Assembly (NCBI GenBank): GCA_030065175.1
Contig: JASJDH010000001.1
Coordinates: 854-64,853, forward strand
Direction of reading: 5' to 3'
Source: Leptolyngbyaceae cyanobacterium MO_188.B28
Lineage (GTDB): Bacteria > Cyanobacteriota > Cyanobacteriia > Phormidesmidales > Phormidesmidaceae
DNA: 64,000 nt
How positions within the stretch are numbered: position 1 is the stretch's first letter; the number at the start of each line of letters is the position of its first letter. This document shows positions 1-64,000 of this stretch, one piece after another. Position numbers and translations under genes: made by a program. Under the pieces are notes generated by a model. The model was not told the DNA's origin. It saw nothing but the letters and a program-made list of their open reading frames with translations, and ran no database searches.

Positions 1-11
1 GCCCAGGGGGT

Positions 12-923
12 TTACTCAATGCACAAAAAATTGAGAAGTTCTCGGTTCACAGTTTGTGGAACTTCCTGTTGAATCCAATGGCCGCATTGAGGAACTCGCT
101 TCAATTGGAAAGGCGCCGATACAAAATTTTCTATGCCATCAACAGTATTTTGATTTAAGCGTGTGTTTTCTTCGCTCCATAAAACTAGAGTTGGCGCCGT
201 TATCGGTTTGGTGAGGCGGCCCCAAGAACGGCCCCAGAATTGCCCAGAGACAAATTGGCGATAATAATTCATGGCGGCTGCGATCGACCCCGGTTTCCGC
301 AAAGCGGCTTGGTAAAGCTCGGTATCTTGAGTGGTAAACGCGCCTTTGCGGATCGCCTGGTTTTGGAATAAATGGGTGACTAGATCCCTTAGATTGGTCT
401 GGATCAGCCAATCGGGCAATCCAGGAATCTGTAGCGCCAAGAGATGGCTGCTCCAACGGATCTGGTCTAAATTACCGAAGAGGTCTTGTCCAAAGCCATG
501 GGGATGAGGGGCGTTTAAAACAACTAAACGACTGAGAAGCTGGGGACAGCGTTGGGCTAACCGCCAGGCAATGGCCCCTCCCCAATCATGGCCCACTACA
601 TGGGCTTGAGAATATCCCAAACCTTTAATCAACCCCTGAATATCTCGACTCAACGTATCTAAGTCGTAACCGTTGCTGGGTTTTTCCGAGTCGTTATATC
701 CCCTCAAGTCTGGAACGACAACTTTGAAGTGGCGAGCTAACGCTGGGATTTGGCGGCGCCAAGAATACCAAAACTCTAGAAAACCATGGAGCAAGATGAC
801 TAACTCACCTTCGCCTTGGGTGACGCAATGGAGACGAACTTGGTTTGTGTCAACAAATTGATGTTGCCATCCAGTTTTTATGGCAAGCATAGGGGTATCA
901 AGGAAATAGTTGATTTTTGACAA
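12..923 (-). CDS. alpha/beta-fold hydrolase (epoxide hydrolase / haloalkane dehalogenase-like)
   Basis: 303-aa ORF. It has the LHGFLEFWYSWRRQ...PDLRGYNDS N-terminal region, the nucleophile elbow GHDWGG, and a C-terminal His context CGHWIQQE, all typical of alpha/beta hydrolase fold-1. Confidence 0.8.
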   Translation of the reverse strand: MSKINYFLDTPMLAIKTGWQHQFVDTNQVRLHCVTQGEGELVILLHGFLEFWYSWRRQIPALARHFKVVVPDLRGYNDSEKPSNGYDLDTLSRDIQGLIKGLGYSQAHVVGHDWGGAIAWRLAQRCPQLLSRLVVLNAPHPHGFGQDLFGNLDQIRWSSHLLALQIPGLPDWLIQTNLRDLVTHLFQNQAIRKGAFTTQDTELYQAALRKPGSIAAAMNYYRQFVSGQFWGRSWGRLTKPITAPTLVLWSEENTRLNQNTVDGIENFVSAPFQLKRVPQCGHWIQQEVPQTVNRELLNFLCIE

Positions 924-1239
924 AAGAATCTATGGCCGCCGACAAGAAGCAGTCAGAACCATCCTTAATTCATACCAGTATTCGGTCAATTTCTGATCTA
1001 ATCAGGATTTTCTTCGAACAAGACTTAACGGTTATGGAAGGAACTTATTGACAAAGTCAAGGATATTGCGATGGGGGATTTAACCTTAGTCAGCCCCGTT
1101 GCACATATAAGTATCCTTATGTGATTCACAATACAATTTATAATATTCCGTCAGCTAAATAGCTCGTAATACCTCAAAACCAGAGCTGCTTAGCTGCTGG
1201 AACGCAATAGGCTCAGTCAACAAAGTTACAGTAGGTCAG

Positions 1240-1584
1240 TTAAGCCTGCTGGACAGTCGCTAACGAATAGTCCGAGGGTTGAATCTGATATTTAATTAAG
1301 TTGGCTAATTCTTGAAGCTGACTGATTGCCTCGGCCCCCTCCAATTTCATGAGTTCGCGATCATCGCGCATCTCAGTCCAAGTAATTCCGTAATCAGACA
1401 CCAGAAAGCGAATCAAGTGATTGCCGCCTAGGCTAACCATGAAAGATGCGCTATTCATCTGGCCGCCACAGGTATAGCAAGACGCTAAATACCCCCTGTT
1501 CTCTAGAACAATGGCTAGAGCTTGGAGATTCATGACTAAGTCTTGAACGAATTGGCGGTGTTGCTCTGCGAGTCTGACGAACAT
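1240..1584 (-). CDS. hypothetical protein (114 aa), orphan gene flanked by AT-rich non-coding DNA
   Basis: The ORF track starts at a GTG (1605). I prefer the ATG at 1584 because GAGGAGG lies 6 nt upstream of it on the minus strand. No family recognised. Confidence 0.5.
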   Translation of the reverse strand: MFVRLAEQHRQFVQDLVMNLQALAIVLENRGYLASCYTCGGQMNSASFMVSLGGNHLIRFLVSDYGITWTEMRDDRELMKLEGAEAISQLQELANLIKYQIQPSDYSLATVQQA

Positions 1585-1992
1585 ACTTGTCCTCCTCATC
1601 ACCACATATTACATTGTAAGGCTTCCTTTAAGAATTTCTTAATTATCTCTGAGGATTTAACTTGTTGAATCATCAACTTTCTTGGCCTCAGGTCTTATTA
1701 AATGAGGTTTTTTAAGAGCTTAGAATTTCTATAAATGGGAACAGTGTCTGAAACTTAACTTAATAATTCTCGGAGTAACAGTCTCCTATCGCTCTATTAG
1801 GGTAAACCGCGAAACTCTACAAAAGCGTATAGGCGATAACAGCCTTCCCTATCCTTCTTCTCCCTATCCTTCAAATTATCCCCACATCTAAGGGCAGCGA
1901 CAATCTTTACCTAGTTCTAACCTGCGGATTAATCTGCAGGCTATCCAAACTAGCATACTTTAAGAACTTCTCAAGAACTTAAGGGAATTATG

Positions 1993-2208
1993 TTAGCTGA
2001 CGACTGTCCATAAGCCAAGCCATGGACCTAGGAATCGAATGGTAAACCAAGCTATAAGGGCGACTATGATGCCAATCCACGCTCCCCGGTTGGCTAATCG
2101 ATAGAATGTCAAAAGTTGGGATTTGGTAATCGGTAGCCAAGAAACCATAGGAGCTTCTTTTCCGTATTCTTCTCCCAAAATACTTTGGCGACGCTTGGAT
2201 TCTCCCAT
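1993..2208 (-). CDS. small membrane protein (71 aa)
   Basis: Basic N-terminus MGESKRRQS followed by one clear hydrophobic helix (AWIGIIVALIAWFTIRFLGPWLGLW). It resembles small cyanobacterial proteins starting MGE(A/S)KRR, but I assert no family name. The overlapping 75-aa ORF in another frame is rejected. Confidence 0.45.
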   Translation of the reverse strand: MGESKRRQSILGEEYGKEAPMVSWLPITKSQLLTFYRLANRGAWIGIIVALIAWFTIRFLGPWLGLWTVVS

Positions 2209-2269
2209 TATTCAAATCCTCTAAAAAAATAAAACATATAGATATACCCTCAATTGAGTCTAATACATC

Positions 2270-3871
2270 TCAGTCCAGTACTTTACACTCCGAATTGTTG
2301 AACCAGTTTTCGTCAATATAATTTGTGCGGGCGGCAGGGCTTAAAGCTGATAGAATCTGCCGTCCATAGCTGCGGTAATTGACTCGATTGTCTAATATCG
2401 CAACAATGCCTTGGGTATTTCTAACGGGTGCGATCGCCCGTTGAAGTTCACTTAACGCTTCCGGCAGTAGGTAAAGTCTGAACCAATCTTGCCTCAGCCG
2501 TTTATAGTAGGCCACTCGACTAGCCACCAAAGGGTTTTCTAAAGAAGGGATAGGCAGGGTTGCAATAATTAGCAATTGGGGCGCCGGGAAAACCCCTTGA
2601 TGGTCCCGCCAAAATTCCCAACCCGTCACCAAAATCCCATTGTCATCGGGACAGGTTTTTTCGACTTGCACTCGCGACCCAAATTCAGCTGCGAGCATTG
2701 ATCCAACTTGGGCTTTTAGGGGCGTATCCCCCACTAAGACCACTGTGGGTCCCTGAAGCGGCTTTCCTACTGAAAGCAGGGCGTAAATTTCCCGCATCAT
2801 CGCCCTTTGAAATTCGCTGGTATTGGGCATCGGTAAGCGCTCGGGCAAATAGAGCTGAATCAACTCTTGCTGACGATCGAGAGAGAATTTTAAACAAGTT
2901 ACATCCCCTAGCCCTACCCGCTGACGATAGACAGGCGCTTTAACCTCTTGATCGATGGCTGCGCCAATCAGCACTAAAGGTTGTTGCGGCCATATTTCAG
3001 CCATAGCTGAGGCAATTTCAATGGGTCCGCAATGGAGGCTAAATTGCCCTTGGCGCCGGGTGATGGTTGACCAAATGAGTTTTTCTGGCTGATGAAAGCA
3101 GCGCCAAAACTGACGCCATGGGTCTGGCATTCCAGAGTCAGTCAGCGATGAACTCGCCTCAGTAGATTGAAACTCCTCATAGAGTTCGGTCAGAATTTGC
3201 TGTTCTGGTTCATCCACCAAATAGCAGTTATAGGGATTGGTGGGATGTTGGAATATTGCCCGGGTCAGTTTGACGCGGATATCGCGAATCAGATTTTGGT
3301 GGCCGGGATACGCCATCATTAAGCTATCCCAGTCCCGGCCCCCGATTTCTGCGGTCAGTTGAGTGTGCGCCCAAGTTTCCAGGTCGTCCACCCCATCTAG
3401 TAGGGTGGGGACGCCATCCGGGAACTGGGTTTGTGTCGTCAGACGATCGGCTAACCAGGCTTGGGGAGTAGTCAATAACAGCCCCCTAAAGTCTGGATTC
3501 GGCCAGCTATCGCTGACATGAACCGGCTTAAGGATGGGCATCCACTGCCGCAGCCGAGGAATTTCCACCATCAAGATGCGTTGACGCACCGCCTCAGGCA
3601 AAACCAAAATGACCGGATCAGGCCACAGCAGAACGGGCATGAGATAGCTGAGTCTATACCGCCCGTGATAAGCAGAAGAGCTGCCAGCTTGGATTAAGGC
3701 GCTGCGCCCCAAGCGCAGCGCTCTGGCGACCAAGCGCGCCATGGTCAAATGATGGGGCCAGTAAGGTTCCCCCTGCTCCCGCAAAAACGCTCGCAGTCGC
3801 TGATGAACTTCCGCCTCAATCACAGGTCTGTTGCAAAGAAGTACAGCACAATGACCTTCATTGTGACACAA
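2270..3871 (-). CDS. DinG/Rad3-like helicase-family protein with apparently degenerate ATPase motifs
   Basis: 533 aa. The N-terminal HHLTMARLVARAL..ALIQAGSSS matches the Q-motif/Walker A region of DinG-type helicases. The C-terminal TGWEFWRD...LIIATLPIPS..NPLVASRV...LLPEALSELQRAIAPVR...VAILDNR matches helicase motifs IV-VI. The start codon is uncertain. Confidence 0.6.
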   Translation of the reverse strand: MCHNEGHCAVLLCNRPVIEAEVHQRLRAFLREQGEPYWPHHLTMARLVARALRLGRSALIQAGSSSAYHGRYRLSYLMPVLLWPDPVILVLPEAVRQRILMVEIPRLRQWMPILKPVHVSDSWPNPDFRGLLLTTPQAWLADRLTTQTQFPDGVPTLLDGVDDLETWAHTQLTAEIGGRDWDSLMMAYPGHQNLIRDIRVKLTRAIFQHPTNPYNCYLVDEPEQQILTELYEEFQSTEASSSLTDSGMPDPWRQFWRCFHQPEKLIWSTITRRQGQFSLHCGPIEIASAMAEIWPQQPLVLIGAAIDQEVKAPVYRQRVGLGDVTCLKFSLDRQQELIQLYLPERLPMPNTSEFQRAMMREIYALLSVGKPLQGPTVVLVGDTPLKAQVGSMLAAEFGSRVQVEKTCPDDNGILVTGWEFWRDHQGVFPAPQLLIIATLPIPSLENPLVASRVAYYKRLRQDWFRLYLLPEALSELQRAIAPVRNTQGIVAILDNRVNYRSYGRQILSALSPAARTNYIDENWFNNSECKVLD

Positions 3872-3914
3872 GCCAATGGTTTCCCCCAGTGATGGCTCTC
3901 ACCAAAATTGGAGA

Positions 3915-4222
3915 AATGGGTGGGTGGGGAGGATGGGGAGGATGGGGAGATGGGGAGCAGGGGAGGCAGGGGGAGCGAAGGAGGATAGGAAGAATAGGGG
4001 AGATGGGGGAGATGAAGAGCCAAATGCAATAGCGTTAGGGGATGGCTTCACTAGCGCTATTGCATCGGGACATCACTGATCCGAAAACTCTCAATAGCTC
4101 TAAGATTATTCTTCCGACAGAAATCAGTTCTATATCCCATATCCCTCCCTCTCCCCCATCCTCCCTATCTCCCCATCTCCCCCATCTCCTCTTCCCCTGC
4201 TCCCCCTGCCTCCCCTGCTCCC
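3915..4222. repeat. polypurine (left arm) / polypyrimidine (right arm) imperfect inverted repeat with an internal 11-bp hairpin
   Basis: 3915-4019 is almost pure G/A, built of degenerate GGGGAG(A/G)(T) units. 4141-4222 is almost pure C/T. A perfect 24-nt inverted match pairs 3953-3976 with 4199-4222 (GGGAGCAGGGGAGGCAGGGGGAGC). A perfect 16-nt match pairs 3999-4014 with 4174-4189 (GGAGATGGGGGAGATG). A central perfect 11-bp stem pairs 4024-4034 with 4055-4065 (ATGCAATAGCG). Confidence 0.85.
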
Positions 4223-4258
4223 TTACGATATTGATGTCCAGGTGGGAAAAAACTACGT

Positions 4259-5128
4259 ATGAATGTTGGGATCATTGGTTTGGGTTTGATTGGCGGTTCC
4301 TTGGGGCTTGATCTGCGTCGGTTAGGGCATCGAGTTTTAGGGTGCAGCCGCCGCGGTCCTATCTGTCAAGCGGCGATTGAACGGGGGGTGGTTGATGAAG
4401 CTAGCTTAGATTTAATGTTGATGGCGAAGGCGGACGTGGTGTTTGTCTGTACGCCTATTGCTGCGATTGAGCCAACGGTGGCGCGGTTGGCTCCGCTTTT
4501 GTCCGATCAGACGATTGTTACGGATGTCGGGTCGGTAAAAGGGGATTTAGTGAGTGCTGCGGCGCGCCATTGGCCTAATTTTGTCGGCGGGCATCCTATG
4601 GCGGGTAAGGCTGAGGCGGGTTTAGAGGCGGCGGAAGCAGGGTTATTTGAGCGGTGCGCCTATGTCTTAACGCCGCTCGAGGCGACTCCAAAGACTGCTT
4701 TGGAAACCGTCGCTGAAATTGCTCGTTCTTTGCAGGCGCAAGTTTATCAATGTTCTCCCAGCGCCCATGATAGAGCGGTCGCCTGGATTTCCCATTTGCC
4801 GGTAATGGTGAGTTCTAGTTTGATTCAAGCCTGTTTGAATGAATCTGACGCGACGATTTTGGAATTGGCGAAAAATCTGGCAAGTTCGGGCTTCCGAGAT
4901 ACAAGTCGAGTGGGCGGCGGCAATCCTGAACTCGGGATGATGATGGCTCAATACAATCGAGAGGCGGTTTTGTATGCGTTACAGAAATATCGTCGTACGC
5001 TCGATCAGGTGATTTATCAAATTGAACATCACGATTGGGAACAGTTGAATCAACAGCTGCAGCAGACTCAACAGGCTCGACCCGAGTTTATGCTGTCACC
5101 ACCGGTTCCTGATAAAGCAAAACGGTAA
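4259..5128 (+). CDS. tyrA: prephenate/arogenate dehydrogenase
   Basis: 289 aa. It has the N-terminal Rossmann motif MNVGIIGLGLIGGSLG, then VTDVGSVK, GGHPMAG and HDRAVAWISHLP, which are characteristic of the TyrA family. Confidence 0.9.
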   Translation: MNVGIIGLGLIGGSLGLDLRRLGHRVLGCSRRGPICQAAIERGVVDEASLDLMLMAKADVVFVCTPIAAIEPTVARLAPLLSDQTIVTDVGSVKGDLVSAAARHWPNFVGGHPMAGKAEAGLEAAEAGLFERCAYVLTPLEATPKTALETVAEIARSLQAQVYQCSPSAHDRAVAWISHLPVMVSSSLIQACLNESDATILELAKNLASSGFRDTSRVGGGNPELGMMMAQYNREAVLYALQKYRRTLDQVIYQIEHHDWEQLNQQLQQTQQARPEFMLSPPVPDKAKR

Positions 5129-6569
5129 AGGTGACAGTTGAGCCTAATCCCTCTCCCATACTGATAAACTGCACCACTCCTCCCATGGCTTCTACCAGTT
5201 TCTGGGAGATGGCTAATCCTAATCCTGTCCCGCCATATTGTCGGGTCCGTTCGCCGTCGACTTGGCTAAAAGTTTGGAAGAGGCGATCTTGCTTTTCTAG
5301 GGATACGCCGATTCCGGTGTCGGCGACGCTGATTTTGATGACGCCAGACCATTCCTGGTCCTGGAAGACGACTTTCTGTGGTTTAACTTCGGCGCTGATG
5401 GTAATTCCCCCCTCTCGGGTGAATTTGATGGCGTTCCCCACCAGGTTTAGCATCACCTGAAGCAGTCGCTGATAGTTGCCATTGAGGATGATCTCGTCAC
5501 GGGTAGCTGGCATCACAATGTCGAAACAGAGCCCCTTCTGTTCTGCTTGGGGTCGGGTAAAATTCTCAACTTCTGTGAAGAGTTCCTTGAGATTGACGGG
5601 CCCCATATCGATCTGCATCTTACCCGCTTCGATCTTGGCGATATCCAAGACATCGTTGATCAGATTCAGCAGATGTAAGGCTGATTTATGGGCTTCCTGG
5701 ATGAAATCTTCCTGCTCTTTGGGATTATCGGCCATGCCATCCAACACCAGCTTTAGGAAGCCAATCATGCCATTGAGGGGCGTCCGAAGTTCGTGGGACG
5801 TATTGGCTAAAAACTCGCTTTTGAGGCGAGAGGCTTCTTCAGCCTGTTTGCGGGCTTCTTCAGCTTGTTTGCGGGCTTCCTCAAATTCCCGGTGTTTCTC
5901 TAGCAGGGTTTCATTAACCCGCTGCAGTTCCATTGCTAATGCTTGACTTTCCCCAAACAAGGTGGCATGGGCGATCGCAGTGCCCACCTGATCTGCTAAG
6001 TCACTCAGCAAAGCGATTTCAGTGGACCGCCATTGATGGGAGTGATTCAGTTGAAGCACAATTAGGCCGTTAGGCTGATCCTGGTAAAACGTGGCGGTCG
6101 CCAGAACTGTTTGAGACTGCCCAGGGGAATCGGCGATGGGGTGAATATCCACCACCGGTTGCAAGCTCGTTAGGGCCTGATTCAAGTATGCGGTTGTCCC
6201 CAGATCAAAGACTTTACCGATATTGGCTTCCCTTGAATTTTGACGGTACTCAGCGGCGACCGCCACTTGCGTATCGCCTTCTTTATAGGGGCAAATCAAA
6301 CAGCGATTCACCTTGAACATTGCCCCTAGCCCATCTACCGTTTGCTGCCAAATTGTTTCGAGGTCTAGGGTGCGACGAATATTCCAGGTCAGTTGAGTGA
6401 GCAGGGTGTTATCGCTCACAGGGGACGTATGCTGACCCAAGAAGCGGGTTTGGTTTTCTGACGGGTCTAAGCGTTCTTCTGGCTCGAAGGCGGATAGGCC
6501 AGTAATCTGGGTTTTGTCCATCTCTGCCGACAGGTCTGATGAAGGTTTGGAGTTGGCAGGACGATTCAT
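5088..6569 (-). CDS. sensor histidine kinase (GAF-like N-domain, coiled-coil linker, HisKA, HATPase_c)
   Basis: 493 aa. H-box SHELRTPLNGMIGF, N-box NLVGNAIKFT, G-boxes DTGIGV and GGTGLGLAISQKLV. The linker carries a duplicated ARKQAEEARKQAEEA. Confidence 0.85.
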   Translation of the reverse strand: MNRPANSKPSSDLSAEMDKTQITGLSAFEPEERLDPSENQTRFLGQHTSPVSDNTLLTQLTWNIRRTLDLETIWQQTVDGLGAMFKVNRCLICPYKEGDTQVAVAAEYRQNSREANIGKVFDLGTTAYLNQALTSLQPVVDIHPIADSPGQSQTVLATATFYQDQPNGLIVLQLNHSHQWRSTEIALLSDLADQVGTAIAHATLFGESQALAMELQRVNETLLEKHREFEEARKQAEEARKQAEEASRLKSEFLANTSHELRTPLNGMIGFLKLVLDGMADNPKEQEDFIQEAHKSALHLLNLINDVLDIAKIEAGKMQIDMGPVNLKELFTEVENFTRPQAEQKGLCFDIVMPATRDEIILNGNYQRLLQVMLNLVGNAIKFTREGGITISAEVKPQKVVFQDQEWSGVIKISVADTGIGVSLEKQDRLFQTFSQVDGERTRQYGGTGLGLAISQKLVEAMGGVVQFISMGEGLGSTVTFTVLLYQEPVVTA

Positions 6570-6633
6570 TCGCCTAAGACCAAAAAAGTGACTACAGAGA
6601 TCAAAGTTGGTTGTGGGGGTTAGCTTGACTCGG

Positions 6634-6657
6634 TTTCCACATATATTTCCACATATA
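6634..6657. repeat. perfect tandem 12-mer x2 (TTTCCACATATA)
   Basis: 6634-6645 and 6646-6657 are identical. They lie 65-88 nt upstream of the histidine-kinase start (6569, minus strand). Confidence 0.85.
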
Positions 6658-6831
6658 TGGAAAGCAACAATTGCGTTAAATTCGTGTCCAAGAAGCCTAT
6701 CGTTTACAAGAGGCCTACTTATAGACTAATCCCCAACACCCTGAGTATCGCCCAACTAGACTTGACCATGGGGAGGGGCAAAATGTTCTGGCTCGACTTG
6801 GGAAATTTTCCAGACTATTGCCAGTATTCCC

Positions 6832-7086
6832 TTAATCATTCCATTCGCCCCTAGGCGGGACGGGTGGATTTTTGCTCAATGGACGGGCCAAATCGTCATT
6901 TCGGCTGGAGCCTCCCCTTAACCACTGTCTGACAGCGACTTCGATCACCTTACTGGGATCTTGGGTCAGATGTTGAATCTGATCGAGTAGGTCAGGGTCC
7001 AGTTGAATAGAGATCTCTACTTTATCCATTTTTTTCATTGCGCTGGAAGCGCCGCCAGCAGAAATGCTTTGATTCGTCATAATCAA
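6832..7086 (-). CDS. small hypothetical protein, possibly ribbon-helix-helix-like
   Basis: 84 aa. KVEISIQLDPDLLDQIQHL...KVIEVAVRQWL has a strand-helix-helix pattern. The tail is Pro-rich. The assignment is inference only. Confidence 0.35.
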   Translation of the reverse strand: MIMTNQSISAGGASSAMKKMDKVEISIQLDPDLLDQIQHLTQDPSKVIEVAVRQWLRGGSSRNDDLARPLSKNPPVPPRGEWND

Positions 7087-7340
7087 GAAAGTCTAGTAGC
7101 CGCAATTTATCGGTGAAATTTGTAAAAGGAGGATTGAGTGCGCGTCAGACAGTTTAATAGGGAAGGTTATAAGAGCTAAAATCAATTACCGCTTTTCGGC
7201 AGTGTTCTACCCCTGTTTCATGTATTTTACGATCCAGTTTTCGAGATGAGTAGTTCAACCCTTGTTTTAGAGGCCGAGACTTCTATAGCAAGTATTACAA
7301 TAATTTAAGCTTACTGCTGGCGCTGCTATGTATCTTATTC

Positions 7341-9143
7341 ATGACTGACGTACCTGTTTCCCGAATCCGAAATTTTTCCATCATTGCCCATATCGACCAT
7401 GGTAAATCTACTTTGGCTGATCGGTTGCTGCAAAAGACAGGGGCTGTGAGCGATCGCGATATGAAGCAGCAGTTCCTGGACACGATGGACCTAGAGCGGG
7501 AGCGAGGCATAACCATTAAATTGCAGGCCGCCCGCATGAACTATACGGCTGAAGATGGTCAGCCGTATGTGTTAAATCTGATCGATACGCCTGGACATGT
7601 GGATTTCTCCTACGAGGTTTCTCGTTCCTTAGCCGCTTGTGAAGGCGCTCTCTTGGTGGTGGACGCCTCCCAAGGGGTAGAAGCCCAGACATTAGCGAAT
7701 GTCTATCTCGCGCTGGAACACAATCTAGAAATCATTCCAGTGCTGAATAAGATTGATTTGCCGGGGGCTGAACCTGAGCGAGTTAAGCAAGAAATTGAAG
7801 AAATTGTCGGGTTGGGCTGTAGCAATGCCATATTGGCGTCAGCTAAGGAAGGCGTGGGCGTTAACGAAATTTTAGAATCGATCGTTTATCTCGTGCCGCC
7901 GCCCCAAGACACGGTCAACACTTCCCTCAGAGCGTTGATTTTTGACAGCTACTATGACACCTATCGGGGAGTAATTGTCTATTTTCGGGTGATGGACGGC
8001 GCGGTGCGGAAGGGCGATCGCGTACGTCTAATGGCGTCCGGGAAAGAATACCAAATCGACGAACTGGGCGTGCTTTCGCCCTACCAAATCCAGGTGGATG
8101 AGCTGCATGCGGGAGAAGTGGGATACTTTGCAGCGGCCATCAAAGCAGTTGAAGACGCCCGCGTAGGGGATACGATCACCTTAGTCAAATCGCCTGCGGC
8201 GGACCCCTTGCCAGGGTATGTTGAAGCTAAACCGATGGTGTTTTGCGGTCTCTTTCCCACTGACTCTGACCAGTTTGAGGATTTGCGGGAGGCCCTAGAA
8301 AAGCTCCGCCTTAATGACGCCGCCTTGCACTATGAGCCAGAAACGTCCAGCGCCATGGGATTTGGTTTTCGGTGTGGGTTTTTAGGACTTTTGCACATGG
8401 AAATTGTGCAGGAGCGGTTGGAGCGGGAATATAACCTGGACTTGATTACGACGGCGCCGTCGGTGATTTACCGCGTGACGACTATCGGCGGCGAGGTCCT
8501 GGAAATTGATAATCCTAGCACCCTCCCTTCCCCTCAAGACCGGGAAAAAATCGAAGAACCCTATGTCCAAGTGGATATGATTACCCCTGAAGAGTTTGTC
8601 GGGTCGCTGATGGAACTCAGTCAGACGAGGCGGGGCGTGTTTAAGGACATGAAGTACCTCACCCAGGGCCGCACCACGCTTACCTATGAATTACCCCTGG
8701 CGGAGGTGGTCACTGACTTTTTTGATCAGATGAAGTCGCGATCTCGGGGATACGCCAGTATGGAATACCACCTGATCGGATATCGAGAAAATCCACTGGT
8801 TAGATTAGATTTTTTGATCAATAGCGATCCGGTTGATCCCCTGGCGACAATTGTGCATCGGGACAAGGCGTACTATGTCGGTAAAGCCTTGGTCGAAAAG
8901 CTGAAGGAACTGATTCCGCGGCATCAATTTAAGATTCCGTTACAGGCTGCGATCGGGAGCCGCGTAGTCGCCAGTGAAAGTATTCCTGCTCTGCGCAAGG
9001 ATGTGTTGGCCAAATGCTACGGCGGAGACATTTCCCGTAAGAAGAAACTGTTACAAAAGCAAGCCAAAGGTAAGAAGCGATTGAAGGCCATTGGCACAGT
9101 GGATGTGCCTCAGGAAGCTTTTATGGCGGTTCTTCGGCTCTAG
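7341..9143 (+). CDS. lepA: translation elongation factor 4 (LepA)
   Basis: 600 aa. [30 protein letters not shown] and NKIDL GTPase motifs, plus the LepA-specific C-terminal domain ([12 protein letters not shown]...[14 protein letters not shown]). Confidence 0.97.
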
Positions 9144-9665
9144 TCTAGATCTGCTTGATAATCTGCAGGTCAATAGCGACCCATAATCCCCTAATTGCGG
9201 GGGGTTATAACTCAGTTTGCATTCCCTGGTTCCCGTCCACCCACTTTATTTGATAGATATTCCGGACTTTTGGGTATTCCTTTAGAGAGCGTTGAAGTTT
9301 TAATGAACTGGTAAAGTTCCCGACGGACGGTCTACTAAATATTTGTTACATTTTCAACGCAGGTTGTGGGCTTACCCTTATGCAATCCAACAGGCTAACT
9401 CTTTGTGAGACGGTTTGACTGGATGCCTTTAGAAAACAGAGGGTTGTCTATCAATTCGCTTAAAGCTAAGGTCAGCAAAAATTCGCATTAAGGCTACCGT
9501 CATTGAATCCTAGGTCAATTCTTGCTCAAATGGCCTCTTAGCGACTTTATCCAGCAACGTGATATACGTTATCTGGCATTCTTTAAGCTGTCCTTAGCTA
9601 TGGGTTAGGTCCTAGTTGCATTTGTACAAAATTTCTCTCTTAATTGTCCCTAAAACCTTCGCATT

Positions 9666-10631
9666 ATGAGAATTTTAGTCACAGGTGGCGCTGGCTTCAT
9701 TGGGTCTCATCTAATTGATCGACTCATGGAAGCTGGACACGAGGTGATTTGTCTAGACAACTTTTACACAGGCCATAAGCGGAACATCCTCCGCTGGTTG
9801 AATAATCCTTACTTTGAACTCATTCGTCACGATATTACTGAGCCTATAAGACTTGAGGCCGACCAGATTTATCACCTGGCGTGTCCCGCCTCCCCCATTC
9901 ACTACCAATACAACCCGGTCAAAACTATTAAAACAAATGTCATGGGGACGCTGAACATGCTCGGTTTGGCTAAGCGAGTCAAGGCTCGGTTCCTTTTGGC
10001 GTCTACTTCAGAAGTTTATGGGGATCCTGAAGTTCATCCCCAGACAGAAGACTATCGCGGCAATGTTAACCCCATTGGGATTCGCAGTTGCTATGACGAA
10101 GGTAAGCGAGTCGCGGAAACCCTTGCTTTTGATTATCACCGCCAAAATGATGTTGACATTCGGGTTGCTCGTATTTTCAATACCTATGGTCCTAGGATGT
10201 TGGAGCATGATGGTCGAGTGGTCAGCAACTTCGTTGTTCAGTCATTGTTAGGCCAGGCGTTAACGGTTTATGGCGATGGCTCCCAAACCCGCAGTTTTTG
10301 CTACGTCTCAGACCTTGTAGAGGGGTTAATGCGCCTGATGAACGGCGACCATATTGGTCCCGTGAACTTGGGTAATCCTGATGAGTACACAATTTTAGAG
10401 CTGGCCCAAGCCATTCAAAATAAGGTGAATCCGGAAGCGGTCCTGAAGTTTGAACCGCTGCCTCAGGATGATCCGCGCCGTCGTAAACCCGACATTACTC
10501 GCGCCAAAACTTGGTTAGGGTGGGGGCCTAAGGTGCCCTTATCGGAAGGGTTAGAGTTGACTATTCAGGATTTTCGCCAACGGCTTGAGGGAGAAAACCG
10601 CTTGCTAACCCAGTCTGCCGCGTCCCTGTAG
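9666..10631 (+). CDS. UDP-glucuronate decarboxylase (UDP-xylose synthase), SDR family
   Basis: 321 aa. [31 protein letters not shown] and YDEGKRVAE (YxxxK) give a close motif match to UXS-type enzymes. Confidence 0.9.
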
Positions 10632-10793
10632 AAACTTTGTATTTAGGTGAGACGCCTTGATTAGCTTCGCCCTTTCATTCTTAATACTTTCTTTTTCAAG
10701 AAGTTTACTGATTGGGCGGCGGCTTACCAATGCTTAATAAAGCTTTTTTTGATTGCTGACTCGTCAAACTCATTCTTTTAGAGGATTAAACCT

Positions 10794-12182
10794 ATGCGTG
10801 TTTGTGTTATTGGAACGGGATACGTCGGCTTGGTGACCGGTGTCTGTCTCTCTCATATTGGGCACGAGGTTATTTGCATCGACAATAATGAAGAAAAAGT
10901 AAAATTAATGAAGTCAGGGCAGTCCCCCATCTATGAGCCGGGACTTTCAGAACTGATGCAATCGTCGATGCAGTCTGGGCGGTTGTCGTTTTCGACGGAC
11001 CTGGCGGAAGGGGTCGCTCATGGCGAAATTCTGTTTATCGCGGTAGGGACGCCTGCACTGCCTAATGGAGAAAGTGACACCCGCTATGTTGAGGCGGTGG
11101 CTCGCGGGATTGGCGCGAATCTCAACGGCGGCTATAAGGTGATTGTGAATAAATCTACAGTGCCTATTGGTTCGGGGGATTGGGTGCGGATGATTGTGCT
11201 GGATGGCATTGCTGAACGCCAGAAGGTTTTGGTGGGGGCTGGCGGCGCTCCTGTGGATGCGCCCCCGAGTATTGAGGCTGATTTTGACGTGGTCAGCAAT
11301 CCTGAATTTTTGCGGGAAGGGTCGGCGGTGTATGACACCTTTAATCCGGATCGGATTGTACTAGGCAGCAATAATCCCAAAGCGATTCAAATGATGAATG
11401 AGCTGTATACGCCCCTGGTTGAACGGACCTTTGCGGAAGATACTTCTTTGCCGCCTGTTCCTGTGGTGGTGACTGATTTAAGCTCGGCGGAAATGGTGAA
11501 GTATGCTTCCAACTCCTTCTTGGCCGCTAAGATTAGTTTTATTAATGAGGTGGCGAATATTTGCGATCGCGTCGGCGCCGATGTGACTCAAGTCGCTCAG
11601 GGGATTGGCCTTGACTCACGAATTGGATCGAAATTCCTGCAAGCGGGAATTGGTTGGGGCGGCTCCTGCTTCCCGAAAGATGTGTCGGCGTTGATCCACA
11701 CCGCTGATGATTATGGTTATGAAGCTCAGCTGCTCAAAGCCGCTGTCAGCGTCAACCAGCGTCAGCGGCTAATCACCCTGGAGAAGTTGCAGCAAGTCCT
11801 CAAGATTCTCAAGGGTAAAACGGTGGGGCTGTTGGGGCTAACCTTCAAGCCGGATACGGATGATATGCGGGATGCGCCCGCGCTTGATTTGATAGAACAA
11901 CTGAATCGACTCGGGGCTAAAGTGAAAGCCTACGATCCGATTGTGTCCCAGAGCGGGATGCGCCATGGGTTGTCGGGAGTCATTGTCGAAACGGATCCAG
12001 AACGTCTGGCGGACGGCTGTGATGCTTTGGTGCTGGTGACCGACTGGAAGAAATTCCAAAAATTGGATTACGACAAGATGGCTAAGTTAATGCATTCGCC
12101 TATCCTGATCGATGGACGTAATTTCCTAGATCAAGCGCAGTTGGAAGAGGCTGGTTTCCGTTATATGGGGATTGGTCGATAA
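10794..12182 (+). CDS. ugd: UDP-glucose 6-dehydrogenase
   Basis: 462 aa. VIGTGYVGLVTG, NPEFLREGSA and GWGGSCFPKD (catalytic Cys), with the C-terminal UDP-binding domain. Confidence 0.93.
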   Translation: MRVCVIGTGYVGLVTGVCLSHIGHEVICIDNNEEKVKLMKSGQSPIYEPGLSELMQSSMQSGRLSFSTDLAEGVAHGEILFIAVGTPALPNGESDTRYVEAVARGIGANLNGGYKVIVNKSTVPIGSGDWVRMIVLDGIAERQKVLVGAGGAPVDAPPSIEADFDVVSNPEFLREGSAVYDTFNPDRIVLGSNNPKAIQMMNELYTPLVERTFAEDTSLPPVPVVVTDLSSAEMVKYASNSFLAAKISFINEVANICDRVGADVTQVAQGIGLDSRIGSKFLQAGIGWGGSCFPKDVSALIHTADDYGYEAQLLKAAVSVNQRQRLITLEKLQQVLKILKGKTVGLLGLTFKPDTDDMRDAPALDLIEQLNRLGAKVKAYDPIVSQSGMRHGLSGVIVETDPERLADGCDALVLVTDWKKFQKLDYDKMAKLMHSPILIDGRNFLDQAQLEEAGFRYMGIGR

Positions 12183-12215
12183 GCGTCATTAGGACAGGAT
12201 AACCCCAGATAGCTT

Positions 12216-12247
12216 GTAGGGGCGCACATCTGTGCGCCCCTACTTTT
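12216..12247 (+). terminator. Rho-independent terminator downstream of ugd
   Basis: A perfect 13-bp stem GTAGGGGCGCACA / TGTGCGCCCCTAC (12216-12228 / 12231-12243) with a 2-nt loop, followed by TTTT. It lies 34 nt after the ugd stop. Confidence 0.75.
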
Positions 12248-12602
12248 GGTTAATAGGATTTTATTGGGAAGCCTCTACAATCTATTGCAAGGGTAGATTC
12301 GTTAAAGACATTTCCCTTCCCCTCATTGCTACAAAAGGGTGAATCTATCAGGAGGTTATGCGCCTCTGTTTCACTAGAGACTGATCGGATTTATCTGACG
12401 GTTTTACTTTCTCTATACGCTTCATCGTCGCCTTTTGTAGAGGCTGAATCGTTGTCCTATCAGCCTTCTGAGGAATTTACGTAGGATCACCCATGGCCAG
12501 AATGGGTAATCTAAGTGGTACCACTCATGAAAATAAGTGAAAATAACCAATAAAATCCCGTTGAATGCCCAATTGGAAAAGGGTGAATCGAGGGGTTTTA
12601 GG

Positions 12603-13760
12603 ATGACCTTCACACAGCAGCGCACTCTGCCCGATGAATCATCGAATTATGGGATTTTATCTTATTGCATTGAAAAGTCATTGAAAATACATTTAGATCA
12701 GGTGATTCAGGGTTTAGATGGAATCGCCGCCCGATTAGGTTATTACGAATCCCCTGGTCAAAAATATAAATGGATGACTTGTTTGGCTGAGCAGACGGTG
12801 GACTTTGATCTGCAGGTCAATCCCCCTCATAGTGTTTTGGAAGGGCTGGAAGAAGAGGTGAGTGGGTTATCTGTCCTAGAGTCTATTGAGTTGACTCGAG
12901 GGCCGAGGAAATTTAAAAAACTTCAAAATCAGATTTCTGTTCATCTGTATGCTTGTCTGCTTGAGAAAAGTTTTTCAGGTGAAGAATATCTATTGCTCTG
13001 GATAAATCGTCCTTTAACCAAAAGGCAGGAAAAATGGTTTGAAAATCAGGCGAAATTGATCGGTAACTACTTGTCGCTATATCACGATTTAAGTTGTCAA
13101 CAAATTAAGAGTCAGCTTTTAGAACAAGCCATCCAAAAATCTGTCCACCAACTTCGAAATCCGTTGGCTTTGATGGAGATTTACACCGATGCGCTGATCT
13201 TAAATTTATCAACGCTGCCGGTGCGCTCTCAAGTGGTTCAGTTCCAGGAAATTTTGGGTGAAATTAATATGCAGTTGGAAGCATTGTCGGAATGCGGCCA
13301 ACAAGCAAATCTACGATTAGCTCAGTATGATGTTCGCTCAGTTTTTCTAGATAGTCTTAAATATGTTCAGCCTTGGTTGACTCAGAAACAAATTCAAGTT
13401 TTCGCTCCAGCTTCCTCGATTCAAATCACCATGGATCAGTGGCAAATTCGGCAAGTTTTCGATAATTTGCTCCGCAACGCCATTCATTTCAGCCCAAAGC
13501 TTGGGGTCATTACCTGCCACTGGAAAAGTTTCCAAGAAGAGGTTCTGATTGAAATTGCCGATCAAGGGCCGGGCCTCTCGGAAACAGATTTGAAACAAAT
13601 CTTTAATCCCTTCTATTCTCGCTGTGACGGGGGGACAGGTCTCGGACTGGCGATCGTTCAGAAGATTGTGCTTGACCATCAAGGCCAATGCTGGGCTCAA
13701 AATTTGCCGGAGGGTGGCGCGAAATTCTCATTTACGCTCAAGCTGAAATTGCCTGTATAG
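12603..13760 (+). CDS. sensor histidine kinase (soluble; N-domain unassigned)
   Basis: H-box VHQLRNPLALMEIY, N-box DNLLRNAIHFS, G-boxes DQGPGL and GGTGLGLAIVQKIV. The ORF track starts at GTG 12537. The ATG at 12603 is preferred, but the start is uncertain. Confidence 0.8.
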   Translation: MTFTQQRTLPDESSNYGILSYCIEKSLKIHLDQVIQGLDGIAARLGYYESPGQKYKWMTCLAEQTVDFDLQVNPPHSVLEGLEEEVSGLSVLESIELTRGPRKFKKLQNQISVHLYACLLEKSFSGEEYLLLWINRPLTKRQEKWFENQAKLIGNYLSLYHDLSCQQIKSQLLEQAIQKSVHQLRNPLALMEIYTDALILNLSTLPVRSQVVQFQEILGEINMQLEALSECGQQANLRLAQYDVRSVFLDSLKYVQPWLTQKQIQVFAPASSIQITMDQWQIRQVFDNLLRNAIHFSPKLGVITCHWKSFQEEVLIEIADQGPGLSETDLKQIFNPFYSRCDGGTGLGLAIVQKIVLDHQGQCWAQNLPEGGAKFSFTLKLKLPV

Positions 13761-13812
13761 AAGGCTTAGGGTCTTTGCGTCTGTTCAGTGTCATTCATAA
13801 TAATTAACAGCT

Positions 13813-14544
13813 ATGGCTTCATCTTCCAAGACGGTTCTGCTGGATGCTCCAACCTTAGTCTCTCACCAACCAATCTCCGTTCTGTTGGTTGATGATGACC
13901 CTCGGTTTCGTCAGGGCTTGCGGACCTTGCTGACGTTTTACAACTCAATTGGCTCCGAAAAATTCAGCTTGGTGGGTGAAGCCGCGACTGCGGACCAAGC
14001 CCTTCACTTAGTGCACACCCAACGTCCAATGCTCGTCTTACTGGACTTGGAAATGCCTGCGGGGGATGGCATTGAGGTGCTTAAGCGTTTGTCGGATGCG
14101 CCTTACTCCAGCAAAGTCTTAGTCCTCTCGGCTCATCATGAGGATGAATGGGTGTTTAGAGCGATGCAGGCGGGAGCAAATGGCTACCTCTGTAAACACA
14201 ACCTCTCAGGGCAGCTTTCTGATGCGATGGAAACCCTGCTGAGGGGGCAGGTTTATCTTTCCTCTGAAACATTAACCAGTTTTTTCCGGTTGTTCCGGTT
14301 CTACGCGGGGCGATCGCTAGAAGCGGCCCGCAAGTTTAAGCTGACTCAGCGAGAGCAAGAAGTTCTGCATTGGTTAGTTCAAGGCGCTTCCAACGAGGAA
14401 ATCGCCTCTAATCTCTACATCACAGTGGCTACGGTTAAAGCTCACCTGACCGCAATTTTCCAAAAACTTTCGGTTGCTAGCCGCACCCAGGCCATCATCA
14501 AAGCGCTAAAACTGGGCCTTATCAGTGGGATGCAGCAACCCTAG
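13813..14544 (+). CDS. NarL/LuxR-family response regulator (REC + HTH_LuxR)
   Basis: 243 aa. VLLVDDDP, LVLLDLEMPAGDG, VLVLSAH and YLCKH form a canonical receiver. C-terminal LTQREQEVLHWLVQGASNEEIASNLYITVATVKAHL is a LuxR-type HTH. Confidence 0.9.
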   Translation: MASSSKTVLLDAPTLVSHQPISVLLVDDDPRFRQGLRTLLTFYNSIGSEKFSLVGEAATADQALHLVHTQRPMLVLLDLEMPAGDGIEVLKRLSDAPYSSKVLVLSAHHEDEWVFRAMQAGANGYLCKHNLSGQLSDAMETLLRGQVYLSSETLTSFFRLFRFYAGRSLEAARKFKLTQREQEVLHWLVQGASNEEIASNLYITVATVKAHLTAIFQKLSVASRTQAIIKALKLGLISGMQQP

Positions 14545-15462
14545 CTACTCCCATTGTTTTTGCCGTTGTTCATTCACGAAGGCTTCGGCTTGGTCGATAC
14601 TGGCAAATCTGCCGGGATATCTGTCGATTAAGACCATAGCCAAATGATGGCAGTCTCTATTTTGATTGATATTAATGCCATCGGGAAGTGGAGAATTACA
14701 AATAAATGGCGGCGCTTCTCCCTCTAACTGCGCTTGGGTTAAATCTTTGGCGGTTCTAAAGTCAGTATTCAGGAAGATGGCGTTGCTCAAAACAGCGTTA
14801 CCAAAGTTGGTGTCGTTGATATTGGCGGAAAAGAAGATGGCATAGCGGAGAACTGCGTGGAAGAGGTCAGCGTGGAAGAGGTCGGTTTTGCTGAGGTCGG
14901 CATGGAAGAGATCGGCGTTACGGAGGTTAGCGTCGCTGAGGTTTGCAGAAGCAAGAACCGCATAGCGGAGATCGGCGTTATGCAGATCGGACTGATAGAG
15001 ATCGGCTTCGCTTAAGTCGGCGTAGAAGAGGTCAACTTCACTGAGGTCGGCGTCGCTGAGGTTGGCGTCGCTGAGGTTGGCGTTGCTCAGGTCGGCGTCG
15101 CTAAGGTCAGCGGAAAAGAGGACGGCGTCGCGGAGGCGAGCGTCGCGGAGATGGGCGTGGCGAAGATGGGCGTAGCGCAGTTTAGCGCCCTCTAACGAGG
15201 CTTGAAATAGGGATCGACAGTTGCCAAACAGCCGTTCTGAAAAATAGGCGGGCAGCCACTTTATTTGTTCTTGAACAGCACAGCCCTTCACTAAATCTTC
15301 GACGGCTTTTTTCTCTGTATATAGTCCATTTTGAACAAGTTCCGTCTGATTCGCTTTAACGCTGGCTTCACGGAGTTTATGTTCGATCACCCCAACGACA
15401 ACCAATATCGGGATAATCATCCAACTTGCAAGTTTGATCGGATTCCTAAGTATTTTCACCAC
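14545..15462 (-). CDS. pentapeptide-repeat protein with N-terminal transmembrane anchor
   Basis: 305 aa. N-terminal helix WMIIPILVVVGVI, then a long run of A(D/N)LS(D/N)-type pentapeptides (ADLSDADLSNANLSDANLSDADLSEVDL...). Confidence 0.85.
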   Translation of the reverse strand: MVKILRNPIKLASWMIIPILVVVGVIEHKLREASVKANQTELVQNGLYTEKKAVEDLVKGCAVQEQIKWLPAYFSERLFGNCRSLFQASLEGAKLRYAHLRHAHLRDARLRDAVLFSADLSDADLSNANLSDANLSDADLSEVDLFYADLSEADLYQSDLHNADLRYAVLASANLSDANLRNADLFHADLSKTDLFHADLFHAVLRYAIFFSANINDTNFGNAVLSNAIFLNTDFRTAKDLTQAQLEGEAPPFICNSPLPDGININQNRDCHHLAMVLIDRYPGRFASIDQAEAFVNEQRQKQWE

Positions 15463-15689
15463 TACGCTACACTATTCATTACGTTGTTAGGTTTTAAATA
15501 GTCACTTACACTTAAATAGTCACCCCTCTAGGGGGTGTGGTATATGAACCCGTTATCAAGCGTTTTCACCTAAAGGGGATAGCTAGTCTAAAAAACGTTT
15601 CAAAGAAAGGCTTTATAGACAAGTAGTATTCATTTCTTCTAGAGAATTAAGGACGATTCAGTGATCCGTCGTCACTAGGTTTGAGGCTG

Positions 15690-15723
15690 GTGTATGCATA
15701 TGCTTTGTGTATGCATATGCTTC
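15690..15723. repeat. 17-bp tandem duplication (GTGTATGCATATGCTT[T/C]) x2
   Basis: 15690-15706 and 15707-15723 match at 16 of 17 positions. Each unit contains the palindrome GCATATGC. Confidence 0.85.
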
Positions 15724-15911
15724 AAAGGGGGGAGGGTACAATATATAAAAATATTCAAGCCTAACTTTAATTTCCCATTATTTCCTCGAGTCCTGGTGCT
15801 CACTACTGCCAAGTGGTTAGCCAATTGGATAATTTTTTAGTGTATTGGATACAGCGGGATTGGGGAGAATATTGGGTTATAAACTTTAGTTTAGGAAGGT
15901 AGATCGTTAGA

Positions 15912-15947
15912 AAGCTCCAGATTTCTTCCAAATGAAATCTGGAGCTT
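15912..15947 (-). terminator. candidate terminator hairpin downstream of the 16061-19512 gene pair
   Basis: A perfect 14-bp stem (15912-15925 / 15934-15947, AAGCTCCAGATTTC) with an 8-nt loop, about 115 nt past the stop at 16061. The trailing U-tract on the minus strand is weak (TTCTAAC). Confidence 0.45.
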
Positions 15948-16060
15948 CTGAGTCAGAGGCTTCCTGGCCGCAAGTTTTGCGATCATGTGCAGAGGACAAT
16001 AGTCTGACTAGGAGATTCACCTTCGGTTGAAGGTGCTTCTCTTCAGAGATCTCAGGAAAA

Positions 16061-16510
16061 TCAGCTAACCTCTGCAGGTTCTTTTGACTGGGCGACGCTA
16101 TTGGCAGGGGGTGTGGCGTTAGCGGTTGCAGCGGGCGAAGTGGAGGTAGACTTTGCTGCTGAGACAGCGATTTCAGTTTCTACCACTGGAATGCCCAATT
16201 GCTGCTTAGCCTGGGAGACGGTGGATACAAGCCCTTGTTTTAGGGCGGATTGTAAGGCTTTCCCCATGTCAGCTGTTGATCGATTAGCACTGGCTTCTTT
16301 CTGGCTGCTGAGCCAAGCTCGAGTGGAGCTGCCGAGGGCAATGGCCCGCTCCCCTAACACGGTAATCCATAAGAGGCACAACCACAGCAGCAGTAATAAT
16401 TCCCGGAGTATGTTCCAGGTGACTGAAACAGCGCTTTTATAGCTAGAAAACGTTTCGGGGGCATTGAGGGTTTGCCAAAACTTGGCTGCTTGGGTTTGAA
16501 TTCGACTCAT
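16061..16510 (-). CDS. hypothetical single-pass membrane protein
   Basis: 149 aa. One strong hydrophobic helix (LLLLLWLCLLWITVLG). The C-terminal tail is Ala/Ser/Thr/Pro-rich and low complexity. Confidence 0.45.
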   Translation of the reverse strand: MSRIQTQAAKFWQTLNAPETFSSYKSAVSVTWNILRELLLLLWLCLLWITVLGERAIALGSSTRAWLSSQKEASANRSTADMGKALQSALKQGLVSTVSQAKQQLGIPVVETEIAVSAAKSTSTSPAATANATPPANSVAQSKEPAEVS

Positions 16511-16698
16511 TTAAGCTGTCTCCAATATTAAACGCATTGCATTGCAGTCCAACTTTAACCTTGCTAACTTAAAATTCCCAGATGCTTAGGCGTGCTTTTC
16601 GTCATTGATGGTGACGAGGGGATCACCCAAACAGTTTCAGGGTGAAGCCGTTTGTTTAGGTTTCCACTCGTTAATTTCCCACGACCTCTTTGAACCCG

Positions 16699-19512
16699 CT
16701 AACTTCCTACCAGCTCTTTGAACCAATTGTCATCCCACAGATCATCGAAGGCAGGGTCTGCTTTGGCTTCTTCTTGAAAGGAGGAATCGAGCCGAATGGC
16801 CTGTTGTAAACTCTCAAGGGCCATATCGTTTTCGCGTTGGAGGGCGTAGCAAACGGCTTTGTTGAAGTGTGCTTTGGGATAATCGGGCTCAATTTCTAGG
16901 GCTTTATCAAAGCTGCGGATGGCTTCGCGATCGCGACCTAGCTTAACCAGCACATAGCCTCGGTTGTCTAACGCCTTGGGAGATTTTGAGTTAAACCGGA
17001 CAGCTTTGTCAAAGGACGTTAACGCTTCATCGTATCGTTCCAATTCAGTCAGGGCTAATCCTCGGTTTAACCAGGCGACGGCGTCATTCGCTTGAATTTC
17101 GATCGCTTTGTCAAATGATTTGAAGGCTTCCTCATGCTGCTGAAGGATACCATAGGCCACCCCGCGATTGACCCAGGCTTCATGGTATTCCGGGTTAATT
17201 GCTAACGCCTGATCGAAGGCGGCGATGGCGTCCTCACGCCGTTGTAGGCGACTTAGAGCCATGCCCCGATTCAACAGCACTTTGGCGTCTCCGGGTTGGA
17301 GTTCAATCACCCGGTCAAAGGCGGCGACGGCGTCTTCGTATTGACGCAGGACCCGCAGCATCAGTCCCCGCTGGTACCAAGCGTCTACATTGTCCGGCGT
17401 CAGCTCGATCACTTTATCCAGGGAACTTAAGGCTTCTTCGCGGCGCTGCAGCTCCTCTAGACCGGCGGCGCGGCTCATCCACACAGCTGCATTCGCGGGT
17501 TGAATCTCCAGCGCTCTATCATATGCAGCCACCGCTTCCTCAGGCTGGTTTTGGGATAGCAGCCGATCGCCTTTCTCGATGTGATCCGCTGCGGTTAAGA
17601 ATAGCTCGGGTCGATTGGCCTGTAATCGCTCAATTTGGTCGTTTAAGGTTTGTAGTTTTTGCTGAGCTTCCGCCATGAAGGACTCGGTTACGAACTGGGG
17701 GGTTAATTCAGCCAGATTCTTCAGAATTTCATCTTTCTGCGATTGGGCGGCGGATTGAATCGCGAATAAGCGATCGCCCAGTTCATTGCGCTGTTGGGCG
17801 ACGTCCTCCAAGGCGGAATCTTGCTGGTCTGCAAGGCTGGCTTGGAATTCCGCCAGCTTAGCGGCAAAGTCAGCTTCTAGGGTCTCCAGTTGCTGGCGCA
17901 CTGCCTCACGGCGTCCTTCAGCTTCGGCCTCTATTCTGGCTAATTGGTCGCCTAGTCGGTTATCAAATCCTTCCAAGCGTTGAATGACGAGATCGCGGCG
18001 GCCATACACGACCGACCGCAACTCAGCCAGTTGGTCACTGAAGTCGGCCGCCAGCGCCGTCAGATTCTCTAGGGTTTGGTCTCGTTGTTCGACGACCCCG
18101 GACCTAATCTCCCCTATCTGCACTGTGAACGCGGCGACCGACTGTTCTAGATCGCTCAGCAAGTTCGCCTTGCGGTCTCCCAGTTCGGACCCTAAGTCAG
18201 ACAGTTGGGCGGTGAAGTCGGCAGCGGTTTGTTGCATCTCTCCAAGGGCCTCAGATTTTGCCCCCGTCACCTCTGCCTGTAGCCCCTCAAACTGGGTCGC
18301 GAACTCATTCGCCGTTCGCTCCAGGTTGGACAGAACACCCGCCTTTCTACCGTCTATATCCATTTGTAGACGATTGAACTGAGCCAAAAACTCAGCCGCC
18401 GATGTTTGTAAATCCTGAAGAATTCTAGCCTTTTGAGTCTCCACATCGGTTTTGAGATGGGTGAATTGGCCATTGAATTCGGTGGTTGAGCGCTCCAGGT
18501 TTTGTAGGGCCAACTCTTTGTGGCCCAAAGCGCTGGCTTGAATGTCAGACAATTGGCGTTGGAGGTCCGCTTCTAAGGTCTTGAGATTTTCTGCAATGTC
18601 TGCTCCCTGTTGTTGAATTTGCGCCCCGGTTTCTTCTTGCAATAAATCGAGGCGGGGGGCAAATTCGTGTTTGAGGTCTTCCAACGCCGTTAAAGTGCGA
18701 TCTCGCGCTCCCTCTACGCCGGATAGGAGTTCTGCGAGCGTCTCCGCCAATTCAGATTCGGATTGTTTCAAAGACTGCACCGTTGTCTCTTGTTGAGTTT
18801 GGGCGCCTCGGCGCAGCTCCGCGAGCCAGTCGGTAAATTCAGATTCTGATGACTGCACCGCCTGCAACACTTTCTGCTTTTCTGATTGGGTCTCTGCCTC
18901 TAGGTCAGCGAGTTGAGTTTGGCTGGTTTGCTGCAACTTTGCAACTTCACCCTCGAAATCTGACCCCAGTTTTTCTAGGGTTTGCTTCAGGGATCCAAGC
19001 TGTTCTTGCCAATCTTCTAGGGTTTGGGCCTTGAACTGGGAAACCTCATCCACCAGTTTAGAAAGCGCTTTTTGCTTAGCGGCGACGTTTTTCTTGAAGT
19101 TCTCCGTTTGGTCTTCCACATCATCCGCCCTATCCTCCGCATCCCGTAGGATGTTGTCCAATTCCTTCGTGGCGGTGCGGATTCTCCCCTCTAAATCCGT
19201 TATTTCATTCAATTGGGTCCGCACCACTGCGGCCACCTCTCGAACAACGGAACGCCTCAGAAGCAACAGGCTGGCGACGCCAAGGCCAATGAGCAACACC
19301 AAAGCGCTTAGCAATACGATGAAGAGAATGACTGCCTGCTGGTATATCTGTTCGGCTTGCTTTTGTGACGGCGCGGTTTGGGCCAACACGGTTTGAAGAC
19401 CATCTGGTTTGGAATATTGAGCATTGGCCGCTTGAGTGAGCATCAATAGGGCGGCCAGCACTAAGCCGCCTTTGTAGATGAATGAATCACTGTCTGATTG
19501 CTTGCGCCTCAT
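16699..19512 (-). CDS. membrane-anchored protein: signal/TM N-terminus, ~14 tandem 29-residue coiled-coil repeats, C-terminal TPR array
   Basis: 937 aa. Signal-like LVLAALLMLTQAANA, then the TM helix AVILFIVLLSALVLLIGLGVASLLLL. A 29-aa periodic region spans about aa 215-625. About 8-9 TPR units follow from about aa 640 (AWYQRGLMLRVLRQYEDAVAAFDRVIELQP and similar). Confidence 0.85.
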   Translation of the reverse strand: MRRKQSDSDSFIYKGGLVLAALLMLTQAANAQYSKPDGLQTVLAQTAPSQKQAEQIYQQAVILFIVLLSALVLLIGLGVASLLLLRRSVVREVAAVVRTQLNEITDLEGRIRTATKELDNILRDAEDRADDVEDQTENFKKNVAAKQKALSKLVDEVSQFKAQTLEDWQEQLGSLKQTLEKLGSDFEGEVAKLQQTSQTQLADLEAETQSEKQKVLQAVQSSESEFTDWLAELRRGAQTQQETTVQSLKQSESELAETLAELLSGVEGARDRTLTALEDLKHEFAPRLDLLQEETGAQIQQQGADIAENLKTLEADLQRQLSDIQASALGHKELALQNLERSTTEFNGQFTHLKTDVETQKARILQDLQTSAAEFLAQFNRLQMDIDGRKAGVLSNLERTANEFATQFEGLQAEVTGAKSEALGEMQQTAADFTAQLSDLGSELGDRKANLLSDLEQSVAAFTVQIGEIRSGVVEQRDQTLENLTALAADFSDQLAELRSVVYGRRDLVIQRLEGFDNRLGDQLARIEAEAEGRREAVRQQLETLEADFAAKLAEFQASLADQQDSALEDVAQQRNELGDRLFAIQSAAQSQKDEILKNLAELTPQFVTESFMAEAQQKLQTLNDQIERLQANRPELFLTAADHIEKGDRLLSQNQPEEAVAAYDRALEIQPANAAVWMSRAAGLEELQRREEALSSLDKVIELTPDNVDAWYQRGLMLRVLRQYEDAVAAFDRVIELQPGDAKVLLNRGMALSRLQRREDAIAAFDQALAINPEYHEAWVNRGVAYGILQQHEEAFKSFDKAIEIQANDAVAWLNRGLALTELERYDEALTSFDKAVRFNSKSPKALDNRGYVLVKLGRDREAIRSFDKALEIEPDYPKAHFNKAVCYALQRENDMALESLQQAIRLDSSFQEEAKADPAFDDLWDDNWFKELVGS

Positions 19513-19677
19513 GGAGAATGCCCTTCTATGGCTAAGGGGGATTGGGATCGATTCAGCTAAGCCTATCCGCCAGCGGAATGGCGTTCCACTGACAAATTGA
19601 TTATCTTAATCATCCTTAATCATTTAACTGATCTTACCGCTCGACCCTAACCCTGAAATTGGTTTCTATCCTATCCC

Positions 19678-20223
19678 CTATACATTATCGCGGTGTCCAT
19701 CTGGGTAAATGGTGTTGCGATCGCACTCTGCGCCGTCTAGACAGGCCTGTCTTGCTTGAAAAAGGTTACATCCTGACAACTGGGCTTGCTGAAAATTTGT
19801 GCTGTTAAGCTTGGCGCGTGACAGATTGGCGTTCTTTAAAGTCGCTTGGCTGAGATCCGCGTGACTCAGGTCAGCGCCATATAGGGTTACGCCTGACAGA
19901 TTGGCCCCCTGAAAGTTGCTGCACCGCAAATTAGACCTGGAAAAATTAGCGCCCCGGAGATCAGCATGACTGAAATCCGCTGAGTAGCCCTGAATATTGC
20001 TCAGTTCCGCTTGCTGGCCATTTGCATTTTGCAGATTCGTCTGACTCAAATTGGCATAGGGAAGATAGGCCTGACTGAGGTCGCTTCCAGATAAATTGCT
20101 ATTCCGTAAATCAGCTTCGAATAAGTCAGTCAGACTCAAATCAATTTCACAGAAGTCTCGCCTGCCAGACTGATAGGCCGCAAGCAATTCCTGGGCTGTC
20201 ATTTTTTGCATGTTATCCTTCAC
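19678..20223 (-). CDS. pentapeptide-repeat protein (soluble)
   Basis: 181 aa, almost entirely A(D/N)L(S/R)x pentapeptides (ADLRNSNLSGSDLSQAYLPYANLSQTNLQNAN...). Confidence 0.85.
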   Translation of the reverse strand: MKDNMQKMTAQELLAAYQSGRRDFCEIDLSLTDLFEADLRNSNLSGSDLSQAYLPYANLSQTNLQNANGQQAELSNIQGYSADFSHADLRGANFSRSNLRCSNFQGANLSGVTLYGADLSHADLSQATLKNANLSRAKLNSTNFQQAQLSGCNLFQARQACLDGAECDRNTIYPDGHRDNV

Positions 20224-20575
20224 AGGCTATAGAAGCCGAGATTCTACCCAATGCCCCTACCCGTTTTAGCTGAGTATTTATGCTTAGTTACGAAATGTAA
20301 ATTTACAGTATTAGCGCCTCCATCGATTCCCGGCTTAACTTTCTCTTTAGGCTTTGCTGCTCGCCCTTTTTCTCTGCCGTCGGCGTTGAGAAGTTTAGCT
20401 GTCTTCTGTAAACTGCCGATAGGTTAACGGTTTTAAGCTGGGTTGTTGTTCGCTTTGTCCCCCATTATCCGCTGTCACGGAGGCGAGGAGGGCGGCGGCG
20501 CCTCAAGTCTGATGGGGGTAAGCGGCCGTCAAATATACATTTCCCGTTGCATATGGATAATGAGTAGGTAGATGA

Positions 20576-20866
20576 ATGGCTATCTTCTTCCTCTGCCTGG
20601 GCCAAGCGTTGGGTCGAGACGCGGCGGCGGCGCTCTATCATGCTGCTGATTTAAAGCAAGCTGTGGTAAAGTATTGCGATCGTGTCTATCGTTACCTTTA
20701 CATGGATGCGGGGCGCTTCGGTCAACGCCTTAATTTAGCCGCCGTTCAACTTAACTTAGGCGTAAGCGGCATGGGTGGTTTCTTCGACGATAAAGTGAAT
20801 GAGCTTCTAGGTATCCCTAAGGAATAAGCTGTATTATATTTTACAACTCTAGGAAGGCCTTTATAG
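20576..20866 (+). pseudogene. remnant of a nitroreductase / SagB-type dehydrogenase family gene (C-terminal third only, with in-frame stop)
   Basis: The 83-aa ORF KYCDRVYRYLYMDAGRFGQRLNLAAVQLNLGVSGMGGFFDDKVNELLGIPKE matches the C-terminal region of the nitroreductase fold. A TAA at 20825-20827 is followed in frame by AVLYFTTLGRPL and a stop (20864-20866), which is the expected family C-terminus. No intact N-terminal part is found upstream, and a TGA sits immediately before the ATG. Confidence 0.55.
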
Positions 20867-20873
20867 ACTTGCT

Positions 20874-23864
20874 ATGACTCTTACCCAGGTTTCGGGCGCA
20901 TTCCTGATATTTATTCTATGTCCAGTGATTGGCGGGCTTCCGCTAATTGCCTGGATTACCCGTAGTCTGACTGGGAAACGGCTCTCTCAGGTTGGCACAG
21001 GGAACGTGAGTGTATCGGCGACTTTCTACCATGGGGGTCGGCTAGCGGGTATTCTGGCGGTTTGCGCCGAAGCATTGAAAGGGGTCTCAGCGGTTCTCTT
21101 AGCCCGACGCTTTTTCCCGGATGACCCTACCTGGGAGGTCATTGCACTGATCGCTTTAGTAATGGGCCGCTATTGGTTCGCTAAAGGGGCAGGCACGACC
21201 AATGTGTTCTGGGGCTTTACTGTCCATGATCCGATTGTGGCTGGACTGACTTTCTTAATCAGTTTCATCAGTTTCACAGTTTTCAGGGAGCGGAAGCAGG
21301 GGCGGTTAGGGGTGTTAGTCGTTTTAACCGTGATGACGGCTTTGCTGCATAGCCAAAATGGCGCGCGCGTGCTTGCTGTGGCTGCCTTGAGCAGTTTGAT
21401 CGCTTGGATTTATCATAAAATTCCGGATGATTTAGACATGCCTGTATCGGAAGGTCGACTTGAATCTCGCAAACTGTTTCGTTTTTTTCAAGGCGATCGC
21501 GCCCTCCTGTCCTTGGATCAATCCCTCAATCCTGAACGAGTAGGCAATAAGGCGGCGACCCTGGCCCAATTGCGAAGCTGGGGATATCCGGTGCCGAGGG
21601 GGTATGTTCTGCTAGCTGGAGATGACCCCGCCGCCCTAATCGCCATTGCTCAGCCATCGCCTCAGCAACCCATCGTCGTCCGCTCCTCCGCCATTGGCGA
21701 AGACAGTTTAACTGCCTCTGCGGCGGGTCAGTATGTATCTATTTTAGGGATTACCGCTCAGTCTGCTTTGGAATCGGCGATTACCCGCTGTTTTGCTTCC
21801 TACAACGGCTCTACCGCCGCCCAATATCGTCAAGACAGGGGACTTCCAAACCAGGGAATGGCGGTGATTGTGCAACAGCAGGTGCAGGGCGTATTTTCTG
21901 GGGTTGCTTTCAGCCGCGACCCCATTGCCCGCTACGGAGACGCTGTGGTGATTGAAGCGTTGCCAGGGCCCGCCGCCGCCGTCGTATCTGGAAAAGTCAC
22001 GCCGGAACAATATCGAATTCCCATTCAAGACCGGGATATGGCGCCAGCGGATCCGGCTGGGGATAATCCAGTCAGTTGGCTTCTACCCGAATCTCTTAAT
22101 TTGGAAGTGGAGGGATCCGGGAAAGTGCCGCCTCGATTGCTGCAACAGGTTGCGTTCCTGGCTCGTCACCTGGAAATTCGGTTTCACGGCGTTCCCCAAG
22201 ACATTGAGTGGAGTTATGACGGCCAAGGACTCTGGCTTTTGCAAAGTCGTCCGATCACGACCCTTTCGCCGATTTGGACCCGTAAAATCGCCGCCGAAGT
22301 TATCCCGGGAGTGATTCATCCGTTGACCTGGTCCATCAATCGTCCCCTGACTTGCGGCGTTTGGGGCGAAATTTTCACCCTGGTCTTGGGAAAGCGCGCC
22401 CAAGGCCTCGATTTTGGCGAAACGGCTCGATTACATCACTCTCGCGCTTACTTTAATGCGTCTCTGCTGGGGGATATTTTTCTCAGGATGGGGCTGCCGA
22501 CCGAAAGTCTAGAATTTCTGACTCGGGGAGCCAAGTTCAGAAAACCCCCTTTGCTGTCAACCTTACGGAATATTCCAGGGCTGATCCGATTGGTTCGGCG
22601 AGAACTCCGGCTGGAAAAAGATTTTCGTCGGGACGCCAAGGAACGCTTTGCGCCCACTATAGAGGACCTCGCGGCGCAACCAGCTCCGGGTCTCTCTCCA
22701 GAAGCGTTGCTAGATCGGATAGACCGGATCCTGGAGTTGTTGCAATCAGCAACGTATTACAGCATCCTCGCCCCCCTGAGTTTGGCGGTGCGGCAGGCCT
22801 TATTCAAGGTCAACGACAATGTTTTGGACAATAGTCAAAATCCAGAGGTGATTGCACTGAGGGATCTTCAAGAAATTGCGCGCACCTCTCGTCATTTGCT
22901 GACGTCTCTGGACTCTTTACCGGATTCGTGTTCTACTCTATTTGCCTTATTATCGGAGAGCCCAGATGGGCAGACGATTCTCAAGCGGATTGACGGCTAT
23001 TTAGAGCAGTATGGCTACCTCAGTGAAGTCGGGACGGATATTGCTGTACCCACCTGGAAAGAAAACCCAGGGCCAGTTCGTCAATTGTTTACTCAGTACC
23101 TGATCAATCCGCTGGCGAATAAACCGCGGGAAATGGACTCCGGAGCGTCTATCGCCCAAGATCGGAAAACTCAACGGGTTCAGCGACGGCTTGATCTCAA
23201 GGGGCAAGTGACGCAGGTTTATAGCCTATTGCTGGCGGAACTGCGGTGGAGCTTTGTGGCGCTAGAGAAAATCTGGCTTTCCCAAGGGGTGCTCCAGGAA
23301 TCTGGAGAACTATTTTTCCTGGAATTTGACCAGATTCGCCAGTTAATTCTCCATCCCAATTCGGATTTGCAAGGGAGATTGACTTCAGCGATCGCAGAGC
23401 GTCGATCTCGCCTCAAGCAAGACCATAAACTGACGCCGACGCCTAATTTAGTGTACGGGAATGAACCGCCTCGCATAACGACTTCCCGGTTGACCTCGTC
23501 TGCTGCGATCCCGGCTCAGGTATTTACTGGGATTGGGGCGAGCTCCGGTCAGGCGGAAGGCGAGGTGAGAGTCTTGCATACGCTGCAAAATCTACCAGAA
23601 ATCAATGATCGTATGATCCTTGTCGTCCCTTTTACGGATTCTGGCTGGGCGCCTCTCCTAGCGCGTTCGGGCGGTTTGGTGGCGGAAGTGGGGGGGCGTC
23701 TTTCCCATGGCGCCATTATCGCTCGAGAATACGGCATTCCGGCAGTGATGAATGTCCCGAACGCCACTCAGCAACTCCGGGATGGCCAACGGGTGCGTTT
23801 AGACGGACAAACGGGGGTTGTGGAAGTGCTGCAGCGCAGTGCTGAGGAATGGGTGCAAAATTGA
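20874..23864 (+). CDS. fusion protein: PlsY-like polytopic membrane domain + PPDK_N-type ATP-grasp + helical middle domain + PEP-utilizer swivelling-His domain
   Basis: 996 aa. PlsY-like motif positions are GTGNVSVSATFYHGG, EALKGVSAVLLA and GRYWFAKGAGTTN. ATP-grasp motifs are NKAATLAQLRSWGYPVPRGYVL, VVRSSAIGEDS, MAVIVQQQVQGVFSGVAFSRDP and QDIEWSYDGQGLWLLQSRPIT. The His domain is GIGASSGQAEGEVRVL...GGRLSHGAIIAREYGIPAV. Confidence 0.85.
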   Translation: MTLTQVSGAFLIFILCPVIGGLPLIAWITRSLTGKRLSQVGTGNVSVSATFYHGGRLAGILAVCAEALKGVSAVLLARRFFPDDPTWEVIALIALVMGRYWFAKGAGTTNVFWGFTVHDPIVAGLTFLISFISFTVFRERKQGRLGVLVVLTVMTALLHSQNGARVLAVAALSSLIAWIYHKIPDDLDMPVSEGRLESRKLFRFFQGDRALLSLDQSLNPERVGNKAATLAQLRSWGYPVPRGYVLLAGDDPAALIAIAQPSPQQPIVVRSSAIGEDSLTASAAGQYVSILGITAQSALESAITRCFASYNGSTAAQYRQDRGLPNQGMAVIVQQQVQGVFSGVAFSRDPIARYGDAVVIEALPGPAAAVVSGKVTPEQYRIPIQDRDMAPADPAGDNPVSWLLPESLNLEVEGSGKVPPRLLQQVAFLARHLEIRFHGVPQDIEWSYDGQGLWLLQSRPITTLSPIWTRKIAAEVIPGVIHPLTWSINRPLTCGVWGEIFTLVLGKRAQGLDFGETARLHHSRAYFNASLLGDIFLRMGLPTESLEFLTRGAKFRKPPLLSTLRNIPGLIRLVRRELRLEKDFRRDAKERFAPTIEDLAAQPAPGLSPEALLDRIDRILELLQSATYYSILAPLSLAVRQALFKVNDNVLDNSQNPEVIALRDLQEIARTSRHLLTSLDSLPDSCSTLFALLSESPDGQTILKRIDGYLEQYGYLSEVGTDIAVPTWKENPGPVRQLFTQYLINPLANKPREMDSGASIAQDRKTQRVQRRLDLKGQVTQVYSLLLAELRWSFVALEKIWLSQGVLQESGELFFLEFDQIRQLILHPNSDLQGRLTSAIAERRSRLKQDHKLTPTPNLVYGNEPPRITTSRLTSSAAIPAQVFTGIGASSGQAEGEVRVLHTLQNLPEINDRMILVVPFTDSGWAPLLARSGGLVAEVGGRLSHGAIIAREYGIPAVMNVPNATQQLRDGQRVRLDGQTGVVEVLQRSAEEWVQN

Positions 23865-24118
23865 CGCCCAGCTAGATTTTCCAGCTAGATTTTACTGATG
23901 TTTAATTGGGAAGGCTTCCCAGTTTCCAGCCATACATGTTTCCGGCCAAATACTAAGCCTTGTACGCTATTCCGTACTATGGAGAGGCGATTCAATAGCC
24001 TATCCTGATAGAAAGGACAAGGATGCGAGGTATCAAGTCTTTACGAGTCTTTAGATAAGGATTCGGTGTTGGCGAGAGAATTCTATTCAACGCCGTTGTT
24101 GTACGCGAGGAGTTAACC

Positions 24119-24499
24119 GTGAACCAGAATAGCCCTAATCAATTGCAATTTAACTTTTCTGGTGTAGGTTGTTGGTTGACTGTCATTGCCGGTGCTTGGC
24201 TTTTAGGGGCTATCGGGTTAGGGTGGCTGGTGAAGTCTTTCTTTGTATTAGTCGGCCTAATTTTGATTGCGCCTATTGTCTTGTTTGGAGTGTTTCGTTG
24301 GTGGCTTCAACGAACGATTGTGGAGGGACCCTGCCCAGCCTGTAATTTTACCCTAACTGGACTGAAAGGAACTGAAAGTGTTTGCCCAAGCTGTGGAACA
24401 GTGGTTAAAGCGGCCCAAGGACAATTCCAACGAGTTGCGGCCGAAGGGTCGATAGATGTGGAGGCGGTAGACGTGGAGGCTCAGCAAATTGAGGATTAA
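24119..24499 (+). CDS. hypothetical membrane protein with C-terminal zinc-ribbon-like CxxC...CxxC
   Basis: 126 aa. Two hydrophobic helices, then CPACNF...CPSCG. GTG start per the ORF track. Confidence 0.5.
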   Translation: MNQNSPNQLQFNFSGVGCWLTVIAGAWLLGAIGLGWLVKSFFVLVGLILIAPIVLFGVFRWWLQRTIVEGPCPACNFTLTGLKGTESVCPSCGTVVKAAQGQFQRVAAEGSIDVEAVDVEAQQIED

Positions 24500-24561
24500 T
24501 GGGGCGATGAATTATTTGCAGCTCTAACGTCTGAGTAAAGCTCAGTTCAGGGGGACAAAGC

Positions 24562-24999
24562 TTACTTTTGCTCAATCGATAGGTTGTAGGGGTTGCTTTG
24601 GCCGTTGCGATCGCCCACGAAAATAGAGTAGTTGCCTTGATTCAACAAACCGGGGGCGTTGATTACGCCTTGATCATAGTTGTTGGCCATAACGCACTCG
24701 TTAAATCCATTGGGACCGCTGATGAATAGTGTAAAATCCCCTGAGCTAGTTACCCGAATGTCTAGCGGGGCGAAGGCTTCAGTCACCTGCAAGACTTGAC
24801 TGGGGGTATTTGCAATAAATCCACAGCTAGAGGATTGGGATCCGCCCGACATGCCGCTCACCTCAATTCTGGATTGGAGGGGGGTTTGAATCGTTTGGGC
24901 TGAGACATGCCCTGCTAATGTGACCACTGTCGCTAGGGCGGCGGGAATAACGAACCATTGCTTACTGTTTCGCTTCTGATTATGCAGTTTCATGGTCAT
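24562..24999 (-). CDS. hypothetical secreted protein
   Basis: The start is moved to the ATG at 24999 because AAGGAG lies 4 nt upstream on the minus strand. Signal peptide WFVIPAALATVVTLAGHVSAQ. The mature part looks beta-rich. No family asserted. Confidence 0.5.
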   Translation of the reverse strand: MTMKLHNQKRNSKQWFVIPAALATVVTLAGHVSAQTIQTPLQSRIEVSGMSGGSQSSSCGFIANTPSQVLQVTEAFAPLDIRVTSSGDFTLFISGPNGFNECVMANNYDQGVINAPGLLNQGNYSIFVGDRNGQSNPYNLSIEQK

Positions 25000-25372
25000 T
25001 GCGCTCCTTAGCCTGAGTAGGTGATCGACAACTTTCATAGTTCAACACTAGCGCTAAGATCCGAATACGTATCCTAATCTTTGTGACAGTTCTTACAGAG
25101 GTGGAGAGGTCGGTTTATTCGATGCTTGATGGGTCTTAAATCGGGTTCAATCAAGCGGCGTCAATCCCTGTGGGGTCGACTTTGTAAAAACAGTTTTCTC
25201 AGTCAAATAACTTCCCCCTGAAGACGGGGCCATTTTTCCTGGAAGTGGCTATTATTAGGCGGTCTGAACGTGTTGATGATTGAGTTCAGTCTAGTTTGTT
25301 CTGCAACGGGCTGTCTGAGTCATTGCATACGGTTTGAGGCGGTTTACTGACGAGGGAGAAGGGGAATCGACA

Positions 25373-27646
25373 ATGGTTCAACCAAAAATAAAACGAGCCC
25401 AAACAACAACCGTTGAGCCAGTTTTAGAGGTGTCCTACGGCGCTCGTTTTAGCAAGATTCCGCTTCGGGTCAAACGATTGCTTGCTTGGGGGGGGGAGGT
25501 CGCGTTTTTGGCGGTCAGCGCGCTTGGGCCTTTTCACCTGGGGGTGATGGTCGATGGTCGATCAGCGGCGGAGCCGGTTCCCCTCAATCCGGTACTGCTT
25601 CAGACCCAAGATGCGATCGCCCGTACTTTCTTCCTGCCTAAGCAAACGCTGGTTAAGACGGTTGCTCCCCTGACCAATCTGTTATGGTCAGTTGCTTTGG
25701 CGGCGCCAATCTGCTTAACGGGCGTGCACCTTTATGGATTAGCGAAAACGGGACAAAATTGGCCGAAGCGTTGGCTGGGATTACGTGTGACGACTCCAGA
25801 GGGGACGCCGCCTGGACTCCAGAGAGTTATTCGGCGGGAATTGCTCGGGCGTTGGGGAGCCCCGGTCGGGATCGCCTACCTACTGTGGTGTTGGAGCGGC
25901 GCTTTTCCGAGGTTAGGGATTTTGTCTATCCTATCTTTGCTGGCCCTTTTAATGGAAGGTCTTTCTTCTCAGCTCCAACGTAGACAGCGAGCGTTCCACG
26001 ATTTCTTGGCGGATACTCGGGTGGTAGACGCTCGGTCAAGAATAGGCCCGGAGCGGCATTGGAGCCCGACGGGGAGATATTCTTCGCCTGGATATCCAGA
26101 GGGGGGGCATGGGATTCGCTCCTTAGACCGCCCTTTAGATAATGGGGGAGGGGGCGATGCCGAATACTCGCTGATCTGGACGGAGGAATCGGGTGGGCTG
26201 ACATCAATTGTTTTGGCCCCGCGAGCAATGACCCCGCCTGGGCATTTCAATTCCCGGCGAAGTCGCCGATTCGGTTTGATGCTGGGGGGCGTCGCCTTGG
26301 TTGGTCTTTTGGGTTTGGCAGGCGTGCTCGGTTGGGTGTTGACGCATCGCCAACAAAGAATCCATGAGCAAGAATGGGGAGTCAGAAATGATCGAGTTTT
26401 TCTGGCGTTAGTGGAAATGCTGGCGTCAACGGCCAGCCCCCAGGCGATTGAGCACCGCACTGCTATCTTGGCCCTAGCCAGTAGTGAAGATCCGCGCGCT
26501 ATCGCTTTGGTCGCTGATATTCTGGCCCAAACCAGTCATCAAGAGGTGATGGAAGCGGTGCAACAGGCGCTAGTCACCATTGGGCCAGAAGCGCTCCCCG
26601 CCCTCAAACGTTTGAATCAAACCTTACTCAATGATCAAGCCGCCCTTCAACCAGCCGGGACCTCAGGGCAGGGTTCACAATACAGGACCATCGCCCTGAG
26701 GCAATATATGGTGAAGCGAGCGATCGCTAAAATCTTAACCCTCTATAGTGATCAGCTCCACTCGGTTGATCTGCGCCGGACTGATTTGGGTCAAGTTAAA
26801 ACAGGGGTGAGTCAATATCGCCTGGTGTTGGATCAAACCCATTTGGTCGGGATTCAATTTCGGGGCGCTCGACTATCGGGGGCGAGCTTTCGCAAAGGGC
26901 GCTTTTTTGGCGCGGGGGAAGACGCCCGGCCAGGGACATATGATGACTGGATCGCTGACCTGAGTGGGGCGGATCTGAAGGAAACGGATTTTACGGATGC
27001 CGACTTGAATCTGGCTGTCATGCAGAGGAGTAGCTTGCTACGCGCCACTTTCCATCGGGCTAATCTGATGCAAGCGAATTTAACCGGGGCGAATCTCAGC
27101 GGCGCCCGGTTAATTGGAGCCAATTTAAAGCAGGCTATTTTGAATGACGCCAGTCTCACCGGCGGCGATTTGACGGATGCGGATGTTTCCCATGCCTTGC
27201 TGCAAGGCGCCCGATTGGGAAGAGTGAGTGCGGTAGGCGCTGTTTTCCAGAATGCTAATTTGTCGCAATCCAATTGGCAAAATGCGGATTTGACGGATGC
27301 TGACCTGTCCGGGGCCAATTTGCAATCGGCCAATTTGACAGGGGCTCGCCTGAAATATGTCGATCTAAGCGACGCCAATTTGCAGGCGGCCCGACTACGC
27401 GGTTCAAACCTGACGGCAGTTAACCTTCAGGGCGCAAATTTAGCTGAAACAGATTTTCAGGATGCGATCTTTTACCCATCGGGATTTGTGATGAGTCGAG
27501 ATCAATTTATCCAAGCCATCCTGGATAGTGAGGAGACTCATCAGTTTGAAGGGGTTGACTTTAGTCAGGCGATAAATCTAGATGACGACCAACTCACTTA
27601 CATTTGCGCTCAAGGCGGTCTGCATCCGGCTTGCAGGGGACGTTGA
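25373..27646 (+). CDS. multidomain membrane protein: RDD-family N-domain, HEAT-like repeats, C-terminal pentapeptide-repeat domain
   Basis: ATG at 25373 (the ORF track starts at an upstream TTG). RDD-type region VKRLLAWGGEVAFLAV...GQNWPKRWLGLRVTTPEGTPPGLQRVIRRELLGRW. HEAT-like region ILALASSEDPRAIALVADILAQTSHQEVMEAVQQALVTIGPEALPAL. Long pentapeptide run ANLTGANLSGARLIGANLKQAILNDASLTGGDLTDADVS... Confidence 0.8.
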   Translation: MVQPKIKRAQTTTVEPVLEVSYGARFSKIPLRVKRLLAWGGEVAFLAVSALGPFHLGVMVDGRSAAEPVPLNPVLLQTQDAIARTFFLPKQTLVKTVAPLTNLLWSVALAAPICLTGVHLYGLAKTGQNWPKRWLGLRVTTPEGTPPGLQRVIRRELLGRWGAPVGIAYLLWCWSGAFPRLGILSILSLLALLMEGLSSQLQRRQRAFHDFLADTRVVDARSRIGPERHWSPTGRYSSPGYPEGGHGIRSLDRPLDNGGGGDAEYSLIWTEESGGLTSIVLAPRAMTPPGHFNSRRSRRFGLMLGGVALVGLLGLAGVLGWVLTHRQQRIHEQEWGVRNDRVFLALVEMLASTASPQAIEHRTAILALASSEDPRAIALVADILAQTSHQEVMEAVQQALVTIGPEALPALKRLNQTLLNDQAALQPAGTSGQGSQYRTIALRQYMVKRAIAKILTLYSDQLHSVDLRRTDLGQVKTGVSQYRLVLDQTHLVGIQFRGARLSGASFRKGRFFGAGEDARPGTYDDWIADLSGADLKETDFTDADLNLAVMQRSSLLRATFHRANLMQANLTGANLSGARLIGANLKQAILNDASLTGGDLTDADVSHALLQGARLGRVSAVGAVFQNANLSQSNWQNADLTDADLSGANLQSANLTGARLKYVDLSDANLQAARLRGSNLTAVNLQGANLAETDFQDAIFYPSGFVMSRDQFIQAILDSEETHQFEGVDFSQAINLDDDQLTYICAQGGLHPACRGR

Positions 27647-27706
27647 GCGATAGGCCGTAAAGCGGAAGGACCGCTGATTCGCCAGTCAATTTTAGGGTCG
27701 AAGCGC

Positions 27707-28198
27707 CTATTGCTGGAACCATGCGGTTAGCGCCACTGCGAGGGCGTCAGCGGCGTCATCAGGTTTAGGGATTTTTTCCAGGTTGAGCTCCCGGGTCACC
27801 GCTTCCTGAACCGCATATTTATCGGCATTGCCGTACCCTGTCAGCGCCTGCTTAATTTGGGCGGGGGTGAATTCTACAAAGGGGGCTTTGTGTTGGGCGA
27901 GCGCCAGCATAACCACGCCCCGCGCCTGGGCTACCAGAATGGTATTACCCATTCGGTAAAAAAATAGTTTTTCAATCGCCACTAAATCTGGCGGGTATTG
28001 CTTCAGTAAATGATGGAGATCTTCATAGATCATGCAGAGTCGATCGCCGGTTTCAGTGTGGGCGGGGGTTTGGATAATCCCAAAATCCAAAACCGAGATC
28101 GTTGTTCCAGGCTCCCTAGGTCCGACTGAATCGCACTCAATCAGGCCGAATCCTAAGATTGCCAGTCCCGGATCTAATCCCAGGATTCGTTTGGCCAT
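27707..28198 (-). CDS. ruvC: crossover junction endodeoxyribonuclease RuvC
   Basis: 163 aa. [17 protein letters not shown] (catalytic Asp), VAIEKLFF and [10 protein letters not shown] are typical RuvC motifs. Confidence 0.93.
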
Positions 28199-28234
28199 CT
28201 GAAAAGTTGTTGATTAGTTAACGGGCAGCTCAAG

Positions 28235-29344
28235 TTAGCGGACGCTAGAGGTCTTTAGGCCATTGACTTGAGCCCTGTCTTCAGCCTCCACAAGGCCAAA
28301 AACCTGCCGGAAAAATTTATCCACCTTATAGCCAGAATCGATAGATTCCAAAGGATCTTTCCGCAGACGATGACGCAGGCAAAGGCCAATCACTCTTCGA
28401 ATATCATTCACTTCGACTGCAGTGCGTCCTTCGTAAGCGGCTAGAGCTTTGGCTGCGCGATTGGTGACGATATCTCCCCGCAACCCGTCAACATCTAATT
28501 CAGAACAAACCTGAGAAATCTTTATTCGATACTCGTGCTCAATGGTGACGGATTTTAGGCGCCCTTGGGCTTCGATTAATTGCTGCTGCAGTTCCAGTTG
28601 CTTTGACTGATATTGTTCGATAAAGGCTTGAGGATCTTGGTCAAAGGCAGCGCGTTGCTCCACAATTTGGACCCGCAGAGCAGGCTCCTTAACCGTATGG
28701 ATTTCGGCATGCATGCCAAATCGGTCCAACAGTTGGGGCCGGAGTTCTCCCTCTTCAGGGTTGCCTGAGCCGACCAGGACAAATTGAGCCGGATGCCGAA
28801 TGGAGATTCCTTCCCGTTCAACTGTGTTCCAACCCGAAGCAGCGGAGTCCAATAGGACATCTACTAGATGATCGTCCAGCAAATTGACCTCATCGACATA
28901 CAGAATGCCGCGGTTGGCCTTGGCCAGCAAGCCGGGTTCAAAGGCTTTTACCCCTTCTGACAGGGCCTTTTCGATGTCGATTGTGCCGCAAACTCGATCC
29001 TCCGTCGCCCCTAACGGCAGGTCTACCATCGGTGTTTTCTTGTGAGTTACCTGAATGTTTTCAGGCGCTAGTTCATTCAAAACATCTGGGTCATCGGGAG
29101 GGCGATTAAATGGGTCGTTATTCACCACTGAGATCGCTGGCAACAGATCCGCCAGGGCTCTGATGGTGGTTGACTTACCTGTCCCGCGATCGCCCATGAT
29201 CATCACCCCGCCTACTTTAGGGTCAATCACATTCAGCAGCAGGGCCAATTTCATATCTTCCTGGCCGATGACCGCTGTGAAAGGAAACACAATGCGATGG
29301 GGAACTAATGCTTGGTTAAGACTTGATTCAGGGGTAGAACTCAC
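28235..29344 (-). CDS. chlI: magnesium chelatase ATPase subunit I
   Basis: 369 aa. [57 protein letters not shown] and [22 protein letters not shown] are canonical ChlI/BchI AAA+ motifs. Confidence 0.96.
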
Positions 29345-29616
29345 GAATTTCCTAGGCTTAAAGGTGATCTAACGGCTGTCCCTCATTGTGCCATACAACC
29401 CACCCATGTTTGAGTGTCTGGCGGCGAGACCGACGCCATGGAAGCGCATCCCATAACAAAAGGATTGGTTCAGCAGGCGACTCAAAACCGTTATTTAGCG
29501 CCATCAAGAATAAGGGGCTGAACAATATAGCGAATAAGAATGACTGTAAGTCCAAAGCTTACTCGCTGGTGTTCCGCCCCTGCTAACTTGTTATGAACGA
29601 TATGAAACGATGAGTA

Positions 29617-30735
29617 TTAACGGATGTATTCCTTCAAAACGCTGTTGCGGTTGGGATGGCGTAGCTTACGCAGAGCTTTTGCTTCAATTTGCCGAATCCG
29701 CTCACGGGTGACGTTAAAAATTTGGCCAATTTCTTCCAATGTCTTCATGCGGCCATCATCTAGGCCGTAGCGAAGCCGTAGCACATCTCTCTCACGGGGG
29801 CTTAGGGTGCCTAAAACGCTTTCCAGATCTTCCCTCAGAAGGCTCTTCGAAACTTGATCCTCAGGCGTTTCTCCATCAGATTCGATAAAGTCTCCCAATC
29901 GAGAATCTTCTTCCTTCCCGATGGGTGTTTCAAGGGAAATGGGAAGTTGAGCTGACTTAGCGATAAATCTCAACTTTTCAATGGTCATTTCCATCCGAGT
30001 GGCGATTTCTTCCTCGGTGGGCTTACGACCCAGTTCTTGAGAAAGCAGCTTAGTGGTTTTCTTGATCCGAGAGATGGTTTCGTAAAGGTGAACGGGTAAA
30101 CGAATGGTGCGGGATTGATCCGCGATCGCGCGGGTAATCGCCTGACGGATCCACCAAGTCGCATAGGTTGAGAACTTGTATCCCTTTTCGTGGTCAAATT
30201 TCTCAGCGGCTCGAATCAGACCTAAACTGCCTTCTTGAATCAAATCTTGGAAGGACAAACCCCGATTCATATATTTCTTGGCGATGGAGACCACGAGCCG
30301 CAGGTTGGACTGCACCATTTTGTCCTTAGCCCGACGACCCAAGTGGAGGCGACGGCGGAATGCAGGCAAAGGCATATCTACCGCTTCAGCCCATTCGCCA
30401 TCTTGAGGTTCACGCTCTAGAGTCTCGGTTAACTTTTCCCGAATCCTTTCAAGTTCCAATAGATCCGCGATCTTACGAGCCAGTTCGATCTCCTCTTCCG
30501 CCCTCAGGAGTCGAATGCGGCCTATTTCCTGAAGATAGAGGCGAATAGAGTCTTCGGTGTAATGCTTCTTTTTAGTCTGAGTACGACGGCGAGTCGCCTT
30601 GCCCTTTGCTGTTTTACTTTGTTCCTCATCCTCTACTGGAGTCTCAAAGTTCTCGTCCCCACCTTGATCGAGTAAGAGGTCCAATTCGCTCTCAGGATGC
30701 GCAATGGTTCCGAGTAATCCGTTCGCCTGGGTCAT
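29617..30735 (-). CDS. sigA: RNA polymerase principal (group 1) sigma-70 factor
   Basis: 372 aa. Region 1.2 [16 protein letters not shown], region 2 [55 protein letters not shown], region 4 [48 protein letters not shown]. Confidence 0.95.
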
Positions 30736-31480
30736 GCCGCTTTCCTCATGCTCCTTATGTAGGTCAAAATCAAACGCAGTCAGCTTAGAACCAAAGCATG
30801 CCGCCTAGGTCGGCAATGCTATTCGCCTAAATGGCTTAACTCATAAATGCAAGGTTCCTAAGCAAGAACCACTAGTAAGACACATCAGTTTAGCAAAGTG
30901 TCTATGGGTTCAGCTCCAAGAAATACGGCGCTGATACAGATGCACCACAACCTTGTCAGATTCTGCTAAACGCTATGAAAGACTTTCCGATTGTAGCTTT
31001 TCTGACAGTAAATGCACCACATCCAAATCCGAAATTCATTCAAATATTTAATCAGTTTTTCATATTTTCTGGGAACTTCCTTGTAGGCTCTACAGCCTAA
31101 GCAAGGATTCCAGGCTTGATATCGCCTCTTGTTCTAAGATAACGACTTCGGTCCAATATGGGAGTTGAGTTTGTAAAAAGCAATGATTTTGATTGAAGTG
31201 ACGATTTACTTTGGGTTAAAAATTTTTAATTAGATAATATTTCGCTTTCCTGTTGATAGGAGAAAAGGCGAATACTTTTTTGGGGTACGGCCTATCTTTA
31301 GGCTGGTATGTGGGGCCAGATTTCTCAAGTAGGCGGCGGCTCTAAGCCTTGGAAACCAGCAGGCAGGGGGCTTGAAGCGACCAGATTCTAACTGTTGGTT
31401 TGGCTCCAAACTGAATTTAACTAGGTGAGTCAATGCCTATTTTTTGTTTCTGAATTGTATTGTCTTTTACAATTTCCGGA

Positions 31481-32164
31481 TTAAAAATATTGTCGCCAAA
31501 GATCGTCAACGGTTACAAACTGATAGCCTTGAGCTTGTAATCGGGGGATCAATAATGCAGCGATTTCAGCCACATCCTCCCCACCGTACATTCCATCATG
31601 GAGGACAATTAATGCGCCGTTTCGCACCCATTTCATGATCCGTTTCACCACTGTTGAGACGCCGGGACTGACCCAATCCTCCGGCGCAATTGTCCACATA
31701 ACAGGGCGGTATTGCTCTTGCCGGAGTTGTTGGAGAATGTGCGGCGTGAACAAACCATTGGGGGGGCGGACATCCCGAATTCGTTGCTTGACTTCAGACG
31801 GGGTGAGTTGACAGGCGTTAGCGATCGCACCCTGAGTGCGAACTAGACTTTGAGTCAATTCCGCACTGGATAAACGGGGAAAGGATCGATGAGTATATCC
31901 GTGAAGACCAATCCAATGCCCTTGTTGGTAGGTTGAGTGAGCAACTGCCGGGGCCTGTTCTACACAGCGTCCCAACCAAAAGAAACTGGCCGAAATTTCA
32001 GAGCGTTCCAGCACCTTCAACAGCTGTGGCGTATACCTAGGGTGAGGTCCATCATCAAACGAAAGAGCCACAATAGGCTGCGTTGTCTTTCCTTTCCAAA
32101 GACACCCCGGAAATATCGGTTCAAGAACGTGAGGAACAAAAGAATAGAGCGAGGCGAATTCCAT
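31481..32164 (-). CDS. polysaccharide deacetylase family protein (NodB homology domain)
   Basis: VALSFDDGPHP (the TFDDG-type motif), FFWLG and IGLHGYTHRSF. The start is moved to ATG 32164, because the ORF-track start at 32308 would overlap the upstream gene. Confidence 0.8.
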   Translation of the reverse strand: MEFASLYSFVPHVLEPIFPGCLWKGKTTQPIVALSFDDGPHPRYTPQLLKVLERSEISASFFWLGRCVEQAPAVAHSTYQQGHWIGLHGYTHRSFPRLSSAELTQSLVRTQGAIANACQLTPSEVKQRIRDVRPPNGLFTPHILQQLRQEQYRPVMWTIAPEDWVSPGVSTVVKRIMKWVRNGALIVLHDGMYGGEDVAEIAALLIPRLQAQGYQFVTVDDLWRQYF

Positions 32165-32184
32165 CTCAGCCTTCCATCTCAGTG

Positions 32185-32580
32185 TCAAGTCGCCCAACAA
32201 CAAGCCTGTTTGACAATAGCAGATTCCACAAGGGAGCTGAGTACATCCCGGCTGAGAGGCTTCACTAAGAAACCGTCTAAGCCGGGGTGATCCTCCTGAT
32301 GAGACCAACTTGGATTGCTGGAGTCGGTCAAGGCGACGATCGTCACCCCATTTGTCTTAACGGTCTGGCGCAATCGATAGACTAATGTATCTGACCAGTT
32401 TGGGTTATCCCCAGACAAAATAACGAGGTAAGGCGCTGCTTGGCTTGCTTGGGCGACTGCCTGGTCGGGTGACTCGGCAATCAATACAGAGCAACTCAGC
32501 TTCGACAGAATGGACTTTACGACCTGAAGGTCTTCAGATGGCTGGTCGACAACTAAGATATAGCCCTGAGGTACTTTCAT
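32185..32580 (-). CDS. single-domain receiver (REC)-like protein, atypical active-site positions
   Basis: 131 aa. The beta1 ILVVDQPSED, beta4 IVALTD and beta5 FLVKPL positions are receiver-like. The beta3 segment YLVILSGDNP has Ser where the phospho-acceptor Asp normally aligns. The stop lies 20 nt upstream of the deacetylase start. Confidence 0.65.
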   Translation of the reverse strand: MKVPQGYILVVDQPSEDLQVVKSILSKLSCSVLIAESPDQAVAQASQAAPYLVILSGDNPNWSDTLVYRLRQTVKTNGVTIVALTDSSNPSWSHQEDHPGLDGFLVKPLSRDVLSSLVESAIVKQACCWAT

Positions 32581-33424
32581 AAGAGCTGGGTTGATTTGCT
32601 ATTAATCGTACCTGGATGTACTCCGATAGTTTTACTCGGAATCAGCGTCAGAAACCTTTCAGCTAAACTCATTCAAGCTAACGGGGGCTAATTTAGGGTC
32701 TTACATTTTTTTTAGGCTTTAAAGACTCAATGAATCGCAATATTTCTTATGTTTTTAGTAATGGAAAGAGTCATCAGAAACCCAAAGTTAATAATCTTTG
32801 ATTTATCTCCATGCAAGCCCCATCTCCTTTTGTTTGGGCAAGCGGCAGACTGCTCTTCGAGCCGGGTCGTTGAAAAGTGGTTATGCTGTTGGGTCTTTAC
32901 ATGCAGCGGGTTTGCAATCGTGACAGTCCGCTGGATATGAATACTGAAGGTTGTGTAGAAAACAATACGTTTTCGGTCATTCGAGATGAATTAATCGGTT
33001 CCATCGTGAATGCTCAGTGAGCATACTCTAAACGGAATAGAACCGCTTAGAACCGTTTTGATTGATCAGGCTATTTCTTAATACCCAATTTAAATTCAGG
33101 CTTTAAACTATCGTTCTATTTTCTTTAGGTGTTTTCTTGGAGGGAAAAAGACCTTGATGTTCAAAAGAGAGGATTAATTTAAGTTTTTTAGCTGCTCATG
33201 AAATATCCATTAAGCTCAATTTAATTCATGTAAAATAAGTTTTTTGCTTGTGAAGCCTTTGATTGGATATCTTTACCGGTTTTAGGTGTTTGGTGGGATA
33301 TTCCTGTGAGCCGAAAATTATCTGAAGAAAAAATAATTGGGTTGAGTTTCCGTGCTTGACTGATGTTGGATACTCGAATTCCTTCTGAATAGGCTGTTGA
33401 GGGATCTGGAGCGCCGTAACATCC

Positions 33425-33447
33425 CAGCCGTCAGTGGATGACGGCTG
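33425..33447 (-). terminator. candidate terminator hairpin just downstream of thyX
   Basis: A perfect 9-bp stem CAGCCGTCA / TGACGGCTG with a 5-nt loop, 30 nt beyond the thyX stop. There is no clear U-tract. Confidence 0.4.
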
Positions 33448-33476
33448 CTAATGGAACTTCATTCGTGGACAGATTC

Positions 33477-34208
33477 CTACGGAGCCAGTCTTGCCTTTTT
33501 TAAGCGATTTTCCTCATACCATTGGGCGATCTCGGGAGTCCACGCTTTAAAGTGGGGCCAGATGTGTTCGCAGAGTTTCTGCGCTTCCAACTGGGCGTCT
33601 GCCTTCCATCTCAGGTCGAGTAAATGCATCAACGATCGCACATTGGCGGATAGCACCCAATGTTGCCGGACATCGAAGGGCACCAGGCCCCGAGCATGCT
33701 CTTCGGAAAATCCCTGTTGAATTCGCGCCTGATAGCGACGACAGGCAGTGGCGCACCACTCTAGATCCTCTTGTCGTTGGGCCTGGGTGTACTCATAGCG
33801 TTTCCCCTGGCGATCGCTGTAAAAACCTGCCGGACGCAAGTAAAATACCTCTTCTACTGATTTTAGACCTTTAGCTGCGTCAGTAATGCGACTCCCGGTA
33901 TAGCGGAATGATTGGACGTCAAAGCTAACCCCTACTCGATGGGTTCTAATCTGCTGCATGGTGGAATGGGGAAACCAACCACAGTTGAGCACAATTTGAG
34001 GATGCTCCAACGGTCCATAATGCCCTCGTCCGCCTTTAAGGAGATGTTTAATGACAAGGGCTCCGCTCTCAGCTTCATCGGGCCAGCGATCCTGCTCATC
34101 CCAAACAAATCCCTCCGCATAGTCTTGATGCATCGCTGCATAGATGGTCTGTTGGGGATTGGGGGTTTGGGCGATAACTTCAACCTTGAAGCGATCCATA
34201 AGCGGCAA
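33477..34208 (-). CDS. thyX: FAD-dependent thymidylate synthase
   Basis: 243 aa. ThyX-type signature region QQIRTHRVGVSFDVQSFRY, and the C-terminal NVRSLMHLLDLR...AQLEAQ region. Confidence 0.88.
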   Translation of the reverse strand: MPLMDRFKVEVIAQTPNPQQTIYAAMHQDYAEGFVWDEQDRWPDEAESGALVIKHLLKGGRGHYGPLEHPQIVLNCGWFPHSTMQQIRTHRVGVSFDVQSFRYTGSRITDAAKGLKSVEEVFYLRPAGFYSDRQGKRYEYTQAQRQEDLEWCATACRRYQARIQQGFSEEHARGLVPFDVRQHWVLSANVRSLMHLLDLRWKADAQLEAQKLCEHIWPHFKAWTPEIAQWYEENRLKKARLAP

Positions 34209-34245
34209 TCAGTAGAGAAAGAAGAATTAAGACCAGGGATGAGAT

Positions 34246-35130
34246 TTACGGTTCTACGTATTCAACTTGACGAGGCTGGATGGGATGGCTGGATCGGACT
34301 TGACCCTGGGAGCGGTTAAGCGCCATAGGCCCTGCTAGGGGCGGAGTTCCTGTCGGTAATTGCGAGTTCGGGGAGACCGATTCAGGCTTGGGATTTAATA
34401 ATTGAAGACTCTTCCTGATGGCTGCACGGATGATGGCTTCTGGTTCTTGCTGAAGCATGAGGCGGAAACAATCGGTTACGTGGGACCTCGGCGACAGGTG
34501 AGTGGCATCTAAGTCAAGTTGCTTTAATTGGGGTTGGGTCGCTAAATGCGTTACCTGGCGCACTGCAATCAGACGCTTGAGCGGATTGGGATGAGTCAAA
34601 TCGTTGAGGACTTGTTCTAAATCGCTAGACTGCGGCGATGGATCCAAACCAGGCTGAGACATTCGACAGATCAGCAAGCAGAAGATAGCGACCGTGAAAA
34701 ATCCTTGCAGAATATGCCCCGTGGCCAGCCAGTAATTTTCCGCTTCGGCCATGATCGAGGCGGCCATATAAACCCCCATCGCGGAGACTATACTCAACCC
34801 CGCCATGGAGATGGGCGTTAGCGTTAAGGACGGCTTCACCGCGTTAGGACTGGGTTGAAACAGTCTGGCCGCAGGGATCAAGTCTCTCTGATTCAACCAG
34901 TCTAGTAGTTTGAAGGAGCCTAATCCGGCTAAGATCGCCAACATTAACCGCCCGTTGATAATGAACAGCGTTAGGCCCGTCAGCGCCGACAACCAAATTT
35001 TATGCTCCAACGGACTCAGAGGCCGCCGCCCCTGAAGAGCCCCGAGAGAATTGCGCACTTGATGAGTGAACGTTTGGGTCAGCTTCGCGGTTAAAGCAAA
35101 AGTTTCCTGCCAGGATCCTGCCTGTATCAC
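34246..35130 (-). CDS. hypothetical polytopic membrane protein
   Basis: 294 aa with about 4 hydrophobic helices, followed by a soluble tail carrying one HEAT-like segment (HPNPLKRLIAVRQVTHLA). Its stop lies 37 nt upstream of the thyX start, so co-transcription is likely. Confidence 0.5.
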   Translation of the reverse strand: MIQAGSWQETFALTAKLTQTFTHQVRNSLGALQGRRPLSPLEHKIWLSALTGLTLFIINGRLMLAILAGLGSFKLLDWLNQRDLIPAARLFQPSPNAVKPSLTLTPISMAGLSIVSAMGVYMAASIMAEAENYWLATGHILQGFFTVAIFCLLICRMSQPGLDPSPQSSDLEQVLNDLTHPNPLKRLIAVRQVTHLATQPQLKQLDLDATHLSPRSHVTDCFRLMLQQEPEAIIRAAIRKSLQLLNPKPESVSPNSQLPTGTPPLAGPMALNRSQGQVRSSHPIQPRQVEYVEP

Positions 35131-35212
35131 TTTACTTAACTTAAATCCTGTGATGTGTTGAGTCTAAGGCAATCCTAAGACAAAATGCTGTCAGCGGCTA
35201 CAAACTTAAAGC

Positions 35213-35941
35213 ATGGAATCGATCTGGTCTTATCCGTTTCCCCCCCTATTCCCCGGCACCTTGATCAAGCGCTACAAGCGATTTTTGGCTGATATTGAAT
35301 TGGATACCGGGGAGGTGATCACAGCCCATTGTCCTAACACGGGGCCAATGACAGGGGTCTGTTTTGTGGGCGGACGAGTGCAGGTGTCCCATAACCCCAA
35401 TCCTAAACGGAAGTTGGCCTATACCTGGGAAATCGCCCAGGTAGACGCCGCCGCTGAGACTTGGGTTGGGGTGAATACGGCGCTGCCCAACCGAGTGGTG
35501 AAAGCGGCGCTGCAGGCCCAGCTTTTTTCTGAGTTAGGACATTTCGACGCAATTCAACCGGAAGCTCGCTATGGTCGGGATAAGAAGAGTCGCATTGATT
35601 TCTTGCTGACCGCTCAATCAGAGGCCCCTTCCATCTATGTGGAGGTTAAAAATACCACTTGGGCTAAAGGCAATCTCGCCCTCTTTCCGGATACGGTGAC
35701 AACGCGAGGTCAAAAACATCTGCATGAGCTGATGGCTGTACGACCCAACGCCAGAGCCGTCATGCTGTATTTCATCAATCGGGGAGATTGTTTGGAATTT
35801 TCTTCGGGAGATGAAGCTGACCCTGAGTACGGGAGGTTATTGCGGGAAGCGATCGCCCAAGGGGTTGAGATCTTGCCATGTCGATTTAACATAACCCCGA
35901 GTGAAATTTCTTATTTAGGGTTGGCGAGCCTGAAATTGTAG
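35213..35941 (+). CDS. sfsA: sugar fermentation stimulation protein homologue (SfsA nuclease-like)
   Basis: 242 aa. GTLIKRYKRFLADIELDTGEVITAHCPNTGPM, SRIDFLL, YVEVKNTT, FPDTVTTRGQKHL and the rest are characteristic SfsA blocks. Confidence 0.9.
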   Translation: MESIWSYPFPPLFPGTLIKRYKRFLADIELDTGEVITAHCPNTGPMTGVCFVGGRVQVSHNPNPKRKLAYTWEIAQVDAAAETWVGVNTALPNRVVKAALQAQLFSELGHFDAIQPEARYGRDKKSRIDFLLTAQSEAPSIYVEVKNTTWAKGNLALFPDTVTTRGQKHLHELMAVRPNARAVMLYFINRGDCLEFSSGDEADPEYGRLLREAIAQGVEILPCRFNITPSEISYLGLASLKL

Positions 35942-36013
35942 GAAAAGACAAAAGGAAAATTCACATTTACAAAAATTAAAAAAATATCTTGATAGTTACC
36001 AAATTATCCTCCC

Positions 36014-36079
36014 TTTTCCACAGGGCGCCCCCGCTTTTTCCACAGGGCACCTCCGTCTTTTCCACAGCCTTGACGGTTT
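36014..36079 (+). promoter_or_regulatory. three tandem 22-bp units beginning TTTTCCACAG (candidate iteron/operator array upstream of the PHP gene)
   Basis: U1 is 36014-36035 ttttccacagggcgcccccgct. U2 is 36036-36057 ttttccacagggcacctccgtc (18 of 22 identical to U1). U3 is 36058-36079 ttttccacagccttgacggttt (first 10 identical). The array lies 140-200 nt upstream of ATG 36217. Confidence 0.6.
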
Positions 36080-36216
36080 GCCCAATCTTAATGATCCGTT
36101 CTTCCCGCAATGGTTTCTGGTGTTTTGTAAAGCTAGTCGAGTTAAATTTACTGACTTTTTCCAAGATAGAGTTGGGTATAGTAAAAAATAGATGTTATTA
36201 ACTGTCCAAGAAAACT

Positions 36217-36966
36217 ATGGCAGTCAGTCCTGTTCAGGGAGCTGCCCCTTCTCAGAGAGTGAAAGCGCAGGATACCCGAGCACTCAAGCAAGTTTTTGCA
36301 AGCATCGAGTCAAATAGTTGTCCGAGCGTTTACAACTTTCATATGCATACCACCTGTTCTGACGGCAGGCTTGGACCAGATGAGGTGATGCAGCAGGCTA
36401 TTGCTTTAGACCTAAGGGGATTAGCCATCACCGATCACCACACCGTTGAAGGGTATGTCCAAGCGAGTGCATGGATGGAAGATTGGCGATGGCGAAATCC
36501 CACTTCCGTCAGTAAGGGGGATTTCTCAACCGAGTGTTTACACAATACTTTGCCTCATCTCTGGATTGGCGTTGAAATTAACGCCCTGTTATTAGATGTA
36601 GAGGTTCATATTTTGGGATACTCTTTTAGTCCCAATCACCCAGCTATTCAACGCTATCTTCAGGGCGGCGCTGCTCAAAGGTATGAACGTCAGGCAGAAA
36701 AAGTAATCGCGGCTATTCAAGCGGCTGGGGGGATTGCCATTTTGGCCCACCCTGCCCGCTATCGACGGCCAGCGCCAGACCTTATTCCTGAAGCAGTGAG
36801 ATTGGGTATCGATGGGGTGGAGACCTACTATGCCTATGACAATCCCGCTGTTTGGCGTCCAAGTCCTCAACAGACTAAGGCCATTAAGCGATTAGCCGAT
36901 CGCCATGAACTCTTAAGCACCTGCGGAACCGATACCCACGGGTTAACCCTCAGGAGACGATTGTGA
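36217..36966 (+). CDS. PHP-domain metal-dependent phosphoesterase (TrpH/YciV-like)
   Basis: 249 aa. YNFHMHTTCSDGRLGPDEVM, LAITDHHTVEGY, ILAHPARY and GTDTHG are the PHP His/Asp motifs. Confidence 0.8.
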   Translation: MAVSPVQGAAPSQRVKAQDTRALKQVFASIESNSCPSVYNFHMHTTCSDGRLGPDEVMQQAIALDLRGLAITDHHTVEGYVQASAWMEDWRWRNPTSVSKGDFSTECLHNTLPHLWIGVEINALLLDVEVHILGYSFSPNHPAIQRYLQGGAAQRYERQAEKVIAAIQAAGGIAILAHPARYRRPAPDLIPEAVRLGIDGVETYYAYDNPAVWRPSPQQTKAIKRLADRHELLSTCGTDTHGLTLRRRL

Positions 36967-36973
36967 CGTTTGA

Positions 36974-38260
36974 TCATTGTGACGATTGATCGTTGGGTTG
37001 CTCGGTTTGATTCTGGGTTTGCGTCAACTGGTTTGGATCAACACAGATTTCTTCCCCGTACTTAATCGGGATTTCAAATTGTAAAGCCTGATAGGAATCC
37101 CCTGGCAATAATTCTGGATTCTCTGCTAGCGCCTGGCCTAAGGATTGGGCCGCCCAGTTGTTTAAAACAGCATAACCCGTACTTTTTAGCAGCTTAGGTT
37201 GACCCATAATCTGTCCGTCAGGACTAATCAGGATGCCAATCATGGCTGAAGCAGAGGCTTGCGGGAGACAGACCCGAACAGGATTTTCAATGGGGTTTTT
37301 GATGGCCGGTAGTTCAGTCAACTGAGGCTGCAGATCCTCAACGGCTGATTCAACTTGAACATCTGCTGTCCAGACGGCGATCGCTTCTTTCGCCGCTTCT
37401 TCGCTGGTCAATTCAGCCTTATAAGCGTATCCATCCAGTCGATCTCTGATGGACTCACGCTCTGGCGCGTTGAAGGATAAGTTTGTCTGGATGCCGGCGT
37501 CTTGTTGGGTAGGTTCGTTTTCTTGGGCTCCCGGGTCTAAATTAACAGAAATGTGGAGTTCGCTATCTGTTTGCAGGCCGTCTAAATCCGTCACTCTGTT
37601 GTTAAAGTTGTCAGGCTCGAACCTGGGCAGTCTCCTTGCAGGCGCAACATTGGCAGCCGGTTGTGTCTGATTGCTTGGATTTGAAGGGGGAGTCGGCTGA
37701 TTGTTGGTTGAGGAAGCTGTTTCTGGGGATTGGGTGGGGGCGTCTATCGATCTTTGTAAAGGAGTAGGAGGGATTGGCTGTCTTAGAGGCAGGGGATTTG
37801 GGTATGGAGAGGATGTGGGATTGGTCAGCGATCCGAAGGGAGGAAGAGTCGTTGGGATGGTGCTGAGGGGGGGAAGTGTTTGAATAAAGGTAGAGGGTTC
37901 CTGCCAATCTTGGGGTAACCCGTTTGATGGGAGATTCCTTGAGAATGGGTTGGGAAGGTTAGGGGGTGTTGTTGTCGGCAAATTCAAGGCGTCCCCTTGA
38001 TTTAAGTCAGGAGAAAGCAGGAACGATTGGTTTGAGAAGTTTGGCAGGCGGCCTTGTTCCTCCGGGGTTAGCTCGACCAGAGGAACGGTATGGGGTCGAT
38101 TCCAGGCTCCGGGATTCGTCCATGAGGTGAGGGCGGAAGAGGAAAAGCTGGGAGAAGCGGCGAATAACACGCCATGGATGCCTGCAGACGTGAAAACCGC
38201 TAACCAGGTCGGCTGCCGGAATGTCTGCAGCAATGGTTTAAGTGAGGGTAGAGAAGCCAT
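36974..38260 (-). CDS. proline-rich membrane-anchored protein, possibly with a TonB-C-like terminal domain
   Basis: 428 aa. N-terminal TM helix WLAVFTSAGIHGVLFAA, a long Pro/Thr/Asn-rich spacer, and C-terminal ...ISPDGQIMGQPKLLKSTGYAVLNNWAAQSL, which resembles the TonB C-terminal SSG..LD.AA pattern. This is inference. Confidence 0.45.
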   Translation of the reverse strand: MASLPSLKPLLQTFRQPTWLAVFTSAGIHGVLFAASPSFSSSALTSWTNPGAWNRPHTVPLVELTPEEQGRLPNFSNQSFLLSPDLNQGDALNLPTTTPPNLPNPFSRNLPSNGLPQDWQEPSTFIQTLPPLSTIPTTLPPFGSLTNPTSSPYPNPLPLRQPIPPTPLQRSIDAPTQSPETASSTNNQPTPPSNPSNQTQPAANVAPARRLPRFEPDNFNNRVTDLDGLQTDSELHISVNLDPGAQENEPTQQDAGIQTNLSFNAPERESIRDRLDGYAYKAELTSEEAAKEAIAVWTADVQVESAVEDLQPQLTELPAIKNPIENPVRVCLPQASASAMIGILISPDGQIMGQPKLLKSTGYAVLNNWAAQSLGQALAENPELLPGDSYQALQFEIPIKYGEEICVDPNQLTQTQNQTEQPNDQSSQ

Positions 38261-38414
38261 AAAGATAGTCAGTAAGCGCCTGAAGATTTCTTAGACTCCG
38301 GTGGAGCTGAAAAGTTGCCTCTAGCGTGTTCTAGTTTGGTTGACTGGGTCATCAACCTAAGGTGGGAAATTCTGATTGAAACAGGAAATGGAAGGCAGTA
38401 GACGGAGGCCAGTT

Positions 38415-39155
38415 TTAAGGCCTAACCTGAATCACCAATAAGGAAAAGTAGGGGAGCTGCAGTCTGGGGCGTTTACTTAAATCAGCATAGATCACTTGAT
38501 CAGGCTTAGTGGCGTTCTCCACGGCGTAACTATGGTCCAACAATTGGTGCTTGTCGAGGACTGACCAAACCTGCGGGTAAACTGAGCTGACTTTTAGTAA
38601 CACGACGACATCCGCCCATGAAAGGGCTGTTTCTAAGTGGGCTACAGATTGTAGCGCGGGTAAGATAGCGAGTCGTTGGGCCTGAATTGTCAAGGGTATT
38701 CCCAGAACCGCCGCCGCCGCTAGGGGGGAGCAAACCCCCGGCGTTGCTTGGATGGAAGCCTCCGGATGCAGCTGCTGTAGGGTTTGAGCCAAATAGGTAA
38801 ATGTACTGTAGAAACTGACATCCCCTTCTGAGGCAAAGACGACGTCCCGCCCTTTCTGTAGATGAAGCCAGACTTCCTCAGAGGCGACTTTCCAAGCCTC
38901 CGTGAGAATTTGTCGATCCTCTGTATAAGGAAACTTCAATGCCAGTTGCACTTGGTCCGGATTCAGCCAGGGTGAAATTATGTCCTGCGCCCTCCCTTTC
39001 CGTCCCTGCACCCCCGCTGGAAACGCCACTACAGGGGCTGATTTTAACAGCCGTAACGCTTTAATGGTGATTAATTCTGGGTCTCCTGGGCCTACCCCTA
39101 CGCCATAGAGCGTGCCAAGTGATAGCGACGGCGCCGTTTTTTTTGAGTCAGTCAC
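38415..39155 (-). CDS. cobI: precorrin-2 C20-methyltransferase
   Basis: 246 aa. LYGVGVGPGDPELITIKALRLL, VVFASEGDVSFYSTF and TPGVCSPLAAAAVLGIPL are class III tetrapyrrole methylase motifs with CobI/CbiL spacing. Confidence 0.82.
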   Translation of the reverse strand: MTDSKKTAPSLSLGTLYGVGVGPGDPELITIKALRLLKSAPVVAFPAGVQGRKGRAQDIISPWLNPDQVQLALKFPYTEDRQILTEAWKVASEEVWLHLQKGRDVVFASEGDVSFYSTFTYLAQTLQQLHPEASIQATPGVCSPLAAAAVLGIPLTIQAQRLAILPALQSVAHLETALSWADVVVLLKVSSVYPQVWSVLDKHQLLDHSYAVENATKPDQVIYADLSKRPRLQLPYFSLLVIQVRP

Positions 39156-39256
39156 AAAATAAAGAGTTCATGTCCTTTACAAGACCCGAGTAAAAACTCT
39201 AGCCATATCCAGGATAAAGTCTTCCCAAGGGTGGATAATGCCATAGAACACTCTCC

Positions 39257-39616
39257 ATGAAAGATCTTGTGAAGTACTTTTTCCTATCTGATGGTTGGAC
39301 AACTGGCAGAATATGGGAATTTGGCGGTCTTTGGAATGAGATTGCCTGGCAACGTAAGCCCCGAATTTATCGCCTTAATCTCTGCATCGAAGAACATGAT
39401 GAAAAACTCTGGCTCTATCAGGTAGAAGACGCCATCCTGATGGTTGAGGTCAAGCCCCAAGGTGGGAGCGATCAGCCGATTGGTCAAGTTGTGCTAAAGC
39501 GGTTGATCACCGCTGAACAGGCCATTCAACGGCTTTGCGCCGCCGAGTGTGTATCGACTATTTCCTCTGAAGATAAAGGATTGGGGCTTGAAAACCGGAA
39601 TAAAGGCGTTGATTAA
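39257..39616 (+). CDS. hypothetical protein
   Basis: 119-aa ORF with no recognised motif. The coding call rests only on length and on its position in an otherwise empty interval. Confidence 0.4.
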   Translation: MKDLVKYFFLSDGWTTGRIWEFGGLWNEIAWQRKPRIYRLNLCIEEHDEKLWLYQVEDAILMVEVKPQGGSDQPIGQVVLKRLITAEQAIQRLCAAECVSTISSEDKGLGLENRNKGVD

Positions 39617-41466
39617 TATAGTTCCTCTGATGAAGGATCCGCCAAATTGCTGATCGCCCGCTGAAGGGCGGCTAAAGAGCGGTTATAGCCCAAAATAGCA
39701 TCGATCAGGCGAACTTCTGCATCCGTCAATTCTCTTTGCGCGGTGAGCACGTCGAGTTGGGTGCCAACCCCGGCGTCTAATCTTAAGTTAGCCAACTCCA
39801 GCGCCTCTTTAGCCTGCTCTACAGCAAGCTCAGCAGTTATGATATTGGTCTTATTGGCTTCCAGACTGTAGTAAGATTGTTCGACATTGAAACGAATTCC
39901 ATTACGGGTGGCTGAGAAGTTGGTCTCGGCAATTTCGATATCCCGCTCTTGTTGGGCTGCCCTAGCCGCCGCCGCTCCGCCTTCAAAAAGGGTCCAATTC
40001 AGCCGGGCGCCGAAGCGATAAGTATCTTCGATTCCTCCACTCTGATTTAGAGTATCAGTGAAGTCGTAGTTGGCGAACAAACTAATCGTAGGGCCCAGAG
40101 CGGCAAGGTCTCTTCGCCGCTCCTGCTCGTTTATTTCTCGCTCAACCAGTTGTTGTTCCAGCTCGGCCCGATTCTGAAAAGCCAGGACAATACTTTCCTC
40201 AAGCGAGAGGGGCCAAGATTCGGCGACTTCCACGGGAGTGGTGGAGATATCTAAAGAAGGCGGTAGGTTGAGGCGTTGGGCCAAGGCTCGTTGGGCGACC
40301 TCTTTATCGCTTTGGGCTTGAACCAATTCCTGACGGGCGTCTGCAGCCTGAACTTCAGCCCGCAGCACATCGAAGCGAGTACCGACTCCCACTTCTTCGC
40401 GGAGCCTGTTGTCTTCCAGGTTCCGCTCCGTCTCTTCTACAAACGCCTGGTTAATGCGGATCTGTTCAATGGCATTCTGAAGGTCGTAGTAGTTATTGCT
40501 GGTGTCCAAGCGCAAATCCTCTTGAATCACCTCCACATTTAATTCACTATTACGAACCCGGCGTTCAGCCGCACCAATGGTTCCGGAACGGAATCCAGAC
40601 CTGAACACGTCATAGCTGAGTTCCAGCCTATTATTAAAGTTGACGTCAATATCCCGGTCACTACCAGCGAAGGTTGAAGAGGTAGTGTTTTCCTGACCTG
40701 TTAGGTCACTATTCAACGTCAAAGTGGGAAACAACAGGGCTTGAGCTTCCCTTAAAGCCGAACGAGCTTGGTCGAGCTGCAGTAAGGCGACCTGGAGAGT
40801 TTCGTTATTGCGATAGGCCAACTCAATGGCTTGCTCAAGGGTGATAGGTTGGGTGCCAAGAATATCCACTTCTTCCGGCTGGGTTGGGAATAATAGCGGA
40901 TTGGGATCAGGATTGAGATACTCCGGAGCGGCTCCCTCCTCCACAGTCAGTTCACTTGGAGAGGGTTCTGGGTCAAAGGGGGTTAATCTATCCTGACTCG
41001 CTTCATCAGTCAGGGGTGCTTGGGCCAGCTCATCGACTGTTAATTGAACCGGTAAAGCATAAGCATTGGCGTTGAATTTGATATATCCTGAGCTGGATGA
41101 GGGGTCCAATACCGATTTGTTCAATAGGGAGACGGGCTTGAAAGGCGGAGCCGCCTCTCCTTTTGCGCCGCCATCCCTTGGAATTGCCTGGGGCGGCTCA
41201 TGGTCTAAAAGCTGAGTTGGAGACCAATGGGGATTGAAGGTAGAGTCAAAATTTTCTGGAATTCTGTTTGCGGAGGAGATCGGATCTGGCGCCTCTTGCT
41301 CAGAAATGGAGGGTGATTGGGGAAAGTGGGCTTTAAAGTGTTTAGGGGCCGCCTCTTTGGAATCAACGGGCATGGCCTTTGCCGAGAAAGGAACTAGGGC
41401 GATCGCAGATCCCATGCTCAGCAGCGTTAAAAGCATTGAAGAAGAGCAGTGAAAGGAGTTTTTCAT
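39613..41466 (-). CDS. TolC-family outer-membrane efflux protein
   Basis: 617 aa. Signal peptide LLTLLSMGSAIALVPFSAKA and a low-complexity N-terminal extension. Two OEP repeats follow (LTLEQAIELAYRNNETLQVALLQLDQARSALREA... and LSLEESIVLAFQNRAELEQ...), with the characteristic coiled-coil/beta alternation. Confidence 0.85.
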   Translation of the reverse strand: MKNSFHCSSSMLLTLLSMGSAIALVPFSAKAMPVDSKEAAPKHFKAHFPQSPSISEQEAPDPISSANRIPENFDSTFNPHWSPTQLLDHEPPQAIPRDGGAKGEAAPPFKPVSLLNKSVLDPSSSSGYIKFNANAYALPVQLTVDELAQAPLTDEASQDRLTPFDPEPSPSELTVEEGAAPEYLNPDPNPLLFPTQPEEVDILGTQPITLEQAIELAYRNNETLQVALLQLDQARSALREAQALLFPTLTLNSDLTGQENTTSSTFAGSDRDIDVNFNNRLELSYDVFRSGFRSGTIGAAERRVRNSELNVEVIQEDLRLDTSNNYYDLQNAIEQIRINQAFVEETERNLEDNRLREEVGVGTRFDVLRAEVQAADARQELVQAQSDKEVAQRALAQRLNLPPSLDISTTPVEVAESWPLSLEESIVLAFQNRAELEQQLVEREINEQERRRDLAALGPTISLFANYDFTDTLNQSGGIEDTYRFGARLNWTLFEGGAAAARAAQQERDIEIAETNFSATRNGIRFNVEQSYYSLEANKTNIITAELAVEQAKEALELANLRLDAGVGTQLDVLTAQRELTDAEVRLIDAILGYNRSLAALQRAISNLADPSSEELY

Positions 41467-41550
41467 AAAAACTGACTCAAGCGGTACGCGAGATAGGGCA
41501 ACTGGACCTTTACAACGGTGTTAATATCCTCAGGTTTTGCGGCCCCCATG

Positions 41551-41575
41551 CGATGGATACATAATCCATCGTTTT
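41551..41575 (+). terminator. terminator-like hairpin on the plus strand with no plus-strand gene upstream
   Basis: A perfect 8-bp stem CGATGGAT / ATCCATCG with the 5-nt loop ACATA, followed by TTTT. It lies in the gap between two minus-strand genes. Confidence 0.4.
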
Positions 41576-41724
41576 CATAGAGGTTTCAGGATAGATTATT
41601 GTGGGCGGCGATAACTTTATAGCACCGAATCAAGTCAAGTAGAGCCAGCAAACTAATCGGCTCCCCGGCTTATAGAATACTGGAATGCTGGATATAGTCA
41701 GGTCCAATCTAAGAATTCTTTCAA

Positions 41725-43086
41725 CTAACTGACCACTAGAGACCCGATACAAGCTTGAATCAAAGCTTGGGTATCTTCAATGGGCCAGATTGGCCGGTGC
41801 AGTTGTGAGCTTAATTCAGCCACAGACATATCATCCAAGAAAAAGGATTCTGCTAAACGCCGACTATCTGATTGTTTGAGCATCAGAGTAGGGAGTAACA
41901 CGCCTGATCCCAGATCCTGACCCTGCAGAGACGTCAAAATATCCTGTCCCGTTAGGAGTCCAGTCACGGTAATCGATTGTCCCCAATAATCGCTTCGCAG
42001 CGCCGCCATTTTTAGATCTAATCCGTTCACTTGATTGAGCTGCTCTAGAATCGGTTGAAAAGCCTGTTCGACCGCATTCCCCACTACCCATGTGAGGCGG
42101 CGAGGAGGAGAAACCTCCGCTGGTAAAACTGTCGCTGCCGCCTCGAACTGTCTAAGAAATTGGCGAATTGAACCAACCCCATTACCAATTTGAGGATAGG
42201 TTTCGTAGTGGGATTCAGGGGGTAAATCTTGGCCTGCTATCAAGAACCATTCATCAGCCAGCCAAGCAAACGTGGAGCCTAACTGTTGTCTAAATTTCTC
42301 CTGTAGCGGCTGAACTTGACTGATGACCGCTTGGGCCTGGCCCCGACTGACGGGCGTCAACTCATCTTCTGCGGGGCGAAATCGAGTCAGACCCACCGGC
42401 ACGACGGCGACGGAGACGACGGTTGGCAGATCGCCTGAATGGAATTGGGCCAGGTCTTGTAGAGTCCGCTCTAAGTGGGCCCCATCGTTGATGGTTGGAC
42501 ACACGACCACTTGAGCATGAATTTGCAGTCGATTGTCTTGGAACCACTGCAGGTGGGACAAAATTTCCCCGGCTCGGGGATTTTTGAGCAACCGCCTTCG
42601 GACGTCGGGTTCGGTCGCATGGATGGAAACATAGAGCGGCGACAGGCGCAGTTGAGCAATGCGCTCCCATTCCTTGGGCGGTAGGTTGGTTAGAGTTAGA
42701 TAACTACCGTAAAGAAAACTTAGCCGATAGTCATCATCTTTTAGGTATAGGGTTTCTCGTTTGTCGGGAGGTTGCTGGTCGATGAAGCAGAAAGGACAGC
42801 GATTATTGCACTGGATCAGACCATCGAATAGGGCCGATTCAAACGCTAGGCCCAAGTCCTCGTCATAGTCTTTTTCCAGTTCGATCTGATGGATTTGACC
42901 TTGAGCGTCTAGAACTTCTAGCGCCAAACTCTCATCGGCGCAGAGAAACTGATAGTCGATTAAGTCGCGGGGACGTTGGCCGTTAATGGATACGAGTTGA
43001 TCTCCCGGTTCAAATCCGATCTCGGCTGCAATGGAGTTAGGGGTGACCGAGCTAATCACGGCTGGACGAATTGAGGACGTGCTCAT
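41725..43086 (-). CDS. PDZ-domain radical-SAM-like protein (DUF512 / cyanobacterial FeS-protein family)
   Basis: 453 aa. N-terminal PDZ-like segment VTPNSIAAEIGFEPGDQLVSINGQ, Cys triad CNNRCPFC (aa 93, 97, 100), then the long conserved C-terminal domain. Confidence 0.8.
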   Translation of the reverse strand: MSTSSIRPAVISSVTPNSIAAEIGFEPGDQLVSINGQRPRDLIDYQFLCADESLALEVLDAQGQIHQIELEKDYDEDLGLAFESALFDGLIQCNNRCPFCFIDQQPPDKRETLYLKDDDYRLSFLYGSYLTLTNLPPKEWERIAQLRLSPLYVSIHATEPDVRRRLLKNPRAGEILSHLQWFQDNRLQIHAQVVVCPTINDGAHLERTLQDLAQFHSGDLPTVVSVAVVPVGLTRFRPAEDELTPVSRGQAQAVISQVQPLQEKFRQQLGSTFAWLADEWFLIAGQDLPPESHYETYPQIGNGVGSIRQFLRQFEAAATVLPAEVSPPRRLTWVVGNAVEQAFQPILEQLNQVNGLDLKMAALRSDYWGQSITVTGLLTGQDILTSLQGQDLGSGVLLPTLMLKQSDSRRLAESFFLDDMSVAELSSQLHRPIWPIEDTQALIQACIGSLVVS

Positions 43087-43127
43087 GGTTAAGGAAGGCC
43101 ATGCTAGCTCTTGGCAGGCAATGGCGC

Positions 43128-44048
43128 TTAGACATTTTGTAAAACATTGGCGGCGATCGCGAATAAAATGGACGCCCCAAACCCCAAACGGTACCAGACA
43201 AACACCCAGGTGCTGTGATTTTTAAGAAACCGTAACAGCCAAACGATCACGATATAAGAAGAGATCAACGCTGAAACGAGTCCGCCGATCATGGGGATAA
43301 GCCCAATATAATTGGCTTGCGCATCCAGAAATCCCTTCAGTTCTACCAGGCCGGCTAGGGTGATCGCTGGAATTCCCATCAAAAAAGAGAAGCGAGCTGC
43401 GGTTGCGCGGTCCAATCCCATAAATAGTCCTGCGGTTAATGTGGATCCCGCTCGGGAGACGCCTGGAATTAACGCTAATGCCTGAGCCGCACCCATGCCG
43501 ATTCCATCGAATAGCCCTAACCCGTCAAACCCGCGTTTGCGTTTGCCAAGAATTTCGGAAATTCCCAGAAATATCCCCATCACAATGGAGGCGATGGCGA
43601 TCGCAGCGCTGCTGCGCAACGGCGACTGATCAAAATTGGGGAGAAACAATTTGATCAAACCCCCAAAAAAAACGATCGGTAAGGTGCCGATCAGAATCCC
43701 TAATCCCACCCGGAAGTCTGCCGAGTCAAAGCGCGACTCACTGGCGGCTTCCGCCATATTCAGCATGAGTTCTCTGAGATCCGCCCAAAAATATGACAGA
43801 ATGGCGGCAATACTCCCCAATTGGATGATGGCGGTGAATGCTACGCCCGGATCGCCCCAACCCAGCAGAACCGGCACGATCTTCACATGGGCGGTGCTGC
43901 TGATCGGTAGAAACTCCGTTAATCCTTGAACAACACCGAGGATGAGGGCTTGAAGCAAATTTAAGCGGTTGAGAGAGGAGGCGTCACTGGTCTCAACCAC
44001 CCCGATCAGCAGGGGTAGCCATTTCCCAACAAATAGATAGCTCATCAT
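43128..44048 (-). CDS. uppP: undecaprenyl-diphosphate phosphatase
   Basis: LILGVVQGLTEFLPISSTAHV, the PGVSRAGSTL motif, and about 8 TM helices. The start is set at ATGATG 44048 (306 aa). The ORF-track start at 44171 adds an unlikely 41-aa leader, so the start remains uncertain. Confidence 0.88.
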   Translation of the reverse strand: MMSYLFVGKWLPLLIGVVETSDASSLNRLNLLQALILGVVQGLTEFLPISSTAHVKIVPVLLGWGDPGVAFTAIIQLGSIAAILSYFWADLRELMLNMAEAASESRFDSADFRVGLGILIGTLPIVFFGGLIKLFLPNFDQSPLRSSAAIAIASIVMGIFLGISEILGKRKRGFDGLGLFDGIGMGAAQALALIPGVSRAGSTLTAGLFMGLDRATAARFSFLMGIPAITLAGLVELKGFLDAQANYIGLIPMIGGLVSALISSYIVIVWLLRFLKNHSTWVFVWYRLGFGASILFAIAANVLQNV

Positions 44049-44564
44049 AGATAAGACAGAACAGTTAAGCTCAAATACGAGTGAATTAAAGGGATGGACT
44101 GGGAATGGCGCCATGCGGCTTGATCGCCCCCTTAACCGATTTAGCGGAGGGGACGCTAGAAACTGACCCATCCCGACTAATCCTGATTAATTGAGCTTCA
44201 GCCGCAGTAACTGATATGAGTTGTTCTCAGCTAGTTACAGTGACTGGCGTAATCTCTATGCCGTTCCGTCTGAGGAGTACGCAGAGGTAAGGCATCCCAT
44301 TACTCTACAGATAAAAATCCAGCTTTTCCGAATCTTTCGAGATCCTCCTGATTCTCCAATACATTTGGGACTAACCTGCTGAAGAAGCGAATCGGATAGC
44401 CTGTCCTCAACCGTTGACGCCGGGATCATAGAGACTTTACAGAACCATTGATGGATTAGGGCATATTTGGAGACAACTTTCCCGATTGGAAAACTTTCCG
44501 GATTCCTTTTGAGCAGAGATTAGGCGTGGTATGTTGAGAAAGATTAAATACTCTAAGGAATATT

Positions 44565-45278
44565 TTGTCTTCATACAGTTCGCCAAGCGGTTTTACTCGA
44601 ATACTTCCCCAACTTTCTCCTCAGGCTGCGCCTCGCTTAGGGATTGGGCAAAGATGGTTAGTCTTTGCCGCAGCGATCTTTTTGATCGTGGCGCCTGTCT
44701 TTATTGAGGCTCCGTTGGTGAGAACATTCCCCTGGCTAAGTCTATCTCTGACGGTTGTTGGGTTAGGGGTTGGCCTATGGTTAATGTCTCGACCTGCGGC
44801 TCAGATTTGGGGCGATCTCCTTATTGGATTTAGTTGGATCTGGTTATCGGGTTCTATTTACTGGGGATGGTGGCGCTGGGAGCCCTTACTACATCTGCCG
44901 ATAGAGGCTGTCGCCTTGCCCATTGTTTTGGCTTGCCTGCTTTCTCAGAAAGGCAAAGTGGGGAGCTATTTTTATTTGGGTTCTCTGTTAGGGACAACGG
45001 TTACAGATATCTACTTCTACTGGGTGGATTTGATTCCGGCATGGCGGCAGTTGATGCAAGCTGAACCCAGTACGGTCCACTTCGTTCTTCAAGCCGCCCT
45101 AGATCAGATGAATACGGCTCAGGGAATTAGATGCGCAGAGATTTTGCTCATTTCGCTGTTGATTTTTGGGTTGCCCCCTTTAAAATCTAAGCAGCTTCAC
45201 TGGTGGGCGTTTTCCGGCGCGGTCTTAAGCACGATCCTAGTAGATAGTTTATTTTTCTTGGCGGCTCTTTTGGCTTAG
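44565..45278 (+). CDS. hypothetical polytopic membrane protein
   Basis: 237 aa with about 6 hydrophobic helices. TTG start with AAGGA 6-7 nt upstream. No family asserted. Confidence 0.55.
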   Translation: MSSYSSPSGFTRILPQLSPQAAPRLGIGQRWLVFAAAIFLIVAPVFIEAPLVRTFPWLSLSLTVVGLGVGLWLMSRPAAQIWGDLLIGFSWIWLSGSIYWGWWRWEPLLHLPIEAVALPIVLACLLSQKGKVGSYFYLGSLLGTTVTDIYFYWVDLIPAWRQLMQAEPSTVHFVLQAALDQMNTAQGIRCAEILLISLLIFGLPPLKSKQLHWWAFSGAVLSTILVDSLFFLAALLA

Positions 45279-45657
45279 TGCGCAAAGCTGGGCTTCCCAT
45301 CTGCTTAAGGGGTTAATGCTTGATGCCTTCCTTTTTTCCTTGTTGGATGGGTAACAAGTTTCCTTGGCCTCGATAAGGATTCACCCGACAACGATCAATT
45401 TGTCGACTGTCTCCAAACTTTACCGGGAATTGTTTCACCTCAGAAGCAAGAATTGTTTGGAAGGAGTCAGTAAAGCTGGCATGAACCCAAAAAGTCGGCT
45501 AAACTGAAGCCGCTGCCCTAGATTACAGCCTAGTGATTTTTTCTTTGGCATAATGAGTGCAGAATGCTTGTCTAAACCATTGCCCCCAGTGATGTTTTGA
45601 TTCGGTCTAGATATGTTGGTATTAAACTTTGAGGGGCTTTCTCAGAGATAGGTTTTA

Positions 45658-46668
45658 GTGGTTTCAGATTCTGTGGCGACTGCACAACCCGATCCCTATT
45701 TAGTACTGCAGACTGAGTCAGGAAAGCGTCACCTGTCTCTGGTTGGCAGTAATTGTTGGACGATTGGTCGAAGCGACGATAACAATTTTGTCCTTCCGGA
45801 TCGTTGGATTTCTCGTAACCACGCCATGCTCCAATGCATGGAAACCGGCGAATTTTATTTGATTGATTTGGGGAGTCGTAACGGCTCCTTCGTGAATGGT
45901 CGTCGTGTCAGCGTTCCTGTGACGCTCCACAACGGAGATATGCTAACCTTCGGCCAAACAGAACTCCAGTTTTATTGCCCGTCTGTTGAACCTCAGCCCA
46001 GTTCAAGCCTGAATACGATTGATTCTCAGGATTTTACGGCGACGGCGACGCTCCATGTCCGGCGCTTGATATCAGTGATGGTGGTGGACATACGGGATTT
46101 TACGGTGATGACTCGTCAATTGGATGAGAAAATCCTGTCAGAGGTGATTGGCACTTGGTTTCGCTGCGCCGGAGAAATTATTGGGGAGTATGGAAGTTGG
46201 GTAGATAAGTATATTGGTGATGCGGTCATGGCGGTCTGGATTCATGGCACTCAGGGGGTTGATTCCGATGAGATGCTGCGCATCGCTAAAGCGATTAGCG
46301 CCTTGCATAAAATGACCAGCACACTTTATGAACAGTATCCTCTGCCCTTTCCCATGAGAATTGGCGCCGGTTTGAATACGGGCTATGCGATGGTGGGTAA
46401 TACGGGGTCTGGCGATCGGCCAGACTATACCGCTTTGGGGGACACCGTCAACGCCGCCTTTAGATTTGAGTCTTCCACCAAACAATTGGGGCTAGATATC
46501 GCCATTGGGGAAACTACCTATGAGTATTTAACCCAGGTGGGCGCTAATGAAGAAATTTTCAAGCGATATACGGTCAATATGAAGGGGTATGAAACGCCTA
46601 TTTTGACCCATGCAGGCAGCTTTTCTGATTTGGATAGATTCTTGAAGATAAATGGGGATGATGAATGA
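45658..46668 (+). CDS. cya1: FHA-domain class III adenylate cyclase (Cya1-type architecture)
   Basis: 336 aa. FHA region WTIGRSDDNNFVLPDRWISRNHAML...YLIDLGSRNGSFVNGRRV. Cyclase region VMVVDIRDFTVMT...DKYIGDAVMAVW...GLNTGYAMVGNTGS...DYTALGDTVNAAFR. GTG start. Confidence 0.88.
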   Translation: MVSDSVATAQPDPYLVLQTESGKRHLSLVGSNCWTIGRSDDNNFVLPDRWISRNHAMLQCMETGEFYLIDLGSRNGSFVNGRRVSVPVTLHNGDMLTFGQTELQFYCPSVEPQPSSSLNTIDSQDFTATATLHVRRLISVMVVDIRDFTVMTRQLDEKILSEVIGTWFRCAGEIIGEYGSWVDKYIGDAVMAVWIHGTQGVDSDEMLRIAKAISALHKMTSTLYEQYPLPFPMRIGAGLNTGYAMVGNTGSGDRPDYTALGDTVNAAFRFESSTKQLGLDIAIGETTYEYLTQVGANEEIFKRYTVNMKGYETPILTHAGSFSDLDRFLKINGDDE

Positions 46669-46956
46669 TATCTCCGTTCGGTGAGCCGCCTTCTTTTTAG
46701 CCTTCGTTTCTTAGTTTAAACTCAGCGGTTAAGCGCTTCAAAGCGCCAGTGATCTCTGGCTTTGAATCCAGACGTGAAAAGAGTCATCAGCTACCCGCAT
46801 ATCGCTCCCAAGTCGCCGCTTTGAGCTTTCTACTGCTCCAATTTTCTCGACTTAAATTGGAGGCTAGAAGTCCTATTGGCGCAGATGAGATGGTAGGCTC
46901 TAATTAATGCGATGTATATAAATTTTGAATCCAACTTGAAGAGAGGAATAGGGTAG

Positions 46957-47385
46957 ATGAAACGATTGTTTAGCGTGTTAACCATCTTAGGGCTGTTAGT
47001 GGGCTGCCTGGGTTGGTTTAGCTTTCCTCAGTCTGCTAATGCTCAAGTGCTGCACGGCCTCAACTTTCGGACGGCTCCTATCTTGGCTGAAGATTATCGC
47101 AACGCGGTGGATGATAAGCTGTCTACAGCTTATGGCTCTAAGCTCGACTTAAATAATGTTAACGTCGCTGCTTTTATTCAATATCCAGGGCTTTATCCCA
47201 CCATTGCTGGCAAGATTGTTTCCCATGCCCCCTACAAGGCAGTGGATGATGTGCTCAATTTGCCTAATTTGAGCGAACAAGAAGTAAAAATTCTCAAAGC
47301 AAATTTAAAAAACTTTGCAATTACTCCGCCCGATCCTGCTCTGGTAGAAGGGGGCGATCGCTTTAATAATGGCGTGTATCGATAA
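46957..47385 (+). CDS. psbU: photosystem II 12-kDa extrinsic protein PsbU
   Basis: 142 aa. A signal peptide, then [48 protein letters not shown]...[16 protein letters not shown], a typical PsbU sequence. Confidence 0.93.
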
Positions 47386-47508
47386 GGATGCAGGCTAGAC
47401 GTTAACGTCTTCTCTTTTATCCGGATATCGCTTCTTGTAGAGTAGGTTAATTTACGGTTGTGTTTTTTGATTACCCCATCTACGAGGAGCGATTTTTCAT
47501 TGGCTAAT

Positions 47509-49200
47509 ATGGCCTCCACAGATTTACCCTTTCCGACCCGTTTTGACGTCTTGGTTGTTGGAGGGGGCGCTGCTGGTTTGTACGCCGCCCTCTGTTTACC
47601 CCCCTCTCTGAAAATTGGTCTAATTACTAAGGATACGTTTTCCCTCTCTGCAAGTGATTGGGCTCAAGGGGGAATTGCTGCTGCGATCGCTTCGAATGAT
47701 TCCTCCCAATTACATCGCCAAGATACGCTCAAAGTGGGTTGCGATCTCTGTGATCTCGATGCTGTCGATCTATTAGTAGATAAAGCCAGCGCCTGTATTA
47801 ACTCGTTGGTTGAGATGGGGGTTCTCTTTGATCGCCAGGGTGAGCGTTTGGCCTTGACGCTGGAGGCGGCTCATTCCCGCCCTCGGGTCCTGCATGCGGC
47901 TGACACGACTGGTCGAGCTGTGGTGTCCACCCTGACCGCTAAGGTGATTCATCGTCCTAACATCCAGGTTTTGCCCCAAACTTTCGCCCTAGAGCTTTGG
48001 CGAGATTCCGCATCGGGTGATTGTCAGGGCATGAGTTTAGCCTATCGTAATCAGATTGTTTGGGTGAGAGCAGGGGCTGTTGTCCTGGCGACGGGCGGCG
48101 GCGGCCAAGTTTTTTCCAAAACCACTAATCCCATTTCAAGCACGGGAGATGGCGTCGCCATTGCTTGGCGCGCCGGAGCGAAATTGCGGGATCTAGAATT
48201 TGTTCAGTTTCATCCGACAGCGCTCAATCAACCGGGAGCCCCCCGATTTCTGATTAGTGAAGCGGTGAGAGGAGAAGGGGCTTATTTGATTGACGCTTCA
48301 GGGCGACGGTTTGCCTTTGATTATCATCCTGAGGGTGAGCTTGCCCCTCGAGATGTGGTCAGTCGGGCCATTTTTAACCATTTGCGGCAAACAACGACCG
48401 ACGAAGACGCCCAAACGGCTTGGTTAGATTTGAGGTCGATCGAGCCAGAGCGGATGCGGCATCGTTTTCCAAATATCATCAAAGTGTGTCAGAAATGGGG
48501 AGTGGATCCGTTTTTAGAGCCGATTCCGATCTCACCGGCCGCCCATTACTGGATGGGCGGGATTGTCACTGATCTAGATAGTCGTACGTCCATTCCCCGA
48601 CTCTATGCCGTGGGAGAAAATGCTAGCACTGGTGTTCATGGCGCTAATCGGTTAGCAAGCAACTCACTGTTGGAATGCTTGGTTTTTGGAGCGCAGTTGA
48701 AATATTTACAGGTTGCTCCCTATGGCGCCAAAGGGGAGCAGGGTTCAATACCTGCAGCCAGTTTTGAGGAACCTATGAAACTTGCCCGGATGGATGCCTG
48801 GGAGGATGACCTTAATCAATTGCGGCGCTGGCGGCAAGATCTTTCTACGCTTCTGTGGCAAAGTGCGGGGATTTGTCGGGACCAGCCGACCATGGCGGCG
48901 GCTTGCGAACAGGTAGAACAGTGGCGTCAAGATTTTCAACGTTTACAGATGAGCCAAATCCTAGATCGGCTGCCCATTGGGAAAACGGTTGAAATAGATT
49001 TACCTGAAGGGGATCAATGCCTAAGAGTTTGGGCGGAAACCCGTAACCTTCTGGATATCGCCCTTTTAATTTTGAAGAGTGCTTTGTTCAGAACGGAAAG
49101 CCGGGGCGGCCATTACCGCAGTGACTTTCCGAAAACCGATCCCGCTTGGCGGGTTCATACTTTGGTTGAGGGAGATCAGCTGGGACAGTCGCCAGTTTAG
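47509..49200 (+). CDS. nadB: L-aspartate oxidase
   Basis: FDVLVVGGGAAGLYAAL, WAQGGIAAA, HPTA, RGEGAYL, HYWMGGI, GANRLASNSLLE and ESRGGHYR motifs. Start at ATG 47509 rather than the ORF-track start at 47458. Confidence 0.93.
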   Translation: MASTDLPFPTRFDVLVVGGGAAGLYAALCLPPSLKIGLITKDTFSLSASDWAQGGIAAAIASNDSSQLHRQDTLKVGCDLCDLDAVDLLVDKASACINSLVEMGVLFDRQGERLALTLEAAHSRPRVLHAADTTGRAVVSTLTAKVIHRPNIQVLPQTFALELWRDSASGDCQGMSLAYRNQIVWVRAGAVVLATGGGGQVFSKTTNPISSTGDGVAIAWRAGAKLRDLEFVQFHPTALNQPGAPRFLISEAVRGEGAYLIDASGRRFAFDYHPEGELAPRDVVSRAIFNHLRQTTTDEDAQTAWLDLRSIEPERMRHRFPNIIKVCQKWGVDPFLEPIPISPAAHYWMGGIVTDLDSRTSIPRLYAVGENASTGVHGANRLASNSLLECLVFGAQLKYLQVAPYGAKGEQGSIPAASFEEPMKLARMDAWEDDLNQLRRWRQDLSTLLWQSAGICRDQPTMAAACEQVEQWRQDFQRLQMSQILDRLPIGKTVEIDLPEGDQCLRVWAETRNLLDIALLILKSALFRTESRGGHYRSDFPKTDPAWRVHTLVEGDQLGQSPV

Positions 49201-49400
49201 TCGCCAGTCGATGCCGCTGCTTGGCCTTTGAAAGTAGCCTGAGAGTAAGTAAAGCGCCGCCGTAATTGCGATCGCATGGATAATTGTCGAGATCACTCTA
49301 TTGCTAGGTGGTTTACTAGATAGCTTACCCATAGGACATCTTGGCGAGTACGCTGCGGCTCTCTACCTCTCAGTTATCCTACATACGTCGAGGAATCGCT

Positions 49401-49488
49401 GTGATAAGACTAGCCAATATGGGTGATAGAGCTAGTTGGTTTCTGTGATAAGCCGAGCCAGATGGTGTGATGGAATAAGTGAATCTTA
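49401..49488. repeat. four degenerate 22-bp units, each starting GTGAT(A/G)(A/G)
   Basis: Unit starts are at 49401, 49423, 49445 and 49467: gtgataagactagccaatatgg, gtgatagagctagttggtttct, gtgataagccgagccagatggt, gtgatggaataagtgaatctta. The array lies in the gap between convergent nadB and the VKOR gene. Confidence 0.7.
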
Positions 49489-49757
49489 GTAATGCAGATC
49501 ACGAATGATGAAGGATTAGGTATCTAACAACGTCTATCTCGTGGCCAGGTAAATTTCTCACCTTAAGTAATTGGGCGTAATTAATAATTGGGCGTATCGA
49601 TCAGATCCGCCCAAATTTGAAGGTAGTTGAATCAAGGAAATCATGGCAGGCATATATACAGAATGAAGAGGTGAAAATCATTGAATGATGATTTTTGACC
49701 GCTGCATTCTTACCCAGAGAAAATGATCGCCCTTGGGTAGCTAGTCTGGAGCCTCAA

Positions 49758-50687
49758 TCAATTAGTAAAATTCCGAGGTCCGCTATACCCAGAGACATTC
49801 GCTAACGTGTCTAACGCCTGAGACCCTGAGTAAAACTGACCATTAATTTCCCAAGTTGGATATCCTCGGACTTCATCAATGGATCGACACAATTCGGTTT
49901 GGGGGTTTTGACCCTGGGAATCGCACTCGATATAAGGGATTTTCTTAGAGGCTTCCTTGCCAAAGAGTTGTTTTTGGTCATGGCAGTGGGGACACCACCA
50001 AGCGCCGTACATTTTGGCCCCGCTCTCCGTCAGATGATCTGCAAGCGCTAATTCGGCTTGTCCAGAGGAAGTTGTAATGGGATTCCCCGCTTCGCCTGGA
50101 ATCGAACTGGCTGTCCCGCCATCAGATGGCGCGTATATCGCAAGAGTTCCTGTCAGGACCACGACCAGGGAGATAACCCCGACAAACAGAAGTTGTCCAA
50201 CATCCTCCCAACGGCGGCCAAATAACGTCAGCGCCAGCATTGAAACGGTGAATAAAGCAGATGCGATGCAATAGAGACAGGCTGCTTTGATTTCAGAGGT
50301 CAGTATGTACATCAAGTAGCCGCTGAAGACTGCCATTGAGACCGAACCAATGAACAGTAGCAGCCAAGTCCAGCTTTCTAATTTCTGGCGGAGTTCTTTG
50401 TTTTGATCGGGATTAATTCCTAAGGGACTGACCGCCAAAATACCCATGCTGAGGTAGGCCAGACACCCAAAAAGGGTTAACGGTAGGCCAAACACTGTGG
50501 CATAGCGACTGGTAAGCACCAGATCACATCCCGAGGTGGGACAAGCGGCGCTTCCCCCCAGAAATTTTACAATGGTGAGGTAGGCTGTACCTGCAGCCCC
50601 AATCGACGCGATCGCTGCGATTAGCAGACGAGACCAACGATGAATCCAGGAAGTTTCCCGACGACGACTCATAGAACGGCGGCTCAT
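49758..50687 (-). CDS. vitamin K epoxide reductase homologue fused to a thioredoxin-like domain
   Basis: 309 aa. VKOR loop cysteines CPTSGC, TM CxxC (ACLYCIASA), five TM helices, and a C-terminal Trx-like domain with WWCPHCHDQK. Confidence 0.88.
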   Translation of the reverse strand: MSRRSMSRRRETSWIHRWSRLLIAAIASIGAAGTAYLTIVKFLGGSAACPTSGCDLVLTSRYATVFGLPLTLFGCLAYLSMGILAVSPLGINPDQNKELRQKLESWTWLLLFIGSVSMAVFSGYLMYILTSEIKAACLYCIASALFTVSMLALTLFGRRWEDVGQLLFVGVISLVVVLTGTLAIYAPSDGGTASSIPGEAGNPITTSSGQAELALADHLTESGAKMYGAWWCPHCHDQKQLFGKEASKKIPYIECDSQGQNPQTELCRSIDEVRGYPTWEINGQFYSGSQALDTLANVSGYSGPRNFTN

Positions 50688-50965
50688 AGGACCTTAAATA
50701 ACTAAGCAACGAATAACTAAACAGCGAAGAGGAAGTCCCTGATCTAACCGATGTTTCCTGGCATGGAACCCATCGTTCTCATGGAGCCGAATCAGAGTCC
50801 TACCCATTACACAACATCTTATTGGATCTCGCCTCATAAGGAGAGATTTGACAGGATAGTCAGCCTGGGACCATCCTGTCCCATCCTAGCTTGAGTCCTT
50901 TAATCAGGACTCCGTTCGCCTTGGTGATTTAAGCTGGACAAATCCCATCGGTGAGGATATAAAGC

Positions 50966-51847
50966 TCATGAATGCACCGCAACTAGGGGTTCTGAAACTA
51001 TTTCAGAGCGTTTGGAGAGCCCTTGTCGCATTGATTCTACAAATTGACCTACTCGGATCGGATCGATTGGCTGATCCATTTGTCCTCGCCGTTTTAGAGA
51101 GCTAGATACGATCACGCCATCTGCAGCTTGAATCAGTTTGGGAATATTTTCCACATTAGCCCCGCTGCCAATAAACACCGGCGTTCCATTCGCCGCCGCC
51201 TTCGCCAATTCTAAATCTTCCAGTAGGGGAGGACTGCCTGTGGCCCACCCTGACAAGATAACGCCGTCGGCTAAGCCTCTCTGAATAGTTTCCTGAACCG
51301 CTGTCGTTAGATTTGGCGAACCCAAGGGTCGCCCATGTTTTACTAACACATCAGCCAGAATTTTGACGTTGCTGTCTAATTCACGGCGATAGCGAAGCAA
51401 TTGATGGGCCTGACCTTCGATTAAACCTTGGTCTGTCGCCATGACCCCGGTTAAAACGTTAACCCGAATGAAACTAGCGCCTACACAGGTCGCGATCGCC
51501 AAGGCGCTATGGGCGTCATTTCGTAAAACGTTAATGCCAATTGGGAGAGTGACTAGTTGCATTACATGATGCACAATCAGGCTCATGGCGCTAACGACCG
51601 CGGGATCAACCCGATCCTTTGTAAAGGGCGCATCAAAGAAATTTTCGACAAGAATGCCGTCAACCCCTCCTGACGCCAATGCGGTCGCCTCTTGCTCAGC
51701 TCGCTCAATCGTCGCTTTCAAACTACCCTGCCAACGGGGAGACGTGGGCAAGGGCGACAAATGAACCACACCGATAGCTGGGTTTGGAGTTTTAAAGATT
51801 TGGTTTAAGTCCACTTGATGTATCGTCTCGGACTCCGCGATGTTCAA
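50966..51847 (-). CDS. btpA: BtpA/SgcQ-family protein (photosystem I biogenesis BtpA-like)
   Basis: 293 aa. IGVVHLSPLPTSPRW, GVDGILVENFFDAPF, NVLRND and SFIRVNVLTG are BtpA TIM-barrel family blocks. Confidence 0.9.
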   Translation of the reverse strand: MNIAESETIHQVDLNQIFKTPNPAIGVVHLSPLPTSPRWQGSLKATIERAEQEATALASGGVDGILVENFFDAPFTKDRVDPAVVSAMSLIVHHVMQLVTLPIGINVLRNDAHSALAIATCVGASFIRVNVLTGVMATDQGLIEGQAHQLLRYRRELDSNVKILADVLVKHGRPLGSPNLTTAVQETIQRGLADGVILSGWATGSPPLLEDLELAKAAANGTPVFIGSGANVENIPKLIQAADGVIVSSSLKRRGQMDQPIDPIRVGQFVESMRQGLSKRSEIVSEPLVAVHS

Positions 51848-52293
51848 AATAAGTCGTAACAGGACAGTGAGTTATTATTCCCAATTTACCCTAACAGGGA
51901 ATCTACCTTTTACGGTCTTTCTAACTCTTCCAATCCTTTCCAGGAATTATCGGCTAATAAGGCCAGGCTGTTAATTTAACGGATTTTCGGCTCCTGGAAG
52001 AATATTTTGAGAGATTCTTACTGTTAATTATGTATAGTTATGTTATGATACTTGACTAGAGATAGAAATTAACGTTGGAATGCTGGAGGATTTCATCAAG
52101 AGCCTCATTTTTAGTTTTTTTGAGGATCCTCTTACGATCACTGGCATGACTTTTAATTCTATGGGGTTGCGTTATAGGTGAGGCGCTGAGTTGTCCGTTG
52201 AGGATCGCTACGCCCTCATGGCCAAATTTCAGTTTCCCTGACATTGAAGTTGAATCGTTGAATTTATTTCTTAAGCCTTAGAAGTTTTTGTGT

Positions 52294-53640
52294 ATGAGGC
52301 ATAAACCAACCGTCGCGGTTGCTCATTTGGGCTGCGAGAAAAATCGCGTTGACACCGAACATATGCTTGGCTTGCTTGTCAAGGCTGGCTATGGTGTCGA
52401 TAATAGCGAGGAGTTGGCGGATTACGTCATCGTTAATACCTGTAGTTTCATTGAGTCTGCTCGACAAGAATCTGTCCGTACCTTGGTTGAGTTAGCGGAG
52501 GCGAACAAGCGAATTGTTATTGCGGGCTGCCTGGCCCAGCATTTTAAGGATGATTTGCTAGAGGAGCTGCCGGAAGCAGTTGCCTTGGTCGGAACGGGAG
52601 ATTACCACAAGATTGTTGAGGTGATAGAGCGGGCGGAAGCAGGTGAGCGAATAAAGGCGATTTCAGAGCAGCCTACCTACATTGCCGACGAAACAATTCC
52701 CCGATATCGAACCACCTCTGAGGGCGTCGCCTATCTGCGAATTGCCGAAGGGTGCGACTATCGGTGCGCTTTTTGTATTATTCCCCATTTACGGGGCAAT
52801 CAGCGATCCCGACCGATTGAGTCAATTGTAGCTGAGGCGAAACGACTGGCTTCGGAAGGGGTTCGGGAACTGATTTTGATATCTCAAATCACCACCAATT
52901 ACGGTGTGGATATCTACGGTAGGCCCAAACTGGCGGAGCTTTTGTGGGCTTTGGGAGAGGTGGATATTCCCTGGATTCGGATGCATTACACCTATCCCAC
53001 CGGTCTGACCCCCGACGTGATTCAAGCTATTCAGGAAACTCCGAATGTCCTGCCCTATTTAGATCTTCCTTTGCAGCACTCTCACCCAGAAATCCTCCGA
53101 GCCATGAATCGGCCTTGGCAAGGGCGGGTTAATGACAGCATCGTTGAACAACTAAAAAGTGCTTTACCGGATGCTGTAATGCGCACTACCTTCATTGTCG
53201 GTTTCCCCGGGGAAACGGATGAACATTTTGAACATCTGCTGCAATTTGTTCAACGCCATCAATTCGATCATGTGGGTGTTTTCACCTTTTCACCCGAGTC
53301 TGGAACGCCTGCTTTTAACTTGCCGAATCAACTTTCCCAAGTCGCTAAGGACCAGCGTCGGGAAGAGTTGATGTTTGCTCAGCAGGAAATCTCTTTCCGC
53401 CGTCATCAGTTAGAAGTTGGCAAGGTTGTAGATGTCTTGATCGAGCAGGAAAATCCGCTGACGGGCGATTTGATTGGCCGATCAGCTCGCTTTGCGCCTG
53501 ATGTCGATGGTCTTGTCTATGTCAAAGGGACAGCTACGCTCGGTAAACTCGCCCGTGTGGCGATTGAGGCGGCTGACACCTATGACTTATATGGTTCAGT
53601 TTATTCCGAGACGCCTGCATCGGCGTCTTTTGTTCAATAG
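52294..53640 (+). CDS. rimO: ribosomal protein S12 methylthiotransferase RimO
   Basis: N-terminal UPF0004 cysteines ([21 protein letters not shown]), radical-SAM motif [10 protein letters not shown], and a C-terminal TRAM domain. ATG at 52294 (the ORF track starts at TTG 52288). Confidence 0.88.
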
Positions 53641-53653
53641 TTAAGGAGACTCA

Positions 53654-55081
53654 ATGACCCTTTCTTTCACCAGCCTTGGGTTATCTGAAGCACATGCGCG
53701 TCATTTAGAAAAAATCGGCTTCACAGCGCCCACTCCCATTCAGGCTCAAGCGATACCTCATCTTCTGTCAGGTCGAGACGTCGTCGGTCAAGCGCAAACT
53801 GGAACGGGCAAGACGGCAGCTTTTTCATTGCCGTTGTTAGAGCAAATTGATACGGCCAATTCCTCTGTTCAAGCACTGATTTTGACGCCGACGCGTGAGT
53901 TGGCTGTTCAGGTCTGCCAGTCTATCCTTAGCTTCAATGACAACCGCCGCCTCCAGATTATGGCTGTTTATGGCGGTCAATCGATTGAGAGGCAATTGCA
54001 ACGGTTAAGAAGAGGCGTTCATCTTGTCGTGGGAACTCCTGGTCGAGTTTTGGATTTGCTGAGTCGTGGCAGTTTGAAACTGGATCGACTGAATTGGTTG
54101 GTTTTGGATGAAGCAGATGAAATGTTAAACATGGGCTTCATTCAAGATGTGGAGAGAATTTTGAATCAAGCCCCGCCTGAGCGACAAACCGCTTTCTTCT
54201 CCGCCACCATGGCTCCGCCGATTCGAGAATTGGCGGCCAAGTTTTTACGATCCCCGGTCACCGTCACGGTGGAACAGCCCAAAGCCGCCCCCGCGAAGAT
54301 TAATCAAGTGGCTTATGTGGTTCCCCGAGGGTGGACGAAAGCCAGATCATTACAGCCCATTCTAGAAATGGAAGATCCTGAATCCGCCTTGATTTTTGTC
54401 CGGACTCGGCGGACAGCAGCGGATCTAACCCGTCAACTTCAGGCGGCTGGCCATAGTGTGGATGAGTATCACGGCGATTTGACTCAGTCGCAACGAGAGC
54501 GGTTGCTATTGCGGTTTAGGCAGCGTCAGGTGAGATGGGTGGTAGCCACCGATATCGCCGCTCGGGGATTACATGTGGAAAACTTGACCCATGTGATCAA
54601 TTACGAGCTGCCCGATAGCCCTGAAAGCTATGTTCATCGAATTGGCCGTACCGGTAGAGCTGGTAACGAGGGCCGAGCGATCTCCCTGGTCAGTCCACTA
54701 GAAAAATATAAGCTGCGCCAGATTGAGAACCATATTCATCAGAAATTGGAGTTTGGGAAAATTCCAACTCGAGCTGAGATTGCCGCCCGTCATCTGGAGA
54801 AGTTACAGACCCAGATTCAAGAAGCGATTGTGGGTGAGCGCATTGCTTCCTTTTTACCCATCGTGTCTCAGTTGAGTGAAGAGTACGATCCCCGTACGAT
54901 TGCCGCCGCCGCCCTACAAATGGCTTACGATCAAACTCGTCCATCTTGGATGAGATTAGACTCTAAGCATGCTGACAATGACTCAAAGTCACATCCAAGA
55001 TCTGCGGGGTCTCCTCCCAAACCCAAAAAGGTTATCAAACGAGTTGGAACTTCCACTTCCGTCCAACGGGATCCAGGATAG
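53654..55081 (+). CDS. crhR: DEAD-box RNA helicase (CrhR-type)
   Basis: 475 aa. Q-motif FTAPTPIQ, AQTGTGKT, PTRELA, DEAD, SAT, ARGLHV and HRIGRTGRAG. AAGGAG lies 5 nt upstream. The start is 13 nt after the rimO stop. Confidence 0.9.
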   Translation: MTLSFTSLGLSEAHARHLEKIGFTAPTPIQAQAIPHLLSGRDVVGQAQTGTGKTAAFSLPLLEQIDTANSSVQALILTPTRELAVQVCQSILSFNDNRRLQIMAVYGGQSIERQLQRLRRGVHLVVGTPGRVLDLLSRGSLKLDRLNWLVLDEADEMLNMGFIQDVERILNQAPPERQTAFFSATMAPPIRELAAKFLRSPVTVTVEQPKAAPAKINQVAYVVPRGWTKARSLQPILEMEDPESALIFVRTRRTAADLTRQLQAAGHSVDEYHGDLTQSQRERLLLRFRQRQVRWVVATDIAARGLHVENLTHVINYELPDSPESYVHRIGRTGRAGNEGRAISLVSPLEKYKLRQIENHIHQKLEFGKIPTRAEIAARHLEKLQTQIQEAIVGERIASFLPIVSQLSEEYDPRTIAAAALQMAYDQTRPSWMRLDSKHADNDSKSHPRSAGSPPKPKKVIKRVGTSTSVQRDPG

Positions 55082-55493
55082 GGCTGGCCGGGTTCAATGG
55101 TTAAATTAGACGTTGTTTGTGGTCTACACTGTGTCTTCTGATTGTCTACACCCGATACTCCCCTGATGGTCAAAGATTTTTTGGGATTCAGAGGGGTCGG
55201 GTGTGAGTCACTAGGCATAAGTCTGATTTTCAACTTCTCGCTGGACCCTTAGCGATTTTGAATTTTCGATTTAGCGATTTCCTCGAGTAATACTTCTGGT
55301 TGTTCTGTTCCCGCTCCTTTGTCCCCTCCACTCCTGAATCTCAGTCAAACAATTTTTTTGAAAAAGGATTGTGAATCCTTCCTTTCTCATTAAACTGTGT
55401 ATTAATTTGCATCCCCCTCCAGGTCGTCTGGAATACAATGAAGTGTAAAGGGAATCCAGATTCCACAGTAAATTGCTTGGGGTGGTTGATGGT

Positions 55494-55691
55494 ATGTTGG
55501 TTATTCTGACGGATAAACAGCTTTTCTCAACTCAAAAGGTTTGTAAGGGATGTCTAATGGCCAATCGCCAAGGGCAACCCAGGTGGCGGGAAGGAAAATT
55601 ACGGTGTGGTCGTTTGCTGGAAAAGTTAGTTGATGACCAGCCTGATCAATACGAATGCCAGATGGGGTTTCGCCTCGCCAATATTGAGTAA
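55494..55691 (+). CDS. small Cys-containing hypothetical protein (65 aa)
   Basis: An ATG-start version of the 72-aa ORF. It contains CKGC...C...C. There is no recognisable family, so the coding status is uncertain. Confidence 0.3.
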   Translation: MLVILTDKQLFSTQKVCKGCLMANRQGQPRWREGKLRCGRLLEKLVDDQPDQYECQMGFRLANIE

Positions 55692-55927
55692 ACAGACCTA
55701 TATTCGGCGGGTGTTAATTGATTTTGGAAATTTTCTTGATTTTCTTGGATAAATAGCTCCGAAATCAGAAGCCGGTAATTAAGCTGGATTCTGATTTTTG
55801 ATTTATGGGCAATTGCCCACTTTGTAGCGCCCTTTACTCTACGTTGCTAAGAAGATAGAGCGCTTGCGCTATCGTGGAGGTTGATGCGCTACTTGTCGAA
55901 CTTATACTACATTTGGGAGTTTCCAGG

Positions 55928-56404
55928 ATGAATTGGCGAGGATCACCCACCGTTTCAGACCGATTGCTTGCGACTCTGCCTTATCTACTGCCGTTGACGA
56001 TTGCAGTAGCTTACTTTTCAGGGCCATTTTTCTCACAATTTCCTTTTCTTTTTATCTTCTTTCAACCTCTATTGCCTTTAATTCAAATCTTAAACCTCCC
56101 ATTTGCAATCATTATTATCTTCTTTGCACTTCTATTACTGGTGGTGCGTAATTCAAGCATCAGCCACTTTATCCGTTTTAATACTATGCAGGCGATTTTG
56201 CTCGATATCGCTCTGTTTATCTGCAGCCTGCTTTTACAACTTCTAGGTATTGCCTCCCCTAGTGGACCAATCATAGAAACGCTGTTTAACGTGATTTTCT
56301 TAGGCTCTGTGGCGGCTGTTGGTTATTCTGTAGTGCAAACCCTTATGGGGCGTTATGCTGAGATACCTACGATTTCTGATGCGGTTCACATGCAGGTGAG
56401 GTAG
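55928..56404 (+). CDS. Tic20-like membrane protein
   Basis: 158 aa from ATG 55928. RLLATLPYLLPL...SHFIRFNTMQAILLDI has the typical Tic20/HOTT pattern with 4 TM helices. Confidence 0.8.
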   Translation: MNWRGSPTVSDRLLATLPYLLPLTIAVAYFSGPFFSQFPFLFIFFQPLLPLIQILNLPFAIIIIFFALLLLVVRNSSISHFIRFNTMQAILLDIALFICSLLLQLLGIASPSGPIIETLFNVIFLGSVAAVGYSVVQTLMGRYAEIPTISDAVHMQVR

Positions 56405-56419
56405 AAGCTGACTGCTTAG

Positions 56420-57232
56420 CTAGACGCCTTGGTGCGTTTGTGCATCTTCTGAGGCAGGGTGTCTAGCTTCGACGGTGTTTTCCAGAGACCCTATCCCCTC
56501 AATTTCTACGCGAACGTGATGCCCCACTTGCATGGGACCAATTCCTTTGGGCGTACCGGTCAAGATGACATCGCCAGGGAGCAACGTCATTACTTGACTA
56601 ATGTAAGCGACCAGTAAATCGGGCTTAAAGACCATTTCATCTAAACTCGCAGATTGGACGGGGTTAGGATTGTCATTAATAAATGTTTGGAGGCGTGCGC
56701 CGGGGCTCAGTTCTCTGACTATCCAGGGTCCCAGCGGGCAAAACGTATCGAATCCTTTGGCTCGGGTCCATTGTGCGTCTTGCTTTTGCAAATCCCGAGC
56801 AGTCACGTCATTAGCGATAGTGTATCCCCAAATCTTGGATTGGGCCTCTTCAAGCGGGCAGTCACTACATCGCTCGCCAATAATGACTGCCAATTCCCCC
56901 TCATAATCCACTCGTTTAGATTGATGTGGATAGAGGATGGATGTGTGGGTGGCAATGATGGAAGTAGAGGGCTTGAGGAAGAGGAGAGGCTCTTGAGGAG
57001 GGGCGGAACCCATTTCAGCCGCATGCCCAGCATAATTTTTGCCGACAGCCACCACCTTAGACGGGGCGCAGGGGGCCAGCAGATGATAGCTATTGGGCGA
57101 TAGCTCTTCATCGGTTATCTGACCTTTTAGCCAGGGGGGAGCATCCAGAACCCGTACACTCCGGTCGAGTTGTAATAGACCATAATGAAGCTGACCCCCT
57201 TGAGATTCCACTCGAACGTAGCGTTGCGCCAT
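56420..57232 (-). CDS. fumarylacetoacetate hydrolase (FAH) family protein
   Basis: 270 aa from ATG 57232. KVVAVGKNYAGHAAEMG, FLKPSTS, DYEGELAVIIG, NDVTARDLQ and PGDVILTGTPKGIG. Confidence 0.88.
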   Translation of the reverse strand: MAQRYVRVESQGGQLHYGLLQLDRSVRVLDAPPWLKGQITDEELSPNSYHLLAPCAPSKVVAVGKNYAGHAAEMGSAPPQEPLLFLKPSTSIIATHTSILYPHQSKRVDYEGELAVIIGERCSDCPLEEAQSKIWGYTIANDVTARDLQKQDAQWTRAKGFDTFCPLGPWIVRELSPGARLQTFINDNPNPVQSASLDEMVFKPDLLVAYISQVMTLLPGDVILTGTPKGIGPMQVGHHVRVEIEGIGSLENTVEARHPASEDAQTHQGV

Positions 57233-57385
57233 ATTGCCTGTTAAGTTCTTGCTATGATTGTAAGTCCTTGCCTTTAGTCTCAGGACAGGAATGTTCATGA
57301 AGTTGCTCTTTGCAAAGCTTAAGGCGTTTTCGTGATTAATCCCCTGGGAATTGAAGGCCACTTAGTCCAAAAGGAGTTGTTTTTG

Positions 57386-57730
57386 ATGAGTTACGTGTAC
57401 GAAACAATGTACATTCTGCGTCCTGATTTGGGCGATGAATCTATCGATCAGGCCATTGGCAGGTATCAATCTATTTTGCAGGAGCAAGGCGCTGAGATTG
57501 TTGAAACTCAACATCGCGGTAAGCGGCGTCTTGCCTATGAAATCGATCGCCATAGAGAGGGGATTTACATCCAGATGAACTATCAAGGGCCTGGGAGTGT
57601 TGTGGCTCAACTGGAGCGGGCGATGCGGCTGAGTGAAGAGGTAATTCGCTATCTAACGGTCAAGCAAGAAGTTGCCCAAGAGAATTCTCCTGTATCGGCG
57701 GCTGATGTCGATGGAGCGGAGGTTGCATAA
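57386..57730 (+). CDS. rpsF: 30S ribosomal protein S6
   Basis: [15 protein letters not shown]...GKRRLAYEI...[14 protein letters not shown] at 57371-57376 precedes ATG 57386. Confidence 0.93.
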
Positions 57731-57866
57731 GCAATTGGGTTAATGGATAGGGATCAGAGTGAACCATCCAGTATCCAATCTGCAAGGTTGATTGAGTAGA
57801 CGGTCGAATTTTTGATAAATTCCAAAAGCGTCTTACCCTAACCAGTCACTAATGTTTTTGCTTGAA

Positions 57867-57900
57867 GAGGCGTATCGTTCTCGATGCGCCTCACTTTTTT
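57867..57900 (+). terminator. Rho-independent terminator downstream of rpsF
   Basis: Stem GAGGCG-t-ATCG / CGAT-g-CGCCTC (57867-57892) with loop TTCT, followed by ACTTTTTT. Confidence 0.65.
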
Positions 57901-58034
57901 GCCTGGGTTTGCCCCAATTTTCATTGGCCATCCAAAAGTCAAGTGATGTGAAGAGGTCCTAATTGAGAATTGCAAGGAAATTGACTAAATTGAGCGCCAT
58001 TTTTCTAGTTAGGTGATACATTTAGCAGCACATT

Positions 58035-58664
58035 GTGGGCTTGGGTCTTTTAGGAATCCCAAGAGTCCCTGAAAAACGCAACTATAGTCTATTTGGATTG
58101 GAGCGCCCCGTGACTCAGCTTGCTTATCTAAATCTTTCAGAAAGCCACGCAGAAGTTGCTCGACTTCAAGAAGAGCTTCAGATGCGAGACCAATTGGTTC
58201 AGCAACTTTCTCAAGAGCTTTTCCGTATGGTCAAGGGCAACACGAACTTCCTGCCTAGCCCACAGGTCTCTGAACACCACCAAGCCGAAGTGCGAGCATT
58301 GCGAGAGCAACTGCAGGGGGTTGAGCAGCAAGTTGCCTTTTATCAAGAACAGCTTGAGGATCGGGATGGTGAAATTTATCAACTGAGGCAAACGGTTCAG
58401 GAACTGACGGATCGCTCTAGGATGCTGGAGCAGGTTGTTCAGGAGTTGCCAAAAGTTTATCGCCAGAAATTTAAAGAGCGCATGACGGTTGTCAGAGAGA
58501 GGGTGTCTCAGATTCAGCGGGAAAACCGTCAGCTGCAGGCTGAATTACAGAGTGTGAGTTACCGCTTGGCTGTGAGGACTCGCCGTGTTCATGAACCTGA
58601 TTTGCCAAGTTTTACCCAACCGATTATGGGATCGGTCAGTATGCCTAGCTTTGGTAATGCTTGA
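58035..58664 (+). CDS. hypothetical coiled-coil protein
   Basis: Heptad-rich (LQEELQMRDQLVQQLSQEL..., LREQLQGVEQQVAFYQEQLEDRDGEIYQLRQTVQEL...). The start is uncertain: GTG 58035, GTG 58110 or ATG 58182. Confidence 0.5.
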   Translation: MGLGLLGIPRVPEKRNYSLFGLERPVTQLAYLNLSESHAEVARLQEELQMRDQLVQQLSQELFRMVKGNTNFLPSPQVSEHHQAEVRALREQLQGVEQQVAFYQEQLEDRDGEIYQLRQTVQELTDRSRMLEQVVQELPKVYRQKFKERMTVVRERVSQIQRENRQLQAELQSVSYRLAVRTRRVHEPDLPSFTQPIMGSVSMPSFGNA

Positions 58665-58856
58665 ATGGGTTGCTTAAGTATGAGGCGCTATAGGGATAAC
58701 AGTACAGTGTAGAGTTTTTTATATCTTTTTGAAGATCCACCCGTATGTAAGGATTGAGGTGTCTTCAGGCGTTTCCTAGGTTTTCAGATTGACACTGGCT
58801 TAAGAATTGAGTCAAGATTTGAGAAGATTACAAAACTTCGTAACGTCTTATACCTC

Positions 58857-59495
58857 ATGTCTTTTGAGTTGATATCCCTGGATACTCTCGAGTTGGTTGC
58901 AAGTGAGTATGGTTACTGGGCTGTTTTCTTGGGGATCGTTCTGGAAAACATGGGTATTCCGATTCCCGGTGAGACTGTCACATTGGTCGGCGGTTTCTTA
59001 GCAGGCAGCGACGAATTAGAGTATGGTTACGTGCTGGCGACTGCTTCAAGCGGCGCTTTTCTAGGTGGGTGTTTAGGGTATGGAATTGGGCTTTGGGGTG
59101 GTTGGCCTTTACTCAATCGTTTAGGTCAGCTGTTTCGGATTGAGGAACAGAAGCTGGTTGATATTAAGGACCAGTTCAGCAATAATGCGGCGAAGACCGT
59201 CCTTTTTGGTCGATTTGTGGTGCTTTTGAGGATTTTTGTGGGCCCTTTTGCGGGACTTGCCCGTATGCCCTTACGCACCTTCCTGATTTGTAATTTTATT
59301 GGTTCTCTGGCTTGGGCTCTGATCATGGTCAGTCTGGCTTATTTTGTGGGGCGGTTGATCCCCTTAGCGACTTTAGTGGGTTGGGCTGCTCAATTTGCTG
59401 TATTAGCTTTATTGATTGTTGTTATCTGGGTGGGAGCCATGTGGTGGCTAGAAAATCGCCAGGTCAACGCTGAAGCTTTGGAATCTCAAGATTAG
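58857..59495 (+). CDS. DedA-family membrane protein
   Basis: 212 aa. YWAVFLGIVLENMGIPIPGETVTLVGGFLAG and FGRFVVLLRIFVGPFAG are DedA/SNARE-associated family motifs. Confidence 0.85.
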   Translation: MSFELISLDTLELVASEYGYWAVFLGIVLENMGIPIPGETVTLVGGFLAGSDELEYGYVLATASSGAFLGGCLGYGIGLWGGWPLLNRLGQLFRIEEQKLVDIKDQFSNNAAKTVLFGRFVVLLRIFVGPFAGLARMPLRTFLICNFIGSLAWALIMVSLAYFVGRLIPLATLVGWAAQFAVLALLIVVIWVGAMWWLENRQVNAEALESQD

Positions 59496-59514
59496 ATCAG
59501 GGTGAAGGGTGAAT

Positions 59515-60723
59515 TCAGGGGCGTACAATATAGCGGGAGGGCGAGTCCTCAAGTCTGCCCTGATAAACCAGCGCCCTGGTTAGAATCGCTGAAACTTCGG
59601 CGCGGGTTGCCGGTTTGTTGGGTTGGAACCGCTCTAAATTTGGATAGTTAACCACCAACTCAGTTTCGGTGGCTGCGGCGATTTTTGAAAGCGCCCATGC
59701 GGGAATTTCATCTCGATCCTGATATCGTTTCATCACGGCGGCGGGTTCAGAATTCTCCAGTAATCCTAAGCCGCTGACGATGGCGACTAGGAGTTGGGCG
59801 CGAGAAACTGCTTGTTCTGGTTTGAATGTCTCTTGGGGATACCCCCTCATGAATCCAGCGGAGACGGCTTCCTTGATGGCTGCATCGGCCCAATAGTTTT
59901 GGGGAATATCGACAAATGCTTGAGCGCTTTGCCGTCCTTCCAGCATGAATACTTTGGCTATCTGAGCGGCTAATTCGGCCCGGGTGACGGGTTTATCCGG
60001 TTGAAAAGTTCCGTCTGGGAAGCCGGACAGCAACTCCCGCGATGATAAGGCGTCAATGAAGGATTTCGCCCAGTACTCATCGGGTACGTCTGAAAACTCT
60101 TTAGGATCGGTGCTGGGTGCGATCGCGGGTAAGTCAGTTGATTCAGCTATCGTCGGCGTTTCGATGGGTTGTTCTAATACGGATTGCGAAGGGAGTTCTG
60201 GTAATTGTCCGCTTAATCCCGTGGAATCCGCTGGAGTTGGGGTAGATCCGGATGCATTTCCATCCGTCTGAAGGTTGAGAGTCGAGTTGGGACTGGACGG
60301 ATCTGCTCCCTCTGAAGGAATTGATAAGGGAGCGATAGCCTGTCCGCTTATCCATGGCGCTTGCTTATTCTCAACCTGTTCAGCATTGGGTGAAATCAAT
60401 GGTTCCGAGTGATCTAATCCGGTGATTTTGTCTGAAATATTCGGTTGATTCTGGAAGATCTGAAGAGGAAACAAGGCTTCAGACCTTTCTGAGCGAGACG
60501 TTTGAGGCGATTGTTCGCCGCTTGACTCGTTTTGAGGGGCTGTGTCGGTTCGGGGTGTTTCCTGCGGCGGCTGCAAACCCGCCATTTCTCCAGTTTCAGT
60601 TCGGCTTAGAACCCACAATAAAATCAGTCCGATGCTAATGAGGGCGACGAAAACAGCCGTAAATTCGTCCGAATCAAGCAATTTTCTCTTGGGAGATGGA
60701 GGCTCTGGAGGGGAATATGACAC
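59515..60723 (-). CDS. membrane-anchored protein with three C-terminal S-layer homology (SLH) domains
   Basis: 402 aa. N-terminal TM helix AVFVALISIGLILLWVL and a Pro/Ser/Thr-rich spacer, then three SLH units (FSDVPDEYWAKSFIDAL...TRAELAAQI; FVDIPQNYWADAAIKEAV...SRAQLLVAI; DEIPAWALSKIAAA...TRAEVSAIL). Confidence 0.8.
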   Translation of the reverse strand: MSYSPPEPPSPKRKLLDSDEFTAVFVALISIGLILLWVLSRTETGEMAGLQPPQETPRTDTAPQNESSGEQSPQTSRSERSEALFPLQIFQNQPNISDKITGLDHSEPLISPNAEQVENKQAPWISGQAIAPLSIPSEGADPSSPNSTLNLQTDGNASGSTPTPADSTGLSGQLPELPSQSVLEQPIETPTIAESTDLPAIAPSTDPKEFSDVPDEYWAKSFIDALSSRELLSGFPDGTFQPDKPVTRAELAAQIAKVFMLEGRQSAQAFVDIPQNYWADAAIKEAVSAGFMRGYPQETFKPEQAVSRAQLLVAIVSGLGLLENSEPAAVMKRYQDRDEIPAWALSKIAAATETELVVNYPNLERFQPNKPATRAEVSAILTRALVYQGRLEDSPSRYIVRP

Positions 60724-60822
60724 AATAACTTCTCAGGACTGCTTAAAGTGCGACATTCTTGAAGATTAAATCATACCTAGACTTAACTGAGATATTTACT
60801 AAAGGTTTCTACTGAAACGACG

Positions 60823-61545
60823 ATGGAAAGATTTCCCTGGCTTATAGCAGGTGCATTGGCTAGCACGGCGATTATTGGCGCTGAGTTAACAAGTCTCAAT
60901 CATCAGGCGCTTCAACCGGTTAGGTTTAAGACTTCTGAGCTTCGCTTCGCCCTGAATAGTTTGGTCGGTGTCTCCGACGCCCCCTCTGGAGCTCCGGTTT
61001 ATGCGCCGTCTTTCCCTGAGATATATCCTCAGGTGACGGCAATCTCTGCTAAAGCCTCAACAGCCGCTTGGCCCAAGAAGAGACTCAACAATGAGGCTAA
61101 GGTGACAATCGCCGGTTTAGGCCCCATTCACGTGGGCATGACCTTGGCGGAAGCCTCAAAGGCGGCGGAAGTCTCTTTTATCCCCTTGGGCGGCTCCGCG
61201 AGCGGTTCCTGCCGCTATTTTCAACCCCAAGAAGGACCCGAGGGAATTGGTTTCATGGTGGTGAACGGCCAAATTATTCGCATTGACATTTGGCCTGGGA
61301 GTTCGATTACTACCTTGAGCGGCGCTGGAATCGACTCTACGGAGGCTGAAATTGAGGCGCTTTATCCAGGACAAATTGAGGTTAGCTCCCACAAATATAC
61401 GGATGGTCAATATTTAACATTTATTCCAGAAGATGTTGGAGCGAAACTCTATCGCCTAGTATTTGAGACGGATGCGGAGGGCAGGGTCACCCAGTATAGA
61501 GCGGGCCAGTTCCCCGCTGTCACGTGGGTAGAAGGCTGTACCTAG
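60823..61545 (+). CDS. hypothetical secreted/exported protein
   Basis: 240 aa with an N-terminal hydrophobic segment FPWLIAGALASTAIIGA. No family recognised. Confidence 0.5.
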   Translation: MERFPWLIAGALASTAIIGAELTSLNHQALQPVRFKTSELRFALNSLVGVSDAPSGAPVYAPSFPEIYPQVTAISAKASTAAWPKKRLNNEAKVTIAGLGPIHVGMTLAEASKAAEVSFIPLGGSASGSCRYFQPQEGPEGIGFMVVNGQIIRIDIWPGSSITTLSGAGIDSTEAEIEALYPGQIEVSSHKYTDGQYLTFIPEDVGAKLYRLVFETDAEGRVTQYRAGQFPAVTWVEGCT

Positions 61546-61584
61546 GGATGCGCCAAAATAAAGTAAAGTCCCAGTAAAAGGCAG

Positions 61585-61616
61585 TGGATGGGTGGATGGG
61601 TGGATGGGTGGATGGT
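61585..61616. repeat. (TGGATGGG)x4 microsatellite
   Basis: Units are at 61585-61592, 61593-61600 and 61601-61608, plus 61609-61616 whose last base differs. The repeat is intergenic and G-rich on the plus strand. Confidence 0.85.
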
Positions 61617-61688
61617 ATGTTATTTTTCTGCAGATCCCTGAGTGTTTAAGGCTCCCACACCAATCGTGTTGAGTTGGCAAGGAGCGTC

Positions 61689-63770
61689 ATGGCGAATCGT
61701 TTATCTTATTCCCAAAGTCTCTATCTACGCAAGCATGCTGAGAATCCCATTAACTGGCAGCCTTGGTGCGATCAGGCGTTAGCCGCCGCCAAAGATGAGA
61801 ACAAGCCGATTTTTTTGTCGATTGGGTACTCTAGCTGCCATTGGTGCACGGTTATGGAGGGCGAGGCCTTTTCAGATATGGCGATCGCCGACTACATGAA
61901 CGCCCACTTCCTGCCCATCAAAGTGGATCGGGAGGAGCGGCCCGACCTCGATAGTATCTATATGCAGGCGCTGCAAATGATGACGGGCCAGGGGGGATGG
62001 CCGCTAAATGTGTTTCTGGATCCCCATGATTTGACCCCCTTTTATGGGGGCACCTATTTCCCCCTAGAGCCCAACTACGGTAGGCCGGGTTTCCTTCAGG
62101 TTTTGCAAGCCATCCGCCGATTCTATGACACAGAAGAGAGTAAGCTCGCCTCCGTTAAGTCAGAGATTTTGAGCGGGTTACAACAATCTGCTCGATTGCC
62201 CGCCTCCCAGAATTTGGGACGAGCCCTTTTGCAGCAGGGACTCGACGTCAGCGCCCGGATCTTGGCTCCCTCTGGCTATGGGACCAGTTTCCCGATGATT
62301 CCCTACGCTTTAGTCTCCTTACGGGGCTCCCGGTTTGAGGCGGAAGCAGCTGAGACGGAATCCTCCGTTAATAGTCGGCGACTGTGTATTCAACGGGGGT
62401 TGGATTTAGCCTTGGGGGGAATCTATGACCAGGCGGCGGGAGGGTTCCATCGGTACACCGTGGATCCCACTTGGACAGTGCCCCACTTCGAAAAAATGCT
62501 CTACGACAATGGGCAAATCGTGGAGTACCTGGCCGAATTATGGGGAGCAGGGGTGCAAGAACCGGCGTTTGAACGGGCGATCGCGGGGACGGTTTCCTGG
62601 TTGAAGCGCGAAATGACCGCGCCTGAAGGCTATTTTTACGCTGCTCAGGACGCCGATAGTTTTGTCACGCCAGCCGATAGTGAACCCGAGGAAGGGGCGT
62701 TTTATGTCTGGGGCTATGACGAATTGAAAGCCCTGCTCAGTCCAGCCGAGTTGACGGCGATGGAGGAGCAGTTTACGGTGACGGCGACGGGTAATTTTGA
62801 ACAGCGCAATGTGCTGCAACGGCGACGCCCAGGCCCCCTCAGCGATCAAGTGGAAATGGCGTTGGCTAAACTGTTCCAAGCTCGCTACGGCGCTCCTCCG
62901 GAGCAATTGCCCCAATTTCCCCCGGCCCACAATAATGAAGCAGCCAAGACCCAAGCCTGGGCGGGCCGTATCCCTTGTGTGACGGATACGAAGATGATTG
63001 TGGCTTGGAATAGTTTGATGATCTCTGGGCTGGCGAAAGCGGCGGCAATTTTGGCCAAGGTAGAGTATCTAGACTTAGCAGCGACGGCGGCGGATTTTAT
63101 TTTGTCTCATCAATGGGTTGAGGGCCGATTCCACCGCCTCAATTACCAGGGACAAGTCGCCGTGTTAGCCCAGTCAGAAGATTACGCCTTATTTATTAAA
63201 GCTCTTTTGGATCTCCATCAGGCTCGATTAGCTCATCCGGACTGGCGCAGCGAAACCAACTGGTTGGATCAAGCGCTAAAGATTCAAGCGGAATTTGACG
63301 ATTGGCTGTGGAGTATTGAATCTGGGGGGTATTTCAATACGGCTAGGGACGCCAGCGATAGTTTGTTGGTGCGGGAACGCAACTACCAAGACAACGCCAC
63401 TCCATCCGCCAATGGAGCCGCGATCGCAAATTTGATCCGTCTTTTCTTACTCGGTGCGGAGCCGGACTATTTGAACCGGGCTGAGCAGGCTCTACAAGCA
63501 TTCGGAACAGTGATGGAAAAAGTTCCTCGCGCTTGTCCTAGCTTGTTCGCCGCCCTTGACTGGTATCTACACCCCACCCTGATTCGCACCACTGGCGACC
63601 GTCTATCCCCGCTTCTTAGCCAGTACCTACCCACAGCAGTCTGTCGGGTAGAGTCTGTTTTGCCGAGTGAGGCTGTGGGGTTGGTTTGTCAAGGACTCTC
63701 TTGCCAGGAGCCTGCCGCCGATGAAGTCCAGTTCAATCAACAAATTGAAAACAGCCAACACCGGTCTTAG
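61689..63770 (+). CDS. thioredoxin-domain protein of the DUF255/YyaL type (N-terminal Trx-like + (alpha/alpha)6 barrel)
   Basis: NRLSYSQSLYLRKHAENPINWQPW...KPIFLSIGYSSCHWCTVMEGEAF...VDREERPDLDSIYM...GGWPLNVFL. ATG at 61689 (the ORF track starts at TTG 61674). Confidence 0.88.
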   Translation: MANRLSYSQSLYLRKHAENPINWQPWCDQALAAAKDENKPIFLSIGYSSCHWCTVMEGEAFSDMAIADYMNAHFLPIKVDREERPDLDSIYMQALQMMTGQGGWPLNVFLDPHDLTPFYGGTYFPLEPNYGRPGFLQVLQAIRRFYDTEESKLASVKSEILSGLQQSARLPASQNLGRALLQQGLDVSARILAPSGYGTSFPMIPYALVSLRGSRFEAEAAETESSVNSRRLCIQRGLDLALGGIYDQAAGGFHRYTVDPTWTVPHFEKMLYDNGQIVEYLAELWGAGVQEPAFERAIAGTVSWLKREMTAPEGYFYAAQDADSFVTPADSEPEEGAFYVWGYDELKALLSPAELTAMEEQFTVTATGNFEQRNVLQRRRPGPLSDQVEMALAKLFQARYGAPPEQLPQFPPAHNNEAAKTQAWAGRIPCVTDTKMIVAWNSLMISGLAKAAAILAKVEYLDLAATAADFILSHQWVEGRFHRLNYQGQVAVLAQSEDYALFIKALLDLHQARLAHPDWRSETNWLDQALKIQAEFDDWLWSIESGGYFNTARDASDSLLVRERNYQDNATPSANGAAIANLIRLFLLGAEPDYLNRAEQALQAFGTVMEKVPRACPSLFAALDWYLHPTLIRTTGDRLSPLLSQYLPTAVCRVESVLPSEAVGLVCQGLSCQEPAADEVQFNQQIENSQHRS

Positions 63771-63859
63771 GAGACGTTCAAAAATAACTTCACACTTTAG
63801 CGCTGTGTAAAGCCTTTCAGACTCTTCATGCCCTGTTGAAGTTATTCTTACACAGCGCC

Positions 63860-64000
63860 TTAGGCGGCTAAATGGGTTTCCACCACCCGAACCAAATTGT
63901 TCGTCCAATGATGAACCATCTCTGATTTAACGGCTTCCACCATTACCCGAATGACCGGCTCTGTCCCGGAGGGTCTAACCAATACTCGTCCCTCTTGTCC
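63860..64000 (-). CDS. glmM: phosphoglucosamine mutase-like (alpha-D-phosphohexomutase family), 3' end only; gene continues beyond window
   Basis: My own translation of the minus strand gives [46 protein letters not shown], the conserved RPSGTEP..RVMVEA C-terminal block. It is not in the ORF track because it is partial and under 60 aa. Confidence 0.7.

Follow-up and report, generated by a model that had tools for sequence, protein, structure and literature searches.

What does an enzyme do that joins, in one polypeptide, a membrane domain resembling the acyltransferase PlsY to a dikinase of the Rph type, and for which the current names include both "glycerol-3-phosphate acyltransferase" and "PEP synthase / pyruvate, water dikinase"? 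The gene that raises this question lies in the window analysed here, a stretch of 64 kb of cyanobacterial DNA. On the evidence presented below both labels are wrong, and the protein is a membrane-integral two-module enzyme, distributed across the cyanobacteria and encoded besides ordinary PlsY. It is an uncharacterised variant assembled from known parts; the earlier note on this DNA was aware of no experimental characterisation of the architecture, and literature searches, which found none for a PlsY-dikinase fusion, agree with it.

The gene is a single intact open reading frame that runs without interruption from ATG to TGA (20874..23864, + strand) and encodes 996 aa, as had been noted, and the strings quoted from it earlier all stand at their places in the translation: GTGNVSVSATFYHGG at aa 41-55, EALKG at aa 66-70, GRYWFAKGAGTTN at aa 98-110 and GGRLSHGAIIAREYGIPAV, which includes His945, at aa 940-958. 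Pfam profile searches gave significant matches to PF02660 (PlsY, aa 16-182, E=1.9e-16, 61 bits with the gathering threshold at 24.1), PF01326 (PPDK_N, aa 263-466, E=7e-41) and PF00391 (PEP-utilizers, aa 911-981, E=1.4e-22), and to no PEP/pyruvate TIM-barrel family at E<=1. Outside the first ~180 residues no hydrophobic segments occur. The AlphaFold2 model of the full protein has a pLDDT of 87.9 and a pTM of 0.76, with values mostly of 83-95 in the N-domain, and between about 470 and 870 it is largely helical; its N-domain superposes on PlsY and its soluble part on rifampin phosphotransferase. The layout proposed in the earlier note, that is, a membrane domain of PlsY fold, a complete ATP-grasp, an Rph-like helical region of roughly 400 aa and a C-terminal swivelling His, in the domain order of rifampin phosphotransferase and without a TIM barrel, is borne out by Pfam, the model and Foldseek. 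The features, all on the + strand, are the following:

20874..23864, +: whole ORF, PlsY-like membrane domain plus Rph-type dikinase (ORF translation and Pfam); a protein of Leptolyngbyaceae cyanobacterium MO_188.B28 is 100% identical to it.
20874..21434, +: polytopic membrane domain of PlsY fold, aa 1-187 (PF02660, hhalign, Foldseek, hydrophobic segments).
20994..21038, +: remodelled PlsY motif 1, aa 41-55, with S35 replaced by T42, N37 kept as N44, T41 replaced by S48, N42 by A49 and R45 by Y52 (column counts, 55 fused members).
21165..21203, +: remodelled "phosphate-hole" region, aa 98-110, with H92 replaced by R99 and K104 by A106, G103 and G105 kept (column counts, PMC5700162).
21285..21305, +: aa 138-144, basic loop RERKQGR, which replaces the S-L-S-S loop with S142 of canonical PlsY (alignment and column counts).
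21420..21434, +: conserved IPDDL closing the last membrane helix, at the place of H177-x-x-N180 in canonical PlsY, the exact register being uncertain (alignments).
21435..21506, +: tether, aa 188-211, with a conserved FRFFxGDRAL and the lowest model confidence (pLDDT 57-60 for residues 190-210).
21507..22271, +: ATP-grasp (PPDK_N) nucleotide-binding domain, aa 212-466 (PF01326, RPH-Lm alignment).
Within 21507..22271, +: K226 (codon 21549-21551) and R270 (codon 21681-21683), together with the invariant E445 and Q457/R459 (conserved columns).
22272..23483, +: aa 467-870, central domain of mostly helical structure that corresponds to the rifampin-binding (substrate) domain of Rph (AF2, Foldseek, HMM alignment).
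23499..23831, +: C-terminal swivelling phosphohistidine domain, aa 876-986 (PF00391).
23706..23708, +: codon of the predicted catalytic His945, in GGRLSHGA, aligned to His825 of RPH-Lm in GGLMTHGA.

The soluble part finds its closest known structure in RPH-Lm (PDB 5hv1-3, 5fbs-u), which is the top PDB match both by sequence (profile E=9.8e-89) and by fold (Foldseek with 5hv1, E=1.8e-28, ~900 columns). Both proteins, like the Rph-type dikinases in general, including the prodiginine ligases PigC, RedH and HapC, have their domains in one order, from the ATP-grasp through a large helical domain for the substrate to the swivelling His at the C-terminus. The ATP-site residues are common to the two: K226, R270 and S289 correspond to K22, R117 and T136 of RPH-Lm (the last two through an alignment of its residues 111-319; residue roles from PMC4844700) and are conserved, as are E445, Q457 and R459. 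S944 and H945 are invariant (n=63 sequences), and the context of the His is kept, GGxxSHGAIxAREYGIPAV in the fusion protein vs GGLMTHGAVIAREYGLPAV in RPH-Lm. All the predicted catalytic residues are intact in the present copy, and the phospho-His relay of the Rph-type enzymes (ATP -> AMP + Pi) is very probably shared.

The likeness to the characterised Rph-type enzymes has limits. The central helical domain is highly conserved within the fused family, precomputed matches of relatives to PF27448 ("Rph_4th") fall in it, and an HMM alignment pairs profile positions 680-977 with residues 549-866 of RPH-Lm; its first half (aa ~465-680), however, cannot be aligned to RPH-Lm by sequence, and Arg666, Glu667 and Lys670 of that enzyme have no clear counterparts in the alignment. 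Similarity to rifampin phosphotransferase at the equivalog level, by which rifampin would be implied as the substrate, was rejected on the unaligned first half and on the scores (RIF_Ptrans_rph NF041857, 243 bits vs 999; NF000283, 161 vs 1700), and the scores for the prodiginine ligase models are likewise far below their cut-offs (PigC, 216 bits vs 1300; RedH, 219 vs 1350). The N-terminal seven-helix membrane domain is present in no characterised Rph-type member, and the conservation of the fusion gene is that of a core-like cyanobacterial gene and not that of a gene for resistance or secondary metabolites. PEP synthase and pyruvate phosphate dikinase have the ATP-grasp and swivelling His domains in common with the fusion protein, which differs from them in that it has no TIM barrel and carries its His domain at the C-terminus and not in the centre. 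This identity was also rejected (TIGR01418, 164 vs 740; TIGR01828, 42 vs 843), so that database entries which call the protein "pyruvate, water dikinase" or "PEP synthase" are misleading.

The membrane domain, for its part, is a PlsY fold. When the fused N-domain family and canonical PlsY were compared as profiles (hhalign), the probabilities were 99.5-99.7% and the E values 8e-23 to 4e-26; identity to canonical PlsY is only 25-33%. PF02660 is matched by 20 of 21 members of the fused family, and the modelled N-domain is matched by Foldseek to PlsY 5xj7 with a TM of 0.76 and an rmsd of 2.8 Å over 182 columns. Like PlsY (PF02660; aaPlsY 5xj5-9), the domain has its motifs at the same positions, and it keeps the D/E-x-L-K-G motif and the glycine loop, together with the oxyanion Asn and, where PlsY has T41, a residue with a hydroxyl. 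What has changed was counted column by column in 55 fused members, with aaPlsY as the reference numbering and with residue roles taken from PMC5700162. The clamp for the phosphate of glycerol-3-phosphate (G3P) is replaced (S35 by Thr in 55/55, R45 by Tyr in 50/55 and K104 by Ala in 45/55), and the binders of the G3P 2-OH, S142 and H177, are absent from the family, in which the RERKQGR loop stands for the first and Y-x-K-I-P-D-D-L for the HxxN of the second. N180 has no Asn counterpart in any of the 55 members; the last helix, whose register is open to doubt, offers no conserved His or Asn at all. The substitutions that the earlier note had seen in this sequence are thus real, and they belong to the whole family and not to one protein.

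Could the protein nevertheless be what NCBI calls many of its members, a genuine acyl-phosphate:glycerol-3-phosphate acyltransferase, whose dikinase regulates it or supplies acyl-phosphate for ordinary phosphatidic acid synthesis? The fold, the PF02660 score above the gathering threshold and the name itself speak for this reading, which is nonetheless very improbable. In aaPlsY the single changes R45A, K104A, H177Y/I and N180D leave 0.03-7% of the activity, and R45A, K104A and N180D among them 1-7% (PMC5700162); in the fused family R45 and K104 are replaced, the S142 loop is exchanged and H177 and N180 have no equivalents. Of the two NCBIfam matches listed for the N-domain, the one shown scores 30.7 bits against a cut-off of 222. 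Unlike canonical PlsY, the fusion protein carries a cytoplasmic extension of ~800 aa and is a paralogue alongside the canonical copy: a canonical PlsY of 226 aa with all the G3P-contact residues co-occurs with it in at least five other strains that carry the fusion, in one case 3.7 kb away, and no second PlsY lies within the 64-kb window. Because the G3P-contact residues are replaced family-wide and canonical PlsY co-occurs, the fusion is not the housekeeping acyltransferase, and the suggestion that its N-domain is no ordinary G3P acyltransferase is well supported.

A more trivial explanation, that two adjacent genes were read as one by an assembly or annotation error or that the gene is a decaying pseudogene, has some observations in its favour: the two halves are separate ORFs overlapping by 4 nt on one short metagenomic contig, one locus from a metagenome-assembled genome is split, and degenerate and truncated derivatives are present in some lineages. 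More than 200 full-length homologues are listed, however, at least 596 species genomes are matched, and in 79 of the best 80 loci, which are almost all cyanobacterial, independent and partly from complete genomes, the gene is one intact ORF, as it is in the window, where its catalytic residues are also complete. Given this distribution, the artefact reading is refuted for practical purposes and its probability is negligible; the fusion, which the earlier note had left exposed to this objection, is genuine.

One of the degenerate derivatives bears on the role of the membrane domain. If the PlsY-like part were an inert anchor, and an Rph-like kinase phosphorylated a hydrophobic xenobiotic or secondary metabolite within its central domain, it would be easy to understand that the soluble part by itself forms a complete Rph architecture, that the canonical G3P site is destroyed and that the tether is predicted to be flexible. 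An anchor, however, has no need of the polar motifs GTGN, R99, GAGTTN, R138 and PDD, which are found in 45-55 of the 55 members across orders, and the identity of ~60% between orders of cyanobacteria speaks for a conserved housekeeping substrate and against a varied xenobiotic. In the homologue of PCC 7002 (Picosynechococcus), moreover, the membrane helices stay, while the N-domain motifs and every kinase motif are gone; because they were lost together, the N-domain motifs are tied to catalysis and not to anchoring. The anchor reading is therefore unlikely. The residue pattern (N37 kept, T41 as Ser, Gly loop kept) argues, at the level of sequence, that the N-domain is probably no simple anchor but takes a catalytic part, and this pattern would fit an acyl-transfer role and a lipid-presenting role alike.

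Having discussed the parts, we infer the substrate, the product, the coupling of the two modules and the link to acyl-phosphate chemistry along the following lines. ATP would be bound by the ATP-grasp domain of the cytoplasmic Rph-type module, His945 on the swivelling domain would take the beta-phosphate, yielding AMP + Pi, and phospho-His945 would deliver it to another site, provided by the central helical domain. The PlsY-fold pocket would face the cytoplasm, its G3P contacts lost, its oxyanion Asn, carbonyl-binding Ser and glycine-rich phosphate loop kept. It is rather likely that ATP serves to O-phosphorylate a lipid held in or beside the PlsY-like domain. The version that we favour, tentatively and as one possibility, is that the carboxylate of a free fatty acid is converted to acyl-phosphate, after which the acyl group would pass to an acceptor other than G3P or the acyl-phosphate would be handed on, a scheme that would amount to the salvage of fatty acids released by lipases. 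Its outline as a "fatty-acid dikinase-acyltransferase", in which acyl-phosphate made via phospho-His is channelled without release to a PlsY-derived domain and serves there to acylate an acceptor other than G3P, is possible but still doubtful.

To our knowledge, acyl-phosphate is the sole acyl donor of PlsY enzymes, and PlsY is the sole enzyme fold that uses it. The changes at R45, K104, the S142 loop and HxxN amount to a G3P-specific loss, while the residues connected with acyl-phosphate and catalysis are kept or show conservative changes (N37 in 55/55, T41 as Ser in 51/55, which preserves the carbonyl-binding hydroxyl, G103 and G105), and this is counted in favour of the fatty-acid mechanism. 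So are the lipase-type neighbours found in two clades: in one deep clade the gene is followed in 8/8 loci, after 6-105 nt and on the same strand, by a Hydrolase_4 (lysophospholipase-like) gene, and in 14 loci of Nostocales a GDSL lipase gene stands upstream in divergent orientation. There are precedents for both halves of the mechanism, since the Rph-type HapC/PigC phosphorylate in order to activate an oxygen for later displacement (PMC13534948), and a PlsY fused at its C-terminus, the position of the dikinase in the present protein, to a FakB-like (DegV) fatty-acid-binding protein has been read as acyl-phosphate channelling (PMC5700162).

Several points count against the fatty-acid version. 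The substrates that we know for the Rph family are hydroxyls or an aldehyde oxygen and not carboxylates, and the central Rph-like domain, itself highly conserved, could accommodate the entire second reaction with no part played by the membrane domain. The lipase associations each go back to one evolutionary event, and no lipase-type neighbour stands beside the gene in the present window. It also counts against this version that Aas is regarded as the only route by which cyanobacteria activate free fatty acids (PMC10114076). Retention of the acyl-phosphate site is itself not secure, because H92, the sole side chain contacting the phosphate of acyl-phosphate, is Arg in 52/55 members, and aaPlsY H92K keeps only 2% of its activity (PMC5700162).

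Another way of reading the same residues is that the PlsY-like domain only binds and presents a membrane lipid with a free hydroxyl (mono- or diacylglycerol, a polyprenol, phytol or a quinol), which phospho-His945 would phosphorylate with no acyl transfer. This is conceivable, if short of likely. Those dikinases of the Rph type and its relatives that have been characterised act on hydroxyls of hydrophobic molecules. HpeHI, a related dikinase, reportedly phosphorylates the hydroxyls of hydroxyphenylethanones, and its structure 9goj is among the Foldseek matches. A characterised Rph-type dikinase phosphorylates a hydroxyl of rifampin (PMC4844700), the title of 5xj5 places monoacylglycerol in the active site of a PlsY crystal, and a pocket without the G3P clamp and with Arg at H92 would fit one rebuilt for the phosphate of a product; the lipase-type neighbours would supply lyso- or monoacyl-lipids too. 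The oxyanion Asn and the Ser hydroxyl of the acyl-transfer site, however, would then be kept without explanation, and the gene context yields no candidate substrate. Cyanobacteria, moreover, already have dedicated diacylglycerol and phytol kinases.

If the favoured fatty-acid mechanism is right, the protein would resemble FakA/FakB in that acyl-phosphate is made from free fatty acids at the expense of ATP, and the PlsY-DegV fusions in that such a system is physically joined to a PlsY-type domain. The likeness is functional and hypothetical only: there is no homology (Dak2 and DegV families are absent from the 996-aa protein in the Pfam scan to E<=1), and the proposed phospho-His relay (ATP -> AMP + Pi) differs from the direct transfer of the gamma-phosphate (ATP -> ADP).

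The gene is strongly conserved in hundreds of cyanobacterial species, and the union of an acyl-phosphate-using fold with a kinase family that activates hydrophobic substrates makes it a concrete candidate, open to test, for a step of membrane-lipid metabolism in cyanobacteria that is still undescribed, for which the "dead" copy of the model strain PCC 7002 provides a natural comparison. Such a step could bear on fatty-acid recycling, now ascribed in cyanobacteria to Aas alone, and on the engineering of strains that secrete fatty acids. A fatty-acid dikinase-acyltransferase, if true, would add to PlsX and FakAB a third way in which acyl-phosphate is made in biology, and would give cyanobacteria a second means, independent of Aas, of salvaging fatty acids or remodelling lipids, possibly towards a lipid to which no enzyme is yet assigned.

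The gene for the fusion protein (window 20874..23864, plus strand) is one open reading frame of 996 residues, running from ATG to TGA, and the strings quoted from it in the earlier note are all found at the residues assigned to them. A record from Leptolyngbyaceae cyanobacterium MO_188.B28 is 100% identical to the protein, which matches three Pfam families:

Pfam domains of the fusion protein
Residues 16-182: PF02660 (PlsY), E=1.9e-16
Residues 263-466: PF01326 (PPDK_N), E=7e-41
Residues 911-981: PF00391 (PEP-utilizers mobile domain), E=1.4e-22

Beyond these, the protein has no Pfam match at E<=1 and the fusion is therefore devoid of a PEP/pyruvate TIM barrel, as had been claimed. The first ~180 residues hold all the hydrophobic segments. 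The PlsY-like nature proposed for this N-terminal domain is borne out by its significant PlsY match and by the PlsY fold of an AlphaFold2 model built from 63 homologues (mean pLDDT 87.9, pTM 0.76), in which Foldseek places the N-domain on PlsY with a TM of 0.76 and an rmsd of 2.8 Å over 182 columns. The fusion-family profile also matches the PlsY structure 5xj5 (E=1.8e-7), and, compared profile against profile, the fused N-domain family and canonical PlsY score a probability of 99.5-99.7%.

Among proteins of solved structure, the sequence comes closest to the Listeria rifampin phosphotransferases (phmmer E~1e-51; family profile E=9.8e-89), and the Listeria enzyme RPH-Lm is also the top Foldseek match of the model in the PDB (E=1.8e-28, ~900 columns aligned). 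Positions 264-464 of the fusion-family profile correspond to RPH-Lm 111-319 in the ATP-grasp domain and positions 680-977 to RPH-Lm 549-866 in the C-terminal third, where GGRLSHGA of the fusion pairs with GGLMTHGA, the site of the catalytic His825. Across 63 sequences, K226, R270 and S289 (RPH-Lm K22, R117 and T136, whose roles are described in PMC4844700), the Mg/ATP residues E445 and Q457/R459, and S944-H945 are invariant or nearly so, and the kinase module looks catalytically competent. Judged from its sequence, the soluble part of the fusion is an Rph-type dikinase. It differs from rifampin phosphotransferase in the first half of the central domain, which has no sequence alignment to the rifampin-binding domain, and the alignment is too weak around the RPH-Lm second-site residues Arg666/Glu667/Lys670 to assign them counterparts. 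The family also falls far short of the curated cut-offs of all the named NCBIfam models (Rph, PigC, RedH and PEP synthase). By these scores and the unalignable half of the central domain, the fusion, though of Rph type, is neither a rifampin phosphotransferase nor a prodiginine ligase nor a PEP synthase.

The fusion is widely distributed. A first homologue search returned, among the matches listed, at least 120 full-length proteins (960-1015 aa, >=60% identity), all with the same three Pfam domains and from many cyanobacterial genera, complete genomes among them. A second search seeded with the Cyanobacterium stanieri protein added at least ~119 more among the matches listed, from Cyanobacterium, Geminocystis, Prochloron, Halothece, Pleurocapsales and Lyngbya; neither Synechocystis 6803 nor S. 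elongatus 7942 is present among the matches listed for the fusion. In a scan with one genome per GTDB species, at least 596 genomes match, and the best 80 of these loci are nearly all cyanobacterial, with matches covering residues 1-985. The reading of the fusion as an artefact of two ORFs is contradicted by the single uninterrupted ORF found in 79 of these best 80 loci. One short metagenomic contig (L082) carries the PlsY-like domain (207 aa, 1198-1821) and the dikinase (1818-2222) as separate ORFs with a 4-nt overlap, through a frameshift or as a naturally split version, and at one MAG locus (L075) the gene is interrupted (993-1844 and 1845-3950).

Three loci deserve separate mention. A 96-kb contig (L081) carries a distant fused homologue (10001-12928; P0217, 975 aa) with 30% N-domain identity and GTKN / SHCA motif variants, and it also codes for GreA. 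GreA is reported to be missing from cyanobacteria, so the fusion is probably present outside Cyanobacteria too. A contig assigned to a Legionella-like 'Tatlockia sp.' MAG (L062) holds a typical cyanobacterial copy whose partner in the NJ tree is that of Aliterella (L064), and is probably mis-binned. In Nostoc linckia NIES-25 the fusion gene lies on 'plasmid1' (L031), a replicon of megaplasmid size (1.78 Mb), and the strain's canonical PlsY is recorded on a 6.45-Mb contig.

When the N-domain alone was searched against 1.84 billion cluster representatives, only 74 were matched at E<=1e-10, mostly fusions of ~900-1000 aa or their fragments, and ordinary ~200-aa PlsY appeared only at E 1e-8 to 1e-4, with 25-33% identity. 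Hence the N-domain represents a separate, divergent clade of PlsY, found almost wholly inside the fusion. The fusion is distinct from the housekeeping PlsY. At the Richelia sinica locus (L058), a canonical 226-aa plsY (5591-6271) precedes the fused gene by 3.7 kb, and with its product as query canonical PlsY was found in four further strains that likewise carry the fusion (Sphaerospermopsis BCCUSP55, Cylindrospermum FACHB-282, Nostoc ChiSLP01 and Nostoc linckia NIES-25); no second PlsY was found within the 64-kb window.

The residues of the PlsY-like domain were counted in 55 fused members aligned to the canonical PlsY profile, with roles taken from the structures and mutagenesis of aaPlsY (PMC5700162).

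Residues of aaPlsY and their counterparts in the fusion family
S35 (G3P contact): Thr in 55/55
R45 (G3P contact): Tyr in 50/55
K104 (G3P contact): Ala in 45/55
S142 loop, S-L-S-S (G3P contact): R-E-R-K-Q-G-R
H177-x-x-N180 (G3P contact): Y-x-K-I-P-D-D-L, register uncertain
N37 (acyl-phosphate/catalytic): Asn in 55/55
T41 (acyl-phosphate/catalytic): Ser in 51/55
G103 and G105 (acyl-phosphate/catalytic): retained
H92 (acyl-phosphate/catalytic): Arg in 52/55

The last membrane helix is left unaligned by hmmalign and its register differs between the global mode of hhalign and ungapped extension; in neither of these two alignments does the fusion family have a conserved His or Asn there. In aaPlsY, the activity left is 1.1% in R45A, 7.4% in K104A, 0.03% in H177Y, 0.8% in H177I and 3.3% in N180D, and 45% in T41S, 17% in S35T and 2% in H92K (PMC5700162). 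Given this combination of substitutions, canonical acylation of G3P by the fusion is very unlikely. The replacement residues are themselves near-invariant, and the pocket has therefore been remodelled under selection rather than decayed. The canonical PlsY of Richelia sinica reads GSGSTGATN, with Ser in place of the 'oxyanion' N37 of aaPlsY, and its fused paralogue has Asn at this position.

A set of degenerate homologues bears on whether the N-domain is purely an anchor. The P0196 cluster, which includes SYNPCC7002_A0291 of Picosynechococcus sp. PCC 7002 (900 aa, colinear, 29% identity), and the likewise colinear P0181 keep the full length, at 900-910 aa, but none of the catalytic motifs of either module. 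The PCC 7002 protein retains its membrane helices and general architecture, and its motif losses are these:

Motif losses in the PCC 7002 homologue
PlsY-like module: motif-1 loop deleted; GAGTTN lost; IPDDL deleted
Dikinase module: K226 replaced by Asp; VRSSA..GED lost; TDSGW lost; SHGA changed to SQGA

The cluster is a conserved pseudoenzyme, and one of its hosts is a model strain; no main text in the literature searched names SYNPCC7002_A0291. The joint loss of motifs, taken with the near-invariant N-domain motifs of the active members, speaks against a purely anchoring role. Truncated derivatives of a second type, of 344-420 aa (P0177, P0184, P0187 of Alkalinema pantanalense, P0189, P0191, P0195, P0209 and P0212), consist of a degenerate PlsY-like domain and a degenerate ATP-grasp only, with neither central nor His domain.

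Clustering of the ORFs from 80 loci and the window revealed no universal synteny around the fusion, only two clade-specific lipase-type neighbours; such absence is usual for cyanobacteria. Most of the apparent 'conserved neighbours' are antisense ORFs within the fusion gene itself. In 8/8 loci of one deep clade (L029 6957-7919, L043 13046-13897 and six more), the fusion gene is followed after 6-105 nt, on its own strand, by a Hydrolase_4 alpha/beta hydrolase whose closest named likenesses, both under cut-off, are phospholipase BipL and lysophospholipase L2. In 14 Nostocales loci (L031 8050-9021 and 13 more), a GDSL-type lipase is found upstream in divergent orientation. Each association is a single evolutionary event, and the two taken jointly are a weak hint that the fusion is connected with acyl-chain release. 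The neighbours in the window (pentapeptide-repeat proteins, a coiled-coil/TPR protein, a small Zn-ribbon membrane protein, RuvC, ChlI and a sigma factor) offer no functional clue, and promoter and terminator scans gave counts at background. Some of the window's ORFs are worth recording in their own right:

Window ORFs near the fusion gene
14545..15462 (-): pentapeptide-repeat protein
19678..20223 (-): pentapeptide-repeat protein
20576..20827 (+): 83-aa ORF, 47 nt upstream of the fusion gene
25334..27646 (+): pentapeptide-repeat protein

The three pentapeptide-repeat proteins fall within 12 kb of one another, and in one the repeats are fused to HEAT repeats and an RDD membrane domain. The match of the 83-aa ORF to the nitroreductase family is confined to the C-terminal half (PF00881 profile positions 83-156 of 167); with stops throughout all frames upstream of it, the ORF seems to be the remnant of a gene that has lost its 5' end.

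Database names for the fusion vary between 'glycerol-3-phosphate acyltransferase', 'pyruvate, water dikinase' and 'PEP-utilizing enzyme', and none of the curated family models fits. The literature searches turned up no functional study of this architecture, in agreement with the earlier note; the Anabaena locus tags alr3147, alr3397 and all2509 occur in the literature only in expression tables or a review, and none could be mapped to the family. A 2023 review of cyanobacterial fatty-acid metabolism names, as PlsY, only Sll1973 (PMC10114076), and of the PlsY fusions sought in the paper on the PlsY structure only that with DegV is reported (PMC5700162). The fusion is thus a real, widespread enzyme with misleading database names, its architecture already visible in databases and its function uncharacterised.

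As for what the enzyme does, the reading towards which we lean is that a membrane lipid, sitting within the PlsY-like domain or alongside it, would be phosphorylated from ATP by way of phospho-His945. In a more specific version, the lipid would be a free fatty acid and the product an acyl-phosphate, from which the PlsY-like domain would then hand the acyl group to an acceptor other than G3P. This version is weakened by the Arg in place of H92, by the fact that we know of no Rph-type enzyme acting on a carboxylate, and because the central domain alone could perform the second step. A further weakness is that fatty-acid activation in cyanobacteria is currently attributed to Aas alone (PMC10114076). 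In its favour, the residues retained in the N-domain are those tied to the acyl-phosphate and the oxyanion. To our knowledge, acyl-phosphate is also the sole donor of PlsY enzymes and, by our own reasoning, a dikinase is thermodynamically suited to forming a high-energy acyl-phosphate, as PEP synthase is to PEP. Precedents are provided by HapC/PigC, enzymes of Rph type in which phosphorylation activates an oxygen for displacement (PMC13534948), and by the known fusion of a FakB-like fatty-acid-binding protein to the C-terminus of PlsY, which has been read as a means of channelling acyl-phosphate (PMC5700162). The conversion of free fatty acids into acyl-phosphate, with transfer of the acyl group to a non-G3P acceptor, may then be put forward as a tentative and rather doubtful role for the fusion.
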